Positions 1 through 64,000 of a stretch of 64,000 nucleotides of DNA are shown piece by piece. The stretch is from NCBI GenBank assembly GCA_947630145.1, contig CANRGL010000001.1, positions 17,289-81,288 on the forward strand. Direction: 5' to 3'. Below the pieces are notes generated by a model. It made no database searches. It was given only the letters and a program-made list of their open reading frames with translations, and was not told the DNA's origin. The number at the start of each line of letters is the position of its first letter. The first letter of the stretch is position 1. The stretch is from an uncultured Clostridia bacterium (GTDB lineage Bacteria; Bacillota; Clostridia; TANB77; CAG-465). The position numbers were made by a program, and so were the translations under genes.

Positions 1-980
1 ACCCATTGGTCAACGAGATGCTGATATGGACAAACAATAATAACAGCTAATTTTCCACTTAGGTCTTTATATAATTGTGTTATAGCACCTAAACCTGTAT
101 ATGTTTTTCCAGTTCCTGTTGCCATATCAAATATTCCACGATAATTTTTTTCTTTCCAATTAGCTATCGCATTTTTTTGATAATTATGCAATAATACATC
201 TGCAGGTATTTCAGGACAATTAGTAACTGATTTTAATTTATTAATTTTCTCAGATTGAATTGACTGCTTTATTTTACTTGTAAATTCTTTTTCATCAATA
301 TTCCAATCTACGCATTCTTTTTTATAAGATAATATTCTATCTTTTGCAACTTTTGGAAAATCATATGTTACTGCACTTGTATCTTCATTATTCCATAATT
401 TATCAAATGCTTTTTCTTTTATCATTACTCTATCATTATCTTCCCATGATGTAAAAACATCCACTATTTCATAATTACTTATAAAAGCATTTTCTGTTTC
501 ATTCATAGAACCAGAAAAAGCAATTATATTATTTTCATTATCATACATTAAGCCAAGTTTTTCATGATATAAGCCTAATTTTTCATCTTTTAGTGAAAAA
601 GCAATTTTAATATCCAATTTTTCCTCAGCAATTAATGTTGCTAATAAGTTAAGTCTTTCTTCTTCAAAATAATTTTGAGGCTCTGTTATATATTGTAATA
701 ATGCTCTTTCAATAATGTTTTCTCTAACTTCATATCCTTTATTAATTGCCTCTATATCTTCTTCTGATAAATTTGGAGATACTATTAATTGAATTTTACC
801 TTTATTGTTCACTAATTTACTTATTCCATAAGAGATTTCTAACAAAGAAGATGATGAAAAAAAGCCAACACTTCTTTTATATAAAACTGATTCTTTTAAC
901 AAAGGAATATAAAATTCATTAACAATATCATCTCGTGGAGTTCTATATTCTTTTTTTAAATTAATATCTAATAGACTCAT
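1..980 (-). CDS. PLD-like nuclease domain + SF2 (DEAD/DEAH-type) helicase, N-terminal part; gene continues beyond window start
   Basis: The minus-strand reading frame starts with ATG at 980 (MSLLDINLKKEY...). It has an HxK...D...GSxN PLD-like motif (HEKLGLMYDNENNIIAFSGSMN). A Walker A motif (MATGTGKTYTG) lies near 1. It is not in the ORF track because it is truncated by the window edge. Confidence 0.6.
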   Translation of the reverse strand, partial: MSLLDINLKKEYRTPRDDIVNEFYIPLLKESVLYKRSVGFFSSSSLLEISYGISKLVNNKGKIQLIVSPNLSEEDIEAINKGYEVRENIIERALLQYITEPQNYFEEERLNLLATLIAEEKLDIKIAFSLKDEKLGLYHEKLGLMYDNENNIIAFSGSMNETENAFISNYEIVDVFTSWEDNDRVMIKEKAFDKLWNNEDTSAVTYDFPKVAKDRILSYKKECVDWNIDEKEFTSKIKQSIQSEKINKLKSVTNCPEIPADVLLHNYQKNAIANWKEKNYRGIFDMATGTGKTYTGLGAITQLYKDLSGKLAVIIVCPYQHLVDQW

Positions 981-1005
981 TTTTTACCATCCTTACATTT
1001 ATATA

Positions 1006-2142
1006 TTATAAACTATTTAATGCATTAATTAAAGTATCAATATCATCCTTATTATTAAAATAATTTAACCCAACTCTTACTGTTCCACCATACTCAAGAG
1101 AACCTATAAATTCATGTATAAGAGGTGCACAATGAAACCCTGTCCTTACACATATATCAAATTCCTCATCTAATATTTTACCAACATCTTCAGAAGTATA
1201 CTTATCTACGCTAAAAGAAACAACTCCAAAAATTTTAGATAAATCATCTGGGGCATAAACATTAACTCCTTTTATAGACGACAACTGTTCTATTAAATAC
1301 ATTGTTAAGTTGCTTTCATGTTCAAATACTTTTACTTGATTTAGCCAGTCAATACTAACATTTAAACTAGATATAGCTACAATATTTGGGCTTCCAGCTT
1401 CATATCCTTCTGGGAAACTACACGGCATATTTGGATTCATGGTGTCTGAACCTGTTCCACCAAATATATTAGGTTTTATTATATCATCCTTTAATTTTAT
1501 ATACCCAGCTACTCCAAAAGAAGCATATAATGATTTATGACCTGCAAAAACAATATAATTTATATTACTATAATCGTTTATTTTTACAATACCATATCCT
1601 TGAGATGCATCTAATATGTTTATAGAATTATAGGTCTTTCCCAATTCAAATACCTCATTATAAGGAAGTAAATATCCTGTCACATTACTTACTTGTGAAA
1701 TAAAAATTGCAGCTGGATTATTTAAAATAAATAAATCTTTTGTTTTTTCGATATCTAATTTCCAAGTTTTATTATTAAATGGAAGTACCTTAATTGTAAT
1801 TTGTATTCTCTTTTTTAGTTCTTCTAATGGTCTTATTATAGAGTTATGTTCAAAAGGACTTACATAGACACAATCTCCTTTTTTTAAATTTATTCCAAAA
1901 ATAATATCATTTAAAGAACTGGTAGCAGAACTTGTAAAAACAACATTACCCTTATTTATATTGTTTAATTCTAAAATCTTCTTTCTAACATTTTCTTTTA
2001 TTATAGAAGCTTCTCGAGCAGGCTTATAACTTCCTCTTCCAGTGTTGAAAGCATTTCTATTTGCTCTATCTAATTCTTTATATACAATTTCTGGTTTTGG
2101 ATATGTAGTCGCTGCATTATCTAAATAAATCATATTGTACAC
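1006..2142 (-). CDS. class V aminotransferase / cysteine desulfurase (SspA/DndA/IscS-like)
   Basis: 378 aa. PLP-lysine motif HKSLYASFGVAGY and DASQ motif, fold V architecture. Lies 1 bp downstream of the big ATPase gene. Confidence 0.75.
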   Translation of the reverse strand: MYNMIYLDNAATTYPKPEIVYKELDRANRNAFNTGRGSYKPAREASIIKENVRKKILELNNINKGNVVFTSSATSSLNDIIFGINLKKGDCVYVSPFEHNSIIRPLEELKKRIQITIKVLPFNNKTWKLDIEKTKDLFILNNPAAIFISQVSNVTGYLLPYNEVFELGKTYNSINILDASQGYGIVKINDYSNINYIVFAGHKSLYASFGVAGYIKLKDDIIKPNIFGGTGSDTMNPNMPCSFPEGYEAGSPNIVAISSLNVSIDWLNQVKVFEHESNLTMYLIEQLSSIKGVNVYAPDDLSKIFGVVSFSVDKYTSEDVGKILDEEFDICVRTGFHCAPLIHEFIGSLEYGGTVRVGLNYFNNKDDIDTLINALNSL

Positions 2143-2143
2143 C

Positions 2144-5100
2144 TCACATATATTTTTTTATTATATTAACTAAAACACTTATCTTTTCTTTTTCTGTTAA
2201 AGAATCTCCGTATTCATTTATTACCTCTTCGATATTATTTCTCATAGTGTTTCCAATTGCTGAGATTTCATCATTTGAAATAATATATTTCTCTATTTTT
2301 TCACTACCATTAACTAGCAACAATTTATTACTTTCCTCTTTACAGTTACTTTTGTCATTTTTAACATTTTTTATATTTCCAATCATTTCTTTTAAATTTT
2401 CATTAAAACTTGTATAGTCACTTGGCTGCCAATCTTCTATATAAAATCCTGTTAAAATTTTTGCAATTTTCTCAATAACATCGTATTCGTCATGAGATGT
2501 TAAATTTCTAACATAATCTATAAATTCTTTTGTTCTAAATTCATAAATTACATACGAATTGTCTAATTCATTATCTTCATAAAATTCTTTTAATAAAGAT
2601 GTTAAACTTCCTTTAAAGCTTTTATTAAGAATTTCTTTTGTCTTAATAACCAACTTTTCTGAATATGTTGAAATAAAATTATCAAAGATTTTTTTCATAT
2701 TTTTAATTTCTTCTACTATCTTTAGATAATTAGTTGTATTAAATATATCACATAAAATTTTATACACAAATTCATTATTATTTATATCTGGCTTTAACAA
2801 TTCATTTTTTACATAGATATATTCTTCTTTTATTCCAAGATTATTAGTTTCTAAAGAATATTCTCTTAATATTCTTGGTAATGCTAAAACCCATCTTCTC
2901 ATATTATCTATTAGCTTTTTTAAATTTATTCTTTGAGTATCTAAATTAGGTACATCAAATATGTACATTAAATTTGACAAATATTTAATTTTATCTGCAG
3001 TTCCTTTTTCTGTTAATATAAAATATTTTTCTGGATTTTCATTTATTTTTATTAAATTAGTAGCATCTAAGTCTATTTCTTTATTCATGAAATAAATAAC
3101 AATTATATCTGAATAATTATATAAGGCCATTGAAATTAAAATAGGAATAATTCCTTTTCTAACAGCATATGGTTTACTTTGTAATTTTTTATATATTTTA
3201 TCAAATCCAATTTTATTGTTTTCACTTTCAGAAATAAATTTATTTATTAATTTAATAGTTTCACTTATAGATGGATTATTCTTTTTTTCAACAATAGCTT
3301 TATATATTGTTGCTTCAGCACTAGTTTTACTTTTTATTAAACTTTCATCATTATTTAATATTGTTTCTATTACTATATCTCTTGCTTTCTTTATAGGAGC
3401 AGACAGATCTCTTTTATTTATCATTTCATTATTGATAATAGGAGTTTTATCAAAAATTTTCATACATATATTTGATAAAAAAGCACTTATATTACTAACC
3501 TTTTTAAATGTCTCATTTTTATATAAATATTCTTGTATATTATCGTTTGAAAAGTACAATTTAACTTGTTCATTTATTGCCTCAATATTTTCCTTTTTTA
3601 TTAATTCTAATTCATTACCAATTTCATCTTTATTATTTGAATTTAAAATAAGATATTCTACTGCCCTATATTCCCTTAATAAAGAAATTATTGTTTTTGG
3701 AAAAATTGTTTTTGGTATTTTTAATACTACTTGTTCATTATTTTTTTTAGAGAAGTAATCTCTAATTTCTTGTATATTTCTTGACTCTCTTATTAAGTTT
3801 ATTACAATTCCATCACAATATTTTTTTTCAAATAATAAATCAAATTTACTTAAAGAAATAAGTTCTCTTTCATTCATAAATATATTGGAGAAAAATCTCG
3901 TAATTTTGAATTCTTCATTATATCTTCTTGGCAAAGAATAAATAGGATTAATAATCTCATTTAAAGTTCCTATTATATCTATGTCATAAAATTCAGACTC
4001 ACTTAATCTTTTTATTTCTTTTGATATTTCTCTATTATATATAGTTGAAAAATCTATTTCATTTGTAATTTTTTTTCGTTTTACTATGCTTTTTTCTATT
4101 AAATTTTCAATAGTTGTTTCATATTGTTCTTGAGATAAATTTAAAGATTCTTTTATTGTTTTATCATCTGGAATTAAATTTTCTAAATCATTTATCATAT
4201 ATATAATAGCTATTGATTTTATAATATTTTCTTCATTCTCACTTCTACACTTACTAATTGCATTTTCAGACTTAACCCATATCTCTTTTACATGTTGTTC
4301 GTTCTCTTTTTTTAACAGAGGTTTAAAATAATCATATATTTTATTTATATTAAATAAATCACCTGTGTTTTTTTCATTTTCTATAAAGCTTTTTAAACTA
4401 TTTGCATCATCATCAGTTAAAAAAGTAAATAATGTTCTTTCGTTCTGTGCAATTTTTTCAGATAGTTCAATAAGTGAATATGTAGTTATTGGATTAAGTG
4501 GAAAACATCCTTTAAATAGTATTTCTTCTATATTTTCGACATTTTTAAATATATTATTTTCTTTTAAATTATCATAAAAATTTACATTTTTATCATAGTA
4601 ATTATTATAATATTTTTCAAATCCTTCTTTTTTCTGTATTGCATAAGAAACTATTTCATAATTTTGTTCTAAACCTCTATTAAAGTATATTTCTTTAAAT
4701 CTGCCTTCAACAGTCTTGAATGCATTAGCTCTATCTTCATCTAAATTATTTGCGTATTGATTCATAGTCTTATGAGTTATGCAACTTAACAAAATTTGTT
4801 CATTATTTCCAGTTCTATTAGCTAATTCTGCAAAATCTTGCAATAATTTTAAATCTCTCATCATATGAGAATTATCCAAATATTCAAGAAATTTACTAAA
4901 TTCATCAAATACAATAAATATTCCTTTGTATCCTTTTTTTCCTAATTCGTAAGCCATATCTTTATAAGTTTTTATAATATCTGAATTAACTAGTGGATTA
5001 AACTCCTGGCCATGCAAAATACAACTATACACATTTTTAAAAATTTCGTAGTGCCTCTCCGAATAATTTTTTAATCCTTGTTTTAATTCTTTTAAATTAC

Positions 5101-5653
5101 AATCATACTCTTTCAAACATTTTTTTATTTCATCAATTGCATCCTTATAATTTTCTTCCCATTTTTCTATTACCTTTATAGCCACATCAAAATATGTATT
5201 TATAATTACATCTGATAATTTTTCTCTTTCAAGTGCTTCAGATAATGCTAACAAAAAAGCTTGATTTAAATCTCCATAATTACTATTTATTATTACTGGC
5301 ATTATTTTTTGTTTTTCTTTTCTTATTTTGCTAATCATTTCATATAATTCATTATCAATTTTTTTTATTTTTAAAATAAAATCATTTATATATGAAATAT
5401 CTTCTTTTTCATAGTCATCTAATAAAGTAATTAAAACAAGTAATAAATGTGACTTTCCTTTTCCGTAAGGTCCTATCAAAGTCGTAGCTCTATTTTTCCC
5501 ACTAATTATACTATTTAAATAACTTTTTAATAGCTCACATCCATCTTTTGTAGGTATATATTCTTTTAATTTTTCTATATTATTTATATCAAATTGTAAA
5601 TTTACTGAATATTGAAAATTTTCATTTACTCCTATTAAGTCTGTATATTTCAT
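2144..5653 (-). CDS. large P-loop NTPase, BrxC/PglY (DUF499)-like; candidate SspC-type ATPase
   Basis: 1169 aa with an N-terminal Walker A (LIGPYGKGKSHLL). Its size and P-loop context resemble BREX BrxC. It overlaps the upstream gene by 4 bp (ATGA), which suggests translational coupling. Confidence 0.5.
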   Translation of the reverse strand: MKYTDLIGVNENFQYSVNLQFDINNIEKLKEYIPTKDGCELLKSYLNSIISGKNRATTLIGPYGKGKSHLLLVLITLLDDYEKEDISYINDFILKIKKIDNELYEMISKIRKEKQKIMPVIINSNYGDLNQAFLLALSEALEREKLSDVIINTYFDVAIKVIEKWEENYKDAIDEIKKCLKEYDCNLKELKQGLKNYSERHYEIFKNVYSCILHGQEFNPLVNSDIIKTYKDMAYELGKKGYKGIFIVFDEFSKFLEYLDNSHMMRDLKLLQDFAELANRTGNNEQILLSCITHKTMNQYANNLDEDRANAFKTVEGRFKEIYFNRGLEQNYEIVSYAIQKKEGFEKYYNNYYDKNVNFYDNLKENNIFKNVENIEEILFKGCFPLNPITTYSLIELSEKIAQNERTLFTFLTDDDANSLKSFIENEKNTGDLFNINKIYDYFKPLLKKENEQHVKEIWVKSENAISKCRSENEENIIKSIAIIYMINDLENLIPDDKTIKESLNLSQEQYETTIENLIEKSIVKRKKITNEIDFSTIYNREISKEIKRLSESEFYDIDIIGTLNEIINPIYSLPRRYNEEFKITRFFSNIFMNERELISLSKFDLLFEKKYCDGIVINLIRESRNIQEIRDYFSKKNNEQVVLKIPKTIFPKTIISLLREYRAVEYLILNSNNKDEIGNELELIKKENIEAINEQVKLYFSNDNIQEYLYKNETFKKVSNISAFLSNICMKIFDKTPIINNEMINKRDLSAPIKKARDIVIETILNNDESLIKSKTSAEATIYKAIVEKKNNPSISETIKLINKFISESENNKIGFDKIYKKLQSKPYAVRKGIIPILISMALYNYSDIIVIYFMNKEIDLDATNLIKINENPEKYFILTEKGTADKIKYLSNLMYIFDVPNLDTQRINLKKLIDNMRRWVLALPRILREYSLETNNLGIKEEYIYVKNELLKPDINNNEFVYKILCDIFNTTNYLKIVEEIKNMKKIFDNFISTYSEKLVIKTKEILNKSFKGSLTSLLKEFYEDNELDNSYVIYEFRTKEFIDYVRNLTSHDEYDVIEKIAKILTGFYIEDWQPSDYTSFNENLKEMIGNIKNVKNDKSNCKEESNKLLLVNGSEKIEKYIISNDEISAIGNTMRNNIEEVINEYGDSLTEKEKISVLVNIIKKYM

Positions 5654-6507
5654 AGTATTCCTCCTTCGAAATATTCTTTCATAATATCCTCAAGAGATAA
5701 TTTCTTTTGAAAATAAACCATATTCAAGCCTGCAGTTCTGTTAATAATAATTAAATTATTTCTTTTCATTTCATCTAAATATTCGTTTATTAAATTTTTA
5801 TCCAAATTTAATAACTTAGCAGGACTATTATCTAATTTTAGTAGTTCATCTATGCTTATATAGTCCTTGTCATTTACAAGTTGCTCTATTAAGTAAAAAA
5901 CAATTAAATAGTTCAAATTTCTATAATCTGGTCTATTCCTTTCATAAGTATCTCTATCTATTTTCTTTATTAAATTTAAATCTGATAATGGTGATATAAA
6001 GTTATTTTCAGGATTATCAATTTTCTCATCAATAGCATATGTTTTTATTATCATGTTCACTTCATCTTGTAATATATTTTCATTATATTCTAGTTTTTCA
6101 TTTTTTAGATTTGTAACCAACTGCTCATAAATATCTCTTTTTGAAAATGACTTTCTTAAACATTTATTAAAAAACATATTATATATATAAGCATCATCTA
6201 AATTTAGCATCATATTAACATGTACTAGCCACCATGAAAATATATCTTCTAAATATGGATCATAATTCCCTATTAAATTTCCAAATTCTGATAGTTTTAT
6301 TTCTCTGTTTTCTTCTTTAATTAAGCAAGTAGCACTCATCCAATATTTTAACGATTTAACCATATTGTTTCCAATTCCCAATATGTCTGTTGCTTCTGCA
6401 GAAGAAAAAACTTTATTATTATTTTTTACATTTCTTATTCCTTTAGCCAGCCATCCTTCTCTTATTGAAAAGCTTTCATGTCTTTTCAGTTTCAATTTTA
6501 TATCCAT
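5650..6507 (-). CDS. hypothetical protein, possible SspB-like (DUF4007-like) component
   Basis: 285 aa with an N-terminal HESFSIREGWLAKG motif. It sits between the PAPS-reductase-like gene and the ATPase gene with 5 bp and -4 bp spacing. Confidence 0.3.
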   Translation of the reverse strand: MDIKLKLKRHESFSIREGWLAKGIRNVKNNNKVFSSAEATDILGIGNNMVKSLKYWMSATCLIKEENREIKLSEFGNLIGNYDPYLEDIFSWWLVHVNMMLNLDDAYIYNMFFNKCLRKSFSKRDIYEQLVTNLKNEKLEYNENILQDEVNMIIKTYAIDEKIDNPENNFISPLSDLNLIKKIDRDTYERNRPDYRNLNYLIVFYLIEQLVNDKDYISIDELLKLDNSPAKLLNLDKNLINEYLDEMKRNNLIIINRTAGLNMVYFQKKLSLEDIMKEYFEGGIL

Positions 6508-6512
6508 TCATA

Positions 6513-8264
6513 TTACCCCTTACCTTGTTTTGTTCTTAAAACTTTTTTCATATAACATCCACCACTAAAGTGTTTAACGCATTCTAGACAACTTACACAT
6601 TTATTTTCATCTATTTTATATAAAATATTAAAATTATCTCCGACTTGCTTATCTAAATGCTTTATTGTAATTGCATTAAATTTACAAACACTTTCACATG
6701 CCATACATGCTATACACGTTTGAAATTTTGTAACTTGGTTTTTTATTAACATTTCTGTATTCTTACTATTATTAAATATTTTTGTTTCTTTTAATACTGA
6801 TATTTTTAACAAGTTTTGACCAAATTTTCCCCTAAGTTTCAATATAGGTTCTTTTGTTTTCTTATCCAAAACATATACCTCTCCTAGTCTTTTATTTCCA
6901 ATGCTAAAATCAATTATTCCAAAAGGTTTAAATAATTCATATAAGTTACTATCAATAGTTTTATTTAGCTCGAAATTATATGTATTTTCTTCCAAAACAC
7001 ATGGCTTAAAGCTTAAAATAGCATTAGAACTATATTTTAAGCCATTTCCTCCTTGTCTAGCTTTCCAACCACCAGAATTAATATATTCTTTTGGATCAGG
7101 TTTTCCAACTTGAGTTGCAAAATCTAATAAAACATTATGAAATTTATCATATTGTTCTTTCATATATATATTTGATAAATATTCTGACCAAGAAGAATTA
7201 TTTGGGCAACACCAACATCCAACTCTTGAAAATCCTTTTCTATATGCACTGTTGAAAGGTATTTTTTTTGTTAATATATATAACCATACATCAAAATCTA
7301 ACCAATCTATAATTGGTGCAATAGTCTGTTGTTTTGTAATTTTTGTGCCTACACTTTCTCTTTCATATTTACTTCTTGCTAATGATTCATTCCTTCTTAA
7401 TCCTTGAAATGTTAAAATTTTTAATTTATCTTTAAATGTAGATTCAATTTTTCTAGTAATTGCACCTGTTTTAAATATTGTACAACACCATCTCATAACT
7501 CTACTAGGAGGTCCTATAACTTTGCACAATTCATTAAAATTTTGTTCCTTATTCTTAGCTATCAATAATGGAGTTGCAGGGTGAGATTTTTTAAATTCAT
7601 TTATATATTCTTTTGTTTCAGGATATTCTAGTGTAGTATCTCCATATATATGTATTATTTTTTCAGTATTAAGAGCATTTATAACTAAATCACTTGTAAC
7701 AGTTGAATCTTTTCCACCAGAAAAAGATACAAACATTGTGTCAATAGTATATTGATTTGTAATTTTTTTTATATAATCATGTGCCTCCGTAACTATAGCA
7801 TTATATCTTATTTTATTAGCTTCAATAAATTTCAAAATATATTGTTGATTAAAAAAATTATCTTCATATACTCTGTTTTTTTCTTTATTTTCTATTATCA
7901 TGTTTCTAATTTCATTTGCATCTTTATTTTCGATTATGTCTTTAATAACAAATCTGTGTTTCTTTCCATCAATAAAGTAGTTATTACCTGATGTATTCCA
8001 TATTGATTTTTCAGCATATTTAAAAGGTTCTCCCTCTATTACTTCTATCAATAATCTTTCTTCAGGAAAAACAGGTCTAATATCTGTCCCTATATATACA
8101 CCATCACCATTACATATAGAACATTTTTTTTCAAAAATAGGAATATTACAATTTTTACAATAATATATTTCTGATTTATCAACATATGTTCTTCCATTGC
8201 AAACAGGACATGTACTTGTTTCGCACATTAAATTATCACAATTATTACATACATATCTAATCAT
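6513..8264 (-). CDS. PAPS reductase-family PP-loop ATP pyrophosphatase (SspD/DndC-like) with N-terminal Zn-ribbons and C-terminal 2x[4Fe-4S] ferredoxin domain
   Basis: PP-loop SFSGGKDS. Cys clusters CWCCP and CxxC x4 at the N-terminus. C-terminal CIACMACESVC...CVSCLECVKH. The ORF extends to 8327 but AGGAGG + ATG (MIRYV) at 8264 is the likely start. Confidence 0.7.
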   Translation of the reverse strand: MIRYVCNNCDNLMCETSTCPVCNGRTYVDKSEIYYCKNCNIPIFEKKCSICNGDGVYIGTDIRPVFPEERLLIEVIEGEPFKYAEKSIWNTSGNNYFIDGKKHRFVIKDIIENKDANEIRNMIIENKEKNRVYEDNFFNQQYILKFIEANKIRYNAIVTEAHDYIKKITNQYTIDTMFVSFSGGKDSTVTSDLVINALNTEKIIHIYGDTTLEYPETKEYINEFKKSHPATPLLIAKNKEQNFNELCKVIGPPSRVMRWCCTIFKTGAITRKIESTFKDKLKILTFQGLRRNESLARSKYERESVGTKITKQQTIAPIIDWLDFDVWLYILTKKIPFNSAYRKGFSRVGCWCCPNNSSWSEYLSNIYMKEQYDKFHNVLLDFATQVGKPDPKEYINSGGWKARQGGNGLKYSSNAILSFKPCVLEENTYNFELNKTIDSNLYELFKPFGIIDFSIGNKRLGEVYVLDKKTKEPILKLRGKFGQNLLKISVLKETKIFNNSKNTEMLIKNQVTKFQTCIACMACESVCKFNAITIKHLDKQVGDNFNILYKIDENKCVSCLECVKHFSGGCYMKKVLRTKQGKG

Positions 8265-8385
8265 TTTATCTCCTCCTATTTTATCTAAAATCAAAAAAAT
8301 TATATCATATTTTTTTTGGAGAAACAATTAATAAATAAAAATTTTCTCCAGTTTTTAAAAAATTTATAGACTAGTCTAAATTAGC

Positions 8386-11160
8386 CTAGTCTATGTATTT
8401 TAAAATATCCCACTGATTAATTTCATCCTCATATTTTTCTCTACTTTCATAAATGCAATCTGTACTTGAATCTAAATAAAATTTTTTTCTATTTATAAAC
8501 TGTCTAATATAAAATTCTTCAACATTAATATTATATTTTTCTTCTATTTCATTTTTTATCTCTTTTATATATTTTTTATTTTTATTAACAAAACTATTTA
8601 TAAACTTCTCTCTTGTAGCAGACTCTTCAGTTTTAATAAATATAGTATTATTTTTCATTCTGAATCTTTTTACTTTCGGAATAATCATAATCAAGTTTTC
8701 ATAAAAACAATCTGGAAAATTATTTTTTAAAATTTTATTTTTAAAATCAGTATTTAATGTATATAAATTAAAATATTCATTTTCAGGAATAACCTTTTCA
8801 ATTTCCTCAATAAAAAGATTTATATCTTCCATAAAAATGCCCATGTCATTAAGTTTTTTTATTGTAATATATTTTTCATCTGATATTTTAAATAATTTCT
8901 TATCATAAATAAATTTATACAAATAACTAAAAAATGTTGAGCCTATCTTTTTCATTTCTTCAGGTATTTCGTAATAATCGTTAGAAATAATTATATCTTT
9001 AAGATAGCTCTCTAAATTTACTATGTTGTCTTTTATAATATAATTTCCCCTTAATTTATATCCTAATTTACTCAAATTTAATGAATTTAAAAGTCTAAAA
9101 TCATTTACATCGAATAAATCTGTTAACATTTTTTTCATTGTAGCTATAGAATATATATCTTCTTTTAGTTTTTCTTTCATAACCTCAAATTGTTTATTAT
9201 CAAATAACTGTACATTACATATAAGCATACTTAAATTTATATAATGGCTAAAGTTATTAACTACATATGATTTGAATGTATTTAACTTATGACCATAATT
9301 GTTATACATATATTTAACAAAATCATCAATACTAATAGGAGAAAGTTCTTGAATTTTCTCATCAACAAACTCTAGTTTATTATTACAATTTATAAATATA
9401 TCTGGCATTCTTGAATAAACTATACCTTCATCAAATTTTCCTAACACCTTTTTACATAAATTATGAAGTTCGTATTCGTTTCTTATATCTAATTTTTTCA
9501 TTAATAAAGGATTATCTTTATAAAATAATTCTGCTGAATATATTCCTGGCTCAATATCAAACATTTCTTTAAGTTCAGCTATGTCATCTTCTTCTATTTC
9601 ATTACAATTATAATATCTAAAACTTTTTCCTATTGTATCTAATATATAGTTTGTCCTTGTTAGTCTCGAATCTATATTTCTAAAGTCTTCTGCTGTTAGA
9701 AAATCTAAATTAAGTTTATATTCAATAACTATTTGATTATAATTTATCATTAATTCATTATAATCTACTCTTCTGTCTTCTTTTTTTAAATAAGCAATAA
9801 TAATAGGAATCGTATCTGCAACAATATTTTCTTCATTATATCTTATAATATTGTACTCTTTTCTTAAAATTTCTATCTGCTCACTTGTTAGCCTATTATC
9901 TTCTAAAAGCTCTGATGGTTTTAACTCACCATGTTTACCTTTCTCTCGCAAATAATAATATACATAATTTTCTAAATTAAATAATTTGCAAAACAATTCT
10001 TCTTTAAAATCATATTTTTCAATATAATCTAAATATTTTTCTTCTTCAATATGGTTAATTTTTTTCAATTCACTTGCTATTATTTGCCTTATTCTTTCTC
10101 TAGTTAGGTTATACTCATTACCTATTTGCACTAATGTATAACCTGATAATTTTTTCATTACAATATCATAATGATTATTATTTTTTTTAATTTTATCTAA
10201 TTCTTCTATTAATTTTGGATAAGTACTTCTATATTTACCATTCTCATAAATAATTTCATTGTTTTCTAGTAATTCATTAAAGAATTTATCAAATTTTTCT
10301 ATATTATACCTTTTTGCTTCGATAATATTTTTAATTTCTTCTTTTAATGCGACTCCTGTTTTTAGCTCTTTTCTCATTATAGTTAATATAATTTTCTTAT
10401 CTAAATTCTTCTTTATGTCTAAATCAATTATCATTTGATTGTATGCATTTAATAATCTTTCTTTCTTTGCAGCAGTTAGGTGATATTTATCTCCAATTGT
10501 TTCATCTATATCTTCAAATCTAATATTTTTTTCAACAAGTAGCTTTTCTATTAAACACCTAGAAAGTCCATATCTTTCTAATTCATATACAGAATATGGC
10601 ACATTATAATTATCATTATTTTTACTTAATTTTTTCATTTCAACTAATTCAGATATAATCTTATTTAACTTTTCTGTTGTATATCCTTTTTTTTCTATTA
10701 TTTGTACAAGTTCTTCTATCGAAAAAGTATTATGTCTAAATGAATTATTTATTATTTCCAAAGTTTTTTGAGTAGTCAATCCAAGATTTATGTTTTTATT
10801 TTCAAAAAAAGCATTTAAAGATGTAATTATTTTAGCATATGTAGAATCTCCTATATTATATTTTTCTTTTATAGTTTCATTTATGTCTTCAATTTCTATT
10901 TTTTTGCTAAATAATTTATCTATTATATTTTTTGATAATCCGTACTTAATAAGTTCATATATAGAATATTTTTTCTTATCTTCACTTATCTTCATTAAAC
11001 TAGTTTTTATTTTTAACTTTTTTTCGCTATGTGAACCTAAATACTTATCTACACAATCTATATTACTATATATATCTTCTAGATTTATTCCTTCATTATC
11101 TAAATTCATTATAGTATTTAATGGTATACCGTATTCACAAAGCAAATAAATCGATTTCAT
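8386..11160 (-). CDS. large hypothetical DNA-binding protein: three alphaCTD-like helix-hairpin-helix repeats + sigma-70 region-4-like HTH
   Basis: 924 aa. A roughly 55-aa repeat occurs three times (YELxxYGLSxxxIxKLxxxxIxxEDIxETIxxKY). Residues about 335-365 (LSGYTLVQIGNEYNLTRERIRQI) match a sigma-70 r4.2 pattern. Confidence 0.4.
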   Translation of the reverse strand: MKSIYLLCEYGIPLNTIMNLDNEGINLEDIYSNIDCVDKYLGSHSEKKLKIKTSLMKISEDKKKYSIYELIKYGLSKNIIDKLFSKKIEIEDINETIKEKYNIGDSTYAKIITSLNAFFENKNINLGLTTQKTLEIINNSFRHNTFSIEELVQIIEKKGYTTEKLNKIISELVEMKKLSKNNDNYNVPYSVYELERYGLSRCLIEKLLVEKNIRFEDIDETIGDKYHLTAAKKERLLNAYNQMIIDLDIKKNLDKKIILTIMRKELKTGVALKEEIKNIIEAKRYNIEKFDKFFNELLENNEIIYENGKYRSTYPKLIEELDKIKKNNNHYDIVMKKLSGYTLVQIGNEYNLTRERIRQIIASELKKINHIEEEKYLDYIEKYDFKEELFCKLFNLENYVYYYLREKGKHGELKPSELLEDNRLTSEQIEILRKEYNIIRYNEENIVADTIPIIIAYLKKEDRRVDYNELMINYNQIVIEYKLNLDFLTAEDFRNIDSRLTRTNYILDTIGKSFRYYNCNEIEEDDIAELKEMFDIEPGIYSAELFYKDNPLLMKKLDIRNEYELHNLCKKVLGKFDEGIVYSRMPDIFINCNNKLEFVDEKIQELSPISIDDFVKYMYNNYGHKLNTFKSYVVNNFSHYINLSMLICNVQLFDNKQFEVMKEKLKEDIYSIATMKKMLTDLFDVNDFRLLNSLNLSKLGYKLRGNYIIKDNIVNLESYLKDIIISNDYYEIPEEMKKIGSTFFSYLYKFIYDKKLFKISDEKYITIKKLNDMGIFMEDINLFIEEIEKVIPENEYFNLYTLNTDFKNKILKNNFPDCFYENLIMIIPKVKRFRMKNNTIFIKTEESATREKFINSFVNKNKKYIKEIKNEIEEKYNINVEEFYIRQFINRKKFYLDSSTDCIYESREKYEDEINQWDILKYID

Positions 11161-11322
11161 TTCTACAACTCCTATCTAATTAATTTCTACTTCATATTCT
11201 TTTCAGATTTTATTTACAAGCATTATTATATAACAAAACTAAAAAAATACCAATAGATATACATTTTTATTCTATTTCGTAAAAAAATGCTCACAGTAAT
11301 TACCTATAAGCATCTAAATATT

Positions 11323-11562
11323 TTATTTTATTTCATTTAATATTCTTTTTATGTTTCTTGCTTGTCTTCCACTTATTCTATTATTAACTCTAGCTAGATT
11401 AACTAATGCTAAGACATTATCAAAAGTACAAACAGCTGTATTTCCTCTACTTTTTTTCTCATAATAATATTTCATCTCATCTATTACATAATCAGGTGTA
11501 TATTTGGGAAGTTTATCTAATTCAGATTCCATGATTTTTCCTCTTTCTACAATTTGTGTCAA
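11323..11562 (-). CDS. small hypothetical protein divergent from XRE regulator
   Basis: 79-aa ORF, divergently arranged to the HTH gene with a palindromic operator between them. Confidence 0.35.
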   Translation of the reverse strand: MTQIVERGKIMESELDKLPKYTPDYVIDEMKYYYEKKSRGNTAVCTFDNVLALVNLARVNNRISGRQARNIKRILNEIK

Positions 11563-11608
11563 TTTATTTTAGCATATTTTCAACTTTAATGCAACAAACT
11601 ACTTCTAT

Positions 11609-11638
11609 AAATTGAAAAAATTTGCATTTTTTCAATTT
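11609..11638. promoter_or_regulatory. perfect 13-bp inverted repeat (AAATTGAAAAAAT-ttgc-ATTTTTTCAATTT), candidate operator of XRE regulator
   Basis: Read directly from the sequence in the divergent intergenic region 11563..11698. Confidence 0.45.
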
Positions 11639-11698
11639 GCCAAAGTGGTATTTGATTTTAATTTTATATAATTTTATATGGAAAAGAGGTTATAAGTT

Positions 11699-11950
11699 AT
11701 GGAATTATCAGAAGCAATTAGAAAAAGAATTAAATATTATTTGGGAAAAAATAATATGAATGTCTGGGCTTTATGTAAGTCTTCAGGAGTACCATGTTCA
11801 ACTATTTCTACTTTTATGAGTCATAGGACAGATCTTATAAGAATGGATACTTTACTTCACATTTGTGAAGGATTTAGCATTACTTTAGAAGAATTTTTTT
11901 CTGACGATATATTTAATAATACATATCACGATATTAACAACAAAGACTAA
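11699..11950 (+). CDS. XRE/Cro-C1 family HTH transcriptional regulator
   Basis: 83 aa with a HTH_3-like core (NMNVWALCKSSGVPCSTISTFMSHRTDLIRMDTLLHICEGF). One of only two plus-strand genes. Confidence 0.7.
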   Translation: MELSEAIRKRIKYYLGKNNMNVWALCKSSGVPCSTISTFMSHRTDLIRMDTLLHICEGFSITLEEFFSDDIFNNTYHDINNKD

Positions 11951-11978
11951 TAGATTTTCTTTTCTATTAGTCTTTTCA

Positions 11979-12383
11979 TTATATAATTTCAATTATTTCA
12001 TCAATTAAAACTTCAGTTTTATTTTCTAAAATTATTTTTCTATTATACATATCTATTTTTTTCGCATTACCACTTATAGTTACATACTCTCCCCCTAATT
12101 TCTTTTTATCAGGTATATAATAAGTGATTGTAACTTTAGGACTATTTAACAAATTTAATTTAATTTCTTGTAATTTTAAATCAATTTTAGTTTTTTCTTC
12201 ATCGTCAAGTTCAATTCTATCTTCAGTAATTCTTGCAGTTTCTTTAATACTATCTCCATAACCAGTAAGTGCTGCAAATGGAGCAAATTGTGCTGCTCTT
12301 TGTTCTGAAGATAATCTTGGATGCTTTTTTGAAACATGATGTGGTAAATTTATTATATCATCATACTCGTTCATATTTCTCAC
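11979..12383 (-). CDS. YolD-like protein (accessory to Y-family polymerase)
   Basis: 134 aa with a RAAQFAPFAALTGYGDSI motif typical of the YolD family. Directly downstream of the polymerase gene. Confidence 0.65.
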   Translation of the reverse strand: MRNMNEYDDIINLPHHVSKKHPRLSSEQRAAQFAPFAALTGYGDSIKETARITEDRIELDDEEKTKIDLKLQEIKLNLLNSPKVTITYYIPDKKKLGGEYVTISGNAKKIDMYNRKIILENKTEVLIDEIIEII

Positions 12384-13883
12384 CTATTCCTTATGTCCTC
12401 CTATTTGAGAATTTCTTTCTATTGTTGTTCCATCTTTTTCTAAATTCATTCCTTTAAGAATAGAATTTTTACCAAATTTCTTTTTTATATCTATAATAGT
12501 ATGTTGCAAATTGTTTTCTTCTTTTAGTTTTTCTTTCATTTCAATTTTTTCTCTGTTTTGTTTATCATAATCTATAAAAAAACAAATTTGTTCATTTGGC
12601 TTTTTCTTTTCTGCCTCATATTCATTAACTACATTATTTGCTACAACATTTATTCTCCTTACAAGCAAATTTTTATTTATAATTCTTTCGTATAATTTTT
12701 CTATTGCCTCCATAATTATTTTTGTTGATGATGAATAATCTTCTAAATTTATTGTACCATGAGCATGTTTAGGAATTTCTCTACCATATCTATCTGTTGT
12801 AATTTCTCCATAATAAGATTCTTTTATCTTAGTATCTATTAAATTATCTATATCATAACCTATCGTCAAAACAAGTTGATTTGTTACTAAATGCTTTTCT
12901 ACCAAATCTAATACCAATAAATCTGTCATCTCTTTAACAATAAGTTTTGTTTGTTTATAATTATATGGGCAATGCAAAACTTGTCCTGAACTTATGCTAT
13001 TTGTGGACGGTTTAAAAGATTTTACTTCTTTCATAGTACAAGGCTCATATCCCCACGCATGATCTATTAAAAATTCTGCGTTTATTCCAAATAACTTATA
13101 TAATAATTCTTCATTATTTAAAGAACATCTAGCTATATCTCCCATAGTATATAAATGATGTTTTTCAAGTTTCTTTGCATATCCATTTCCCACTCTCCAA
13201 AAGTCTGTAATAGGTCTATGACTCCAAAGTAACTTCCTATAACTCATTTCATCCAATTCAGCAATCCTTACACCATTTTTATCTGCCACTTTATGTTTTG
13301 CCTCAATATCCATAGCAATTTTTGCTAAATACATATTAGTTCCTATTCCTGCTGTTGCTGTTATTCCAGTTAATTTATAAACATCATGTATCATTGTTGT
13401 TACCATTTCTTTTGGAGTCATTTTAGCATTTTTTAGATAATTAGTAATATCACAAAAGACCTCATCAATCGAATACGCATATATATCTTCACTAGCAACA
13501 TATTTCAAATATACATTATAAATTGTTGTACTATATTTCATATACAAAGACATTCTAGGTGGTGCAATAATATAGTCTAATTCTAAATTATTGTCTTGTT
13601 TTAATTCTCTATCATCATATGATTTTCCAGTAAATATATGATTTTTAGCTTTAAATCTTCTATTATTATTAACTTCCTTAACTCTTTGTATAACTTCAAA
13701 TAATCTAGCTCTACCTGATATTCCATAAGACTTTAATGAGGGAGTTACTGCTAAACATATTGTTTTTTCAGTTCTTGACTTATCTGCAACAACTAAATTT
13801 GTTCTTAACGGATCTAAATTTCTTTCCCTACATTCTACTGATGCGTAAAAACTTTTCAAATCGATACAACAAAAAACACTCAC
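12384..13883 (-). CDS. Y-family (UmuC/DinB/UvrX-like) translesion DNA polymerase
   Basis: IDLKSFYASVECRERNLDP N-terminal catalytic motif, about 500 aa. The ORF track extends to 13946 but AGGAGGG + GTG at 13883 is the likely start. Confidence 0.85.
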   Translation of the reverse strand: MSVFCCIDLKSFYASVECRERNLDPLRTNLVVADKSRTEKTICLAVTPSLKSYGISGRARLFEVIQRVKEVNNNRRFKAKNHIFTGKSYDDRELKQDNNLELDYIIAPPRMSLYMKYSTTIYNVYLKYVASEDIYAYSIDEVFCDITNYLKNAKMTPKEMVTTMIHDVYKLTGITATAGIGTNMYLAKIAMDIEAKHKVADKNGVRIAELDEMSYRKLLWSHRPITDFWRVGNGYAKKLEKHHLYTMGDIARCSLNNEELLYKLFGINAEFLIDHAWGYEPCTMKEVKSFKPSTNSISSGQVLHCPYNYKQTKLIVKEMTDLLVLDLVEKHLVTNQLVLTIGYDIDNLIDTKIKESYYGEITTDRYGREIPKHAHGTINLEDYSSSTKIIMEAIEKLYERIINKNLLVRRINVVANNVVNEYEAEKKKPNEQICFFIDYDKQNREKIEMKEKLKEENNLQHTIIDIKKKFGKNSILKGMNLEKDGTTIERNSQIGGHKE

Positions 13884-13938
13884 AAAATTCCCTCCTACTT
13901 TCTTAACAATACATATTATATAATAATATTTTTTATTT

Positions 13939-13950
13939 GTAAACATTTGT
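13939..13950. promoter_or_regulatory. Cheo/LexA box-like GAACAAATGTTT overlapping -35 of TTTACA-17-TATAAT promoter of the Y-family polymerase operon
   Basis: The minus-sense sequence GTGAACAAATGTTTACA-aataaaaaatattatta-TATAAT lies about 55 bp upstream of the GTG start. It matches the Gram-positive consensus GAAC-RNRY-GTTY. Confidence 0.5.
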
Positions 13951-14088
13951 TCACTATTTTACAAAAAAATATAATAGGGACATAACTGCCCCTATTTTAA
14001 TAATGTATGAAATAAACTTATAAAAAAGACTACTACAAATAATACACATCCCATTATAAATCCCATTTCTATCCCTCCTAACACTATA

Positions 14089-14316
14089 CTATCTTTTTGT
14101 GTCGAGAGTTCTAAATATGCTTTGATATTCATTTTGCAATTTACTTATACTTCCATCTTTAGAGCTATGACTCATAATATATTCTGATATTTCTCTTTCT
14201 ATATTTTTTAATTCCTCATCAGAATAATCTTTATTTTCTATATTTATTCCTGCATTTTTTACTAATTCAATCTCTTTATTAGTGCATTTATCTATTAAAT
14301 TCATATTACTTATCAT
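14089..14316 (-). CDS. hypothetical protein
   Basis: 75-aa ORF within the conjugation gene block. Confidence 0.3.
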   Translation of the reverse strand: MISNMNLIDKCTNKEIELVKNAGINIENKDYSDEELKNIEREISEYIMSHSSKDGSISKLQNEYQSIFRTLDTKR

Positions 14317-14373
14317 CCTTTCATTTTAAACCAGTATTATTATAACACATATTTTATTCTTATTCTATAATTT

Positions 14374-15483
14374 TTATTCGTATTTTGGACTGCCATAGCC
14401 CATAATCTGCCCATCATCAAAGGAATACACCCTTTCTGCACATTTATCATCTGTATTTCCCTCAATAGTGTATATAGTTCTATTTGTAATATCTGTTCGA
14501 GTAACAATACCAACATGATCTGATATTCCATCTTGATTATCGTTCCAATCGAAAAATATAATGTCCCCAATTATTGGATAATAACTTTCTCCTCTATCAT
14601 GCCATTCATTTTTTTCTTTAAACCAATTTATTCCATCAGAGCAAACAGAAAATTTTGGAATAATACCTTTTTCTATATACCCACATTCACTGGCACACCA
14701 ACTAACAAAACAAGCACACCATTCTACTCTAGAATCAAAGCCATACCAACTCCAAAACTTATCTCCACCCTCATTACCAATTTGAGATTTTGCAATTAGC
14801 ACAATTTCACTATTAGGTATTTGTGAAGAGTCATAATTATCATCTCCATCATTGTTAAAAATAGCAGCTACAAAACCTGCTATTAAAACAATAACCACAA
14901 TAATAACTACTGCTATCCAACCACCTGCTATAATTGCAGAAATAATAGCCTTTGTTGCTGCTATTATTGCCTTAACTGCAGTTATTGTTGCTTTTATAGT
15001 TGCTTTAATTCCTTGTGCAGTTATTTTAGCTATATGTTTTGTTAATTTTACTGCTTTTTGACTTGCCTTTATACTTTCTTTTGCAACTTTTTTCCCTGTT
15101 TTTGCAACATTTTCAGCAGTTTTTATACTTTTTTTTGTTAGTTCAGTGTTCTTTTTTAGATTATTTATTATTCTTTTTTCTTTTATTCTTGTTTTAAAAG
15201 TATTTATTTTTTTCTTTTCTTTTATAAAGTTATTTTGCGTTTCTTTTATAGATTTTTTTCCTAATTCATTTGTTTTTTCTAATCCTTTTCTAGATGTATA
15301 ACTTATACTATTCTGTATTTTTCTTCCTGCATATTCTTCACCTGAATTATTATCATCATCCATAGTAATTTCATTTATTCGTTCTTTTGTTGTTATCAAA
15401 TTGTTCTTTATTTTTTCAACTCCAACAATATTCTTATCTAATTTTCTTATTGTTTCTTTAGGTTTAATTTTTATTTCAGACAT
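14374..15483 (-). CDS. membrane-anchored CHAP-domain peptidoglycan hydrolase (conjugation-associated cell wall hydrolase)
   Basis: C-terminal CHAP Cys/His region (EWCACFVSWCAS...HVGIVT). Central TM segment and lysine-rich coiled region. Fits the PrgK/TcpG functional class. Confidence 0.7.
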   Translation of the reverse strand: MSEIKIKPKETIRKLDKNIVGVEKIKNNLITTKERINEITMDDDNNSGEEYAGRKIQNSISYTSRKGLEKTNELGKKSIKETQNNFIKEKKKINTFKTRIKEKRIINNLKKNTELTKKSIKTAENVAKTGKKVAKESIKASQKAVKLTKHIAKITAQGIKATIKATITAVKAIIAATKAIISAIIAGGWIAVVIIVVIVLIAGFVAAIFNNDGDDNYDSSQIPNSEIVLIAKSQIGNEGGDKFWSWYGFDSRVEWCACFVSWCASECGYIEKGIIPKFSVCSDGINWFKEKNEWHDRGESYYPIIGDIIFFDWNDNQDGISDHVGIVTRTDITNRTIYTIEGNTDDKCAERVYSFDDGQIMGYGSPKYE

Positions 15484-15556
15484 CTATTTATCACTCCCTT
15501 TCAATAATAAAAAAAGAAGTTGATTTTTCTCAACTTCCCTAATTTACTATAATATC

Positions 15557-16018
15557 TTATTTTGTTATATTAACAAGATAATCATAAAGTTTCTTAATAT
15601 CTGTCATATCTAACATTAAAGAAACCCCAATAACATCAATAGCACCATTATTATCTATTGGATATACTACTATTTCCATATTAGGCTCTTCGACCAATTT
15701 CTTATTTTCTAGACTTTCATAATATACTCCATATTCATCACCTTTAGGATAAAATCTTATCTTAAAAGTTTGTTCAATAGGAATAAAACATTTATAATCT
15801 TTCATATTTCCATCTAAAAAACTTTTTATATCTTCTCTTAATTCATCAACTTCATAACACATCAAATCATAACTACTATTTTCAAATTTTAATGTATAAT
15901 TACTAATTTTCCAATTAACATGAGCCCAACTATCATCTTCAACTTTTCTATATTTTTCATAACCATATATACACAGTTCAAGTTCGTCAAAACATAGTTT
16001 TACACTAACCTTATCCAT
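15557..16018 (-). CDS. hypothetical protein
   Basis: 153-aa ORF. Confidence 0.3.
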   Translation of the reverse strand: MDKVSVKLCFDELELCIYGYEKYRKVEDDSWAHVNWKISNYTLKFENSSYDLMCYEVDELREDIKSFLDGNMKDYKCFIPIEQTFKIRFYPKGDEYGVYYESLENKKLVEEPNMEIVVYPIDNNGAIDVIGVSLMLDMTDIKKLYDYLVNITK

Positions 16019-16046
16019 TTTTTCACTTCCTAATTATTTTACTTTT

Positions 16047-16469
16047 TTAATCCCAATTCATAATTTCTATATCTTCTATATTAAAATCTTTACCACATAT
16101 AGGACATTTACTTAAATTCTCTATAATATTCATTTTTTCATTACATTTAGAACATTTATATTCAGAAATGAAATCTTCATCATTTTTATCTAAAGCTATT
16201 AGTTTGAAGTAAAATTTATTTGTTATACTTTTACATTTTGGACATTGATATGTTTTATATCCATAATAATTTTCATCTAATATATATTTTTTTCCTTTTA
16301 ATATTTCGTTTAATTTTTCTCCATTTATTCCATCTTTATACCTTTTAATTAAATTAAATTTACTATCATATTTCATAAGTTCTGTCTTACTATCGAGCAT
16401 TCCTCTTCCTTCCATGAATTCAAATTCTTTTTTACATTTTTTACATACATATATCAAACCTTTTCCCAT
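16047..16469 (-). CDS. hypothetical zinc-ribbon protein
   Basis: 140 aa with several CxxC pairs (CKKCKK, CPKCKS, CSKCNE, CPICGK). Confidence 0.3.
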   Translation of the reverse strand: MGKGLIYVCKKCKKEFEFMEGRGMLDSKTELMKYDSKFNLIKRYKDGINGEKLNEILKGKKYILDENYYGYKTYQCPKCKSITNKFYFKLIALDKNDEDFISEYKCSKCNEKMNIIENLSKCPICGKDFNIEDIEIMNWD

Positions 16470-16571
16470 TTACATTCTCCTATTTTTATATTAAATTTAA
16501 TTATCTAGAAAAAATTTTTCTAAAAAATATTATAACACAATATTATTGCCGTTTCAAATATACTCTATTTT

Positions 16572-17351
16572 CTATATCTTTTTCGCAATTACAACCATTC
16601 TTCCATTTTTTTGTGAATATTCACAAGTAGATAGTGTTATATATTTATCCTTATGTGTTCCTACAACTCCTGTATAATAAAACTCAGTTTCTCTACATCC
16701 ATTTACAAACTCAATATAATCTGTTGAATTTTCAAAATCAGTATAACAATAATACTTAAATCCTAAATCTGTATATACAGTAGTTTTAAATGAAATCATA
16801 ACTTCATATACATTTTCGATAGTTTTTCCATTTTCTATTGTATATAACTTTATATATTTATGATTAAGATAAAAATTATAATTTTTATATTTTTCTAGCT
16901 GAGAAAACATTGTATTATCGCTCATATTATGACCATATATTATTAAATTATCTGATTTTTTTAAATCACAATAAAAAGCTAAATATGGTGTACCATGATT
17001 AGAATAATTTTTATAAATATCCTTATGAAGATAATAATCACCATTTTGCATTACAGGATAATTTATATTTGTTCCATCTATTTTTATCCAAGCAACTACA
17101 TCATCATTTATAAGTTTTACATTTTCTAAATTATAGTTATTATCTTCTTCATTATTTATTTTATTTTCTTGTTTCAATAAATTTTCTTTCTCATTTTGCG
17201 TATCATTCTCATCTACTTTTATAACTTCCTGTAAATCGACAAATATATCATTTTCTTTTTTATTTTCTATTAACTCTTTAATTAAAAAATAGCTACTAAT
17301 AGCTAATATAACTATTAGTAGCATTATAACTATTTTACCTAACTTATTCAT
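16572..17351 (-). CDS. sortase, class B-like
   Basis: N-terminal TM segment. Active-site His motif IIYGHN. TLSTC catalytic Cys motif. 259 aa. Overlaps the VirB4 gene by 8 bp. Confidence 0.7.
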   Translation of the reverse strand: MNKLGKIVIMLLIVILAISSYFLIKELIENKKENDIFVDLQEVIKVDENDTQNEKENLLKQENKINNEEDNNYNLENVKLINDDVVAWIKIDGTNINYPVMQNGDYYLHKDIYKNYSNHGTPYLAFYCDLKKSDNLIIYGHNMSDNTMFSQLEKYKNYNFYLNHKYIKLYTIENGKTIENVYEVMISFKTTVYTDLGFKYYCYTDFENSTDYIEFVNGCRETEFYYTGVVGTHKDKYITLSTCEYSQKNGRMVVIAKKI

Positions 17352-19686
17352 TTAATGCTTCACCTGGCTTTGTAGTCATCAACCTATATAGCTCAGTATT
17401 CTTTGGAAATCGATTTACAAAAGGAACATTTGCAGATCCTACACGCATTAAACCTTCTCCTACACCTACATTTGTTATAAAACTCATCTGTTCATCAGAT
17501 ATATTAAGTAATTTTCCAAGTTCTAATCTATCAGAATATGCTTGATTTAACATTATAATAAATTCAGAATTTGAAAGCATAGTTCGTGCTGTATGACTTT
17601 GTAATAAATCTTCCACGTTTTGTGTAATTCCAGTGCAATATGCTCCATATTTTCTTACTCTTTTCCAAAGTGTAAATAAAAAGTTTGCTGAATATTCATA
17701 TTGAAATAACAAATATATTTCATCGATAAAAACATAAGTATTTTTTCCTTTTGTTCTATTTGCAGTTATTCTATTAAAAATACTATCAAGCACTACCAAC
17801 ATTCCTATTGGAAGTAGTTGTTTTCCTAAATCCAATATGTCATAACAAATCAAATGATTATTAGTATCAACATTAGTATTAAGTGCAAAAGTATTTAGTG
17901 AGCCATTTGTAAATAACTCGATGGCAAGTGCTATTTCTTTGCTCTCATGTTCTTCCTGTTTTAATAATTCTTCTCTAAAGTCTTGTAGTGTTGGAGGTAT
18001 GCCTTGATAATTTCCCTGTTGGAATACTCTATAAACATTAGCAGTACATCTATCAATAATAGACTTTTGCTTTGGGCCAAGATTACCACTACCTATAAGT
18101 TGCTCACATAAAGACAAAATAAACTCTGATTTTAGGATTACTGGATTTGCTCCATCTCCATATTCAGAATTCAAGTCTAAAGGATTTATATGATTATTAC
18201 TAGACGCTGATATTTTTATTACTTCCCCACCTAATGCTTTTACAAGTGAAGAATATTCTGCCTCAGGATCTAAAATTATTATATCTGCCTCAGGATCTTT
18301 TAACTTTATAGTTGTTATTTCTTCTTTTGCAATAAACGATTTTCCTCCACCTGATACACCTAGAATAAAACTATTACCATTTAATAATTGTTTTCTATCT
18401 ACCATAATCATGTTCTTGCTAATTGCATTTTGACCATAAAAGCTACCATTTTCGTGCCTAATTTCCTGTACTTTGAATGGCATAAATACAGCAAGTGATT
18501 CTGTTGTAAGAGTTCTTAAAGCATTTATTTTTCTAATTCCAAATGGTAGTACAGTTTCTAATCCTTCTAATTGTTGGTATCTTAATACTCCCATTTGGCA
18601 TAAATTTTTTCCTGCAATTTGTTTAATAGTATCAGTTAATACATCAAGTTTTTCTTTCGTTTCTTCAGTTATTACCATTGTTAAAACAGATAAAAACATT
18701 CTTTGATCACGAGTTGTAAGGTCATCTAGAAATTCCTTACTTTGTTCTCTTTGTTGTTCCATATCATAAGGAATAATAGCTGAAAAGTTATTGTTCGCAT
18801 TTTGCTTTCTTTGCCAATTTGAAATATTTGTTTCTATTCCTAATCTTCTATTCTCTGCCTCTTTAACTGCCTCATCCATTGGGATTGGTATAATGTCAAG
18901 CGATAACATCATATTTTTGTTAAGTTCTGTAAGTTCGGTTACCATCGAATCTTTTATATAATTAGGATAATGTTTTAAAAATAGTACTCTACCATATCTA
19001 TTTCCAATTTTAAAATAGTCACTTTTAAATTTTGCACTATCTGGACAAATCATATCTTTAAAATTATGTCCTAACTTCATGTTTTCTTGAATATTAAATG
19101 AAAATGATGTTTCTTCACCTGTTCTATAAAAATCATGAGCAATCCTTAATCTTTCTTGTGTATCTAATCCTATACATTTTGAGCCTAATGCTGTAAAATG
19201 ATTATTTAACTCTGAGCCTATTCTTGAAAAATAGTTTCTCGCTTCCTCAATCGACCTTTTATATACTGAAATAGTTATTATTTTTTCTTGTACAATTTCA
19301 TTAGCATTTTTAGATTGAGAAATAAGCATTTCATTATACTCTTTTCTGTATTTATCTAGATCATCTCCTTTTTCTTTTAATAAAATTTTCTTTCTAAAAT
19401 CTAGTTTATTTATTCTTCTATTATTTATAGTTATTTTTGTTGTAGCACCTGTATCTAGAGAATTAAGTAATGCAGAATATTCTAAAAACATCGCCTCTTT
19501 ATCTTCTCCACTTGCAACTGCATAGTTTATATCTGTGAATATATATGATTTTGAATATTTATTTTTTCCAATTAAAAATATTCCATCTTCCCATATAGAT
19601 TTAATTGGAATAATATCTTGAACATATTTTGGTACTTTTATTTTTTCCTTGTCTAGTTTGATAATTCTACTAAGTGTTTTCAACAT
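17344..19686 (-). CDS. VirB4/TrbE/PrgJ-family type IV secretion ATPase
   Basis: 780 aa. Walker A GVSGGGKSF. IILDPEAEY and the C-terminal NTPase region are typical of VirB4. Confidence 0.85.
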   Translation of the reverse strand: MLKTLSRIIKLDKEKIKVPKYVQDIIPIKSIWEDGIFLIGKNKYSKSYIFTDINYAVASGEDKEAMFLEYSALLNSLDTGATTKITINNRRINKLDFRKKILLKEKGDDLDKYRKEYNEMLISQSKNANEIVQEKIITISVYKRSIEEARNYFSRIGSELNNHFTALGSKCIGLDTQERLRIAHDFYRTGEETSFSFNIQENMKLGHNFKDMICPDSAKFKSDYFKIGNRYGRVLFLKHYPNYIKDSMVTELTELNKNMMLSLDIIPIPMDEAVKEAENRRLGIETNISNWQRKQNANNNFSAIIPYDMEQQREQSKEFLDDLTTRDQRMFLSVLTMVITEETKEKLDVLTDTIKQIAGKNLCQMGVLRYQQLEGLETVLPFGIRKINALRTLTTESLAVFMPFKVQEIRHENGSFYGQNAISKNMIMVDRKQLLNGNSFILGVSGGGKSFIAKEEITTIKLKDPEADIIILDPEAEYSSLVKALGGEVIKISASSNNHINPLDLNSEYGDGANPVILKSEFILSLCEQLIGSGNLGPKQKSIIDRCTANVYRVFQQGNYQGIPPTLQDFREELLKQEEHESKEIALAIELFTNGSLNTFALNTNVDTNNHLICYDILDLGKQLLPIGMLVVLDSIFNRITANRTKGKNTYVFIDEIYLLFQYEYSANFLFTLWKRVRKYGAYCTGITQNVEDLLQSHTARTMLSNSEFIIMLNQAYSDRLELGKLLNISDEQMSFITNVGVGEGLMRVGSANVPFVNRFPKNTELYRLMTTKPGEALNE

Positions 19687-20119
19687 TTCTTTCAGCCTCC
19701 CTATTTTTTTTACTACCTTTTTTTAATTTCTTATCTTTCTTTTCTTTTTTTATTTTCTTAGGTTTTAAAATTCCTTGTTTCATTCTTTTATCAATTACTT
19801 CTCTAAATTCTTCAGCATATATATTTTGTGCATCAAATATTAAATGCTTAGGCATCATAACTATATTTTTTAAAAATGCAATAACAAATTCTTCTGCATT
19901 CATTCCATTATATTTTATGAAACCCAAAGCTGCAAAAGGAGCAGCTCCCAAAATACATAGCCATGATAATGTTTCTATTCCAAAAAAAGGTTTTAGAGTA
20001 AAGTATAAAACAATGGCAACTCCACAAGCCAAGATAGAAAAAATGAACTGTCTTAAAGACAGTCCAAAGAAAATACTTTCGCTAAATTCTCTAATTTCTT
20101 TGTTAATTTTAACTTCCAT
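19670..20119 (-). CDS. VirB3/PrgI-like small membrane protein
   Basis: 149 aa with two TM helices near the N-terminus. Overlaps the VirB4 start by 17 bp, the typical VirB3-VirB4 arrangement. Confidence 0.45.
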   Translation of the reverse strand: MEVKINKEIREFSESIFFGLSLRQFIFSILACGVAIVLYFTLKPFFGIETLSWLCILGAAPFAALGFIKYNGMNAEEFVIAFLKNIVMMPKHLIFDAQNIYAEEFREVIDKRMKQGILKPKKIKKEKKDKKLKKGSKKNREAERNVENT

Positions 20120-20122
20120 TTT

Positions 20123-21352
20123 TTATCTTGCCTCCCTATTTTTATTTTTATTTTTATTTTTGACTTTCTCCTGTTTCATATCATTCTTAATACATTCATA
20201 CATATCTTCATCAATTAGTTTATATGCTTTAGGCTCTATTTCGCCTGTCTGCAATTCAACTAACCTTTTTATAATTCTTTTTCTCAATTCTGGAGTTATT
20301 TTGTCTAAATACATTCCCATAGTTTTAATAACTGGTTCACTAGAAATACTATTTACATCATAAAACTTATAATCCTTCAAACCGTTATTTAGATTTGAGC
20401 TTACAATAAAATCAGGAATATCTTCGAATCTCAAAATAACTTCATTTATTCCATCATCTGCAAAATATAATTCATGATTTGATTTTATTAAATTTTTTAT
20501 TTCATCTTTTGTATAAAAAATATCATTATATTCTTTATTATCACTTTGACTATTCTCTCGCATTTCATCTAGTTTGCTTTCGCAAGAATTATTATCAATA
20601 ATACATATATTTTCCTTTTCTTGTTCTTCTTTTATCATTTGCTCAATTAAAATCATTTTTTTAATTTCATTTGCATATTCTTTTTCAAATCCTAACTTTG
20701 GTTCTTCACATAAAGTATTCTTAGAATAACATGTTATATTATAATTTATCATATCCTTTATTTCATTTAAAAATTCTAGCCTAGATAACTCTTTTTCATC
20801 TTCATTTAGTATTAAGTTAATAACTTTTTCAGTATATTTTTCATAATCATATAACATATAATATTCTTCTGTTTCTTTTATATACTCTGATATAGCTTTT
20901 AATTGCTTTATAGATGGATTTACATTATATTCTTCAGTAAATAATCTTTTTATAGATTCAACTGTTGTAAAAACTGTTCCATCATTAGCTTCATAATCAT
21001 AAGAAAGTGAAGCATTATAAACTTCTTCAGCCTCCTTATCATTTAAATCATATTTCTTCATTATTTGGCTTAACAATTTTCTACATTCTATGCTAGTATA
21101 ATCTCTTATAAAATTAAAATCTAATTCATTATTCATTATATTATTTTCTATTGTATCATCATTGAAACGAACAACATAAGAATCATGCTCTTTATCTCTA
21201 CCTTTTACTACTCCTAAAACATCTACAACTTCATCATAATGTCTCAAACTAGATGCAATTTTTGTTAAAAATAAAGCTTTCCTATTTTCAAATTTAATAT
21301 AGTTATTACTAGTTTCAATAATTTTTAAATCTTCTTCACTTATTTTACTCAT
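20123..21352 (-). CDS. acidic hypothetical protein of conjugation module
   Basis: 409-aa ORF with no recognisable motif. Confidence 0.3.
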   Translation of the reverse strand: MSKISEEDLKIIETSNNYIKFENRKALFLTKIASSLRHYDEVVDVLGVVKGRDKEHDSYVVRFNDDTIENNIMNNELDFNFIRDYTSIECRKLLSQIMKKYDLNDKEAEEVYNASLSYDYEANDGTVFTTVESIKRLFTEEYNVNPSIKQLKAISEYIKETEEYYMLYDYEKYTEKVINLILNEDEKELSRLEFLNEIKDMINYNITCYSKNTLCEEPKLGFEKEYANEIKKMILIEQMIKEEQEKENICIIDNNSCESKLDEMRENSQSDNKEYNDIFYTKDEIKNLIKSNHELYFADDGINEVILRFEDIPDFIVSSNLNNGLKDYKFYDVNSISSEPVIKTMGMYLDKITPELRKRIIKRLVELQTGEIEPKAYKLIDEDMYECIKNDMKQEKVKNKNKNKNREAR

Positions 21353-21396
21353 ATATATTCCTACCTTTCTATCAATTCATTATTATCTATATTTTT

Positions 21397-22233
21397 TTAT
21401 AATCCCATCATTTCTCTAACAATTCTATCTGATAATCTAATTGTTCCTACTAACACTAACATATTGAATATTAACTCTCCTACATATTTCCATACCATTG
21501 TTACTGGTGCAGCTCCTGTATCGACAACAGGTGGACTTGCAGCAAATGCAGAAAATATAATACAAGCAAGAACAATAATTGCTCCCTCTAGACATACTGC
21601 TATATAACTCTTTAAAAAACTTTTTCCAACATTTTGCGTACTCTCTCCAGCAAAACTTGACAAAGGTATAGGAGCAATAGCAGTATACATATATAATTTG
21701 AAAAATCTTCCATATACTGTTAATATTAAAATAAATGAAAGTACCATTATAAATAAGCCTCCAAGTAATGTAACAGCCCATAATGGTATACTTTCAAAAA
21801 AGCCACAATTATTTACAGCATCTATAATTGTTTCTGGTAAAGTAATACCACTTGCTTGAAATGTACTTTTTTCCATAATAGTCGTTACAATTCCTTGTAT
21901 AATTTTAAAAACTGCTAACATTAAATCCATTCCATAAGTAACTATTCCTTTTGCAATAGCAAATCTCAAAAATAATTTTAACGCTTGTTCAGGTCTTTTT
22001 ATTTCAGAAAAATTCCCCATTGTTTTCATTACTCCAACAACAAAAAACAAAACAAGTAATGCAAATCCTATTGCTTGTAATGCTCCGTTAATATTAACGA
22101 TAATTTCCCAAATTGCTCCATCTTTAAAATCTGCAGGACTTTGAGTTACTATTGTATAAATTTCTGCAAGTTTTCCATTCCAAGTATCTAACGCATTTTG
22201 CAAATTTCCTACTATCCAATTCAATATCTTCAC
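21397..22233 (-). CDS. polytopic membrane protein, VirB6/TrbL-like candidate
   Basis: 278 aa with at least 5 hydrophobic segments. Lies between the coupling protein and the VirB4 block. Confidence 0.4.
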   Translation of the reverse strand: MKILNWIVGNLQNALDTWNGKLAEIYTIVTQSPADFKDGAIWEIIVNINGALQAIGFALLVLFFVVGVMKTMGNFSEIKRPEQALKLFLRFAIAKGIVTYGMDLMLAVFKIIQGIVTTIMEKSTFQASGITLPETIIDAVNNCGFFESIPLWAVTLLGGLFIMVLSFILILTVYGRFFKLYMYTAIAPIPLSSFAGESTQNVGKSFLKSYIAVCLEGAIIVLACIIFSAFAASPPVVDTGAAPVTMVWKYVGELIFNMLVLVGTIRLSDRIVREMMGL

Positions 22234-22298
22234 CTCATTTCATTTTAAAAATTAAAAGGCAGATATGCTTTAAATACCTGCCTCTTACATTTTTTACT

Positions 22299-22628
22299 TT
22301 AGCCACCTGTGATTAGATTTAAAATCTCTTTTGCAAATGTTATAACTATTCCACCTGCAAGAGTCATAATTCCATTGGCTCGCTGTGTTGGATCATGAGA
22401 CTTTAAACTCATACCCACTTGTACCACTCCAAAGCCTAAAATAATCATTCCTACAGCTCTTATTAAGCCAAATATAAAATTTGACAAATTATTTACAACT
22501 GCTATTGGATCATCGGTTGCAAAAACAGTAGATACTTCTACAATACTTATAACAATTATATAAGCTATAATAAATAATTTCATAAATAAATTTTTCTTTT
22601 TATTAGTTTTATTTTGTTCTTTCATCAT
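22299..22628 (-). CDS. small two-TM membrane protein (possible T4SS pilin-like/TcpE-like)
   Basis: 109 aa with an N-terminal TM segment and a second hydrophobic hairpin. Confidence 0.3.
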   Translation of the reverse strand: MMKEQNKTNKKKNLFMKLFIIAYIIVISIVEVSTVFATDDPIAVVNNLSNFIFGLIRAVGMIILGFGVVQVGMSLKSHDPTQRANGIMTLAGGIVITFAKEILNLITGG

Positions 22629-22645
22629 TTTATCTCCTCTCTTTT

Positions 22646-24442
22646 TTATAAAAATAAATTTTCTATTTCTTCTTCAGATAATAATTCATAATTTTTATCT
22701 TTTAATTCTAAATCAGTAATATTTTCAGAATTTATATCATTATCAAAATCAAATGAAATACTACCTATTGCATTATCAGTATTACCATGTATATACGGCT
22801 TGATATTCTTATTTCCAATAGGTGTTCTAACACTATTAAAATGTTCTTTAAGATTAAATTTTAAATCTTTTACAGGTCTTTCTCCTCTTATAAAGAGTAA
22901 AGCATATCTATTATCTAACATTCTTACTTCATCAGGTGTTAGTAATTCTCTTCCTGCAATTTGGTCATTAGTAGAATAACTACCATGTGAGCCATAACTT
23001 CTTCCATAAGAATTGATATCAATAGTTTCTTTACCTAACAATTCTGATACATACTTATGCGTTGATTGTTCATTTCCACCTAAATATAAAAAAGAATCGC
23101 AGTTTCCGATTATACTTTCCCATTGCTTTTCAAATAAAGCCTTTAATTGTGCTAAATTTTGTAGAATGATAGAAACTGAAACTTCTCTTGAACGCATAAC
23201 TGAAAGTATTTTGTCAAAATCGTCAGGCAAACTTACATTAGCAAACTCATCCATTACAAAGTGAACATGTATTGGTAGACTTCCACCATATTTATAATCT
23301 GCTAAATAAAATAATTGTTGAAAGAGTTGTGTATATAATATACTTACAAGAAAATTAAATGAGGTGTCACTGTCTGGAATTATTGCAAATAATGCCACCT
23401 TTTTTTCTCCTAAACTTGCTAAATCTAGTTCATCTGTTTGTGTAAGCTGTGCCATACTTTCTAAATTAAACTTTTCAAGTCTTGCTGCTAAAGTTATTTG
23501 TATAGACTTTAAAGTTTTAGCACTTCCTGAATGATATGCCCTATAATATTTTAAAGCTATATGCTCTGGATTTCTTGTTTCTAGTCTATTAAAAAGCATA
23601 TCAAGTGGACTTACATAGTCATCATCATCTTCTTTAACATCTCCAGCTCTTAATAGTTCCATAACCATAACGAAGTTTTGCTCATCTTCTGGTGCTTCAT
23701 ACTTTAGATAAAAAATTAAAGCTAAAAGTAACATACTTGCTGCAGTATCCCAAAAAGGATCATTTGTTGTACTTCCTTTTGGAGTAGTAGATTTGAATAG
23801 GTTAGTTACTAATTTTTGAACATCATTGTCTGACTTCAAATATACAAATGGGTTATAGCAATAAGATTTTTCCATGTTTATTAAATCTAACACTTTTACT
23901 ACATATCCATTTTCTTCTAATAGATGTCCAGTATCTCTTACAATTTCTCCTTTCGGATCTAATACAACATATGAAGAATTACATTGAAGAACATTAGGCT
24001 TACAGTAGCTAAATGTTTTTCCTGCACCACTACCACCAACAACAATAGTATTAAGATTTCTTCTATGCTTTCTTCCATCTAATCCAATAGCAACATTTTT
24101 AGTTAGAATTTTATTATAATTATTAGGTTGTTTATATTTTTTATTTATTTCACTTGCCTCGCCCCATTTAGCAGAGCCATTTTCTTCTCTTCTCCTATAA
24201 TTTTTTTTAGTTGACTCATATAATAATATTGATAATATGTATATAAATAAAAAAATAAGAATAGTTCTTATACTATTCTCTGTAAATGTAATATGAAATG
24301 GATTATTTAAAGCAATACTACCGTTTTTTACAATTTCAATGAGTCCACCTTTAATATAAGGAGCAATTAGAAGTGCTATCCATATAACAGGTATTAAACC
24401 AAAAAAATATAAAACTCTAATAATTTTCTTTTCATCTTTCAA
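22646..24442 (-). CDS. VirD4/TraG-family type IV coupling protein
   Basis: 598 aa with N-terminal TM helices. Walker A VVGGSGAGKTF and the TraG/VirD4 core. Confidence 0.85.
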   Translation of the reverse strand: MKDEKKIIRVLYFFGLIPVIWIALLIAPYIKGGLIEIVKNGSIALNNPFHITFTENSIRTILIFLFIYILSILLYESTKKNYRRREENGSAKWGEASEINKKYKQPNNYNKILTKNVAIGLDGRKHRRNLNTIVVGGSGAGKTFSYCKPNVLQCNSSYVVLDPKGEIVRDTGHLLEENGYVVKVLDLINMEKSYCYNPFVYLKSDNDVQKLVTNLFKSTTPKGSTTNDPFWDTAASMLLLALIFYLKYEAPEDEQNFVMVMELLRAGDVKEDDDDYVSPLDMLFNRLETRNPEHIALKYYRAYHSGSAKTLKSIQITLAARLEKFNLESMAQLTQTDELDLASLGEKKVALFAIIPDSDTSFNFLVSILYTQLFQQLFYLADYKYGGSLPIHVHFVMDEFANVSLPDDFDKILSVMRSREVSVSIILQNLAQLKALFEKQWESIIGNCDSFLYLGGNEQSTHKYVSELLGKETIDINSYGRSYGSHGSYSTNDQIAGRELLTPDEVRMLDNRYALLFIRGERPVKDLKFNLKEHFNSVRTPIGNKNIKPYIHGNTDNAIGSISFDFDNDINSENITDLELKDKNYELLSEEEIENLFL

Positions 24443-24620
24443 ATGTATAATTACCTCTGAATTTCTTTTTTAATGGGGCATCTAAAATCTTTTTTATTAA
24501 CTTATCAATAATTTCTGTATCAATATTTTCTGCTATTTTTTTATTTCTAAATTCATTTAAGGCATTTATCATCAGTTTAAAATCATAAATATCTAAATCG
24601 ATTGTTCTTATATCTTCCAA
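24432..24620 (-). CDS. hypothetical protein
   Basis: 62-aa ORF overlapping the coupling protein start. Confidence 0.25.
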   Translation of the reverse strand: MEDIRTIDLDIYDFKLMINALNEFRNKKIAENIDTEIIDKLIKKILDAPLKKKFRGNYTFER

Positions 24621-24632
24621 TTTATATACCTC

Positions 24633-25376
24633 CTATCTTTCTTTAGTTTTATTTTCTTTAAGATTTGAAACTTTTAAATCAGCTTTTTCTTTTGCTTTGT
24701 TTTCTTCACGTATTTTAACTTCATTTTTTAGTTTTACAAGTTCTTTTCTAACGGATTTTCTTTGTCCTTTAGATACCCCTTCTTGTTTCTTTGAAGTTTC
24801 TGAGGAAAGCTCGGACTGAGGGCTTTTTGTCTTTGCTAAATTGAAATTTTCTACTTTAGTTTCTTCCTTTTGAATTGGCTTTTCTGATAAAACTTCTTCA
24901 AGTTGTTCTTCTTTTGACTTTTCTTGTACTCCAAGTTCCTTTCTTTGAGATTCTCTTTTCTCAATAGACTTTGTAACTTCAGTATCAACTCTTGCAGTAT
25001 CAACTGCAGTCAGTTTAAATCTTTCTACAATTCTGTTTATTCTTGCTGCGTCTTCCTCTTTAACTAATATATCAACCATACCATCAAAATCTTTATTATT
25101 GTCTTTTAAAGCACAATATGAAATAAGGTATTTTTTTGACTCTTTTGCAAAAACTTTTAAATCTTCTTGCTTTATTGTAAATATTTTTAAAGGTCTTCCT
25201 GTTCTTAACATACTATTAAGTCTAGTTTTCCCTTTTGTATACTGTGAGTCTTTCATTATAGTATATAACATAGCAGCTACATTTTTTGCTCCACTACCAG
25301 TTAATCTTGCTAACACCTCAAATCCCTCTAAACTTAATCTGACAATTTCTTCTGATACATCACCATTTACACTCAT
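24633..25376 (-). CDS. PcfB-like (DUF3801-like) relaxosome accessory candidate
   Basis: 247 aa. Sits between the relaxase and the coupling protein as in pCF10-type elements. The N-terminal region is conserved and the C-terminus is charged and low-complexity. Confidence 0.35.
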   Translation of the reverse strand: MSVNGDVSEEIVRLSLEGFEVLARLTGSGAKNVAAMLYTIMKDSQYTKGKTRLNSMLRTGRPLKIFTIKQEDLKVFAKESKKYLISYCALKDNNKDFDGMVDILVKEEDAARINRIVERFKLTAVDTARVDTEVTKSIEKRESQRKELGVQEKSKEEQLEEVLSEKPIQKEETKVENFNLAKTKSPQSELSSETSKKQEGVSKGQRKSVRKELVKLKNEVKIREENKAKEKADLKVSNLKENKTKER

Positions 25377-25381
25377 AATAA

Positions 25382-26773
25382 TTACTCCTTTCTATTTTCA
25401 ATTTTTTCTTTCTTACTTTTTTCTTTTGTTTCTTTTTCCAATTCTTCTTGTGTATCAAGTTCTGTTAAATTTTTATCAATTTTTATACTTCTAATTCTTA
25501 TATTCTCACATATATCTACCTCCTTTCGTAATTTATATATATCATTTGTCAAAGTTGAAATTTGTTCAGAAAGTTTTTTTCTATCTTCTTCATTCTTTGA
25601 CAATTTTCTAGTTGTCCATAGCCTTTCTCTTTGACATGATAATTCATTTATTTTAAAATTAGTTTCATCTTTATACAATAATAAATCATCTAGTGTTTTA
25701 ATTTTATTTATAGATAAAAATTTTGCCTCTAAAGATAGTTCATCCATTTTTGAAACATCAGCTCTAATACTTGCAGGTAGTTTTTGTTGTGGTACATTAT
25801 TTGGAAAAACTTTCAATATATAACAATAATGGTAATATAATGCAATAAATCCTTTTGCTTTAGCTCTTTTGTGCCTTTTAGCAAAAGGATAATATGTTTT
25901 TCTGCTATAAACATTTTCTACAAATGGAATTCTTATAGCTTGTTCTTCTATAATTCTTCTTTTTATATTTTCTATTGTATAATTTTCTCCAAATCTTCTT
26001 TCAATTCTTATATTTCTATTGTAATTACTTTTTCTAATACTTAATTTCCCTGCTCTAAAAATTACCTCATAATCTAATTTTTTCATCAGATATATAAAAT
26101 CATCAAAGGAATATGCTTGTCTTATTGCTAAATCTATATCTCTTTTTGCATCTTTTGAATAAGTATCATTGTATAATGACTTTTTATAAAAATTTTCATA
26201 ATTTATTTTTCTTTTTGTAGGTTTTTCGCTAAGTGTATGTAATCCATATTCTTTACAAAGTTCATCAGAAAAATGTCTTATACGAGAATATGTTGTATGA
26301 TTATCGTAATATTTTAGCCCATCTGCAAATGAAACTGAATTTAATACAAAATGATTATGAATATGATTTGTATTTAAATGAGTTGTAACTATAACTTGAA
26401 ATCTATCTCCCCATATTTCTCTTGCTAGTTCAACCCCTATTTTGTGTGCAATCTCAGGAGAAACTTTTTCTTTGAATGATTGATAACCATGAAATGCTAA
26501 TATTTTATCTCTTTTATTATAAAAGTCTTTTACATTATTCATTTCTTCATAAGCAGATTCTACTTCACAATTTATTCCTGTAACATAAAATTGCTTTTCA
26601 GTTTTATCATAATTCATAGCATAATCTAATATATCCTTTAAATCATTTACCATAATTTGATATTTGCCATTTTCAAGTTTATAATTTATATTTTTAGTTT
26701 TATCTTTATTAGCTGCATAATCAATTACATGATCTATTCTTTTTACAACTTTCCAAATTCTAGTAGTTGCCAT
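25382..26773 (-). CDS. MOBP-type relaxase (MobA/MobL family)
   Basis: 463 aa with the histidine triad HLNTNHIHNHFVLN and an N-terminal relaxase fold. Directly downstream of mobC. Confidence 0.8.
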   Translation of the reverse strand: MATTRIWKVVKRIDHVIDYAANKDKTKNINYKLENGKYQIMVNDLKDILDYAMNYDKTEKQFYVTGINCEVESAYEEMNNVKDFYNKRDKILAFHGYQSFKEKVSPEIAHKIGVELAREIWGDRFQVIVTTHLNTNHIHNHFVLNSVSFADGLKYYDNHTTYSRIRHFSDELCKEYGLHTLSEKPTKRKINYENFYKKSLYNDTYSKDAKRDIDLAIRQAYSFDDFIYLMKKLDYEVIFRAGKLSIRKSNYNRNIRIERRFGENYTIENIKRRIIEEQAIRIPFVENVYSRKTYYPFAKRHKRAKAKGFIALYYHYCYILKVFPNNVPQQKLPASIRADVSKMDELSLEAKFLSINKIKTLDDLLLYKDETNFKINELSCQRERLWTTRKLSKNEEDRKKLSEQISTLTNDIYKLRKEVDICENIRIRSIKIDKNLTELDTQEELEKETKEKSKKEKIENRKE

Positions 26774-26790
26774 TTTACATTTCTCCTTTC

Positions 26791-27102
26791 TTATAAATAT
26801 TTTCGTTTTAAATCTTTTACAAGACTAAATAATGTATTTGACTCCTTATTATATTTATCTGTTTCAATTTTTCCAGTTGCATTTGCAATATGTGCAATTT
26901 GATTTATATTAACTCCTATTTTAGATAATTGATTTAATATTTTTAAGAATTCATAATCAGGCTTTTCTTTTACTTCTTTATTTAAAATCAGCTTTCTAAT
27001 ATAATCAGAAATATTACTTTTGCTTTTTGAAATATCATCTAATAATTTTGCATATTCTATATCATTTAGCCTTACTTGTATTCTTATATTTCTTTTTCGC
27101 AT
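26791..27102 (-). CDS. MobC-family relaxosome accessory protein
   Basis: GVNINQIAHIAN motif and an RHH-like N-terminus. The ORF track extends to 27153 but the second Met (MRKRNIRIQV) is the likely start. Confidence 0.65.
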   Translation of the reverse strand: MRKRNIRIQVRLNDIEYAKLLDDISKSKSNISDYIRKLILNKEVKEKPDYEFLKILNQLSKIGVNINQIAHIANATGKIETDKYNKESNTLFSLVKDLKRKYL

Positions 27103-27129
27103 CTTTACCTCCTTTGCAAAATAAACACT

Positions 27130-27155
27130 GGGGATTGGGGCAAGTAGCCCCATAA
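27130..27155. promoter_or_regulatory. candidate oriT: GC-rich hairpin TGGGGC-aagta-GCCCCA
   Basis: A perfect 6-bp inverted repeat in an otherwise AT-rich context, 35-50 bp upstream of mobC/relaxase. Confidence 0.35.
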
Positions 27156-27233
27156 AATAGAATTTGGAAAGAACGATTTTCGGTCTCCCAAATTCAGTGC
27201 TTGCTAATACAAGAAATCAATATAATAACATTT

Positions 27234-28226
27234 TTATCTTACCCCAATTTTTTCCTTATTATTTTCTATTTTATTTTTATATAATTCAATTTCTTGTTTA
27301 CTTTTTAATCCTAATTTAAAACATAAGTAATCATTTATATCTTTACCATAAGGTGCAGGTATATCATACACATTGTACTTGCTTAATGCAATTATCATTG
27401 CTTTTGTTGCTTGTCTTCCAGCTCTGTCATTATCAAAATGTAACACTATATCTTGTACATCTTGATACTTGTTTAAGTAATTTTGTATTGCTATTGGTAC
27501 TTTACTTTGTTCTATATTACTACTAGGTTGATACACTCCTGCAAGTGCAATTAAGTTATGACTTTTATAGTCATATCCTTTTAATTTTAATAATGTAGCA
27601 TACGATAATAAATCTATTGCACTTTCAAAAATATGCAATGTATCATTTTTTAAATTACTCAACAATCTAAAAGAAAACTCTTTTGTACTTCCCTTTGCAT
27701 CTCTCATTATTCTTTTATAACCTGTACTTCGACATCCTGCATACTTAACATTACCCTCGTTATCATAACCTAAAAAAACAACATTATTTGTTTTATCTTC
27801 CTGATAAATCAGATTTTTTTCAATACATTCTTTAATTATTTCTTCATCAATACCACGATATTTTAAATAACTTATAACTTTTTTATTACTACTTGATTTA
27901 CTAGGAATAATAATTTTTCTGTCTTGATTTTGTATATTTTTAGGTACATCATACTCTATTATTTCTTTATTTAAAATACTTCTTACTGCTTCTTGTAATG
28001 TCATTTTTTCAACTTTAATCAAATAATCTAGAGCTGTTTTTCCACCCTCACCAGTAGAAAATCTATGCCACATTCCGTTGCTTATAATAACACTATCATG
28101 AGACTTTAATGAATATGTGTTTATACCTTTCTTTACTAATTCGTCAGGATTATAATTCATAAAATATGTAAATAAATCAATTTCTTTTGCTTTTTTTACT
28201 AACTCTTGTGATACATAATTAGACAT
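27234..28226 (-). CDS. DUF3991 + Toprim domain protein (primase/topoisomerase-like)
   Basis: 330 aa. Toprim DxD (LHFDNDRAGRQA) at the C-terminal end. The N-terminal region is typical of DUF3991 proteins of Gram-positive ICEs. Confidence 0.6.
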   Translation of the reverse strand: MSNYVSQELVKKAKEIDLFTYFMNYNPDELVKKGINTYSLKSHDSVIISNGMWHRFSTGEGGKTALDYLIKVEKMTLQEAVRSILNKEIIEYDVPKNIQNQDRKIIIPSKSSSNKKVISYLKYRGIDEEIIKECIEKNLIYQEDKTNNVVFLGYDNEGNVKYAGCRSTGYKRIMRDAKGSTKEFSFRLLSNLKNDTLHIFESAIDLLSYATLLKLKGYDYKSHNLIALAGVYQPSSNIEQSKVPIAIQNYLNKYQDVQDIVLHFDNDRAGRQATKAMIIALSKYNVYDIPAPYGKDINDYLCFKLGLKSKQEIELYKNKIENNKEKIGVR

Positions 28227-28236
28227 TTTTTTCCTC

Positions 28237-28572
28237 CTAACGCTCTTGCGATTTTTCTTTTTTGTGCTCTTTTTTATAATCTTCAGATATTATTCTTACA
28301 CTTTTTTCTATCGAATAGCCTATATCTTCACGCATATTTCCATCAAAACTTATCCAGTCATTATACAATTCTTCAAGTAAATTTTCTCTTGATAAAAGTG
28401 CTTTAATTTCTGCATTTGATAGAGTAATATCATATTCCAAACTATCAATGATTTCTTGTTTTGCTGTTATTTCATAAGCTCTATCTATTGCATAATCAAC
28501 ACCATTTTCTTTTACAAACTCTTTATATTTTTTCATTTCATTATCTAATTTATCTAATAATTTATCTTCCAT
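28237..28572 (-). CDS. hypothetical protein
   Basis: 111-aa ORF. Confidence 0.3.
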   Translation of the reverse strand: MEDKLLDKLDNEMKKYKEFVKENGVDYAIDRAYEITAKQEIIDSLEYDITLSNAEIKALLSRENLLEELYNDWISFDGNMREDIGYSIEKSVRIISEDYKKEHKKEKSQER

Positions 28573-28592
28573 TTGTCTATTCTCCTTTCATT

Positions 28593-28636
28593 CAAACATA
28601 AAAAAAGAAGTCAATTTATTATTAAATCAACTTCTT
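28593..28636 (-). terminator. rho-independent terminator candidate
   Basis: Hairpin AAGAAGTCAATTT-attatt-AAATCAACTTCTT followed (minus sense) by a U-tract, downstream of the 215-aa gene. Confidence 0.4.
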
Positions 28637-28649
28637 TTTATAACAAAAT

Positions 28650-29297
28650 TTATTTAATTGATGTTTCTTTTAACCCTGCTTTAAATGCTATTTTAAATTC
28701 AAGTGAACGAATGTCAAATTCTATTTTTAAATACTCAATAAATGCTTTTGTTTCTTCTTTATTTAATTCTACTTCCTCAAAATTCTCATACAATTTTGCT
28801 ATATTGGGATATTTATCAACAATATTTCCTGACAACTTTCTCAACCTTTTATATTCTCTAGAACGAGAATAATAATTATTATATAAATACTCATCTAAAT
28901 CACCCTCTGCATAATCCAAAAATGTTTCTTCATATTTTTTTGAATTATCATTGATATCTGCAATTTCATATTTTAATTTTGATAAGTCTTTCATTCCTAA
29001 TTTATAATATTCTTTGCTCCAAAAATAAATTTCTTTAGAAAATTCCAAATCATAATCTGTAAACATATCAGAAAACTTTTGATAATCTTCTTCATTTAAA
29101 ATATGTTTTTTTACAAAGTCTAAAATTTCTTCATTTTTTTTGCAGACTGATTTTTCAATTTTCTTTATTTCGTCATCATTATTATAAGTACTCTGTTCAA
29201 AATCCTCCTTTCTATTTTCATACATTAATTCAATTATTGAATCATTTATTTTATCCATTTTTATTACCTCCATATTATTTATATTATAATACTTCAA
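28650..29297 (-). CDS. hypothetical protein
   Basis: 215-aa ORF, acidic. Confidence 0.3.
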   Translation of the reverse strand: MKYYNINNMEVIKMDKINDSIIELMYENRKEDFEQSTYNNDDEIKKIEKSVCKKNEEILDFVKKHILNEEDYQKFSDMFTDYDLEFSKEIYFWSKEYYKLGMKDLSKLKYEIADINDNSKKYEETFLDYAEGDLDEYLYNNYYSRSREYKRLRKLSGNIVDKYPNIAKLYENFEEVELNKEETKAFIEYLKIEFDIRSLEFKIAFKAGLKETSIK

Positions 29298-29349
29298 TAA
29301 ATAAAAATGTACAATTATTTATTTTGTACTTTTGACATTATAAAATATA

Positions 29350-32300
29350 TTAGCATCGAACTAAATTATCCTTATCTATATACTTTTCCTGTTTTTCTTC
29401 TACTTCATCTTCTAAAATTTCATGATCGTCATCCTTTATTTTTAATTCAGCATTTATTTTTTCAACTTTTCTTTGCTTTTCTTTAAGTTCTTGTTCTTGT
29501 GGAAATTCTTTTTGACTTTCTACTTTAGCATTTTCTAATTGAAACTTTGTATTATCTAACTTCTCTTTTTCAAGTGGAATATTTTTTTCAATATTCTCTA
29601 AACAATTATTTATTCTTATGATATTACCACCTGCATCTGCTCCCAAATCAATTATATAACTAAATTTATTCTTTAACTTTAATTTTATATTTCTTGTAAT
29701 AGAGTCAAAGCTAATTTCCATTTTAAATCCTCTATATTCTCCTATTTCTTTTACATCCATACTCTTTAATAACTGTGTACATTCTAAAAGTTTTTTACCT
29801 GCATCTGCTTTCTCAGAATACTCTTTTCCATCAATAATCATTGGAGAAAATCCATCTTTATTATTTTTTGTATATTCTTTAAGCCTTTTTATATCTTCTT
29901 CCATTGCTGTTATTTTATTATTTAATCTTGTAATTTCTTCAGGAAAATATTTAATTACTTTATCTTGCAAAGCATATTTTGTATTTAAAAAATTTGCTTT
30001 TAATAGTTTTAATTTTGATATTTCACTATCTAGATTAGTTTTCTCCAAAATTAAAGGATTACCTGTTGCTAATGCCTTTATTTCTCCATAGGAAAGAGCC
30101 TTTTCATCCACATCCTCCATTGTTCTTGCAGGTGTTTTTGATGTCATAATTTGCGAAATAAATTTTTGCTTTTGCTCTACCAACTGATACATATAAGCAT
30201 CAAATGTTTTTTCAGTGACATATGTATAAACATAAACTTTTTCATTTTCATTACCTTGCCTTATCATTCTTCCGTTTCTTTGTGTAAGATCGCTAGGTTT
30301 CCAAGCACAATCTAAATTATGCAATGCAATTAGCTTATTTTGAACATTTGTACCTGCTCCCATCTTAGCAGTAGAGCCAATTAAAATTCTTACTTCTCCT
30401 TCTCTTACTTTTCTGAATAATTCTTTTTTCTTTGCTTCATTATCTGCCTCGTGGATAAATCTTATTTCTTCTTCAGGTATTCCTTTTTGCATAAGTTTAA
30501 TTTTTAATTCATTATATACATCTAAAAATTCTTCTTTTTCATACCCTTTCATATCTTTTGGAGTAGATAAGTCACAAAATACAAGTTGTGTAGCTTTTAT
30601 TTCTGTGTTTTCTTTCCATATTTTATATACATTTTCGGCACATGAATTTACTTTGCTTGTATCAGAATCAGGTAGTAAAGGATTCATAAGTCTTTGTTCT
30701 AAGGCTAATTTTCTTCCCTCACTTGTAATTTTTAACATGTTATCCTTTGAAGCATCAACTGAGCCATTTCTTATTGCATCTGCTCTTTCCCCAAGTTTTG
30801 CTACCATTTCTTTCTGTATCTCACTTGGTATAACAACTACATTTATATTTTCAAATTCAGGAGTTGGAAGATTTAGTGTTTCTGATGTTTGAATATCTGC
30901 TATTTGCTTAAACATGGACATCAATTCAGGAAGATTATGAAATTTTGCAAATCTTGTTTTTGCTTTATATCCAGTTCCTTCAGGTGCTAATTCTATTGCT
31001 GTAACAGTTTCTCCAAATGTACTAGCCCAATTATCAAAGTGTTCCAATTCATTTTTCCTTAATTCGTTATATTGTAAATAACGTTGCATAGTATAAAGTT
31101 CAGCCATACTATTTGACACAGGTGTACCTGTTGCAAACACTACACCTTTTCCACCTGTAATTTCATCTAAATATCGACATTTCATAAATAAATCTGAACT
31201 TTTTTGAGCTTCAGTTTGTGCAATTCCTCCCACATTTCTCATTTTTGTATATAAAAATAAATTTTTATAATTATGAGCTTCATCTACAAATAATTTATCA
31301 ACACCCAATTCCTCAAATGTAACAACATCATCTTTTCTTTCTTGCTTATTAAGTTTATCAAGTTTTGTTTCTAATACTTTTTTTGTTTTTTCCATTTGTT
31401 TTATAGTATAATTTTCACCACGATTTTCTTTTTCTGCTGCAATTCCTCTAGTAATATCTTCAAGTTGTTCTTGTAAAAGATTTTTTTGCCTTTCTAATGA
31501 CATCGGTATTCGTTCAAATTGACTATGTCCTATAATTACAGCATCAAAATCTCCAGTTGCTATTCTACTACAAAACTTCTTTCTATTTTTAGTTTCAAAG
31601 TCTTTTTTAGTAGCAACTAAAAGATTTGCAGAAGGATATAATTGTAAAAACTCACTTGCGAATTGCTCTATAATATGATTAGGTACAACAAAAAGCGACT
31701 TATTACAAAGTCCTAGTCTTTTGCTTTCCATAGCTGCAGCTACCATTTCGTAAGTCTTACCTGCCCCTACCTCATGAGCAAGTAAAACATTATTACCATA
31801 TAAAATATGTGCAACAGCATTTAATTGGTGAGAACGAAGTTTAATTTCAGGATTCATTCCAACAAAATTTATATGAGAGCCATCATATTCACGAGTTCGT
31901 ATTGAGTTGAATTTATCATTGTATATTCTTACCAACTTATTTCTTCTATCTGGATCATTCCATATCCAATTTAAGAATTCTTCCTTTATTGCATCTTGTT
32001 TTGCACTTGCTATTGCTGTTTCTTTTTTGTTTAAAATTCTTTGTTTTCTTCCATCATCATCAATAATTGTATCAAAAATCTTTACATCTTTTAAATTAAG
32101 TGTATTCTCAATTATTTTATAAGCATTCATCCTGTATGTACCATAAGTAGAATATGCTTTAACATTATCTCTATCAGAACTTTTATTTTCAATATACCAT
32201 TCTCCAGTTATATTAGAATATTTAACTTTTATGTCAAATTGATAATATCTAGGTGTATCAAGTAATTCAAATATAAATTGGCGAATTATTTCTGTCGGTA

Positions 32301-35300
32301 TCCATGTCGAGCCAAGTTTTACTCCTATTTCACTTGCATTTAAGTCTTGTGGTATAACTTCTTTAAGTTTATCCACATTTATTTGATATTCAGGATGATC
32401 TGTTAACTGACTTTCAGCAATTTTTAGCTTTTCTCTAACATTTCCTGATAAATATTCATCTTGAGTTACATATATTTCTTCTATTGGTACTTTAAATATA
32501 ATTCCTTTTAGTTCGTTAATAATTGTATCTTTGTCTTTTTTTGTCAATTCAGACATATAATCTAAATCAACTTTTGCTTTTTCCTGTATAGATAAGATAA
32601 GTGCCTCATCTGAAGTATCAACTTCTTTTATTTCTTTTTTTGCTTTAATAGTTCGTTTGGTAAACATATCTGCTTTTCCAATAAATTTACCTTCACCATC
32701 AAGTTTTTCAAGTGAACATAAAAGGAAATAACTACTATCATTTGAAAAAGCATTTTCACATGCTCTGGAGTTAATTAAACCATATTCTTTAGTAAATTTA
32801 TCATACAACTGATTAAGTTTAGCTTGTTCTAAATAAATATCTCCGTCAGAATAATCTTCTATTTGATAATCTATAAGTTTTCTAACTTGTTCCCTTAACT
32901 CTATTAACCCTTTAATTCTATTTTTACTTGTAAGTGGCAAATCATCTTGTAATATCATTTTTGAGTTTTCTCTAAAATATATTTTATTATCAATTACTGT
33001 ATAAGAAAAATTCTTGACATCAGGTGTTGCTGGAATTGATGTATCTTCATTATCTAATTCATTTTCAACAGAAGTTACTTTAATCTCGCCATGAATATTA
33101 GAAATCGCCTTATTTAGTCTATCTTGTAAATCTTGTCCATCTATTGCTTTACAAGAAAAATCAAAGCCATATTGTGTGCTTTCTCTTTCCATTCTTCCTA
33201 ATACCATTTCAGGATTATCAATGAAATATTTATTCATTGTAATGTCATTTTCATCTTTGTCTAAATATACCCAATCAGGCATTATATCAGTTAAGTTTTC
33301 TCTTTTTTGTAAAAATATAATGTCTGAAGTAACTTTTGTTCCTGCGTTTTTAGTAAAAGTATTATCAGGTAATCTAATTGCTCCTAGTAAATCAGCTCTT
33401 TGTGCTATATACTTTCTAACTTCAGGATTTGCCTTATCCATTGTTCCTTTGCTTGAAATAAATGCTATTACACCATTAGGTCTAACTTTATCTAATGTTT
33501 TTGCAAAAAAGTAATCGTGAATAAGAAAATTATTTTTGTCATATTTTTTATCATTTACTTTGAAATCGCCAAAAGGCACATTTCCAATAGCAACATCATA
33601 AAAAGAATCTGGTAAATCAGCTTTTTCATATCCTTGTATTTTAATATTTGCATCTTGATATAACTGCTTTGCAATTCTGCCACTAATACTATCTAATTCA
33701 ACACCATATAACTTTGATTTTTGCATTTCTTGTGGCAACATTCCTAAAAAATTTCCTGTTCCACAGCTTGGTTCTAATATATTTACTTCTTCAGCTCCCA
33801 TATTTTGAATTGCTTTATATATTGCATTTATAACAATAGGTGGTGTATAAAAAGATGTTAGTGTACTTGCTCTTGCAGATTCGTATTCTTCAGCTGTTAA
33901 TAATGATTTTAATTCGTTATATTCTTGCGACCAATTATCTTTTTTCTCATCAAATACATCAGGAAATCCACCCCAACCTACATATTGCGAAAGTATTTCT
34001 TGTTCTTCTTGATTTGCAAGTCTTTTATTATCTTCAAGTTCTTTTAATAATTTTATAGCCTCTATATTTCTTTTAACTTTTTCTTTTGGAGTTCCTTCTC
34101 CTAAAAAATTATTGTCAATATGATAATTTATTTTATCTTGACTTTTATAATATTCATCTCTATTTAGAGGCTTTCCATTTTCTTCTCTTGCTTTAAATAA
34201 GTTTATTACATTTTGAGCTTGTTGTATTTCTTCTTTATTTATAACATCATTATCTTTAAAATTAAGTTCATTTTCCTTATATAGAGATATTGCTTGTAAT
34301 AAACTAATATTTCTTGATATTGGATAATGTGCTGTTTCAAGCATTGTCATATCTAACAATACTAAAGAATCTAAATCTTTATTTATTGCTTCAACTCTAT
34401 ATTTTCTATCACTTTCCAAATAAATAATTTGTCCAATTTTAAACTCTACATCTTCATCTTGTAATTCTTCTTTTAATTCATTTACAGCATTTATTGTATT
34501 ATTAACGGCAACATGTTCTACTTCTTTAAATTCATCATCTGCTTTTTGACCACTTGTTATATTATCAAAATCTTCTTGAGAAATTTCTTCTAATTTAGGA
34601 TCTGTAAGTTCTTCAATATCAGTAAATTCTGCTAATCTTTTTCTGATACTCATAATATTTTCATTTTCTTCATTATCAGAATATTCTAATAATCCACCAT
34701 CTTGCTCAACTCCTAAATTATCATATATTTCATAATAATAGCCTTCTTCATTAGTATGGAAATGAAAGTAACTACCATTTTTTAATTTATAATTTTTATC
34801 TATATTTTGAATATCAAATTCTTCATTTTCACTTGATTTTTCATTTTTGAATATTTTATCAAACATCCACTTTTCATTTTCATAGTCTTTATCAAGCCAA
34901 TGCTGATATTCTTCTTTTTCATTATCAACAAAATACCTATCTAATGAAATAAGTTCTCCAATTCGTTTTTCAATAGTATTCCAATTTATTTGCATTGTAT
35001 CTTTAACATCTCTTTTAGAAAGTTTTAGCCCTTTGCTTGGACTATATTCAACCCAAATACCATCTAGTCCTTTTACACCGTTAGTCCCATAATAGTTAAA
35101 CTCACTTTTCAAAAATTCTTGTCTTTCCTTAGAAGAAAAAGTTTCTTGATATAATCTATATACTCTAAACTTTCCGTTTTGATGTCCTGTTCCATCTTGT
35201 AATGTTTTATCAATCATTTCTTGAGTAAAAGAAAAAGCAGGAGTATTTTCTACTTCTGCTTGTTTATCAATATTTTCAATTTGTTTTTTCACACTTGGTA

Positions 35301-36525
35301 ATTCTTTAATCGGTGGTACATAGCTGTCAGAAAATAAATCTAATTGTAAATCAGCTCCTGCATCACTATTTCTTGTGCTTGATTTTTTATTGAATTCATT
35401 TGACCTACCCACTCCATCTGATTGTTGGCTTTCATCTCCTCGTTTACTTTGTATTTTTGGGCTAATTGTTGAATTATTTGTTTCACTCTCATTTGAGCTG
35501 TTTGTTCTATCTCTCCCAAATGTTCCTCCATTTTTCCTTCCATCATTAGTTCCTCGTAAAGCCCCTTCTTGTACTCCCTCAAATAATTCAATCTCATCCT
35601 TGAGTACATTCCTTGTTTCATTTTCTTTGTTTGTGGTAGTGTTACTTGTGGTATTTGATAATCTCCCATTTGTTTGTAAGTTATTTCTTTCATAATTTTC
35701 ACTTCCCCTTTCATTTTCTTTAATATCATGATAACCCATATTTTTTTCTTTTGCAAATGTGTAATTTTTATTATTTATAGATTTTTCTATATTTAAGACA
35801 GTAGAATATATTTCTCGTAGTTCTAATTCAGCAATATCACTAATTGCAGCACCTAATCTTGAAATTACTTGTCTAGTATCAAAGTTTACTATTGAATTAA
35901 ATGCTTCTATGCTAAAATTTTTTGTCGGATCTAGTCCACACCTTTTCATTACCATATAAGTAATAGAATTTACTAATAAAGTTATAAATTCTCCATCTAT
36001 TTCACTTTCTTCCAATCTTTTCAAAGAGCTATTATTTATTACTTCTTTTAGGTCTTTTAAATAATCAGAAAGATTATCTTCTACTAAATTATGCGTTGCA
36101 GAATAAATAGCCTCACCTAAATTATTTTTTATAGTAAGTTCTCCAAAACTATTTTCTAATGTGTCTATAATTCCATTATGATATGATTCCTTAACTTCCC
36201 ATAATTTTATTTCTTTATTTATTCCACTATAAGTATCAGATATATCAAAAACATGTCTTATAATATTCCTTCCATCTTGCAAAGAAATAAGAGCAATACC
36301 TTTTGCACCTTTAGTAACCCATCTTTTTAATCTTTTATTCCAAATTTCTATTTCTGCACAAGCAGTTGCGTCAGGTTTTTGTGCATGTATCAAAACTTGT
36401 TCATTAAAATCATATTTATAATTGTTACTAGCAGTATTAAGAAAATTTATCCATTCTTCAGGTTTTGTAATGTTTTTTAATGTTTCTCTAGCCATTTCAT
36501 TTATAAGTTGATATTTGTTAGGCAT
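29350..36525 (-). CDS. polyvalent protein: N6-adenine DNA methyltransferase + SNF2/SF2 helicase with additional N-terminal domains
   Basis: MTase motif I EPSCGTGNFL and motif IV IGNVPFG. Helicase motif I LLAHEVGAGKT, motif II DEAHNYKN and motif III ATGTPVSN. About 2390 aa. AAAGGAGG + ATG (MPNKYQ) at 36525 is the likely start. Confidence 0.8.
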   Translation of the reverse strand: MPNKYQLINEMARETLKNITKPEEWINFLNTASNNYKYDFNEQVLIHAQKPDATACAEIEIWNKRLKRWVTKGAKGIALISLQDGRNIIRHVFDISDTYSGINKEIKLWEVKESYHNGIIDTLENSFGELTIKNNLGEAIYSATHNLVEDNLSDYLKDLKEVINNSSLKRLEESEIDGEFITLLVNSITYMVMKRCGLDPTKNFSIEAFNSIVNFDTRQVISRLGAAISDIAELELREIYSTVLNIEKSINNKNYTFAKEKNMGYHDIKENERGSENYERNNLQTNGRLSNTTSNTTTNKENETRNVLKDEIELFEGVQEGALRGTNDGRKNGGTFGRDRTNSSNESETNNSTISPKIQSKRGDESQQSDGVGRSNEFNKKSSTRNSDAGADLQLDLFSDSYVPPIKELPSVKKQIENIDKQAEVENTPAFSFTQEMIDKTLQDGTGHQNGKFRVYRLYQETFSSKERQEFLKSEFNYYGTNGVKGLDGIWVEYSPSKGLKLSKRDVKDTMQINWNTIEKRIGELISLDRYFVDNEKEEYQHWLDKDYENEKWMFDKIFKNEKSSENEEFDIQNIDKNYKLKNGSYFHFHTNEEGYYYEIYDNLGVEQDGGLLEYSDNEENENIMSIRKRLAEFTDIEELTDPKLEEISQEDFDNITSGQKADDEFKEVEHVAVNNTINAVNELKEELQDEDVEFKIGQIIYLESDRKYRVEAINKDLDSLVLLDMTMLETAHYPISRNISLLQAISLYKENELNFKDNDVINKEEIQQAQNVINLFKAREENGKPLNRDEYYKSQDKINYHIDNNFLGEGTPKEKVKRNIEAIKLLKELEDNKRLANQEEQEILSQYVGWGGFPDVFDEKKDNWSQEYNELKSLLTAEEYESARASTLTSFYTPPIVINAIYKAIQNMGAEEVNILEPSCGTGNFLGMLPQEMQKSKLYGVELDSISGRIAKQLYQDANIKIQGYEKADLPDSFYDVAIGNVPFGDFKVNDKKYDKNNFLIHDYFFAKTLDKVRPNGVIAFISSKGTMDKANPEVRKYIAQRADLLGAIRLPDNTFTKNAGTKVTSDIIFLQKRENLTDIMPDWVYLDKDENDITMNKYFIDNPEMVLGRMERESTQYGFDFSCKAIDGQDLQDRLNKAISNIHGEIKVTSVENELDNEDTSIPATPDVKNFSYTVIDNKIYFRENSKMILQDDLPLTSKNRIKGLIELREQVRKLIDYQIEDYSDGDIYLEQAKLNQLYDKFTKEYGLINSRACENAFSNDSSYFLLCSLEKLDGEGKFIGKADMFTKRTIKAKKEIKEVDTSDEALILSIQEKAKVDLDYMSELTKKDKDTIINELKGIIFKVPIEEIYVTQDEYLSGNVREKLKIAESQLTDHPEYQINVDKLKEVIPQDLNASEIGVKLGSTWIPTEIIRQFIFELLDTPRYYQFDIKVKYSNITGEWYIENKSSDRDNVKAYSTYGTYRMNAYKIIENTLNLKDVKIFDTIIDDDGRKQRILNKKETAIASAKQDAIKEEFLNWIWNDPDRRNKLVRIYNDKFNSIRTREYDGSHINFVGMNPEIKLRSHQLNAVAHILYGNNVLLAHEVGAGKTYEMVAAAMESKRLGLCNKSLFVVPNHIIEQFASEFLQLYPSANLLVATKKDFETKNRKKFCSRIATGDFDAVIIGHSQFERIPMSLERQKNLLQEQLEDITRGIAAEKENRGENYTIKQMEKTKKVLETKLDKLNKQERKDDVVTFEELGVDKLFVDEAHNYKNLFLYTKMRNVGGIAQTEAQKSSDLFMKCRYLDEITGGKGVVFATGTPVSNSMAELYTMQRYLQYNELRKNELEHFDNWASTFGETVTAIELAPEGTGYKAKTRFAKFHNLPELMSMFKQIADIQTSETLNLPTPEFENINVVVIPSEIQKEMVAKLGERADAIRNGSVDASKDNMLKITSEGRKLALEQRLMNPLLPDSDTSKVNSCAENVYKIWKENTEIKATQLVFCDLSTPKDMKGYEKEEFLDVYNELKIKLMQKGIPEEEIRFIHEADNEAKKKELFRKVREGEVRILIGSTAKMGAGTNVQNKLIALHNLDCAWKPSDLTQRNGRMIRQGNENEKVYVYTYVTEKTFDAYMYQLVEQKQKFISQIMTSKTPARTMEDVDEKALSYGEIKALATGNPLILEKTNLDSEISKLKLLKANFLNTKYALQDKVIKYFPEEITRLNNKITAMEEDIKRLKEYTKNNKDGFSPMIIDGKEYSEKADAGKKLLECTQLLKSMDVKEIGEYRGFKMEISFDSITRNIKLKLKNKFSYIIDLGADAGGNIIRINNCLENIEKNIPLEKEKLDNTKFQLENAKVESQKEFPQEQELKEKQRKVEKINAELKIKDDDHEILEDEVEEKQEKYIDKDNLVRC

Positions 36526-36760
36526 TATTATTCCTCCTTTCTTCCTTTTTAGCAGGTTCTTTTTCATCTTTTAAATATTGCAATGTGTTTTTTTCTTTTA
36601 CATATTTTCTTAATAATATGATATTTTTTACATCAATATCTTCTGTGATAGTTTCTAAATCTTCTATTTGCAATTTTAAAATTGAACTTTCATCTCCTTT
36701 TCCAATTTTAAATAATTTCATTAGTGTAGAATATCTTGAATTATTTTCTTTTCTTGGCAC
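36518..36760 (-). CDS. small hypothetical protein
   Basis: 80-aa ORF upstream of and overlapping the polyvalent gene start. Coding status is uncertain. Confidence 0.25.
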   Translation of the reverse strand: MPRKENNSRYSTLMKLFKIGKGDESSILKLQIEDLETITEDIDVKNIILLRKYVKEKNTLQYLKDEKEPAKKEERRNNNA

Positions 36761-36776
36761 TTTTACACCTCCAATT

Positions 36777-36818
36777 CTATAAAAAAATAAAGAGCTAGAT
36801 TATTTTTTCTAGCTCTTT
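36777..36818 (-). terminator. rho-independent terminator
   Basis: Perfect hairpin AAAGAGCTAGA-ttatttttt-CTAGCTCTTT followed in minus sense by AUUUUUUUAUAG, just downstream of the 70-aa gene. Confidence 0.55.
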
Positions 36819-36822
36819 ATAA

Positions 36823-37035
36823 CTACAAGGATTTAGCTTTATTCTCTACTATTTCGTATGTACTATCTAGTATTTCATCAGGTACAGAATTTTCACCAAA
36901 TTCTTCTATATATTCTATATATTTTTTTAATGTATTTGAGTTATTTATAAAGTCTGAATAATTTTTTTCTTTTAATTTTATTCTAATTATAACTAGATAG
37001 CTTTCAACTATTTGTACTTTATCGTCTTTACTCAT
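36823..37035 (-). CDS. hypothetical protein
   Basis: 70-aa ORF. Confidence 0.3.
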   Translation of the reverse strand: MSKDDKVQIVESYLVIIRIKLKEKNYSDFINNSNTLKKYIEYIEEFGENSVPDEILDSTYEIVENKAKSL

Positions 37036-37095
37036 TTTTTTACCTCCTAAGAAAATTATACATTAGAAGTCAAATATATTTATTAACATTAAATT

Positions 37096-40000
37096 TTAAT
37101 TACTTTTTTTACCTCTTTTATAATTATATATAGAAAATACAATAATACTTAAAATAGATAGCATAACAATTCCACCAATAAAGAATAGCTTATTTTCATC
37201 TCCAGTTTTTGGAACTTCAATTTTAACATTTTCAAAAGAAAACTCTATTGTACTATTTTTTTCTTCAACTTTATTATCATCAATAAAAATTCCTTTGTCA
37301 TTTATTTCTACTTTTATAATTTTACTAGATAATTCATATCCTTTTGGAGCTTTTGTTTCTTTTATATAATAAACACCATATCTTAATTCTTCAAATAATG
37401 CTGTTCCATCATCCTTATTTGAATTTACTTCTTTTATCAATTTAGTACATTCAGGATCTTCGTATATAGCAAATGTAAATTTATCTTTAATAGTTTCTTT
37501 TGTTTTACTATCTACTTTTATAACCTTAATATTTTTTAATATAGGCATATCTTTCATTTCTACTTTTTGTATTTCTTTATCAGAAGTAACAACAAATGTT
37601 ATTTCTTCAGTAACTTCATAACCATAAGGAGCAGTTGTTTCTCTTAATACATAAGTTTTTCCTTCTTCTAATCCTCTAACTTTATGACTTTCTTTTGTTG
37701 ATGTCCATTTATCAACAATTTCTCCATTCTCATCAATAACTTCTAATTCTGCTCCTTCTATTTCTTCAGAAGTTATAAAATCTGTTTTTGATACTTCTAA
37801 AATTTTGTCTATCATTACTACTTTTTGTATATCATTATTATTATTTACTCTAAACTTTATTTCTGTTGCTTTTACAAATCCGTCTGGTGCAATTTTTTCT
37901 CTTAATGTGTACTCTTTATTTACTAATAATCCCTCAATTTTATGTGATTCTTTTGTTGATGTCCACTTATCAACAATTTCTCCATTTTCATCAATAACTT
38001 CTAATTCTGCTCCCTCTAATTCTTCATCTCCAGTTATTGTAGTCTTAGATATTTCTACTTCAGTTGGTTTATTTTCAACTTCTCTTGTTTCAGTATAAAC
38101 CTTAGTTGTATTATCTTTCTTTTCAAACACAACCTCTATTGGATCATCATTTAATACTACACCATCTAAAGTTTTAATTTCTTTTAATTCATATTTTCCC
38201 ATTGGAAGATTATTTATTTCTAATTTTCCATCTTTTGATAATTTATAATTTCCTACTTTTGCTCCTTTTTCATAAATTGTAGATCCATCTGCCATATCTA
38301 TTATTTTTTCTTTTGCAACAAGAGTAAACTCTATTTTACTTAAATCAGAAACATCAACAAGTGATGTATCTACATTATCTTTTAATGCAACTGATTTATC
38401 AAGTATTATAGTTCCAGTTGGTTGTTCATTACCAACTTTTATTGTAATATACGCATCGTAATCACTATCAAATTCAAGATTTTTATTACTTCTATTTATT
38501 TCAAATATTATTTCATCTTCTAATTCTAAAAATCCCTTTGGAAGTTTTATTTCATCTATCTTATATGTGCCACATTGTAATTTATCTTCTGTAACTGCAA
38601 CACCTGTTTTATCAGTTTTCCATTTATCAGAATAGAATAATCCTGTTTTACATTTTACTTTTTCCCATTCCCCATTATCATTCAATCTATAAAGACTAAA
38701 TGTAGTATCAGAAAATGTTACTACTTTTCCAGTTTTTTTATCAACTTTTATCATTTTTATATAGCTCTCAAATGGTAAATCATTTTCCACAAATTCTTTA
38801 ATTATACCATCGGAGTCTTTATCTATATTTATATAAAAAGGCTCGACTGTTTCAATTTCATCATTTGGTGTATATGTTTCTTCTACCATATATTCTCCAT
38901 AAGCAAGAGCTTTTGAAATTCCATGTCCGTCTTCTCCAGTTTTAAAAATAGAATATTCATCATCTGCATATTCATTTATATGTTCTTTTGCTTTTTCAAA
39001 GCTACCATAATAATCAACATATTTATTTAATATTGCAGTAAATTCTGCATTTGCAACTTTATTTGCAGTATTATTATCATTTGTAGAAACTTTTATAACT
39101 TCAAATTTTGCTCTTTGAACATCATTTGTAACCACATAGTTTTCTACTATTTTATCTGTATTTTGGTCTTTATATTTTAATTCATAATCGTAAATTTTTG
39201 TGTCTAATTTATATCCCTTAGGAGCAGTTGTTTCTTTAGCATAATATTTTCCCATTGGAATCCCATCCAAATAATCTTCATTTACTTTTAATTCTGCCTT
39301 TGTATCTGTATTTGTAATATTTATTTTTGCATTTCCATATTCATCAAAAGTAAATGTGGCTATTTCATCATTTGCATTAAAAAATTGCTTTGAATGACTT
39401 ACATTATAAATATTTTCTTTTGCATATAAAGTATATATAGCTCCTTTAAGAGTTGCATCTCCATGATGTGATGTTCCATCTACTCTATTTGAATTACCAG
39501 TAATAATATCTGTTTTATTTATTTTAATTTTTCCAGTAGGCTCACTATTAACTATTGCCTTACTTGCTGTTTGGTTAGGTTTTACTTCTACATTGTAACT
39601 TTTTACATCTAATAAATATCCTTTAGGAGCATTTTTTTCTTTAATGGTATATGTTCCCTTTTTTAACTTTTCAATAGTTATTTTTCCATTTTCAACAACG
39701 ACATCTTTATTATAGTTATTACCACTTACATTATAAGTAGCTCCATCAACAAGTTCCCCTGTTGTATCTAGTTTTTGTAATTCTAACTTACCAAATAATT
39801 CTATTTTTAAAGATAATTTCATTGATACAGGATCGTTATAGTGCATATTATATAATTGATTCTGAATTCCATCTCTAAATTCAAAATAAATCATAGTACC
39901 ATTGTCTTGAGTTCCTTCTTTTACTAATCCCCAAGATTTAAATGTACTATCTGAAATATTATAATTTTCTATATTAGTATTTTCATCAACAGAAATAGTT

Positions 40001-40677
40001 AATGTATTTTCTCCCTTATTATGTACAAATGTTATTCCATCTTGTGTTCTATTTATACTCTCATATTTTGAAAATACACCATTTGTGTCATTTAAAGTTT
40101 TACTTTCTCCTGCTTGAATTGTAAGTGTTGAGCTATCAAAACTAGGTCTTTTATCCATTTCATCAATTTGTCTATTTATATTATTTTTAAAATTAACATA
40201 TTCTGCTTGATATGTTGGCTCTAAAAATGTTGCATTACTTTGTCCTAATGTTTCCCATATATATTGTTGTGTATATACATAGTCTTTTTTCACACTCATC
40301 ATTTCAGGTGATGTTATTCTTTCATCAATTACATAATTTTGGTGTTTTGAATACCATCCTAAATATGCTATCTTACAAGCCTTTCTTATTGTTGGATCTG
40401 ATGGAGTATAAAATTCTCCATTATATGATTGACTAGTGGTAAATTCAACTAAAAATTCAGCACAAAAAACAGTTCTTCTTTCTCCTGTACTCAAATCAGT
40501 TAAATTTCTAATAAGTACACCATATTCTCCCATCAAACCAGTAGTCCTCATATAAGATGCAAATTGACCACCTGTCCATGTACCTGATGTAGCTAATATA
40601 GGTTGTGCAGTACTAAAAAGTATTGCAATTAGCATTAAAAATGCTGTTATTTTTTTAAATTTTATTTTTTTCATCAT
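37096..40677 (-). CDS. cell-wall-anchored surface adhesin: signal peptide, thioester-like N-terminal domain, CnaB/prealbumin-fold repeats, VPKTG sorting signal
   Basis: 1193 aa with an N-terminal signal peptide. FCAEF and TQQYIW resemble the Cys and TQxA motifs of thioester domains. EGAELEVIDENGEIVDKWTSTKESHK is repeated twice. C-terminus has VPKTGD + TM + KRGKK. Confidence 0.7.
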   Translation of the reverse strand: MMKKIKFKKITAFLMLIAILFSTAQPILATSGTWTGGQFASYMRTTGLMGEYGVLIRNLTDLSTGERRTVFCAEFLVEFTTSQSYNGEFYTPSDPTIRKACKIAYLGWYSKHQNYVIDERITSPEMMSVKKDYVYTQQYIWETLGQSNATFLEPTYQAEYVNFKNNINRQIDEMDKRPSFDSSTLTIQAGESKTLNDTNGVFSKYESINRTQDGITFVHNKGENTLTISVDENTNIENYNISDSTFKSWGLVKEGTQDNGTMIYFEFRDGIQNQLYNMHYNDPVSMKLSLKIELFGKLELQKLDTTGELVDGATYNVSGNNYNKDVVVENGKITIEKLKKGTYTIKEKNAPKGYLLDVKSYNVEVKPNQTASKAIVNSEPTGKIKINKTDIITGNSNRVDGTSHHGDATLKGAIYTLYAKENIYNVSHSKQFFNANDEIATFTFDEYGNAKINITNTDTKAELKVNEDYLDGIPMGKYYAKETTAPKGYKLDTKIYDYELKYKDQNTDKIVENYVVTNDVQRAKFEVIKVSTNDNNTANKVANAEFTAILNKYVDYYGSFEKAKEHINEYADDEYSIFKTGEDGHGISKALAYGEYMVEETYTPNDEIETVEPFYINIDKDSDGIIKEFVENDLPFESYIKMIKVDKKTGKVVTFSDTTFSLYRLNDNGEWEKVKCKTGLFYSDKWKTDKTGVAVTEDKLQCGTYKIDEIKLPKGFLELEDEIIFEINRSNKNLEFDSDYDAYITIKVGNEQPTGTIILDKSVALKDNVDTSLVDVSDLSKIEFTLVAKEKIIDMADGSTIYEKGAKVGNYKLSKDGKLEINNLPMGKYELKEIKTLDGVVLNDDPIEVVFEKKDNTTKVYTETREVENKPTEVEISKTTITGDEELEGAELEVIDENGEIVDKWTSTKESHKIEGLLVNKEYTLREKIAPDGFVKATEIKFRVNNNNDIQKVVMIDKILEVSKTDFITSEEIEGAELEVIDENGEIVDKWTSTKESHKVRGLEEGKTYVLRETTAPYGYEVTEEITFVVTSDKEIQKVEMKDMPILKNIKVIKVDSKTKETIKDKFTFAIYEDPECTKLIKEVNSNKDDGTALFEELRYGVYYIKETKAPKGYELSSKIIKVEINDKGIFIDDNKVEEKNSTIEFSFENVKIEVPKTGDENKLFFIGGIVMLSILSIIVFSIYNYKRGKKSN

Positions 40678-40742
40678 TTTTTTGTTCCTCCTTAATCAAA
40701 AAAAAGAACAAGTCATTTCAACTTGTTCCATATATAGTTTTA

Positions 40743-41399
40743 TTATCTATAATAAAAATTTATTGTCCACATATTACAATAAGGACAAGACCATACTTCA
40801 TATCCATAAGGGCAATTTTTATCATAAGTTTCTGTATCTATTTCATTCTTCTCCCATTGCTCTCCCCATTTTTTTTGAATACTATCATAGTAATTTATAG
40901 CACTTTGTTCTGAATTAAACCATAGATTAGTATTACCAGCTCCTATAAAATGTTTATCTGTACATTGAGGAGCAATGTTCTTTTTTTCTTGTTCATTTTT
41001 GTTTTCTTCAACTTTAGGTTGCACTTGTGGTATTGTTTCAACAGCCTTATTCTCTTGTTTTGTTACTTCATAATTATTATTTTCATTTTCCCTTTCATTT
41101 TCTACTTTTGTTATTTCTATTGGTGTTGTTGGAGTATTATCATATCGTTTTATTTCTACATTTTCTTTGTTAGAAGTATTTTTTTCTTCTTCTAACATTT
41201 CAGATACTTTATTTTCACTAACTACTTTTTCATCTTCTAAATCACTACTATTTTCTACATTATCTTCTGTATCAAAACTTGGAATATTTAAATCATTTTC
41301 TAATACATCTTTTTTACCAAATTTTATTACTAAAGCACTCAGTACACAAACTAATATAACAGCAATTACAATTAAAAATATAATAGCTTTTCTTTTCAT
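40743..41399 (-). CDS. membrane-anchored secreted hypothetical protein
   Basis: 218 aa with an N-terminal TM anchor, an acidic low-complexity linker and a Cys-containing C-terminal domain. Confidence 0.3.
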   Translation of the reverse strand: MKRKAIIFLIVIAVILVCVLSALVIKFGKKDVLENDLNIPSFDTEDNVENSSDLEDEKVVSENKVSEMLEEEKNTSNKENVEIKRYDNTPTTPIEITKVENERENENNNYEVTKQENKAVETIPQVQPKVEENKNEQEKKNIAPQCTDKHFIGAGNTNLWFNSEQSAINYYDSIQKKWGEQWEKNEIDTETYDKNCPYGYEVWSCPYCNMWTINFYYR

Positions 41400-41565
41400 A
41401 ATTTACCATCTCCTATTTTTATTATAATTTCTATCAGCTTTAATAACAAATCTATAAATTTAATATTATTTATAATTTAATTTATATATTATTTCTCTTT
41501 TAGTATGTATAGTAAGTATTTTAAAAGGGTTTGTAAGGGAAAAATTTGTAATGTGGACACACAAA

Positions 41566-42495
41566 CTATCTTAAATCTCTTTCTTGTTTTAATCGTTCTC
41601 TTTTGTTATGTTCTTGGACACACAAAATTATAAAGTCCTCCACATTTCCTGTTTCTTTAATCTTTGTTGGTATATACTTATCAATTCTTTCGTTATGTAT
41701 TTTTATAAATTCCTTTTGATTTGGCTTTTCCTTATCAAGTAATTCTTCTATCTTTTCTTCTGATATAGTTCCTTCTTGTTGCATTTTCTTTAATGTTATG
41801 GCTTGACTCAAACTAGGGGAAACTTCATCATAATCTAATTTATTTAGAATGACATATTGATAATCTTCTTCTAAATATGATAGTTCAACAGCAGGTCTAA
41901 ATGCTATTCTTTTACTATCGACTTCATCTAATAATTCAGGTATTAGTTTAGTAAGTCTAATGTATCTTCTTATATTTTCCCTACTTTCTCCAACTTCTTC
42001 GCCTAATCTTTCTCTTGATGTTAACTTCGGCACCACTGGTGCATAAGTTTCATTTTCTTCAAATTCTACATTTTTTCCTTGATGTTTCATAGCTTCTAAC
42101 TTCATTTTATAGGCATAAGCCTTTTCACTTGGTAAAATTTCCTCTCTTTGAATATTACTATCTACCATTAAAATTGTTGCCTCATCATCAGATAAATTTT
42201 TAACAATACATCTTATCTTTTTTATTCCTGCTAATTCACAAGCTCTCTTTCTTCTATGACCTGAAATCATTTCATAAGTACCATCATTTTTTGGTCTAAC
42301 AATAACAGGAATTATTACACCATATTCCTTAACACTATTTACCATTTCTCTCATTTTATCATCATCATTTACTTTAAATGGATGATTAGGGAATTCTGAT
42401 ATTCTATTTATTTCAATTTCCTCTACCTTTTCAGCATTATTGAAATCTCTTTCTTCTTGTGTTGTAAAAAAATCATCTAACTTTGGAAGTTTCAT
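41566..42495 (-). CDS. ParB/Spo0J-like nuclease-partition protein
   Basis: ParB box GHRRKRA. The ORF extends to 42516 and overlaps the parA end. Confidence 0.7.
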   Translation of the reverse strand: MKLPKLDDFFTTQEERDFNNAEKVEEIEINRISEFPNHPFKVNDDDKMREMVNSVKEYGVIIPVIVRPKNDGTYEMISGHRRKRACELAGIKKIRCIVKNLSDDEATILMVDSNIQREEILPSEKAYAYKMKLEAMKHQGKNVEFEENETYAPVVPKLTSRERLGEEVGESRENIRRYIRLTKLIPELLDEVDSKRIAFRPAVELSYLEEDYQYVILNKLDYDEVSPSLSQAITLKKMQQEGTISEEKIEELLDKEKPNQKEFIKIHNERIDKYIPTKIKETGNVEDFIILCVQEHNKRERLKQERDLR

Positions 42496-43291
42496 TTCTA
42501 GATTTTGCTCTTTCATTTTCTACTACCTCCTTTGCTAGATTTTTATAAGCATTCGCAACAGGATTATTTTTATCAAATTCAAATATACTTTTACCAGTCA
42601 AACTTGATTTTGCAGTATTAACAGCTTTAGGAATTTCTGTATTATAAATATTTATATGTTGACCATAATTATTTTCTAATGTATCTCTTACTTGCTTTGA
42701 TAAATTTGTTCTTTTATCAACTAAAGTAAGTAAAACTCCACCTATTTTTAAATTAGGGTTTATTTGTTTATGAATTTTTGATACTGTTTGTAATAAATGT
42801 CCCATTCCTTTTGCAGCTAAATATTCTCCTTGAACAGGGATTATTATATTATCACTACATGCTAAGGCATTTATTGTTATCATACCTAAACTTGGCATAC
42901 AATCAATTAAAATATAATCATATTTATCTATAATGCTACTAATAGAATTTTTTAATGTATATTCTCTACTCATAGCATTAACTAAATACATTTCTAATGC
43001 AGATAAATCTAAATTTGATGGAATTAAGTCTATTCCTTCGGAGTGATGAAGAATAGTATTCTTAATATTTGTTTCTTTATCTTGAATTGCATTGTTCATT
43101 AAAGTTCCAATTGTATTTTGTAGTTCATCTTGATTATAATATCCCATACAAGTTGTTAAATCTCCTTGTGGATCTGCATCAATAAGTAAAACTTTTTTGC
43201 CTTGTTTTGCAAGTGCAACACCTAAAGAAAAAGTAGTTGTTGTTTTACCAACTCCACCCTTTTGATTAGCAATAGCAATAATCTTACTCAT
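42473..43291 (-). CDS. ParA/Soj-family ATPase
   Basis: Deviant Walker A KGGVGKTT, 272 aa. Confidence 0.85.
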   Translation of the reverse strand: MSKIIAIANQKGGVGKTTTTFSLGVALAKQGKKVLLIDADPQGDLTTCMGYYNQDELQNTIGTLMNNAIQDKETNIKNTILHHSEGIDLIPSNLDLSALEMYLVNAMSREYTLKNSISSIIDKYDYILIDCMPSLGMITINALACSDNIIIPVQGEYLAAKGMGHLLQTVSKIHKQINPNLKIGGVLLTLVDKRTNLSKQVRDTLENNYGQHINIYNTEIPKAVNTAKSSLTGKSIFEFDKNNPVANAYKNLAKEVVENERAKSRNETSKVR

Positions 43292-43889
43292 TTTTTTCCT
43301 CCTTTCCTATTTTTTCTAAACGGACAAAAGGAAATGATGAATTAAAAGTATCTATATAATTTATATCATTATCTATACAATCCACATATTTTTCTATCGA
43401 ATAATTTAATGCTTTTAATACATCAGTTTCTGTTAAAAAGTCTTCATCAAACTTTTTTAAGTATATAAAAATATCATTTACTAATATCATATCATCAAAC
43501 TCAAATGTATACCATTTTTCCAAAGCTGGTAAGTCTTTTTCAAATAAATCAATATCTAATATCTTATATACCAGTTCCATTGTGTTCATAACAGATGCTA
43601 TGTATTTATTACCTAACATTTCATCTTCTTTTTCAAATACTGACAAAAGATTTTTTACATCTTTCTCATTTTTAAATTGTTTAGCATACTTATTCATTAT
43701 TTTTTTAAATTTACTTGAATTTGATATTGTTAATTGCATTAGCTTTAATAAGCCCTTTGCTTTTACAACTTCATTTAATAATTGTTTTCTGTATGAATAA
43801 TATTCTTCCAAACAACATATTTTTCTTTGTGTTTCTATATATTTTTCTAGTTCTTCATTTGTTAATTCCTTATCATTTTCTTCTTCCAT
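43284..43889 (-). CDS. hypothetical protein (last gene of the element before the uvrB junction)
   Basis: 201-aa ORF. It has no recombinase motifs. Confidence 0.3.
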   Translation of the reverse strand: MEEENDKELTNEELEKYIETQRKICCLEEYYSYRKQLLNEVVKAKGLLKLMQLTISNSSKFKKIMNKYAKQFKNEKDVKNLLSVFEKEDEMLGNKYIASVMNTMELVYKILDIDLFEKDLPALEKWYTFEFDDMILVNDIFIYLKKFDEDFLTETDVLKALNYSIEKYVDCIDNDINYIDTFNSSFPFVRLEKIGKEEKNE

Positions 43890-43906
43890 TTTTACCTCTC
43901 TTTCTG

Positions 43907-43945
43907 AGGCAAAAAAAAACTAATTTATTTCTAAATTAGTTTTTA
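43907..43945 (-). terminator. terminator/attenuator hairpin immediately upstream of 201-aa gene
   Basis: AAAAACTAATTTA-tttc-TAAATTAGTTTTT followed in minus sense by a U8 tract. It lies only about 20 bp before the RBS of the 201-aa gene. Confidence 0.45.
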
Positions 43946-44132
43946 ATGTTAGATATTATTTCAATAATCATATACTTATTTTGATGAGGACGAATCAGGA
44001 CGAATACAGGTCACAAATTTTATTTTTTTCATTTAATTTTCTTTAATATCATTAAATGTTATATTGTTCATTTTTGCTGTATTTTCAAGCATTAAACGGT
44101 ACTAAACATCATTAGAATTTTTGCTATTCATT

Positions 44133-44417
44133 CTAACTGATAAAATATTCTACTGCATTTTCTGGAAAAAATTCTTTAAACTCTGAATAAAGTTGTCCTG
44201 CAAGTGTTTTATTGTGTGTCATAATTATAGTAGGTTTTTGCACCTGTTCAATAACATTTGCTATTGTAAATGTCTTTCCACTACCTGTAACTCCAAGTAG
44301 TGTTTGATCCTTATACCCTTTATTTATTCCATCTACAAGCTTTGAAATTGCTTGTGGTTGATCTCCTGTTGGTTTAAATTTGGAATGTAATTTAAATAAT
44401 TTTTTTTCTTCTTTCAT
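44133..44417 (-). pseudogene. uvrB: uvrB 5' fragment (first ~95 codons) truncated by insertion junction
   Basis: [23 protein letters not shown]...[17 protein letters not shown]...[17 protein letters not shown] is the conserved UvrB N-terminus. The conserved YYDYYQPE continuation is replaced by IS-stop at 44133-44141. Confidence 0.8.
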
Positions 44418-44639
44418 TTTTTCCTTTCTTTGTGACCTAATTAAATTTTTAAAAGATAACAATCAACCAGACTTTCGTACCCAAAATACAAATTTTTATT
44501 GGTTAATAGTGAATTTTTTGATGAGTACAAATACAGGTCACAAATTTTATTTTGTATAACTAAATAATAAGTGTACAAAACATTATGTTTATAAATAATT
44601 AATTTTATCGTTTTTTCTAGATAATCTAATCTTTTTTTA

Positions 44640-44990
44640 TTAATTGCATATTTTTTTAAAATATAATATTTTAAGAATTTTGTTGCCCATTTTCTTAACT
44701 TAATACCATTTTTAGATTTTACACGATAACCAACAGATATAATCATATCCAAATTATAATAATTAGTTAGCTTATCAGAAAATTCAGAATTTCCGAATTT
44801 AGTTAAAGTTTCACTTTCCAATAGTTCCCCATCTTTATAAATATTTTTTCATTTATTGTAGATTTATCTTTTTGGAATAATTATGCCATTTGTTCTCGTG
44901 TTATACCTTCTATTTCATCTTTAATATTAGCATCTAATTTTACATTTTGATTTTCAAATATAATAATATCATTTTTTCGTATTTATTTAT
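44640..44990 (-). pseudogene. degenerate RhuM-family paralog (in-frame stop and frameshift)
   Basis: Translation in two frames parallels the intact RhuM copy (DIIIFENQNV...; LDMIISVGYRVKSKNGIKLRKWATKF). A TAA interrupts it after REQMA. Confidence 0.5.
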
Positions 44991-46005
44991 TTTCATTTAA
45001 ATATCTCTTATACATTTCATCCATACTTGAAATATATTGTTCGTCTTGTTTTATTCTATACTTTTCATATTCTGCATTAGCTTTATTAATTGCTTGTTTA
45101 TGAGATATTTTTCCAGAATCTTTTAGGAGTTCTTTTTTTCTAAATTTTAATAAATTATCCGTTTCATTTATCCAGTCTCTCATAGTCATAACTTGATTTT
45201 CTTCTGCCATTGTTTCTGCATAATCTAAAAATAATGTAGTTAAATTGTTTAGTTTCTTTAGTTCTTCTTCTCTTAAATAATTTTTTGCAATAGTTACATC
45301 ATATTTATATATCATTCCATCTGGAGCTTCTTTCCAAGTTGTAAGTCCCATATTAGTTTTACTTGCATCTACTCTTTCAAAAATAAGTTCAGCAGCAGTG
45401 TGTCCTGTTATTGCATAATGTAACTTATTTTGTACGATTTTAAAAAATGTATATGCTTCTTCAGAATTTTTATCATAATCAATTGATGTACTTATAAAGA
45501 TATCTGTTATTTTTTGATATGCCATTCTTTCACTTGTACGAATTACTTTTATTCTTTCTAATAATTCATCAAAATATTTTTGATTTACTTTTTCACCTTT
45601 TAGAAATCTTTCATCATCTAAAGCGAATCCTTTTGTCATATATGAATTTAATATTTTTGTTGCCCATATTCTAAATTCTGTTGCTTTTTTAGAATTAACT
45701 CTATATCCAACAGATATTATAACATCTAAGTTATAAAATTCTGTATTATATTTCTTCCCATCATTTGCAGTATGTGCAAATTTTGCACATACTTGATTTT
45801 TATCTAATTCACCTTCATTAAAAATATTTTTTAAATGTTTTGTTATCACACTTCTATCTATATCAAATATTTCAGACATAGTCTTTTGAGATACCCATAA
45901 AGTTTCGCCGTTTATCAATAACTCAATATTAGTATCACCATTATCTTTTTTATAAAACACTATATCACTATTAGAAGCAATCATTTTATTATCCATAAAT
46001 ATCAC
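44983..46005 (-). CDS. RhuM-family protein
   Basis: 340 aa with the DVIISVGYRVNSKKATEFRIWATKIL core typical of the RhuM/DinD-like family. Confidence 0.65.
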   Translation of the reverse strand: MIFMDNKMIASNSDIVFYKKDNGDTNIELLINGETLWVSQKTMSEIFDIDRSVITKHLKNIFNEGELDKNQVCAKFAHTANDGKKYNTEFYNLDVIISVGYRVNSKKATEFRIWATKILNSYMTKGFALDDERFLKGEKVNQKYFDELLERIKVIRTSERMAYQKITDIFISTSIDYDKNSEEAYTFFKIVQNKLHYAITGHTAAELIFERVDASKTNMGLTTWKEAPDGMIYKYDVTIAKNYLREEELKKLNNLTTLFLDYAETMAEENQVMTMRDWINETDNLLKFRKKELLKDSGKISHKQAINKANAEYEKYRIKQDEQYISSMDEMYKRYLNENK

Positions 46006-46273
46006 CTTCTTTTATATATCATTTTTATTATAACTTAATAACTTTCAAAAATCCTTACACGAATTTTATATAAATCAAGTCATAAACTTTTTTGTTCGTT
46101 TAACTTTATTTAGTTTTTTAGCGTTATTTTATAATTTTTTTCTTTCTTTATGATATTAAATAATACAAAATAACATTTTTTACTATATAATAATATCATT
46201 TTTTGCTTGAAAAAACAAGGATTTAAAAAAATCCTTGTTAATATTATTTTAACTAATTTCAAATATCATAAGT

Positions 46274-48049
46274 TTATTTTAATTTCCCATAATACATATC
46301 ACTAAATATCCCATTTTTTTCAATTAATTCATCATATTTTCCTTGTTCTTCTATCTTTCCTTTATTTAAAACAATTATTTTATCACAATTTTTTAAAGTT
46401 GTTAATCTATGTGCTATGGAAATTATTGTTGTATTATTTTCCTTTTGTAATTTTTCTATTTCTGTTTGAATATATTTTTCAGAAGTATTATCTAATGCAG
46501 ACGTTGCCTCATCTAAAATTAATATTTTTGGTTTTCTTAAAAATATTCTAGCTATTGCAATTCTTTGCCTTTGACCACCAGATAAGTTATTTCCACCTTC
46601 TGAAATATTAGAATTAAATTTATCTGGTAAACTATTTATATAATCGTAAATATACGCTTTTTTAGCAGCTTCTTCAACTTCAGTTTTGCTAACTTCTCTA
46701 TCTATACCATAACATATATTTTCATAAATAGTTCCTGCAATTAAGAAAGGACTTTGTGGAACTAATGCTATTAATTTTGATATATCTTTTCTACTTAAAG
46801 ATTCTATTTTATTAGAATCTATTATTATATCACCATATCCTTTTTCTAATTTACAAATTGCCTTTATTAATGATGACTTACCACATCCACTTGGTCCAGC
46901 AACTCCTAAAAACATTCCTTTTTCTATTGATAAATTAAAATTATCTAATATTAATTTATCTTTATTCTCATTATAATAAAACATTAAATTTTCTATTTTA
47001 ATTATTGGTTTTGTTTTTATTTCTTCATTTTTTCCTGATAATTCTTTATATGAAAAATCATTTGGTATTTCTACCATTTTAAAGAAATCTGTAGCTAGTA
47101 CTGTACATTCTGATAATTCATCAAATATTCTATGTAATTCCTCTAATGGTTTTATTAATTGATTAAAACATAAATATGCTGTTAAAACACTACCAACTGA
47201 AATAATGTTTTTAGTTGCTAAATATGTTGAAATTCCTATTATTAATACTGTAAAAAATGCTTGGTTTATAAACTTCAAACAATCGTATAATGCCATAGCT
47301 TTATGATGTTTCATTTCTTTTTTTCTTAAAAATTCTGATTTATTATCAAATCTGTTTATCTCAAAGTCTACACTATCACTAATCCTTATTACCTCTATAC
47401 CATTTATTAATTCTACAATAGTACCATCCATTTGAGATTTACTTTCTAGTAATTCTACTCTAATTCCTTTTTGACTTTTTATTTGTTTAAATACAATAAA
47501 TATTCCTATTGGTATTACTAACATCATAGGAAGTGCTAAAATAAATGGCAATGTTATGAATATTGTAATAATTGCTGCTATACTATTAAAAATTGCTGGA
47601 GCAAAATCCATAAATAACAATTTTTCTAATTTTACTGTGCCTTCTAAACATCTATTCATTCTTCCATGTATATTTCCTGTCATATTTTCTCTAAAATATG
47701 ATAAAGGTGCCATAAGAAGAGATTTTATAACCATTCCTCTTGCACGTTTTTCTGTTCTTGTTGCAGTATCTTCTACCATAACTCTTCTAATTATTTTTAT
47801 AATTTCATTTACAACATTTACAATTAAGATTAAAATTAGAAAAGGTATTACCTTTAAAAACGCGATTTTACTTTCAGTTAAAATATCATCTGTTAACCAA
47901 CCAATTGCTTTTGGAGTTATTTGAGTTAACATTGCTGAAATAATCATAATTATTACAATTATTGCAAAAGATATTTTTTGTTTTTTAGTAAGTATAGAAT
48001 ATAATTTTTTTAATACAGATTTAATAGACTCATCTTTTACTTTTTTCAT
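46274..48049 (-). CDS. ABC transporter, fused permease/ATP-binding exporter
   Basis: N-terminal 6-TM domain. Walker A GPSGCGKSS, signature LSGGQRQRIAIAR and Walker B ILILDEATSALD. Confidence 0.85.
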   Translation of the reverse strand: MKKVKDESIKSVLKKLYSILTKKQKISFAIIVIIMIISAMLTQITPKAIGWLTDDILTESKIAFLKVIPFLILILIVNVVNEIIKIIRRVMVEDTATRTEKRARGMVIKSLLMAPLSYFRENMTGNIHGRMNRCLEGTVKLEKLLFMDFAPAIFNSIAAIITIFITLPFILALPMMLVIPIGIFIVFKQIKSQKGIRVELLESKSQMDGTIVELINGIEVIRISDSVDFEINRFDNKSEFLRKKEMKHHKAMALYDCLKFINQAFFTVLIIGISTYLATKNIISVGSVLTAYLCFNQLIKPLEELHRIFDELSECTVLATDFFKMVEIPNDFSYKELSGKNEEIKTKPIIKIENLMFYYNENKDKLILDNFNLSIEKGMFLGVAGPSGCGKSSLIKAICKLEKGYGDIIIDSNKIESLSRKDISKLIALVPQSPFLIAGTIYENICYGIDREVSKTEVEEAAKKAYIYDYINSLPDKFNSNISEGGNNLSGGQRQRIAIARIFLRKPKILILDEATSALDNTSEKYIQTEIEKLQKENNTTIISIAHRLTTLKNCDKIIVLNKGKIEEQGKYDELIEKNGIFSDMYYGKLK

Positions 48050-48169
48050 ATCATTCTCCTCTTTAAATATTTTTTATATAAAATTAAACAAACTTATTTA
48101 CATATAAAGCCCATATTAATAAATTCTACATTTAATAATATGGGCAAATTTAATTGTATTTTTATTAAA

Positions 48170-51100
48170 TTATGATTTTTTATTTAATAGTTTTATTGTT
48201 GTAAATCCTGCTACACTAAGTCCTGCTACTACAAGCATTATAAGTAAATCTAGACTTAATGTTCCACCAGTTACTGGTAATGTTTTTGGTTCATTATACA
48301 CTGTTGTTTCAAATATTTCACCATTCTCACTTAATGTAAATGATTTTTCTTTATTATTTACAATATATTTGTCTGGTGCTGATATTTCTCTATAATAGTA
48401 TTTACCTACTGTTAATGGTTTACTTTCAGCAATACCTTGAGCATTTGTAACTATTGTGTCTATTACTTGTTTATTCTCATCAAGTATTTCAAAAGTTACT
48501 CCTTCAATTGGTGCTTTAGTTTGTTTATCTAGTTTTATAATTCTTAATGTTCCAGTTGATTTTTTATTTTCTACTGTTTTTAAAACTTGAGTATTTTTTG
48601 AAGTTACTTCAAATTCATATTCATTAGTATCCATTACATATTCTTTTGGTGCACTTACTTCTTTGTAATAATATGTTCCTATTAATAATTCTTTAGAAGT
48701 TGCTTTACCATTTGAATCAGTAGTTATTGTATCTACTACTTTATGATCCTTATCTAATATATCAAATTTTACTCCTTTAATTGGTTCATTTGAATCATCT
48801 ACTTTTGTTATTTCGATAAATCCTCTAACGCGTTCATTTTTTACTATCTTTTTAATCATTTGGTTAACATTTTTAACTTCAAATTTATATATATCAGAAT
48901 CCATTATATATCCATCTGGTGCTGATATTTCTTGATAAGTATATACGCCTTTTACTAAAGGTACATTTGATACAGCAATACCATTTTTGTCTGTTGTTAT
49001 TGTATCAACTACTTTTCCTTCTGTATCTTTTATTTCAAATACAACACCTTCAACTGGATTTTTAGCATCATCTATTTTTGTGATTTGAATTGTTCCAGTT
49101 ATTTTTTTATTTGTTACTGTTTGTTTTATAACTTCATTATTTGTATTTATTTCAAATTTAACTTTTTTATCGCTAAATTCATAATATGCTGGTGCTTCTA
49201 TTTCTTGATAATAATATGTTCCTTTTAGTAAATCTTTTACTTCAGCCTTACCTTCTTTATTTGTTGTAACTGTTTTTATAACTTTTTTATTTGAATCTAA
49301 AATATTAAATTTTACTCCTTCTATTGGTGCCTTTGTATCTTCATCTACTTTTAATATTTCTAAACTTCCTTTTATTCTATAGTTTATTACTTCTCTTTTT
49401 ACTACTTCATTGTCTTCATTTATTTTAAATTCAAAAATTTCTTCATCTTTTATATATCCATCTGGTACTTCTACTTCTTGATAATAATATGTTCCTTTTG
49501 CTAATGCTTTAGTTGTTGCATATCCTGTTTTATCTGTTACTAAAGTTTCAATTACTGTTTTCTTATCACTTGCTAATATATTAAATTTTACTCCTTTAAT
49601 ACCAACTCTTGTATCATCTAGTTTTGTTATTTCTAATTTTCCTTTTATTTTTTTGTTTATTACTTCTCTTTTTACTACTTCATTATCATCATTTATTTTA
49701 AATTCAAAGATTCCTTCATCTTTTATATATCCATCTGGCACTTCTACTTCTTGATAGTAGTATGTTCCTTTTTCTAATTTCTTTGTTGTTGCATATCCTC
49801 TACTGTCTGTTACTAATGTTTCTATTACTGTCTTTTTATCACTTGCTAGTATATTAAATTTTACTCCTTCTATTCCTACTCTACTATCATCTAGTTTTGT
49901 TATCTCTAGTCTTCCTCTTATCTTTTTGTTTGTTACTGTTGCTTTTGCTATCTTATTTTCATCTGTTATCTTAAATTCTTTCATACTATTATCTACTATA
50001 TATCCATTTGGTGCACTTATCTCTTTGTAATAGTATGTTCCATTTGCCATATTGTCTATCTTTAATACTGCTTTTCCGTCTTTTCCTGTTGTTATTTCAC
50101 TTATCTTTTCTTTCTTTGAATTATATACTTCAAATTTTACTCCTTCTATTGGTTCTTTTGTTTCTTCATCTATCTTTAATAGCTCTAAACCACCTATTAT
50201 TTTCTCATTTACTGCTTTTATTGTTACTGTCTTTGATATATCTACTTGTACTGTCTCTTTCTTATAGTTCATTATATATCCTTCTGGCGCACTTACTTCT
50301 TCTACTGTATATTTACCTACTGGTATTCCTGTTATTGTTATCTTTCCTTCTTTATTTGTTTTCTTATCTGCTACTACTTCTCCTGCTTCATTTGTTACTT
50401 TAAATTCTGCTCCTTCTACACTTGCTCCATTTTGGTCTACTTTTATTATCTCTATATTTCCTTCTCTTTTTTCCCATGTAAATGTTGTATTTGCACTTAT
50501 TGTTTTTTGCTCAAAATCTAAAAATACATAGTTTTGCAATGTGTTTCCACTTGCTCCATATATTACACCAACTTTCTCATTTGCTACTGCTTTTATATTT
50601 AATGTTACTTTTGTTGGTGCTGCATTTTTATCTACTAATACGTATACATCTTCACCTTTATTAAATTTATCTCTTATTCTATTATCTTTATCTACTACTA
50701 ATGTTCCTTTTGGTGCATTACTTACACTTGCTTCATATACTGTATAGTTATAGTCTACTACATTTACTTTAAATGGTCCTATCTTGTTCATCTCTACATA
50801 ACTATTATAGTCTACATTTCCTCCACTTACACTTATTGATGGATTATATGTATTCTTTGCTAGTATGTTTGCTGCTACTTTCTTTGCACTATTTACTACT
50901 TCTGTATATCCTCCTGCTGCATTTGGTTGAATATTATTTAAATTAAATGTTTTTCCTTTTGTATATGATGTTCCACTTACTGTTTGCCATACTGCCATTT
51001 GTGTTCCCAAGTATGCTGCTTCTACATTTATTGCTCCTAACTGAGCTACTGTTTTATTTGGATATCCATTACTTATTACTGATACTAATTTATTTGATCT

Positions 51101-51373
51101 TACTGTTTTTATATATGATAATGATGACATCTCTTTTGGTGCCCTTACTCCATAATCTATACAATATGCTTGATTTCCTCCTATTGTAGTTATTGCATAT
51201 TCATGGTATGCATTATTTAGATTATCATACATTGCAGCCTTGTATGGCGCATGTGAATATGCTAGATTTTCCCTTCCTGCGTTTACAGAAAATGGATTTA
51301 AATCTGCTATCATTACAAAAAGTACTGCAAATATTACCAATATTTTGCTTTTTATATTTTTCATCTTTTTCAT
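48170..51373 (-). CDS. LPVTG-anchored TQXA thioester-domain adhesin with CnaB/SpaA-type repeat shaft (copy 1)
   Basis: Signal peptide. AYCIDYG Cys motif and LGTQMAVWQ (TQxA). Many prealbumin-fold repeats (GKYTVEEVSAPEGYI). C-terminal LPVTGG + TM + KKS. Confidence 0.8.
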   Translation of the reverse strand: MKKMKNIKSKILVIFAVLFVMIADLNPFSVNAGRENLAYSHAPYKAAMYDNLNNAYHEYAITTIGGNQAYCIDYGVRAPKEMSSLSYIKTVRSNKLVSVISNGYPNKTVAQLGAINVEAAYLGTQMAVWQTVSGTSYTKGKTFNLNNIQPNAAGGYTEVVNSAKKVAANILAKNTYNPSISVSGGNVDYNSYVEMNKIGPFKVNVVDYNYTVYEASVSNAPKGTLVVDKDNRIRDKFNKGEDVYVLVDKNAAPTKVTLNIKAVANEKVGVIYGASGNTLQNYVFLDFEQKTISANTTFTWEKREGNIEIIKVDQNGASVEGAEFKVTNEAGEVVADKKTNKEGKITITGIPVGKYTVEEVSAPEGYIMNYKKETVQVDISKTVTIKAVNEKIIGGLELLKIDEETKEPIEGVKFEVYNSKKEKISEITTGKDGKAVLKIDNMANGTYYYKEISAPNGYIVDNSMKEFKITDENKIAKATVTNKKIRGRLEITKLDDSRVGIEGVKFNILASDKKTVIETLVTDSRGYATTKKLEKGTYYYQEVEVPDGYIKDEGIFEFKINDDNEVVKREVINKKIKGKLEITKLDDTRVGIKGVKFNILASDKKTVIETLVTDKTGYATTKALAKGTYYYQEVEVPDGYIKDEEIFEFKINEDNEVVKREVINYRIKGSLEILKVDEDTKAPIEGVKFNILDSNKKVIKTVTTNKEGKAEVKDLLKGTYYYQEIEAPAYYEFSDKKVKFEINTNNEVIKQTVTNKKITGTIQITKIDDAKNPVEGVVFEIKDTEGKVVDTITTDKNGIAVSNVPLVKGVYTYQEISAPDGYIMDSDIYKFEVKNVNQMIKKIVKNERVRGFIEITKVDDSNEPIKGVKFDILDKDHKVVDTITTDSNGKATSKELLIGTYYYKEVSAPKEYVMDTNEYEFEVTSKNTQVLKTVENKKSTGTLRIIKLDKQTKAPIEGVTFEILDENKQVIDTIVTNAQGIAESKPLTVGKYYYREISAPDKYIVNNKEKSFTLSENGEIFETTVYNEPKTLPVTGGTLSLDLLIMLVVAGLSVAGFTTIKLLNKKS

Positions 51374-51491
51374 CTTTTTTTCCTCCTATATTTTTATATA
51401 TATTCTTTTTTTATTGCTTTTTTTACTCTACATTTATATTATAGCACATTTAATTAACTTTGTCAACATAATATTTAAAATTATGTAAAAT

Positions 51492-51520
51492 AAACGACCG
51501 TATTTATATTACGATCGTTT
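51492..51520 (-). terminator. intergenic hairpin terminator between the two adhesin paralogs
   Basis: AAACGACCGTA-tttatat-TACGATCGTTT (one G-U in minus sense) followed by a U-rich tract. Confidence 0.45.
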
Positions 51521-51533
51521 ACCTACATTAAAA

Positions 51534-54500
51534 TTATGATCTTTTAGCTTTAATAAGTTTTACTGTTGTAAATCCTGCTACACTAAGTCCTGCTACTACA
51601 AGCATTATAAGTAAATCTAGGCTTAATGTTCCACCAGTTACTGGTAATGTTTTTGGATCATTATATACTGTTGTTTCAAATATCTCACCATTCTCACTTA
51701 ATGTAAATGATTTTTCTTTATTATTTACAATATATTTGTCTGGTGCTGATATTTCTCTATAATAGTATTTACCTACTGTTAATGGTTTACTTTCAGCAAT
51801 ACCTTGAGCATTTGTAACTATTGTGTCTATTACTTGTTTATTCTCATCAAGTATTTCAAAAGTTACTCCTTCAATTGGTGCTTTAGTTTGTTTATCTAGT
51901 TTTATAATTCTTAATGTTCCAGTTGATTTTTTATTTTCTACTGTTTTTAAAACTTGAGTATTTTTTGAAGTTACTTCAAATTCATATTCATTAGTATCCA
52001 TTACATATTCTTTTGGTGCACTTACTTCTTTGTAATAATATGTTCCTATTAATAATTCTTTAGAAGTTGCTTTACCATTTGAATCAGTAGTTATTGTATC
52101 TACTACTTTATGATCCTTATCTAATATATCAAATTTTACTCCTTTAATTGGTTCATTTGAATCATCTACTTTTGTTATTTCGATAAATCCTCTAACGCGT
52201 TCATTTTTTACTATCTTTTTAATCATTTGGTTAACATTTTTAACTTCAAATTTATATATATCAGAATCCATTATATATCCATCTGGTGCTGATATTTCTT
52301 GATAAGTATATACGCCTTTTACTAAAGGTACATTTGATACAGCAATACCATTTTTGTCTGTTGTTATTGTATCAACTACTTTTCCTTCTGTATCTTTTAT
52401 TTCAAATACAACACCTTCAACTGGATTTTTAGCATCATCTATTTTTGTGATTTGAATTGTTCCAGTTATTTTTTTATTTGTTACTGTTTGTTTTATAACT
52501 TCATTATTTGTATTTATTTCAAATTTAACTTTTTTATCGCTAAATTCATAATATGCTGGTGCTTCTATTTCTTGATAATAATATGTTCCTTTTAGTAAAT
52601 CTTTTACTTCAGCCTTACCTTCTTTATTTGTTGTAACTGTTTTTATAACTTTTTTATTTGAATCTAAAATATTAAATTTTACTCCTTCTATTGGTGCCTT
52701 TGTATCTTCATCTACTTTTAATATTTCTAAACTTCCTTTTATTCTATAGTTTATTACTTCTCTTTTTACTACTTCATTGTCTTCATTTATTTTAAATTCA
52801 AAAATTTCTTCATCTTTTATATATCCATCTGGTACTTCTACTTCTTGATAATAATATGTTCCTTTTGCTAATGCTTTAGTTGTTGCATATCCTGTTTTAT
52901 CTGTTACTAAAGTTTCAATTACTGTTTTCTTATCACTTGCTAATATATTAAATTTTACTCCTTTAATACCAACTCTTGTATCATCTAGTTTTGTTATTTC
53001 TAATTTTCCTTTTATTTTTTTGTTTATTACTTCTCTTTTTACTACTTCATTATCATCATTTATTTTAAATTCAAAGATTCCTTCATCTTTTATATATCCA
53101 TCTGGCACTTCTACTTCTTGATAGTAGTATGTTCCTTTTTCTAATTTCTTTGTTGTTGCATATCCTCTACTGTCTGTTACTAATGTTTCTATTACTGTCT
53201 TTTTATCACTTGCTAGTATATTAAATTTTACTCCTTCTATTCCTACTCTACTATCATCTAGTTTTGTTATCTCTAGTCTTCCTCTTATCTTTTTGTTTGT
53301 TACTGTTTGTTTTATAACTTCATTATTTGTATTTATTTCAAATTTAACTTTTTTATCGCTAAATTTATAATATGCTGGTGCTTCTATTTCTTGATAATAA
53401 TATGTTCCTTTTAGTAAATCTTTTACTTCAGCTTTACCTTCTTTATTTGTTGTAACTGTTTTTATAACTTTTTTATTTGAATCTAAAATATTAAATTTTA
53501 CTCCTTCTATTGGTGCCTTTGTATCTTCATCTACTTTTAATATTTCTAAACTTCCTTTTATTCTATAGTTTATTACTTCTCTTTTTACTACTTCATTGTC
53601 TTCATTTATTTTAAATTCAAAAATTTCTTCATCTTTTATATATCCATCTGGTACTTCTACTTCTTGATAATAATATGTTCCTTTTGCTAATGCTTTAGTT
53701 GTTGCATATCCTGTTTTATCTGTTACTAAAGTTTCAATTACTGTTTTCTTATCACTTGCTAATATATTAAATTTTACTCCTTTAATACCAACTCTTGTAT
53801 CATCTAGTTTTGTTATTTCTAATTTTCCTTTTATTTTTTTGTTTATTACTTCTCTTTTTACTACTTCATTATCATCATTTATTTTAAATTCAAAGATTCC
53901 TTCATCTTTTATATATCCATCTGGCACTTCTACTTCTTGATAGTAGTATGTTCCTTTTTCTAATTTCTTTGTTGTTGCATATCCTCTACTGTCTGTTACT
54001 AATGTTTCTATTACTGTCTTTTTATCACTTGCTAGTATATTAAATTTTACTCCTTCTATTCCTACTCTACTATCATCTAGTTTTGTTATCTCTAGTCTTC
54101 CTCTTATCTTTTTGTTTGTTACTGTTGCTTTTGCTATCTTATTTTCATCTGTTATCTTAAATTCTTTCATACTATTATCTACTATATATCCATTTGGTGC
54201 ACTTATCTCTTTGTAATAGTATGTTCCATTTGCCATATTGTCTATCTTTAATACTGCTTTTCCGTCTTTTCCTGTTGTTATTTCACTTATCTTTTCTTTC
54301 TTTGAATTATATACTTCAAATTTTACTCCTTCTATTGGTTCTTTTGTTTCTTCATCTATCTTTAATAGCTCTAAACCACCTATTATTTTCTCATTTACTG
54401 CTTTTATTGTTACTGTCTTTGATATATCTACTTGTACTGTCTCTTTCTTATAGTTCATTATATATCCTTCTGGCGCACTTACTTCTTCTACTGTATATTT

Positions 54501-55559
54501 ACCTACTGGTATTCCTGTTATTGTTATCTTTCCTTCTTTATTTGTTTTCTTATCTGCTACTACTTCTCCTGCTTCATTTGTTACTTTAAATTCTGCTCCT
54601 TCTACACTTGCTCCATTTTGGTCTACTTTTATTATCTCTATATTTCCTTCTCTTTTTTCCCATGTAAATGTTGTATTTGCACTTATTGTTTTTTGCTCAA
54701 AATCTAAAAATACATAGTTTTGCAATGTGTTTCCACTTGCTCCATATATTACACCAACTTTCTCATTTGCTACTGCTTTTATATTTAATGTTACTTTTGT
54801 TGGTGCTGCATTTTTATCTACTAATACGTATACATCTTCACCTTTATTAAATTTATCTCTTATTCTATTATCTTTATCTACTACTAATGTTCCTTTTGGT
54901 GCATTACTTACACTTGCTTCATATACTGTATAGTTATAGTCTACTACATTTACTTTAAATGGTCCTATCTTGTTCATCTCTACATAACTATTATAGTCTA
55001 CATTTCCTCCACTTACACTTATTGATGGATTATATGTATTCTTTGCTAGTATGTTTGCTGCTACTTTCTTTGCACTATTTACTACTTCTGTATATCCTCC
55101 TGCTGCATTTGGTTGAATATTATTTAAATTAAATGTTTTTCCTTTTGTATATGATGTTCCACTTACTGTTTGCCATACTGCCATTTGTGTTCCCAAGTAT
55201 GCTGCTTCTACATTTATTGCTCCTAACTGAGCTACTGTTTTATTTGGATATCCATTACTTATTACTGATACTAATTTATTTGATCTTACTGTTTTTATAT
55301 ATGATAATGACGCACTTTCTTTTGGCGCTCTTATACCATAATCTATACAATATGCTTGATTTCCACCTATTGTGGCTATTGCATATTCATAGTATGCATT
55401 ATGTAGATTATCATACATTGCTGCCTTATATGGCGCATGTGAATATGCTAGATTTTCCCTTCCTGCGTTTACAGAAAATGGATTTAGATCTGCTATCATT
55501 GCAAAAAATACCGCAAGTATTACCAATATTTTGCTTTTTATATTCTTCATCTTTTTCAT
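51534..55559 (-). CDS. LPVTG-anchored TQXA thioester-domain adhesin (copy 2, with extra 274-aa internal repeat block)
   Basis: 1341 aa. Identical to copy 1 over most of its length. The N-terminal domain differs at about 10 positions. An internal 822-bp tandem duplication is present. Confidence 0.8.
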   Translation of the reverse strand: MKKMKNIKSKILVILAVFFAMIADLNPFSVNAGRENLAYSHAPYKAAMYDNLHNAYYEYAIATIGGNQAYCIDYGIRAPKESASLSYIKTVRSNKLVSVISNGYPNKTVAQLGAINVEAAYLGTQMAVWQTVSGTSYTKGKTFNLNNIQPNAAGGYTEVVNSAKKVAANILAKNTYNPSISVSGGNVDYNSYVEMNKIGPFKVNVVDYNYTVYEASVSNAPKGTLVVDKDNRIRDKFNKGEDVYVLVDKNAAPTKVTLNIKAVANEKVGVIYGASGNTLQNYVFLDFEQKTISANTTFTWEKREGNIEIIKVDQNGASVEGAEFKVTNEAGEVVADKKTNKEGKITITGIPVGKYTVEEVSAPEGYIMNYKKETVQVDISKTVTIKAVNEKIIGGLELLKIDEETKEPIEGVKFEVYNSKKEKISEITTGKDGKAVLKIDNMANGTYYYKEISAPNGYIVDNSMKEFKITDENKIAKATVTNKKIRGRLEITKLDDSRVGIEGVKFNILASDKKTVIETLVTDSRGYATTKKLEKGTYYYQEVEVPDGYIKDEGIFEFKINDDNEVVKREVINKKIKGKLEITKLDDTRVGIKGVKFNILASDKKTVIETLVTDKTGYATTKALAKGTYYYQEVEVPDGYIKDEEIFEFKINEDNEVVKREVINYRIKGSLEILKVDEDTKAPIEGVKFNILDSNKKVIKTVTTNKEGKAEVKDLLKGTYYYQEIEAPAYYKFSDKKVKFEINTNNEVIKQTVTNKKIRGRLEITKLDDSRVGIEGVKFNILASDKKTVIETLVTDSRGYATTKKLEKGTYYYQEVEVPDGYIKDEGIFEFKINDDNEVVKREVINKKIKGKLEITKLDDTRVGIKGVKFNILASDKKTVIETLVTDKTGYATTKALAKGTYYYQEVEVPDGYIKDEEIFEFKINEDNEVVKREVINYRIKGSLEILKVDEDTKAPIEGVKFNILDSNKKVIKTVTTNKEGKAEVKDLLKGTYYYQEIEAPAYYEFSDKKVKFEINTNNEVIKQTVTNKKITGTIQITKIDDAKNPVEGVVFEIKDTEGKVVDTITTDKNGIAVSNVPLVKGVYTYQEISAPDGYIMDSDIYKFEVKNVNQMIKKIVKNERVRGFIEITKVDDSNEPIKGVKFDILDKDHKVVDTITTDSNGKATSKELLIGTYYYKEVSAPKEYVMDTNEYEFEVTSKNTQVLKTVENKKSTGTLRIIKLDKQTKAPIEGVTFEILDENKQVIDTIVTNAQGIAESKPLTVGKYYYREISAPDKYIVNNKEKSFTLSENGEIFETTVYNDPKTLPVTGGTLSLDLLIMLVVAGLSVAGFTTVKLIKAKRS

Positions 55560-55685
55560 CTTTTTTTCCTCCTATATTTCTATATATATTCTTCTTTTAT
55601 TACTTTTTTTACTCTACATTTATATTATAGCACATTTAAATTGTAATCGTCAACATAATTTTGAAACATTTTTGAAATTTTTACA

Positions 55686-56291
55686 CTATATTAATTCACC
55701 TTTTAAAACTACTCTTGCACTAGCATTATAATTACATGTAATTAAAGTGATCTCTCTTTTATCAGAATTGTTTATAACTTCTATACTAGTTGGAGAAACT
55801 GTTTGTTTTGAAGTAATTTTATACGTATATGTAGTAGTCTTAGTTGTAACCTTTACTTCATCTCCAATATTTACTTTATTTAAGTTTCTAAATATTTCAG
55901 TATATATATTATTGTGAGCTGCTACACTAAAGTTTCCTATTTGTCCTGGCATAGCTGCTCCTTTAAACATACCTATATAATTTTTTAAAGTTTGATTATC
56001 TGTACCTTCTTTTACAACACCTTTTATTCCCTGAGATGGTATCTGAATAACGGCTATTGCATTTCCTGTAACTTGAATATTTTCATCTGCTGAAGAAGAT
56101 GTAGCTTCACCTGTTGCTGAGCCAACATCAGTACCTGGAGTACCATTAAACTCAACATTAAGAAGTGCCTCAATCTCCTTTTCTTGTTTTTTATCTCTTA
56201 TCATATTCTTAATAAATATTGCTGTAGCTGAAACAACTACAATAAAAATTACTAAAATTACAATTTCTTTTACTTTTACTTTAATTTTCAT
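55686..56291 (-). CDS. sortase (TLITC active site)
   Basis: 201 aa with an N-terminal TM segment, His in AAHNNIY and TLITCN catalytic Cys. Directly upstream of the LPVTG adhesins. Confidence 0.7.
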   Translation of the reverse strand: MKIKVKVKEIVILVIFIVVVSATAIFIKNMIRDKKQEKEIEALLNVEFNGTPGTDVGSATGEATSSSADENIQVTGNAIAVIQIPSQGIKGVVKEGTDNQTLKNYIGMFKGAAMPGQIGNFSVAAHNNIYTEIFRNLNKVNIGDEVKVTTKTTTYTYKITSKQTVSPTSIEVINNSDKREITLITCNYNASARVVLKGELI

Positions 56292-56429
56292 ATAATCTAC
56301 CCTCTTTACATAGAATATATTTTAACATATATATATATTTAAGTCAATAAAATTTATAAATCTTTTTCTTTAAAACACTAAATTGTTTCGACAAAATAAT
56401 TATTTTGTTTACATATTATTGAAATATTA

Positions 56430-56458
56430 TTGACATTTAAACTTTAAAATTATATAAT
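56430..56458 (+). promoter_or_regulatory. consensus sigma-A promoter TTGACA-17-TATAAT
   Basis: A perfect -35 and -10 with a 17-bp spacer, read directly. It sits upstream of the plus-strand membrane protein gene. Confidence 0.5.
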
Positions 56459-56525
56459 CAATATAACTAATACGAAAATGATGTTTTTTGACATTTTATT
56501 TTTTGATTATATAGGAGTTGAAAAA

Positions 56526-57080
56526 ATGCTTATTGTTAATTTTGTAATATCAATTGTAATAATTATAATAATATTCATGTTAATATCATTTATAATAAAA
56601 TCACTAATACATGTTTTTACGCAATATGAATATCCTTCATATTATCTGTTCTTACCAACTTTTTTAATTCTTGGTATATGGAGCTTAAATTTTATATTAT
56701 GGTATTTTAGCATAACTTACATTTTAAAAATAGATATAATTAAAGTAATCATAGGAATAATAATTAAAGAAGGAATTATTGAAAGAAATATTATATTTAT
56801 TACACTAATATTTACATTTATTTCGCTATTAATGCAAGCATTTGCAATCATGACAATAAATATAGATTATAAAAAAATAACAGGAAACACTAGATTCTTT
56901 TTTAAAAAAATTCTTAAAATAAGAACAAAAAGCAACAAAACATTAGTTATTAAAGATGATCCTGAAAAATTAGGATTTGTATCATCATTACTAATAAGTA
57001 TACTATCCTTCATAATAATAATCTTCTTTATTCTAATTTCATTACTTATAGGTTTCCTAATTAGTAAAAAATTAACCTAG
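56526..57080 (+). CDS. hypothetical polytopic membrane protein
   Basis: Several TM helices. TAGGAG RBS 8 nt before ATG at 56526. The ORF track start at 56478 is probably upstream of the RBS. Confidence 0.35.
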   Translation: MLIVNFVISIVIIIIIFMLISFIIKSLIHVFTQYEYPSYYLFLPTFLILGIWSLNFILWYFSITYILKIDIIKVIIGIIIKEGIIERNIIFITLIFTFISLLMQAFAIMTINIDYKKITGNTRFFFKKILKIRTKSNKTLVIKDDPEKLGFVSSLLISILSFIIIIFFILISLLIGFLISKKLT

Positions 57081-57110
57081 GGCTAACTTTGTAAAAAATT
57101 TACTATAAAA

Positions 57111-57150
57111 AATGCGGCTTTAAACATTTAAGTTTAAAACCACATTTTTT
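57111..57150. terminator. bidirectional rho-independent terminator between convergent genes
   Basis: A 15-bp stem (AATGCGGCTTTAAAC / GTTTAAAACCACATT) with U-tracts on both sides. It is a perfect stem with 2 G-U pairs in the recG sense. Confidence 0.55.
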
Positions 57151-59225
57151 TATGCTCCTATATTACTAAGTTTATCTCCATATTTATCGTATAATTCTTT
57201 TTTTAATTTATTATTTTCTTCCTTTTCTAAATATTTATCTTCTTCTAATAATTCCTTTGCAGCCACTTGTGCATTTTGCAAAACCTTAATATCAGTTAAT
57301 AGATTGGTAAGTTTAAATTCAGGAAGTCCAGACTGTCTTATTCCAAAAAAATCTCCAGGGCCTCTTAATTCTAAATCTTTTTGTGCAACATCAAAACCAT
57401 TATTGCTTTTTTCCATTATTTTTAATCTTTCTCTAGATTTTATAGACTTATTATTAGACTTTAATATACAAAAAGATTGATAGTCACCTCTTCCAACACG
57501 TCCACGTAATTGATGAAGCGCTGCAAGTCCAAATCTATCAGCGTTTTCTATAACCATTAAAGTTGCATTACTTACGCTAATTCCAACTTCAATTACAGTT
57601 GTAGAAATTAGTATATTAATTTTATTTTCCTTAAAAGCTTGCATAATTTCATCTTTTTCTTTATTTTTCATTTTACCATGTATTATACCAACGTTATATT
57701 CTCTAAAATATTCATTTTTATATTTATCATATATTTTCTCCACTGATTTTAGATTAAGTTCCTCATTTTCTTCAACCAATGGGCACACCACATATACTTG
57801 CCTTCCTTCATCAATATTTCTTTTAATAAATTTAACTATTCTTTGTTCGTAACTATCATCAACTGCATACGTTTTAACTATTTTTCTACCTGGGGGCATT
57901 TCATCTATTATAGATAAGTCAAGATCACCATATAACATTATAGCAAGAGTTCTAGGTATGGGTGTAGCTGTCATTACTAAAGTTTCAACATTATTACCTT
58001 TATTAGAAAGCTTAAGTCTTTGTTTTACTCCAAATCTATGTTGTTCATCAGTTATAACTAAGCCTAAATTATTAAAATGTATATCTTCTTCTATTAAAGA
58101 ATGCGTACCAATTATTATATCTATTTCATTATTTTCCAATTTTTCACAAATTATTCTTTTATTTTTCTTAGTAGTGCTTGATGTTATAATTTCTACATTT
58201 ATACCAAGTAGAGAAAAATATTTATTTAACTCCTCAAAATGTTGATTTGCAAGTATTGTAGTAGGTGCCATCATAGTAGCCTGATAACCATTTTTTACAG
58301 CAATATACATGGCAACTGCAGCCACTATAGTTTTACCGCTTCCTACATCTCCTTGCAATAATCTATTCATTACTTTATCACTTAACATATCTTTTTTTAT
58401 TTCATCTATTACTTTATTTTGTGCATTTGTTAATTTAAATGGAAGTAAATCTAGAAATTCATCTATATTTACGTTAGTAAACTTTTTTACCTTTTTTTCT
58501 TGTAATGATATGTTTTTAACAGACATAAGAGCTAATTGTAGCAAAAATAATTCATCGAATATTAATCTTTTACGTGCATCATTTACAGCATTAAAAGTCT
58601 TCGGAAAATGCACATTTTGCATAGCATAGTTTAATTCACAAAGTCCATATTTTTTTCTAAATTTATCATTTAAAAATTCTGGCAATAGTGGTTTATTCAT
58701 ATATGCTAAAGTTTCTAATTTAAATAAATAATTTTGTGTAATACCAGATGTAAGAGGATAAATAGGATAGATTCCTTGTATTTTATCTATATCATTTAAA
58801 TTATATATTTGAGGGGATTCCATTGAAACAACACCATAATTTTTAATAGCTTTACCATAAAATAAATACTTATCTCCTTTATGAAGTTTTGTATTAATAT
58901 ATTTTTGATTAAACCATGTCATTTTGCATTCTCCCGTATCATCATATACGAATGTTGAATATATTGTAAGATTTTTTCTTATTCTTTGTATATGAATACT
59001 ATCGCTTATTGTAGCAACAAAAAGATAATATTCTCCATCAATAAACTCTATTATATTAGAAAGTTTTGTTCTATCTTCATAATTTCTAGGATAGTATTCC
59101 AATAAATCTTTTATAGTATATATTCCAAGTTTGTTTAATAGTTCAACTTTCTTAGGTCCAACTCCTTTTAAATATTGTATATTCTCATCAAGTTTAATAT
59201 TATAATCTAATTTTCCCTCACTCAT
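57150..59225 (-). CDS. recG: ATP-dependent DNA helicase RecG
   Basis: 691 aa with LLQGDVGSGKT, DEQHRFGV and MTATPIPRTL helicase motifs and an N-terminal wedge domain. Confidence 0.9.
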   Translation of the reverse strand: MSEGKLDYNIKLDENIQYLKGVGPKKVELLNKLGIYTIKDLLEYYPRNYEDRTKLSNIIEFIDGEYYLFVATISDSIHIQRIRKNLTIYSTFVYDDTGECKMTWFNQKYINTKLHKGDKYLFYGKAIKNYGVVSMESPQIYNLNDIDKIQGIYPIYPLTSGITQNYLFKLETLAYMNKPLLPEFLNDKFRKKYGLCELNYAMQNVHFPKTFNAVNDARKRLIFDELFLLQLALMSVKNISLQEKKVKKFTNVNIDEFLDLLPFKLTNAQNKVIDEIKKDMLSDKVMNRLLQGDVGSGKTIVAAVAMYIAVKNGYQATMMAPTTILANQHFEELNKYFSLLGINVEIITSSTTKKNKRIICEKLENNEIDIIIGTHSLIEEDIHFNNLGLVITDEQHRFGVKQRLKLSNKGNNVETLVMTATPIPRTLAIMLYGDLDLSIIDEMPPGRKIVKTYAVDDSYEQRIVKFIKRNIDEGRQVYVVCPLVEENEELNLKSVEKIYDKYKNEYFREYNVGIIHGKMKNKEKDEIMQAFKENKINILISTTVIEVGISVSNATLMVIENADRFGLAALHQLRGRVGRGDYQSFCILKSNNKSIKSRERLKIMEKSNNGFDVAQKDLELRGPGDFFGIRQSGLPEFKLTNLLTDIKVLQNAQVAAKELLEEDKYLEKEENNKLKKELYDKYGDKLSNIGA

Positions 59226-59243
59226 TTTATCACCACTTTTAAT

Positions 59244-59272
59244 AGTATACCAAAAAACATTTGTTTATTCAA
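59244..59272 (-). promoter_or_regulatory. candidate recG promoter TTGAAT-17-TATACT
   Basis: Minus-sense -35 and -10 with a 17-bp spacer. GTGGTGA RBS 4 nt before the ATG. Confidence 0.35.
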
Positions 59273-59371
59273 GTGTATTATATATTTTTGTTAAACTTAT
59301 TTTTTTATAAAGTTAGCCCTATAATAGAAAAACGAGAATGAAAAACATTCTCGTTTTAGTTGAATTGATTT

Positions 59372-59830
59372 TTATATTGTCATCAATAATTCATTATTTA
59401 TAACTTTTATAATTCGTTTTTTATCGTTTATAGTAAATTCAAAATATTCATTTTCTTTTAGAACTACTACAAACTCAGTTGCTCTTCCATCAATTATTGT
59501 ACCAGTAGTTGACGGATCATAAACATGATCTATAAATACAATATACCCATCAATTTTTTCTGTTTCATCAGACACAAATAAATTAAGCTCTTTATTTTTG
59601 GCTATAATTTCAAAGCTTTCTATATGTGTGCATAAATACCTGCTCTTATCAATTATATTCTTTTCATTAAATATTTTACGTACATTAACATTAATTTTTA
59701 AGCTTGAGAAGTAAATAGGGATAGTTTTTGGTAAAAATGATTCTGAGTCTATTATAGCAAACTCAATACCATCAATAGTTTTAATAGTTTCCTTTAAGTT
59801 GTCTACAAAAATTCTTTTAATTAAGTACAT
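59372..59830 (-). CDS. hypothetical protein
   Basis: 152-aa ORF. Confidence 0.3.
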   Translation of the reverse strand: MYLIKRIFVDNLKETIKTIDGIEFAIIDSESFLPKTIPIYFSSLKINVNVRKIFNEKNIIDKSRYLCTHIESFEIIAKNKELNLFVSDETEKIDGYIVFIDHVYDPSTTGTIIDGRATEFVVVLKENEYFEFTINDKKRIIKVINNELLMTI

Positions 59831-59987
59831 AGAAAATCCTCCTAATAATGTTAATTGATTGTTTATTGCAATAATATTTGCAATACTTACATATGATTTA
59901 CGTTAACATATTATCATACTTTTACTTATATGTCAAGGATAATCTATTATTTTTATATTTTCAAGTATATTTTTTACAAAGTTAGCC

Positions 59988-60482
59988 CTATGATAATAAT
60001 TTTATAATTTTATCTGGATTTTCAGATATTACCATATATACATAATTTCCTATTATTCCAATTTTTCTATTTTTTACTAATTCATATTGATCTGGAAGGT
60101 ATGTAGACCATTCTGTTTCATATTCTTTTGAATAGCTTTCTAATGCTAAGCGTACGTCTTGTAAATTTTCTTTTTGTGTTTTAATTATTACATACATAGA
60201 TGGTTTTGTATTTATTATTGGTGATTTTCCTATTATATCTTGAATTTTATTTACATCAATTAAAAAAGTTGAAGTGGCAAAGTCTTTATCTATGTCTTGC
60301 ATCTTTTTATAATCGAATTCGTTTGTTTCTTGTATTTTTTTGCTAAGTTCTTGAAGTGAAATATTAATCTCTTTATTTTCTTTTTTATTATTATTTTTAT
60401 ATACAAAAATAACAACTAAAAAAATTAATATTGATAATATTGCTAATAAAGATATAATTATTAGGATATTTCTTTTTTTCAC
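59988..60482 (-). CDS. membrane-anchored hypothetical protein
   Basis: 164 aa with an N-terminal TM anchor. Confidence 0.3.
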   Translation of the reverse strand: MKKRNILIIISLLAILSILIFLVVIFVYKNNNKKENKEINISLQELSKKIQETNEFDYKKMQDIDKDFATSTFLIDVNKIQDIIGKSPIINTKPSMYVIIKTQKENLQDVRLALESYSKEYETEWSTYLPDQYELVKNRKIGIIGNYVYMVISENPDKIIKLLS

Positions 60483-60499
60483 CTTATCACCCCGTATTG

Positions 60500-61933
60500 T
60501 TATTTATTTAAAATTTCTAATAAGAATTTATTTACAACGCCTGGATTTGCTTTTCCATGAGTTTCTTTCATAACTTGACCTACTAAGAAACCTAAAGCTC
60601 TATCTTTTCCTGCCCTATAATCTTCTATAGATTTAGGATTAGCACTTACTACTTTTTCAACAATTTCTTTTATTGCACCTTCATCTGACATTTGAACCAT
60701 TCCATTATCTTCTACTATCTTATTTGCGTCTTTTCCAGTTTCAAACATTTCATCAAATACTTTTTTTGCAATTTTAGAACTTATTGTTCCTTTATCAATA
60801 AGCATAATTAAATGTGCTAAATTTTCTGGTGTTATTTTACTTTCATTAATTTCTAATTGGGCGTCATTTAATTTTTTTGTAAAGTCAACCATTATCCAGT
60901 TTGATACGGCTTTTGGATTATTACAAATACTTGTTGCTTCTTCAAAATATTTTGCTGTATTTTTTGAAGATGTAAGTATATCTGCATCATATTCTGGTAA
61001 AGAATATTCTTTTACATATCTTTCCCTTTTTATATGTGGAAGTTCTGGTAAATTATTTTTTATATTTTCTACATATTCATCAGATAAAACAATTGGTGCA
61101 AGATCTGGCTCTGGAAAATATCTGTAATCATTTGCGTCTTCTTTTGTACGCATAGCATATCCTATTCCTTTTGCATCATCAAATCTTCTTGTTTCTTGGT
61201 ATATTACACCGCCTTTTTCTAGTTCTTCTATTTGTCTTTTTGTTTCAAATTCTATTGAATCTTTTATTGATTTAAATGAATTTAAATTTTTTGTTTCAGT
61301 TCTTGTTCCAAATTCCTTGCTACCTTTTTCTCTTACAGATAAATTAACATCACATCTTAAAGATCCTTCTTGCATTTTACAATCACATACTTCAAGATAT
61401 TCTAAAATTGATTTTAAAGTTTGCATATATGAAACTGCCTCATCAGCACTTCTAATGTCAGGCTCTGATACTATTTCTATTAACGGTACAGCACATCTAT
61501 TCATATCTACAAGTGTTGCACCAGTATATGCATCGTGAATAAGTTTACCTGCATCTTCTTCTATATGTATTCTTGTAATACCAACTCTTTTTTTGTAATC
61601 GTTAACATTAAATTCTAAATATCCATGTTCACATAATGGTAAATCATATTGTGATGTTTGATATGCTTTTGGTAAGTCTGGATAAAAGTAATTTTTTCTA
61701 TCTTGTTTAGAAAATCTAGATATTTCACAATTTGTTGCAAGACCTGCTTTTACAGCATATTCAACAACTTTTTTATTTAATACTGGTAAAGTTCCAGGCA
61801 TTCCAGTACATATTGGACAACAATGAGTATTTGGATCTGCTCCAAATTCAGTTGAACAATTACAATATATTTTTGTATTAGTTGAAAGTTCTGCATGAAC
61901 TTCGAGTCCAATTACCACTTCATATTCTTTCAT
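60500..61933 (-). CDS. gatB: aspartyl/glutamyl-tRNA(Asn/Gln) amidotransferase subunit B
   Basis: IGLEVHAELSTNTKIYCNCSTEFGADPNTHCCPICTGMPGTLPVLN is the conserved GatB N-terminus. 477 aa. Confidence 0.9.
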   Translation of the reverse strand: MKEYEVVIGLEVHAELSTNTKIYCNCSTEFGADPNTHCCPICTGMPGTLPVLNKKVVEYAVKAGLATNCEISRFSKQDRKNYFYPDLPKAYQTSQYDLPLCEHGYLEFNVNDYKKRVGITRIHIEEDAGKLIHDAYTGATLVDMNRCAVPLIEIVSEPDIRSADEAVSYMQTLKSILEYLEVCDCKMQEGSLRCDVNLSVREKGSKEFGTRTETKNLNSFKSIKDSIEFETKRQIEELEKGGVIYQETRRFDDAKGIGYAMRTKEDANDYRYFPEPDLAPIVLSDEYVENIKNNLPELPHIKRERYVKEYSLPEYDADILTSSKNTAKYFEEATSICNNPKAVSNWIMVDFTKKLNDAQLEINESKITPENLAHLIMLIDKGTISSKIAKKVFDEMFETGKDANKIVEDNGMVQMSDEGAIKEIVEKVVSANPKSIEDYRAGKDRALGFLVGQVMKETHGKANPGVVNKFLLEILNK

Positions 61934-61936
61934 TTA

Positions 61937-63670
61937 TTATTCTACCTCCTTTAATAACAAAGTAAATTTTTCTTGTATATAATTTAACAATTCATCTTTA
62001 TTAACAAGAGACTCGTTATCTTCATTTGATATTTTTACTTCAAATACTCCCTCTGATAAATTTCTAGGACTTATTACTACTCTTATTGGAGCACCAATTA
62101 AATCTGCATCTTTAAATTTTACTCCTGCACTTTTATTTCTATCGTCTAAAAGTACATCATATTTACGTTTTGTAAGAGTATTATACAACATATCAGTTTC
62201 TTTTTTTACATCTTCATTTTTTGTATAGTCGATTGGACATATATGAATATCAAATGGTGCAATACTTGCAGGCCAATTGATTTTATTTTCAGTTGATTTC
62301 TTTTCAACAACTGAGGCCATTAAACGTCCTACGCCAATACCATAACATCCCATAATAGGATTTTTTGATTTTCCATTTTCATCTAAATATGTCATATTCA
62401 TTTGTTTTGTATATTTATCTGATAATTTAAATATGTTTGCTACTTCAATTCCTTTTTCTATTTTAAGAGATTTTTTTAAGCACTCTGGGCAATAATCTTC
62501 ATCAGTTACTTTTGCTACATCTACAAATTCTACTTCTCCTACATCTCTTTTTATATTAAGCCCTGTATAATGATAATCTATTTCATTTGCACCAAAAACA
62601 AGACTTTCCTCATTTTCTAAAGATTTGTCATATACAACTATAGCTTTTTGATTTAAGTCTTTTGGACCTACAAAACCATATGCTATATTATCAGATTTTT
62701 CTTCTTTTCTTGGTATAAGTTTTTCATCATCAATTTTTAATAAATTACGTAATTTAGTTTCATTTACTTCTCTATCTGCACGAATAAACACTATTACTAT
62801 TTCATTTGTATCAAGCCTTGTGTATATAACAGCTTTCCCCATTTTTGATATAGGAATATTAGTAAACTGATGTAAGCTTTCAATCGTTTTTATACCTGGT
62901 GTATTTATTTTTTTTAGTTCTTCTATATTATCTGAAGCTATATCGTATTTTGAAGTATATGCAACCTCCATATTGGCACTATAATTACATTCATCACATA
63001 TAACAATTTTATCTTCACCAGCATCGCATAATAACATATATTCATGTGCACCACTACCACCCATCATACCAGTATCAGATGCTACTGCTATAACTTCTGG
63101 AATTCCTACTCTTCTAAATATTTTATTATATGCTTCATAAAATTTATCATATTCTTTGTCTAAACTTTTGCTATCAGTATGAAATGAATAAGCATCTTTC
63201 ATTGTAAATTCTCTTGCACGTATAAGTCCTGCACGTGGTCTTGCTTCATCTCTAAATTTTGTTTGAATTTGATATACACTAAATGGATACTTTTGATAAG
63301 AAGAAGCTTCATTTAAAAGTGAGAAAACAGTTGCTTCTTCATGAGTCATTGAAAGTACCATATCAGCATCTGTTCTATCTTTAAATCTTAAAAGTTCAGA
63401 ACCAATACTTGAGTACCTATCTGCCATTTCCCATAATTTTCTAGTTGCAACAAGTGGCATTAATATTTCTTGAGCTCCAAGTAAATCCATTTCTTCTCTT
63501 ATTATTTTTTCTATTTTTTTAGTTACTCTTCTTGCAAGTGGCATAAGAGTATACATTCCACTTGCCATTTGCTTTATATATCCACCTTTTAAAAGTAGGC
63601 CATGAGATTTTATTGTAGCTTCACTTGGCCATTCTTTTTTAGTTGTTGCAATAAGTTTTGATTGTAGCAT
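61937..63670 (-). CDS. proS: prolyl-tRNA synthetase (bacterial type)
   Basis: YQIQTKFRDEARPRAGLIRAREFTMKDAYSFH class II motif 2. AAAGGAGG + ATG (MLQSK) at 63670 is the likely start. Confidence 0.9.
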   Translation of the reverse strand: MLQSKLIATTKKEWPSEATIKSHGLLLKGGYIKQMASGMYTLMPLARRVTKKIEKIIREEMDLLGAQEILMPLVATRKLWEMADRYSSIGSELLRFKDRTDADMVLSMTHEEATVFSLLNEASSYQKYPFSVYQIQTKFRDEARPRAGLIRAREFTMKDAYSFHTDSKSLDKEYDKFYEAYNKIFRRVGIPEVIAVASDTGMMGGSGAHEYMLLCDAGEDKIVICDECNYSANMEVAYTSKYDIASDNIEELKKINTPGIKTIESLHQFTNIPISKMGKAVIYTRLDTNEIVIVFIRADREVNETKLRNLLKIDDEKLIPRKEEKSDNIAYGFVGPKDLNQKAIVVYDKSLENEESLVFGANEIDYHYTGLNIKRDVGEVEFVDVAKVTDEDYCPECLKKSLKIEKGIEVANIFKLSDKYTKQMNMTYLDENGKSKNPIMGCYGIGVGRLMASVVEKKSTENKINWPASIAPFDIHICPIDYTKNEDVKKETDMLYNTLTKRKYDVLLDDRNKSAGVKFKDADLIGAPIRVVISPRNLSEGVFEVKISNEDNESLVNKDELLNYIQEKFTLLLKEVE

Positions 63671-63836
63671 TTTATTCCTCCTTTTAAAGTTAGTAAAAAA
63701 CATTTAAAATACGCGTTTTTATTTATTAATATTTCAATTTATTTTTTTATAAAATATTAAATTAAAATTCTGTATCTTGTTAATATGTATCTATTTTTAA
63801 AATTTTTTCTTCATCAAATACTTTAGTTATAATTTA

Positions 63837-64000
63837 TTAAGCATTATTTAATTTATCATATACATTCTTTATTATTTCATATCTTAATCTAATTATTTTT
63901 TTATAAAACTCTTTTCTTTCTAGAGATATACAATCTATATTATCTATAAATTTATTTATTTTATCAATATCAACTTTAGGAAATATTTTTATTATAGCAT
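63837..64000 (-). CDS. C-terminal end of an unidentified gene continuing beyond window end
   Basis: Open minus-strand frame from the window edge to a TAA at 63837 (…KEFYKKIIRLRYEIIKNVYDKLNNA*). It is not in the ORF track because it is truncated. Confidence 0.25.
   Translation of the reverse strand, partial: AIIKIFPKVDIDKINKFIDNIDCISLERKEFYKKIIRLRYEIIKNVYDKLNNA

Follow-up and report, generated by a model that had tools for sequence, protein, structure and literature searches.

An open reading frame that encodes the start of UvrB, breaks off after 94 codons and abuts a conjugative element raises the question of whether the bacterium that carries it has lost nucleotide excision repair. The frame lies in a 64-kb stretch of DNA from an uncultured Clostridia bacterium, which we refer to as the window (~25% G+C, with nearly all genes on the minus strand). 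An earlier note, made from these letters alone, had proposed that a conjugative element was inserted in uvrB and that the host was left with a broken excision-repair gene. What lies at the two ends of the element agrees with the first proposal and speaks against the second: the element's far end carries two recombinase genes followed by a complete uvrB, and the fragment in the window would be a displaced former start of that gene.

The two junctions

The fragment runs on the minus strand from an ATG at 44417-44415 to a TAG at 44135-44133 and corresponds to residues 1-94 of UvrB, a protein of ~650-660 aa at full length. Over 88 residues it shares 93% identity with the start of the intact 651-aa UvrB of locus L001, a Clostridia MAG that is the closest species-representative genome to the window. 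A tblastn search of the 64-kb window with a full-length UvrB query found no other UvrB segment, in keeping with the truncation described in the earlier note. At the nucleotide level, homology to uvrB extends as far as 44140, where a shared 11-nt stretch, GAATATTTTAT, comes to its end; beyond it the window reads CAGTTAG... (CAGTTAGAATGAAT...) where intact genes read TTCATATTATGAT..., and this CAGTTAGAATGAAT... sequence is element DNA that supplies the TAG of the fragment. The abruptness of this junction, and nothing more, might suggest that the assembly is chimeric here or that the fragment is a pseudogene in decay with no relation to the element. That reading is scarcely credible, since the junction is 100% identical in three independent assemblies (ENA ERZ27249118 NODE_151, ENA ERZ27249337 NODE_143 and a Logan contig of ERR10663753), the fragment has neither an internal stop nor a frameshift, and the same breakpoint recurs in many taxa.

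Three contigs (L082, L084 and L086) are 100% identical to the window where they overlap it and extend the element 10.2 kb past position 1. They were reached by exact look-up of the window's SspA and then of the integrase found there; the ATG-start form of SspA matched, and the GTG-start form and the 94-aa and 109-aa fragment ORFs gave no matches. A single 65.5-kb contig holds both junctions, as the record coordinates show (window position = record position - 17266). The order at the far end is Int1, Int2, a 661-aa uvrB that starts 273 nt past the Int2 gene, yabP, yabQ, divIC and vanW. L001 likewise has yabP-yabQ-divIC-vanW downstream of its intact uvrB, with two extra genes between uvrB and yabP. 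Against the NCBIfam UvrB equivalog, whose cut-off is 743 bits, the far-end UvrB reaches 1073.7 bits, and the alignment covers 652 of the 653 positions of the profile. The recombinase and the far uvrB segment had both been predicted to lie beyond position 1; extending the sequence indeed brought up two tyrosine recombinases, 9-10 kb on, and the uvrB segment is likewise present, but as a complete gene and more than the expected 3' part. On the terms of the earlier note, its reading would have fallen if the genome had an intact uvrB elsewhere and the fragment were a small duplicated remnant away from any element boundary. Half of this is the case: an intact gene does exist, 54 kb away, but the fragment sits exactly at the boundary.

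The two uvrB starts form an imperfect direct repeat (L084 12558-13055 against window 44616-44140; 78% identity over 501 nt) that covers the DNA before uvrB, a ribosome-binding stretch that is the same in both, and codons 1 to ~94, and the encoded N-termini are 85% identical in amino acids. After the 11-nt core L084 reads TTCATATTATGATTAC..., where uvrB carries on as SYYDYYQPEAY. Since the repeat ends in the same core at both junctions, the element measures ~54.35 kb, larger than 44 kb as had been supposed. The core is probably the crossover region, and the element thus has flanking direct repeats derived from its target, as integrative and conjugative elements (ICEs) do (attL and attR), and a complete target gene at one of the two junctions, as elements that restore a gene end do. 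We put at about 0.88 the probability that this conjugative element inserted site-specifically and left the fragment as its attL scar. The element would recombine with uvrB inside the conserved ...VEYF(I/V)S... codons (~93-95) and would carry, beside its recombinase genes, its own uvrB upstream region, ribosome-binding site and first ~94 codons. Integration would fuse this start in frame to host codons ~95-661, giving a chimeric uvrB at attR, and the prior uvrB 5' end would be pushed 54 kb away, to end at the element-encoded TAG of the 44133-44417 feature. The predicted excision products are GAAAACGCAGTTGAATATTTTATCAGTTAGAATGAATAGC for attP and GAAAATGCAGTAGAATATTTTATTTCATATTATGATTAC for attB.

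True insertional inactivation, in the manner of the 'switch' prophages of comK or mutL, in which uvrB is split and the host is without nucleotide excision repair for as long as the element is integrated, would fit a window that holds codons 1-94 alone, without a 3' part. It is nonetheless very improbable, given a complete 661-aa gene with a full-length equivalog match at the other junction of the same contig and an intact gene beside the recombinase pair in all relatives. With a complete uvrB at the far junction the gene appears rebuilt, not broken, and nucleotide excision repair is probably not lost in this host. A truncated repair gene beside a mobile element therefore need not mean a repair-deficient host, tempting as that misreading is. 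Consensus scans for promoters and terminators around both uvrB starts scored at or below shuffled expectation; the promoter scans being uninformative, we infer that the chimeric uvrB is expressed and active. Between the stop of the fragment and orf201, the first gene of the element, lies an A+T-only hairpin followed by a T run (43912-43945; AAAAACTAATTTAGAAATAAATTAGTTTTTTTTT), which the terminator scan misses because the hairpin has no G-C pairs and which matters for any read-through from the displaced uvrB upstream region into the element.

Table 1. Features at and around the left junction (window positions unless L084 is named)
Feature	Position	Strand	Remarks
Left 44.1 kb of conjugative element	1-44139	minus	Pfam scans; 100% overlaps with extending contigs
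ParB	41566-42516	minus	after ParA
ParA	42473-43291	minus	after orf201
orf201	43284-43889	minus	first element gene past junction; 201 aa, without family match
Element-side arm motif AAAATTTGTGACCTGTATTCGTCCTGATTCGTCC	43985-44021	minus	two ATTCGTCC units; 119-162 nt inside element
uvrB' fragment	44133-44417	minus	94 codons + TAG; displaced uvrB 5' end, left junction (attL)
11-nt core GAATATTTTAT	44140-44150; L084 13045-13055	minus	identical at both junctions, mismatch each side
Upstream region of fragment	44418-44578	minus	homologous to int-proximal arm, 78% with fragment
1.57-kb insertion relative to int-proximal arm	44579-46149	minus	three-way alignment
Full RhuM-family gene	44983-46005	minus	Pfam; in 1.57-kb insertion
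Second relic-arm piece, hairpin + AAAAATGATATTATTATATAGTAAAAAATGTT...	46150-46246	minus	92% to L084 12518-12612

Relatives, recombinases and the probable crossover site

Elements related to that of the window indicate which of the two uvrB starts travels. Two relatives of Int1, P0017 (67% identity) and P0012 (70%), retain the recombinase pair, and wherever their contigs run past Int2 (L087-L093) a uvrB of 650-654 aa is directly next. At least five different gene contexts follow uvrB among the P0017 and P0012 relatives, which implies that the hosts of these elements differ. When the P0017 element was aligned from five hosts, DNA identity was 100% from int2 to uvrB nucleotide ~270 (...TACTTTGTT) and 62-79% thereafter. 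This drop indicates that the upstream region and the first ~90 codons travel with the element and that the rest of the gene belongs to the host; a substitute gene end that moves between hosts is thus seen directly for this relative, and the switch from element to host falls at the same codons as the junction in the window. From these relatives and from a conserved arm architecture, we infer that the int-proximal uvrB start of the window's element is likewise element-borne.

The recombinases, Int1 (395 aa) and Int2 (434 aa), are encoded in L084 by two tandem genes with 5 nt between them. Each has a Phage_integrase match, so the element has its own recombinases at one end, as expected of an ICE. 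The two are 30% identical over their full length, and the R-K-H-R-H-Y residues can be read in each (GLRK.E, a K in the beta-hairpin, H..R and GHS....Y), as judged by eye from the sequences and an alignment with the Tn1549 Int. That integrase (6EMY) is also the closest solved structure, with weak similarity (E 7.7e-10 for Int1 and 1.9e-5 for Int2). Arm-DNA-bind_4 passes its Pfam threshold in Int2 only (23.4 against 22.3 bits), and neither protein reached a curated NCBIfam family. The pair is present in L084, L087-L094, L015, L029, L032 and L063, with an intergenic gap of 2-5 nt, so that two distantly related tandem genes are kept together, and it presumably catalyses the insertion.

Short repeats in the two arms are candidates for arm-type integrase binding sites. 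The 8-mer ATTCGTCC occurs six times in 74 kb, every copy within the two arms: two copies in the window (43988-44005, and nowhere else there; 0.27 expected) and four in the int-proximal arm of L084 (12441-12714; 0.11 expected). A related element at the same site, in L127, has kept the double ATTCGTCC motif, as far inward from its left end as in the window's element. The int-proximal arms of L084, L093 and L087 have a common layout, consisting of a hairpin, AAATTTGTGAC...ATTCGTCCCC, two inverted GGGGACGAAT units and the ribosome-binding site.

The arms also contain a 23-nt direct repeat, AAATTTGTGACCTGTATTCGTCC (window 44020-43998 and L084 12628-12650), and it is conceivable that the real crossover took place there, with the element upstream of uvrB and the fragment an unrelated duplicated remnant. 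The repeat is perfect, in direct orientation and near both ends of the element, as such a crossover would have it. Against it, the switch from element to host, compared across hosts, falls inside uvrB at about codon 90 and not upstream of the gene, all fragments seen in other genomes stop at these same codons, and the outer flank of the 23-mer in the window is not homologous to the uvrB upstream region; we regard this placement as most unlikely and retain the crossover within uvrB.

Content of the element and origin of the displaced start

The supposition that all DNA below the junction is mobile agrees with its gene content. From the junction the order is orf201, ParA, ParB, a SpaA adhesin, a giant SNF2/LPD16 protein (2405 aa), Toprim, a MobA-type relaxase, VirD4, a pilin-like protein, PrgI, VirB4, a sortase, CHAP, ImpB/YolD and an Ssp-like cluster. 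Pfam matches provide the conjugation module of an ICE (relaxase PF03432 of the MobA/VirD2 type, T4SS-DNA_transf/TraG-D_C, PrgI and CHAP), and the VirB4-type ATPase ORF has TraG P-loop and AAA_10 domains. No integrase was found among the 45 window ORFs scanned against Pfam. Past position 1 there follow a PLD-helicase, an SMC-like ATPase and a dnd-associated protein, then a sigma-70 region-4-like ORF and small ORFs, and finally a 106-aa HTH protein with a weak HTH_17 match, a candidate excisionase by its sequence, before Int1 and Int2.

Several genes of the element deserve mention in their own right. The phosphorothioation-linked, SspABCD-like cluster at 1-11160 encodes a cysteine desulfurase, a 1169-aa BrxC/PglY_N protein, a DUF4007 protein, a PAPS-reductase/4Fe-4S protein and a 924-aa protein; it lies inside the element, as the earlier note had it, and the PLD-helicase, SMC-like ATPase and dnd-associated protein past the window (L084 1862-6767) are further cargo. 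A Y-family polymerase (ImpB/UmuC-like, 520 aa) with a weakly matching YolD-like partner (11979-13946) is encoded on this uvrB-rebuilding element, and a WapI-like immunity protein and a zinc-ribbon protein (15557-16469) lie between its sortase and its CHAP hydrolase. The element may still be able to excise. One metagenome scan with the core and its 5' flank as query returned 31 intact uvrB genes of other taxa and neither the attB nor the attP of this element, and exact look-ups of the ABC transporter, which matched the same strain only, gave no empty site.

The other side of the junction, towards higher coordinates, is occupied by two RhuM genes (one truncated, one full), an ABC exporter, a pair of TED/SpaA adhesin genes, a sortase, recG, gatB and proS. 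The related host L127 has syntenic adhesin homologues (79-83% nucleotide identity) upstream of its own uvrB fragment, which indicates that the adhesin genes are chromosomal. These tandem thioester adhesin genes (48170-56291; 1067 and 1341 aa, followed by the sortase) share long near-identical internal repeats, which break short-read assemblies at this place.

The upstream region of the displaced fragment resembles a decayed element arm, and for this reason we think it more probable that the fragment was left behind by an earlier, related insertion than that it is the 5' end with which the host gene began. In the stretch next to the fragment the ribosome-binding stretch is identical to that of the int-proximal arm, and the arm motifs are decayed (ATTTGTAC, with one GGGGACGAAT unit absent). 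A second piece of relic arm lies further out, separated from the first by the 1.57-kb RhuM segment; its counterpart in L084 is the segment just downstream of int2, which is conserved in the arm of the relative L093. The truncated RhuM is an ORF at 44441-44821 (RhuM-like part ~44621-44779) with 71% nucleotide identity over 132 nt to the full copy.

It could instead be that the fragment is a pristine host 5' end with its native promoter and that the element captured its arm from a similar host. The GC3 of the fragment (0.137) resembles that of host genes and of the rest of the far-end uvrB (0.113), with the int-proximal 5' copy at 0.229, a comparison that mildly favours this alternative but is too weak to decide the origin of the two 5' copies; and the adhesin genes to the right are chromosomal synteny common with L127. 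We think this unlikely to be right, though by no means far-fetched. The DNA upstream of the fragment (44418-44578 and 46150-46246) is 78-92% identical to the arm after int2, which must be element DNA because it is conserved in three elements of different hosts (L084, L093 and L087); the arm motifs are decayed in the window copy; and L127 has unrelated sequence, with an 84-aa ORF, upstream of its fragment. An origin from an earlier insertion thus remains our preferred reading. If there were a tandem array, a third uvrB fragment should lie further right; tblastn and alignment of the window revealed none.

uvrB as a probable attachment site

Phage 21 and e14, the classical parallel, integrate in the icd gene of E. 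coli and bring with them a substitute for the end that they cut off, in their case the 3' end. The uvrB element is similar in that a tyrosine-recombinase element occupies a conserved housekeeping gene, brings a diverged substitute end that keeps the gene complete, and leaves a displaced duplicate at the other junction. It differs in that the 5' end is replaced, comprising the upstream region, the ribosome-binding site and ~94 codons with Walker A, and in that the element is conjugative and has two recombinases. With elements that interrupt repair or competence genes, such as SpyCIM1 in mutL and phi10403S in comK, gene function is lost or uncoupled during integration. The uvrB element resembles these switch elements in that its target is a DNA-repair gene with the element in the 5' part, but it differs from them in rebuilding a complete gene: the chimeric uvrB at attR appears intact, so its target would not be non-functional during integration.

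Parts of the module are reminiscent of Tn916 and Tn1549, in which a small sigma-like regulator and Xis precede an Int at the end of the element, namely the sigma-70 region-4-like ORF and the HTH ORF before the integrases and the arm-binding domain of Int2. Unlike those elements, which have a single Int with Xis and low target specificity, inserting in AT-rich DNA, the uvrB element has two integrases and is strictly site-specific, with uvrB as its single fixed target in genome after genome, and its relaxase is of the MobA/VirD2 type and its coupling protein of the VirD4 type.

Tyrosine-recombinase IMEs and ICEs of Firmicutes insert at the 3' end of housekeeping genes or, less often, at the 5' end; the gene survives undisrupted because one of the flanking repeats contains its end (Guedon et al. 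2017, PMC5704250). IME_SanC238_tatD from that review likewise targets a housekeeping gene 5' end. Compared with the elements reviewed there, the uvrB element has an unusually long repeat (~500 nt) and a crossover ~280 nt into the coding sequence. The same review describes as a 'Tyr duo' the two distantly related tandem tyrosine recombinases of Prevotella MTnPi1-3 (PMC5704250). The uvrB element is like these by arrangement, with a tandem pair kept in all relatives examined; MTnPi1-3, however, are mobilisable transposons of Bacteroidota with short degenerate targets, whereas the pair described here is tied to a single gene target. The string 'uvr' has no match in the text of the review (PMC5704250), and in the literature searched we found no paper that names uvrB as an integration site or links uvrB with ICE or IME integration. 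The insertion in uvrB is thus an ordinary mechanism in an undescribed and widespread guise, which differs in its target, the depth of its crossover and its recombinase pair.

Marks of such elements at uvrB were present in 10 of the 80 species-representative loci returned. At four of these (L014, L035, L071 and L074) there are fragments that break within TATTTTGTNTCCTAYTAYGATTA and continue into unrelated or element DNA; one (L051) has an Int2-like C-terminus together with a uvrB 5' fragment; and at five (L015, L029, L032, L063 and L065) a recombinase pair, 50-54% identical, immediately precedes an intact uvrB. The best 120 database matches to the 94-aa fragment are all short (88-165 aa), many of them from contigs 50-500 kb long. 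Of the 120, 33 terminate precisely at EYF[VI]S and 19 share a 16-residue tail, mostly resembling YYENTLNPVIFSVV. Genes cut short at these codons are common among Clostridia and make up dozens of protein clusters, with fragments in Lachnospiraceae, Acutalibacteraceae, Enterocloster and other Clostridia. A verbatim copy of the 26-mer around the core is present in 31 unrelated metagenome contigs, each of which has an intact uvrB.

The uvrB site is a concrete, highly conserved attachment site, used by the pair across Lachnospiraceae, Acutalibacteraceae and other Clostridia, that should be useful for delimiting conjugative elements in gut metagenomes. The pair itself offers candidate site-specific recombinases with a ready landing site in many Firmicutes. 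We also note that annotation pipelines will call the ~90-aa fragments 'DEAD/DEAH helicase, partial', a name that we saw once at NCBI.

Replacement of the UvrB promoter and N-terminus raises the question of whether the regulation of repair is changed as well. One can imagine that codon ~93-95 of uvrB is an undescribed, widely used docking site for a large family of two-recombinase Clostridial elements that, by replacing the upstream region and the N-terminal ATPase segment, take control of nucleotide excision repair; that the displaced upstream region reads into the first genes of the element and could couple its activity to DNA damage; and that successive insertions stack displaced 5' ends, the window fragment being perhaps a second-generation relic. 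Taken as a whole we hold this scenario to be rather doubtful. A search for a LexA (Cheo) box upstream of 16 uvrB starts gave one match, at the L014 fragment (AGAACAAATGTTTG at -99) and not at the intact gene of L014; neither uvrB copy of the present genome has such a box upstream, and the idea of SOS rewiring thus stays speculative.

Three further observations concern the same site. Nineteen clusters of UvrB N-terminal proteins of ~102 aa (P0131, P0158, P0167, P0172-P0174 and others) have a 16-residue tail after EYF that is mostly like YYENTLNPVIFSVV or YYKKGLKTVLFSTI; these sequences point to a second large lineage of elements at the same site, of which L127, with the same gene order as the window's element, is one example. 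In L014 (8539-11956; Acutalibacteraceae) a uvrB fragment, a 1.2-kb remnant and an intact uvrB follow one another in what looks like a decayed element. Lastly, the 2.5-kb contig L051 of 'Bacterium D16-51' holds, at 73-2469, the Int2-like C-terminus, a uvrB 5' fragment ending ...YFVSYND* and then unrelated DNA, which is the order expected of the joint of an excised element (attP) or of a secondary site.

Follow-up and report, generated by a model that had tools for sequence, protein, structure and literature searches.

Evidence for gene conversion and a three-domain stalk duplication in a tandem pair of predicted thioester adhesin genes from an uncultured human-gut bacterium

We propose that two adjacent adhesin genes of an uncultured bacterium belong to a conserved chromosomal cassette (sortase, adhesin A, adhesin B) which has been homogenised by gene conversion, and that the stalk of one of the two adhesins, here called g2, has in addition been lengthened. 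We consider this reading probable. It is based on the map of identity between the two genes, the same locus in a sister species, and the repeat structure of g2. The window (the whole stretch of DNA that was analysed, 64,000 nt) comes from a human-gut Clostridium-like bacterium, a relative of 'Clostridium sp. CAG:465'.

Both genes are on the minus strand and, as an earlier note on this DNA had held, form a true tandem pair: g1, the sortase-distal adhesin of 1067 aa (48170-51373), and g2, the sortase-proximal adhesin of 1341 aa (51534-55559). Each gene has its own predicted promoter and terminator. The g1 promoter (51438-51466, minus strand; TTGACA, 17-nt spacer, TG-extended TATAAT) agrees with the consensus at 12 of 12 positions and is the best consensus match in the region, and that of g2 (55624-55653, minus strand; TTGACG, 18-nt spacer, TG-extended TATAAT) agrees at 11 of 12 and lies inside the duplicated unit. 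Downstream of g2 is a terminator-like hairpin (51483-51528, minus strand; RNA fold -19.1 kcal/mol, z=-6.3, then a U-rich stretch) made of unique sequence outside the repeat, and the hairpin downstream of g1 (48109-48145, minus strand; -19.6 kcal/mol, z=-3.7) differs from it in sequence.

Homology between g1 and g2, in a gapped alignment, starts some 82-106 nt upstream of the ATG of either gene and continues to the stop codon; the repeat unit has its 5' edge at about -100, slightly upstream of the -35 box. Within this unit the differences are sharply confined. There are 26 mismatches in 51454-51125, four preceding the ATG and the other 22 within codons 1-83, then none over the 2,807 nt of 51124-48318 (an identity that polishing could have inflated), and finally, over the closing ~130 nt of coding sequence, six substitutions and one indel of 3 nt, so that all 28 coding substitutions fall in the first 249 nt or the last ~130 nt. 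The diverged 5' end of the g1 unit (51125-51479, minus strand: promoter, UTR and codons 1-83) differs from its g2 counterpart (55311-55666) by about 8%, and because of this divergence the absence of any difference over 2.8 kb cannot be chance. We interpret 48318-51124 (minus strand) as the gene-conversion tract of g1, with a g2 counterpart in two parts, 51685-53307 and 54127-55310, on either side of an extra block. Exact identity runs of 1,877 nt (from 49248, offset 4186) and 1,623 nt (from 48318, offset 3367) agree with this map, and the identical antisense open reading frames at 50008 and 54194, from which the earlier note had deduced a long shared core, both lie in the first of these runs. 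The perfect identity of that core stands, but its length is 2.8 kb rather than about 3 kb and in g2 it is split by the insertion; likewise, the N-terminal clustering of substitutions holds, with nine amino-acid changes in the first 83 residues where about ten in 90 had been counted.

The same locus is found in a sister species, represented by at least eight independent human-gut metagenome assemblies (short-read, contigs up to 140 kb), and in eight of them the order is recG, membrane ORF, sortase, A, B. There, A has 1067 aa and eight stalk domains, and B has 795 aa and five. Over nt 1-249 and 250-1700, A and B of one strain are identical or nearly so (99.6-100%, the 100% being an upper bound, as a resolved graph loop makes the copies identical by construction), and strains differ from one another by 1-16.5%. 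Over the last 690 nt, A resembles A (92.6-99.9%) and B resembles B (94.3-99.6%) across strains, with A versus B at only ~80%. The ends of the conversion tract vary by strain, from -21 to -104 upstream and from nt 1581 to 1715 downstream. Together with the segment identities and the mismatch map of g1 and g2, these strain-specific ends bear out the earlier suggestion of gene conversion, and what we read from the alignments is recurrent gene conversion, that is, concerted evolution of tandem paralogs. On the same comparisons, the tandem gene duplication is judged to be old and kept across species rather than recent. A search for a further strain of the window's own species found none.

The second process concerns g2, where two tandem blocks of 819 bp (54126-53308 and 53307-52489, minus strand) match at an offset of 819 over 831 nt, with two mismatches. 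Each block encodes 273 aa, equal to three 91-aa SpaA domains (D3-D4-D5), and g1 has a single such block (49122-49940). The two g2 blocks are 99.8% identical, differing at 53433 (synonymous) and 53366 (E732K), and the duplication junction falls within a 12-nt microhomology, AACAGTAACAAA. Tandem Repeats Finder (TRF) reports a period of 273 with 5.9 copies. D3 and D4 are 87% identical in DNA, and the remaining stalk domains ~60-65%. Thus, the in-gene duplication that had been noticed is present, though at 819 rather than 822 bp, and the extra block does comprise three domains but has 273 rather than 274 aa; a 3-nt indel elsewhere, in the C-terminal tail, accounts for the 274th residue. Also upheld is the idea that repeat expansion alters stalk length, which goes from eight to eleven domains through this one three-domain block.

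The proteins themselves fit the assignment as TQXA (thioester-domain, TED) adhesins with which the earlier note began. Both exceed the cut-off of PF08341 (g1 44.3 and g2 44.1 bits, cut-off 22), g1 exceeds that of TIGR03934 TQXA_dom (31.3, cut-off 30.4), and the family profile matches the Bacillus anthracis adhesin BaTIE (PDB 6FWV) with E=2.1e-44. Both have a signal peptide, a predicted Class II TED, a SpaA/CnaB stalk (PF17802; eight stretches in g1, E=1.8e-150, and eleven in g2, E=3.1e-205), and a canonical LPVTG sorting signal; the sequence opens with MKKMKNIKSKILVIF...VNA/GRE and closes with TLPVTGG, 20 hydrophobic residues and the basic tail KLLNKKS. In g2, the thioester domain covers residues ~34-300 (54660-55460, minus strand). 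Its Cys71 (AYCIDYG), invariant in nine of nine aligned relatives, aligns to BaTIE Cys71, and its candidate bond-forming Gln280 (TLQNYVF), kept in all eight of those relatives whose sequence reaches that position, aligns to BaTIE Gln266 in the profile alignment and one residue off in the single-sequence alignment (BaTIE numbering from PMC6194298). The Cys and the Gln that make the bond are the sole universally conserved TED residues, and the Gln of the TQXA motif is not the bond-forming one (PMC6194298); here, the TQxxΦW helper motif is T124-Q-M-A-V-W129, invariant in the relatives' alignment. Class II TEDs are defined by an inserted beta-sandwich of ~75 residues, which separates the helical subdomain from the strand carrying the Gln and gives a slipknot fold, and the sequence alignment to 6FWV covers this insert. 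For the N-terminal 305 aa, AlphaFold2 modelling on an alignment of seven sequences gives a mean pLDDT of 53.9; the TED core falls below 40, and a beta-rich region at 179-300 is modelled confidently. In sequence, all eleven stalk domains carry the K/E/N triad motifs (xIxK Lys, Y-x-E-x-x-x-P Glu, C-terminal V-x-N Asn). With 25-30% identity to characterised TEDs, we infer that the adhesins act as covalent binders.

Directly upstream of the pair is a 201-aa sortase (55686-56291, minus strand; Pfam Sortase E=9.7e-31) with TLITC and AAHNN motifs in its translation and 80-82% identity to its positional counterpart in the sister species. It passes only the generic NCBIfam model, all class-specific models being below cut-off (best match class E, 109.9 bits, cut-off 160), and is presumed to be a housekeeping enzyme for LPVTG substrates. 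Between recG and the sortase, a 200-aa multi-pass membrane ORF (56478-57080, plus strand; hydrophobic translation, no Pfam or NCBIfam match) is transcribed divergently behind a consensus-perfect promoter (56430-56458). The sister-species loci (L008-L019) have a counterpart in this place with 53% aa identity, and the ORF may be part of the adhesin module.

Does the diverged 5' end mean that the two adhesins differ in tip specificity, as was previously suggested? The evidence does not support this. Of the nine changed residues three are in the signal peptide, leaving only six in this part of the mature protein, and most of the differences are synonymous (over codons 34-84, dN/dS is 0.18 and dS 0.34); moreover, the sister-species paralogs have identical tips. 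The 5' end merely has a higher dS. Positive selection on the tip is rejected on dN/dS values of 0.18-0.23 at the 5' end of g1 versus g2 and below 0.45 between sister strains. The conserved paralog difference is the stalk and not the tip.

A different history would, in this lineage, formally look the same as whole-gene conversion: a recent de novo duplication, in which the ancestral B was lost, A was duplicated, and the diverged ends were imported from a different allele by recombination. In its favour, g1 and g2 are both A-type to the 3' end, including the membrane anchor, and a search of the g1 3' end for a B-type remnant found none; in addition, the terminator part of the g1-g2 spacer does not align to the sister species. 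Yet in both species the repeat unit has its 5' edge at ~-100, and ongoing conversion, with strain-specific tract ends, is directly visible in the sister species. Moreover, the gene ends have a dS of 0.17-0.34 and the core a dS of 0, so that one would have to invoke two or more events that differ in age. We therefore hold this alternative to be unlikely.

The pair might also be a product of assembly, in which the assembler either made a false duplicate or expansion of a single adhesin gene or chained together the alleles of two strains. The earlier warning that this is a site where assemblies break was well founded. Short-read assemblies of the same strain yield five contigs that match the window at 100% identity, and all of them end exactly at repeat edges: once the first stretch common to both genes begins, a SPAdes contig continues for 55 nt and a Logan contig (k=31) for 30 nt. 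Related contigs also have a collapsed appearance, L017/P0004 being a 521-aa chimera and L011, one domain short at seven, possibly a collapse. The exact g1 and g2 products have no match in public assemblies, nor does an exact 39-mer of the g2-g1 intergenic junction in JGI metagenome contigs. However, the contigs break one k-mer past the distinguishing SNPs, and therefore both end variants are present in those samples: both 5' and both 3' variants occur in independent same-strain assemblies. Further, the junction is coherent (unique g2 terminator, then g1 promoter), the same tandem layout is present on long contigs in eight sister-species metagenomes, and two private SNPs in one of the three block copies would be hard to obtain from a collapsed graph. 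An artefact is thus very improbable. Least credible of all, to our mind, is that g1 and g2 are cargo of a conjugative element, serving as mating-pair adhesins like TIEpLS20. The window does hold such an element (relaxase, VirD4, VirB4, CHAP hydrolase, ParAB), a Class II TED adhesin is needed for efficient pLS20 conjugation (PMC8092201), and distant homologues exist on Bacillus plasmids. But the element starts ~4 kb from the adhesins, within a uvrB cut after codon 88 (44136-44399), and encodes a separate sortase (16572-17351) and a SpaA adhesin of its own whose sorting motif differs, VPKTG; among 72,556 plasmids, a megablast search with the 8.3-kb locus found none that matched. In the sister chromosomes the sortase-A-B cassette is beside recG, and B is followed by housekeeping-type genes (TetR, ABC, FtsX, ZIP) in five of eight loci (L012, L014, L015, L018, L019) and by RhuM-like genes and then uvrB in L008 and L010, uvrB being full-length in L008. 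On this synteny and the truncated uvrB we reject the cargo reading.

Returning to the homogenised cassette, what might its history and mode of action be? By homology, the adhesins would be exported through a Sec signal peptide, cut by the sortase at LPVTG and joined to peptidoglycan, and a rigid, isopeptide-cross-linked CnaB-type stalk would keep the Class II TED away from the cell, where the predicted Cys71-Gln280 thioester could react with a target nucleophile to form a covalent bond. On the sequence comparisons, the two genes are old tandem paralogs homogenised by recurrent intrachromosomal gene conversion, with an older layer that turned both into the A type over their full length and a last tract, in this genome, from codon 84 to ~40 codons before the stop. 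Separately, slippage or unequal exchange at the 12-nt microhomology between domain boundaries duplicated the three-domain block, so that the g2 stalk went from eight domains to eleven.

In both species it is the sortase-proximal gene that has the greater length, with 11 versus 8 domains here and 8 versus 5 in all eight sister-strain assemblies. This raises the idea of a two-tier display under selection, presenting the same thioester head on two stalks that differ by three CnaB domains; conversion would, in this lineage, have made both genes eight-domain A types, and the 819-bp duplication would then have restored the three-domain offset. We think this unlikely. If true, conversion would keep the heads matched and selection would keep the heights different. 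In either event, homogenisation and stalk gain are an ordinary evolutionary route for bacterial surface proteins, and thioester (TIE) adhesins, periscope-like length change, and concerted evolution of tandem paralogs are already known biology. What this stretch of an uncultured human-gut Firmicute offers is a clean natural case of a thioester adhesin locus shaped by gene conversion and by microhomology-mediated duplication of domains, in which the adhesive head and promoter are the homogenised part, and the wall-proximal stalk and anchor the diverging part. There is also a practical consequence: gut metagenome catalogues will under-report adhesin copy number and length, because short-read assemblies break or collapse the locus.

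Among known systems, BaTIE (BA5258), SaTIE and EfmTIE86 have the same arrangement of signal peptide, Class II TED, CnaB-type stalk and sortase anchor (Miller, Banfield and Schwarz-Linek 2018; PMC6194298). The heads here are only ~25-30% identical to theirs, a likeness read from sequence, the stalks have 8 or 11 domains as opposed to 3-5, and the two genes stand in tandem, are homogenised, and have a sortase dedicated to them. In TIEpLS20, too, a Cna-type stalk bears a Class II TED head, but that protein is plasmid-borne, lacks an LPXTG motif, is sortase-independent, and is needed for conjugation in liquid (PMC8092201); g1 and g2 are distant homologues of the pLS20-like Bacillus plasmid genes (27-30%), are chromosomal and outside the conjugative element, and by their LPVTG motif appear sortase-dependent. 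Periscope proteins (Rib/Alpha C, SasG, Aap) also set an N-terminal functional domain on a rod of tandem domains, and may share with g2 near-identical DNA repeats (here the 819-bp blocks, 99.8%) and a stalk length changed by recombination (Whelan et al. 2021; PMC9704523). In contrast to them, most stalk repeats here have only 60-87% DNA identity, a single expansion event is seen, and the sister strains are uniformly 8/5 (8 of 8), the sole seven-domain contig being the possible collapse. Finally, adjacent paralogs of the Staphylococcus aureus lpl cluster likewise swap segments by gene conversion, leaving a sharp-edged mosaic in which the evolving unit is not the ORF (Tsuru and Kobayashi 2008; PMC2568036); that cluster encodes another protein family, and in the present pair it is the promoter, adhesive head and first stalk domains that are preferentially homogenised.

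We propose that the two adhesin genes of this locus descend from an ancestral tandem duplication, the 5' part of which has repeatedly been homogenised by gene conversion. An ORF scan finds the sortase-distal gene (g1; 1067 aa) at 48170-51373 and the sortase-proximal gene (g2; 1341 aa) at 51534-55559, both on the minus strand and with the coordinates of the earlier note. An exact-match scan bears out the long identical core described there, with a longest identical run of 1,877 nt (offset 4186, from 49248) and a second of 1,623 nt (offset 3367, from 48318). In a gapped alignment, homology starts approximately 82-106 nt before each ATG and reaches the stop codon, and identity is distributed as a mosaic: 26 mismatches in 51454-51125 (22 in codons 1-83, the other 4 ahead of the ATG), none in the 2,807 nt of 51124-48318, and a 3-nt indel plus 6 substitutions in the last ~130 nt. 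Given the approximately 8% divergence at the 5' end, 2.8 kb without any difference cannot be chance. Substitutions do cluster at the N-terminus, as had been claimed, but they amount to nine amino-acid changes within residues 1-83, the signal peptide accounting for three.

Both proteins match the Pfam thioester domain (TED; 44 bits against a cut-off of 22), followed by 8 SpaA/CnaB-type stalk domains in g1 and 11 in g2 (Pfam), and the adhesins score above the TIGR03934 TQXA model's own cut-off. Full-length BaTIE of B. anthracis (PDB 6FWV) matches the adhesin family profile with E=2.1e-44 over the head and first stalk domains. Class II TEDs form their thioester between a strand-C Cys and a Gln ~195 residues downstream (Cys71 and Gln266 in BaTIE), the TQxxΦW motif's Gln taking no part in the bond (PMC6194298). 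In the profile alignment, Cys71 (AYCIDYG) and Gln280 (TLQNYVF) of the adhesins fall on BaTIE Cys71 and Gln266, and TQMAVW (residues 124-129) is invariant among the aligned relatives. Read directly from the sequence, the isopeptide-triad positions (Lys, Glu and Asn) are kept in all 11 of 11 stalk domains, and the proteins end in a canonical sorting signal made up of LPVTG, a hydrophobic stretch and a basic tail, with a sortase gene recognised by Pfam directly upstream of the pair (55686-56291). That sortase scores below the cut-off of every class-specific NCBIfam model. From what is known of the family, the adhesins would be exported by Sec and then anchored by sortase, their stalks would be cross-linked by isopeptide bonds, and the Cys71-Gln280 thioester would react covalently with a target nucleophile. 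Each gene has a near-consensus promoter with an extended -10 (51466-51438 for g1, 12/12 match; 55653-55624 for g2, 11/12; both minus strand) and its own hairpin terminator, the two differing in sequence; hence the repeat unit runs from promoter to stop codon, making g1 and g2 independent transcription units. Divergent from the sortase lies a very hydrophobic, multi-pass membrane ORF of 200 aa (56478-57080, plus strand) with a perfect TTGACA-17-TATAAT promoter at 56430-56458. It has no Pfam or NCBIfam match, is found at the same position with 53% amino acid identity in all sister-species loci, and may be part of the adhesin module.

A head-domain alignment used to scan metagenome contigs picked out 12 loci from human-gut metagenomes. 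Eight of these, from a sister species (84% identity to the window's proteins for RecG, ~92% for GatB) and some on contigs of 93-140 kb, share one gene order: gatB, DUF4358 and, further along, recG, the membrane ORF on the opposite strand, sortase, adhesin A (1067 aa, 8 SpaA domains) and adhesin B (795 aa, 5 SpaA domains). Within a strain, A and B are 100% identical over nt 1-249 and 99.6-100% over nt 250-1700, where strains differ from one another (83.5-98.8% and 94-99% identity, respectively), values of 100% being an upper bound since a resolved loop in a short-read assembly forces repeat copies to be identical. Over the last 690 nt the relationship is reversed, with A and B only ~80% identical within a strain and each conserved between strains (A-A 92.6-99.9%, B-B 94.3-99.6%). 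The resolved-loop effect does not explain why A and B vary together strain by strain. The identical tract also ends at different places in different strains, 21 to 104 nt before the ATG upstream and at nt 1581 to 1715 downstream. In both species the repeat unit has its 5' edge at the same place, immediately ahead of the -35 box. These segment identities and shifting tract ends uphold the gene conversion suggested in the earlier note: in the relatives, the sequences record concerted evolution, and the pattern bears the hallmark of an ancestral tandem duplication with a repeatedly homogenised 5' part.

Could the pair in the window itself be an artefact of assembly? The warning to this effect was justified, as same-strain contigs are broken here and two contigs from the sister species look collapsed. 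No contig spanning the g2-g1 junction was found, and JGI metagenomes contained no match to a 39-mer from it. Against an artefact stand two lines of evidence. Other samples supplied five short-read contigs with 100% identity to the window (SPAdes L003 and L007; Logan L004-L006), which end at 55432, 48251 and 55610; the SPAdes contigs stop exactly 55 nt, and the Logan contigs exactly 30 nt (k-1, k=31), into the first stretch shared by g1 and g2 after a distinguishing SNP. This matches the behaviour of a de Bruijn graph at a true branch, so that those samples contain both variants at the 5' end and both at the 3' end. In addition, the sister species has the same tandem layout. As for the two collapsed-looking contigs, L017 (1-1911) encodes P0004, a 521-aa head-to-tail chimera, head-D1-(D2/D8'), that ends in a B-type anchor, and L011 (1-4331) carries an A gene with 7 domains, one fewer; these are either natural deletion variants arising by stalk-domain recombination or short-read assembly collapses, which look the same here.

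In the window genome, homogenisation appears to have gone further. There, g1 and g2 alike remain A-type right through to their 3' ends, membrane anchor included (80% identity to A vs 75% to B), and this points either to the overwriting of nearly the whole distal gene or, less likely, to the loss of B and re-duplication of A. We favour an almost entirely overwritten distal gene. A still later tract then wiped all g1/g2 differences from codon 84 to the last ~130 nt.

The in-gene duplication noted for g2 is present but measures 819 bp rather than 822 bp, encoding 273 aa in three domains of 91 aa each; extra residue 274 of g2 is a product of the C-terminal tail indel. The D3-D4-D5 block occurs at 54126-53308 and again at 53307-52489, with a 693-nt identical run at offset 819. 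The downstream block matches g1's single block exactly, and the upstream block has two private substitutions, at 53433 (synonymous) and 53366 (E732K). The block junction falls within the 12-nt sequence AACAGTAACAAA, which encodes TVTN and is common to the D2/D3 and D5/D6 boundaries, and this microhomology points to slippage or unequal exchange as the probable origin of the duplication. D3 and D4, at 87% DNA identity, are an older duplicate.

Do the two genes present different tips? The differences between the mature proteins (N53H, H57Y, T62A, V76I, M82S and S83A) flank Cys71; a "specificity loop" has been proposed for TEDs (PMC6194298), and by homology residues 34-70 should hold strands A and B together with this loop. 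Variation among sister strains likewise peaks in the gene's first ~600 nt (mean 5-8%, up to 15%, vs 1-3% in the stalk). The tip specificity read into these differences finds no support, however, as dN/dS is 0.18 between g1 and g2 over codons 34-84 (dS 0.34) and at most 0.42 between sister strains, and the heads of the two paralogs are identical in the sister species. Together these reveal deeper or older allelic divergence at the 5' end and give no sign of selection for two different tips. The consistent difference between paralogs lies in the stalk, the sortase-proximal gene having three more domains in both species (11 vs 8 in the window, 8 vs 5 in the sister species), although this repeated offset could be coincidence.

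A conjugative element lies nearby, with VirD4 (22646-24442), VirB4 (17344-19686), a relaxase (25382-26773), ParAB (41566-43291) and a CHAP-domain cell-wall hydrolase (14374-15483), the last adjoined by a WapI-like immunity protein gene (15557-16018, minus strand). Its giant 2405-aa protein (29350-36567, minus strand) combines SNF2/ResIII helicase and LPD16 domains, a layout typical for large polyvalent proteins of conjugative elements. In the window, uvrB retains only codons 1-88 (44136-44399, minus strand; 86% identical to the 652-aa UvrB of sister locus L008), the remainder being absent; thus the element would begin there, ~4 kb from g1. It appears to be at least 43 kb long, inserted in uvrB and extending left to at least ~1000; no integrase was seen within the 64-kb window. 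At its far end lies a minus-strand cluster (1006-8327) whose make-up recalls a DNA phosphorothioation (Dnd-like) module: a cysteine desulfurase-like class-V aminotransferase, a 1169-aa protein lacking Pfam matches, DUF4007 and a PAPS-reductase + 4Fe-4S protein. Next to this cluster comes a 924-aa protein bearing a sigma-70 region 4 motif. TIEpLS20 (PMC8092201) suggests, by analogy, that the adhesin pair might have been the element's mating adhesins, but locus context speaks against this: the element would start outside the pair, in uvrB, on sister-species chromosomes the sortase-A-B cassette adjoins recG and is followed by the genes named below, and the element has its own sortase (259 aa; 16572-17351, minus strand) and its own surface protein (1193 aa, 8 SpaA domains, VPKTG sorting motif; 37096-40677, minus strand). 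The latter contains VFCAEF and TQQYIW motifs reminiscent of a thioester domain, although its Pfam TED match (E=0.02) falls below the cut-off; with the element's sortase, it forms a candidate system for mating-pair adhesion, distinct from the chromosomal LPVTG pair. The stretch from g1 to the cut uvrB holds an MsbA-like ABC exporter and two RhuM-family sequences, one a full gene and the other a fragment (44441-46005 and 46274-48049, minus strand). In the sister species, B is followed by TetR, ABC, FtsX and ZIP genes in L012, L014, L015, L018 and L019 (five of the eight loci) and by RhuM-like genes and then uvrB in L008 and L010 (full-length in L008), and so the region downstream of the pair is a variable island.

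Among 1.84 billion cluster representatives, an exhaustive head-domain search yielded just 160 proteins at E<=1e-3, and just 10 at E<=1e-30. The sister-species B gene comes first (71% identity), with the next protein at 44%; the closest plasmid-borne relatives are Bacillus genes (23-30% identity), some on B. subtilis plasmids. Within the Class II TED adhesins, the family forms a small branch restricted to the gut. The locus is real and well documented, and its underlying principles are all known: TIE adhesins have been described (PMC6194298), stalk length is altered in Periscope proteins via recombination of near-identical repeats (PMC9704523), and gene conversion is known from tandem paralog clusters (PMC2568036).
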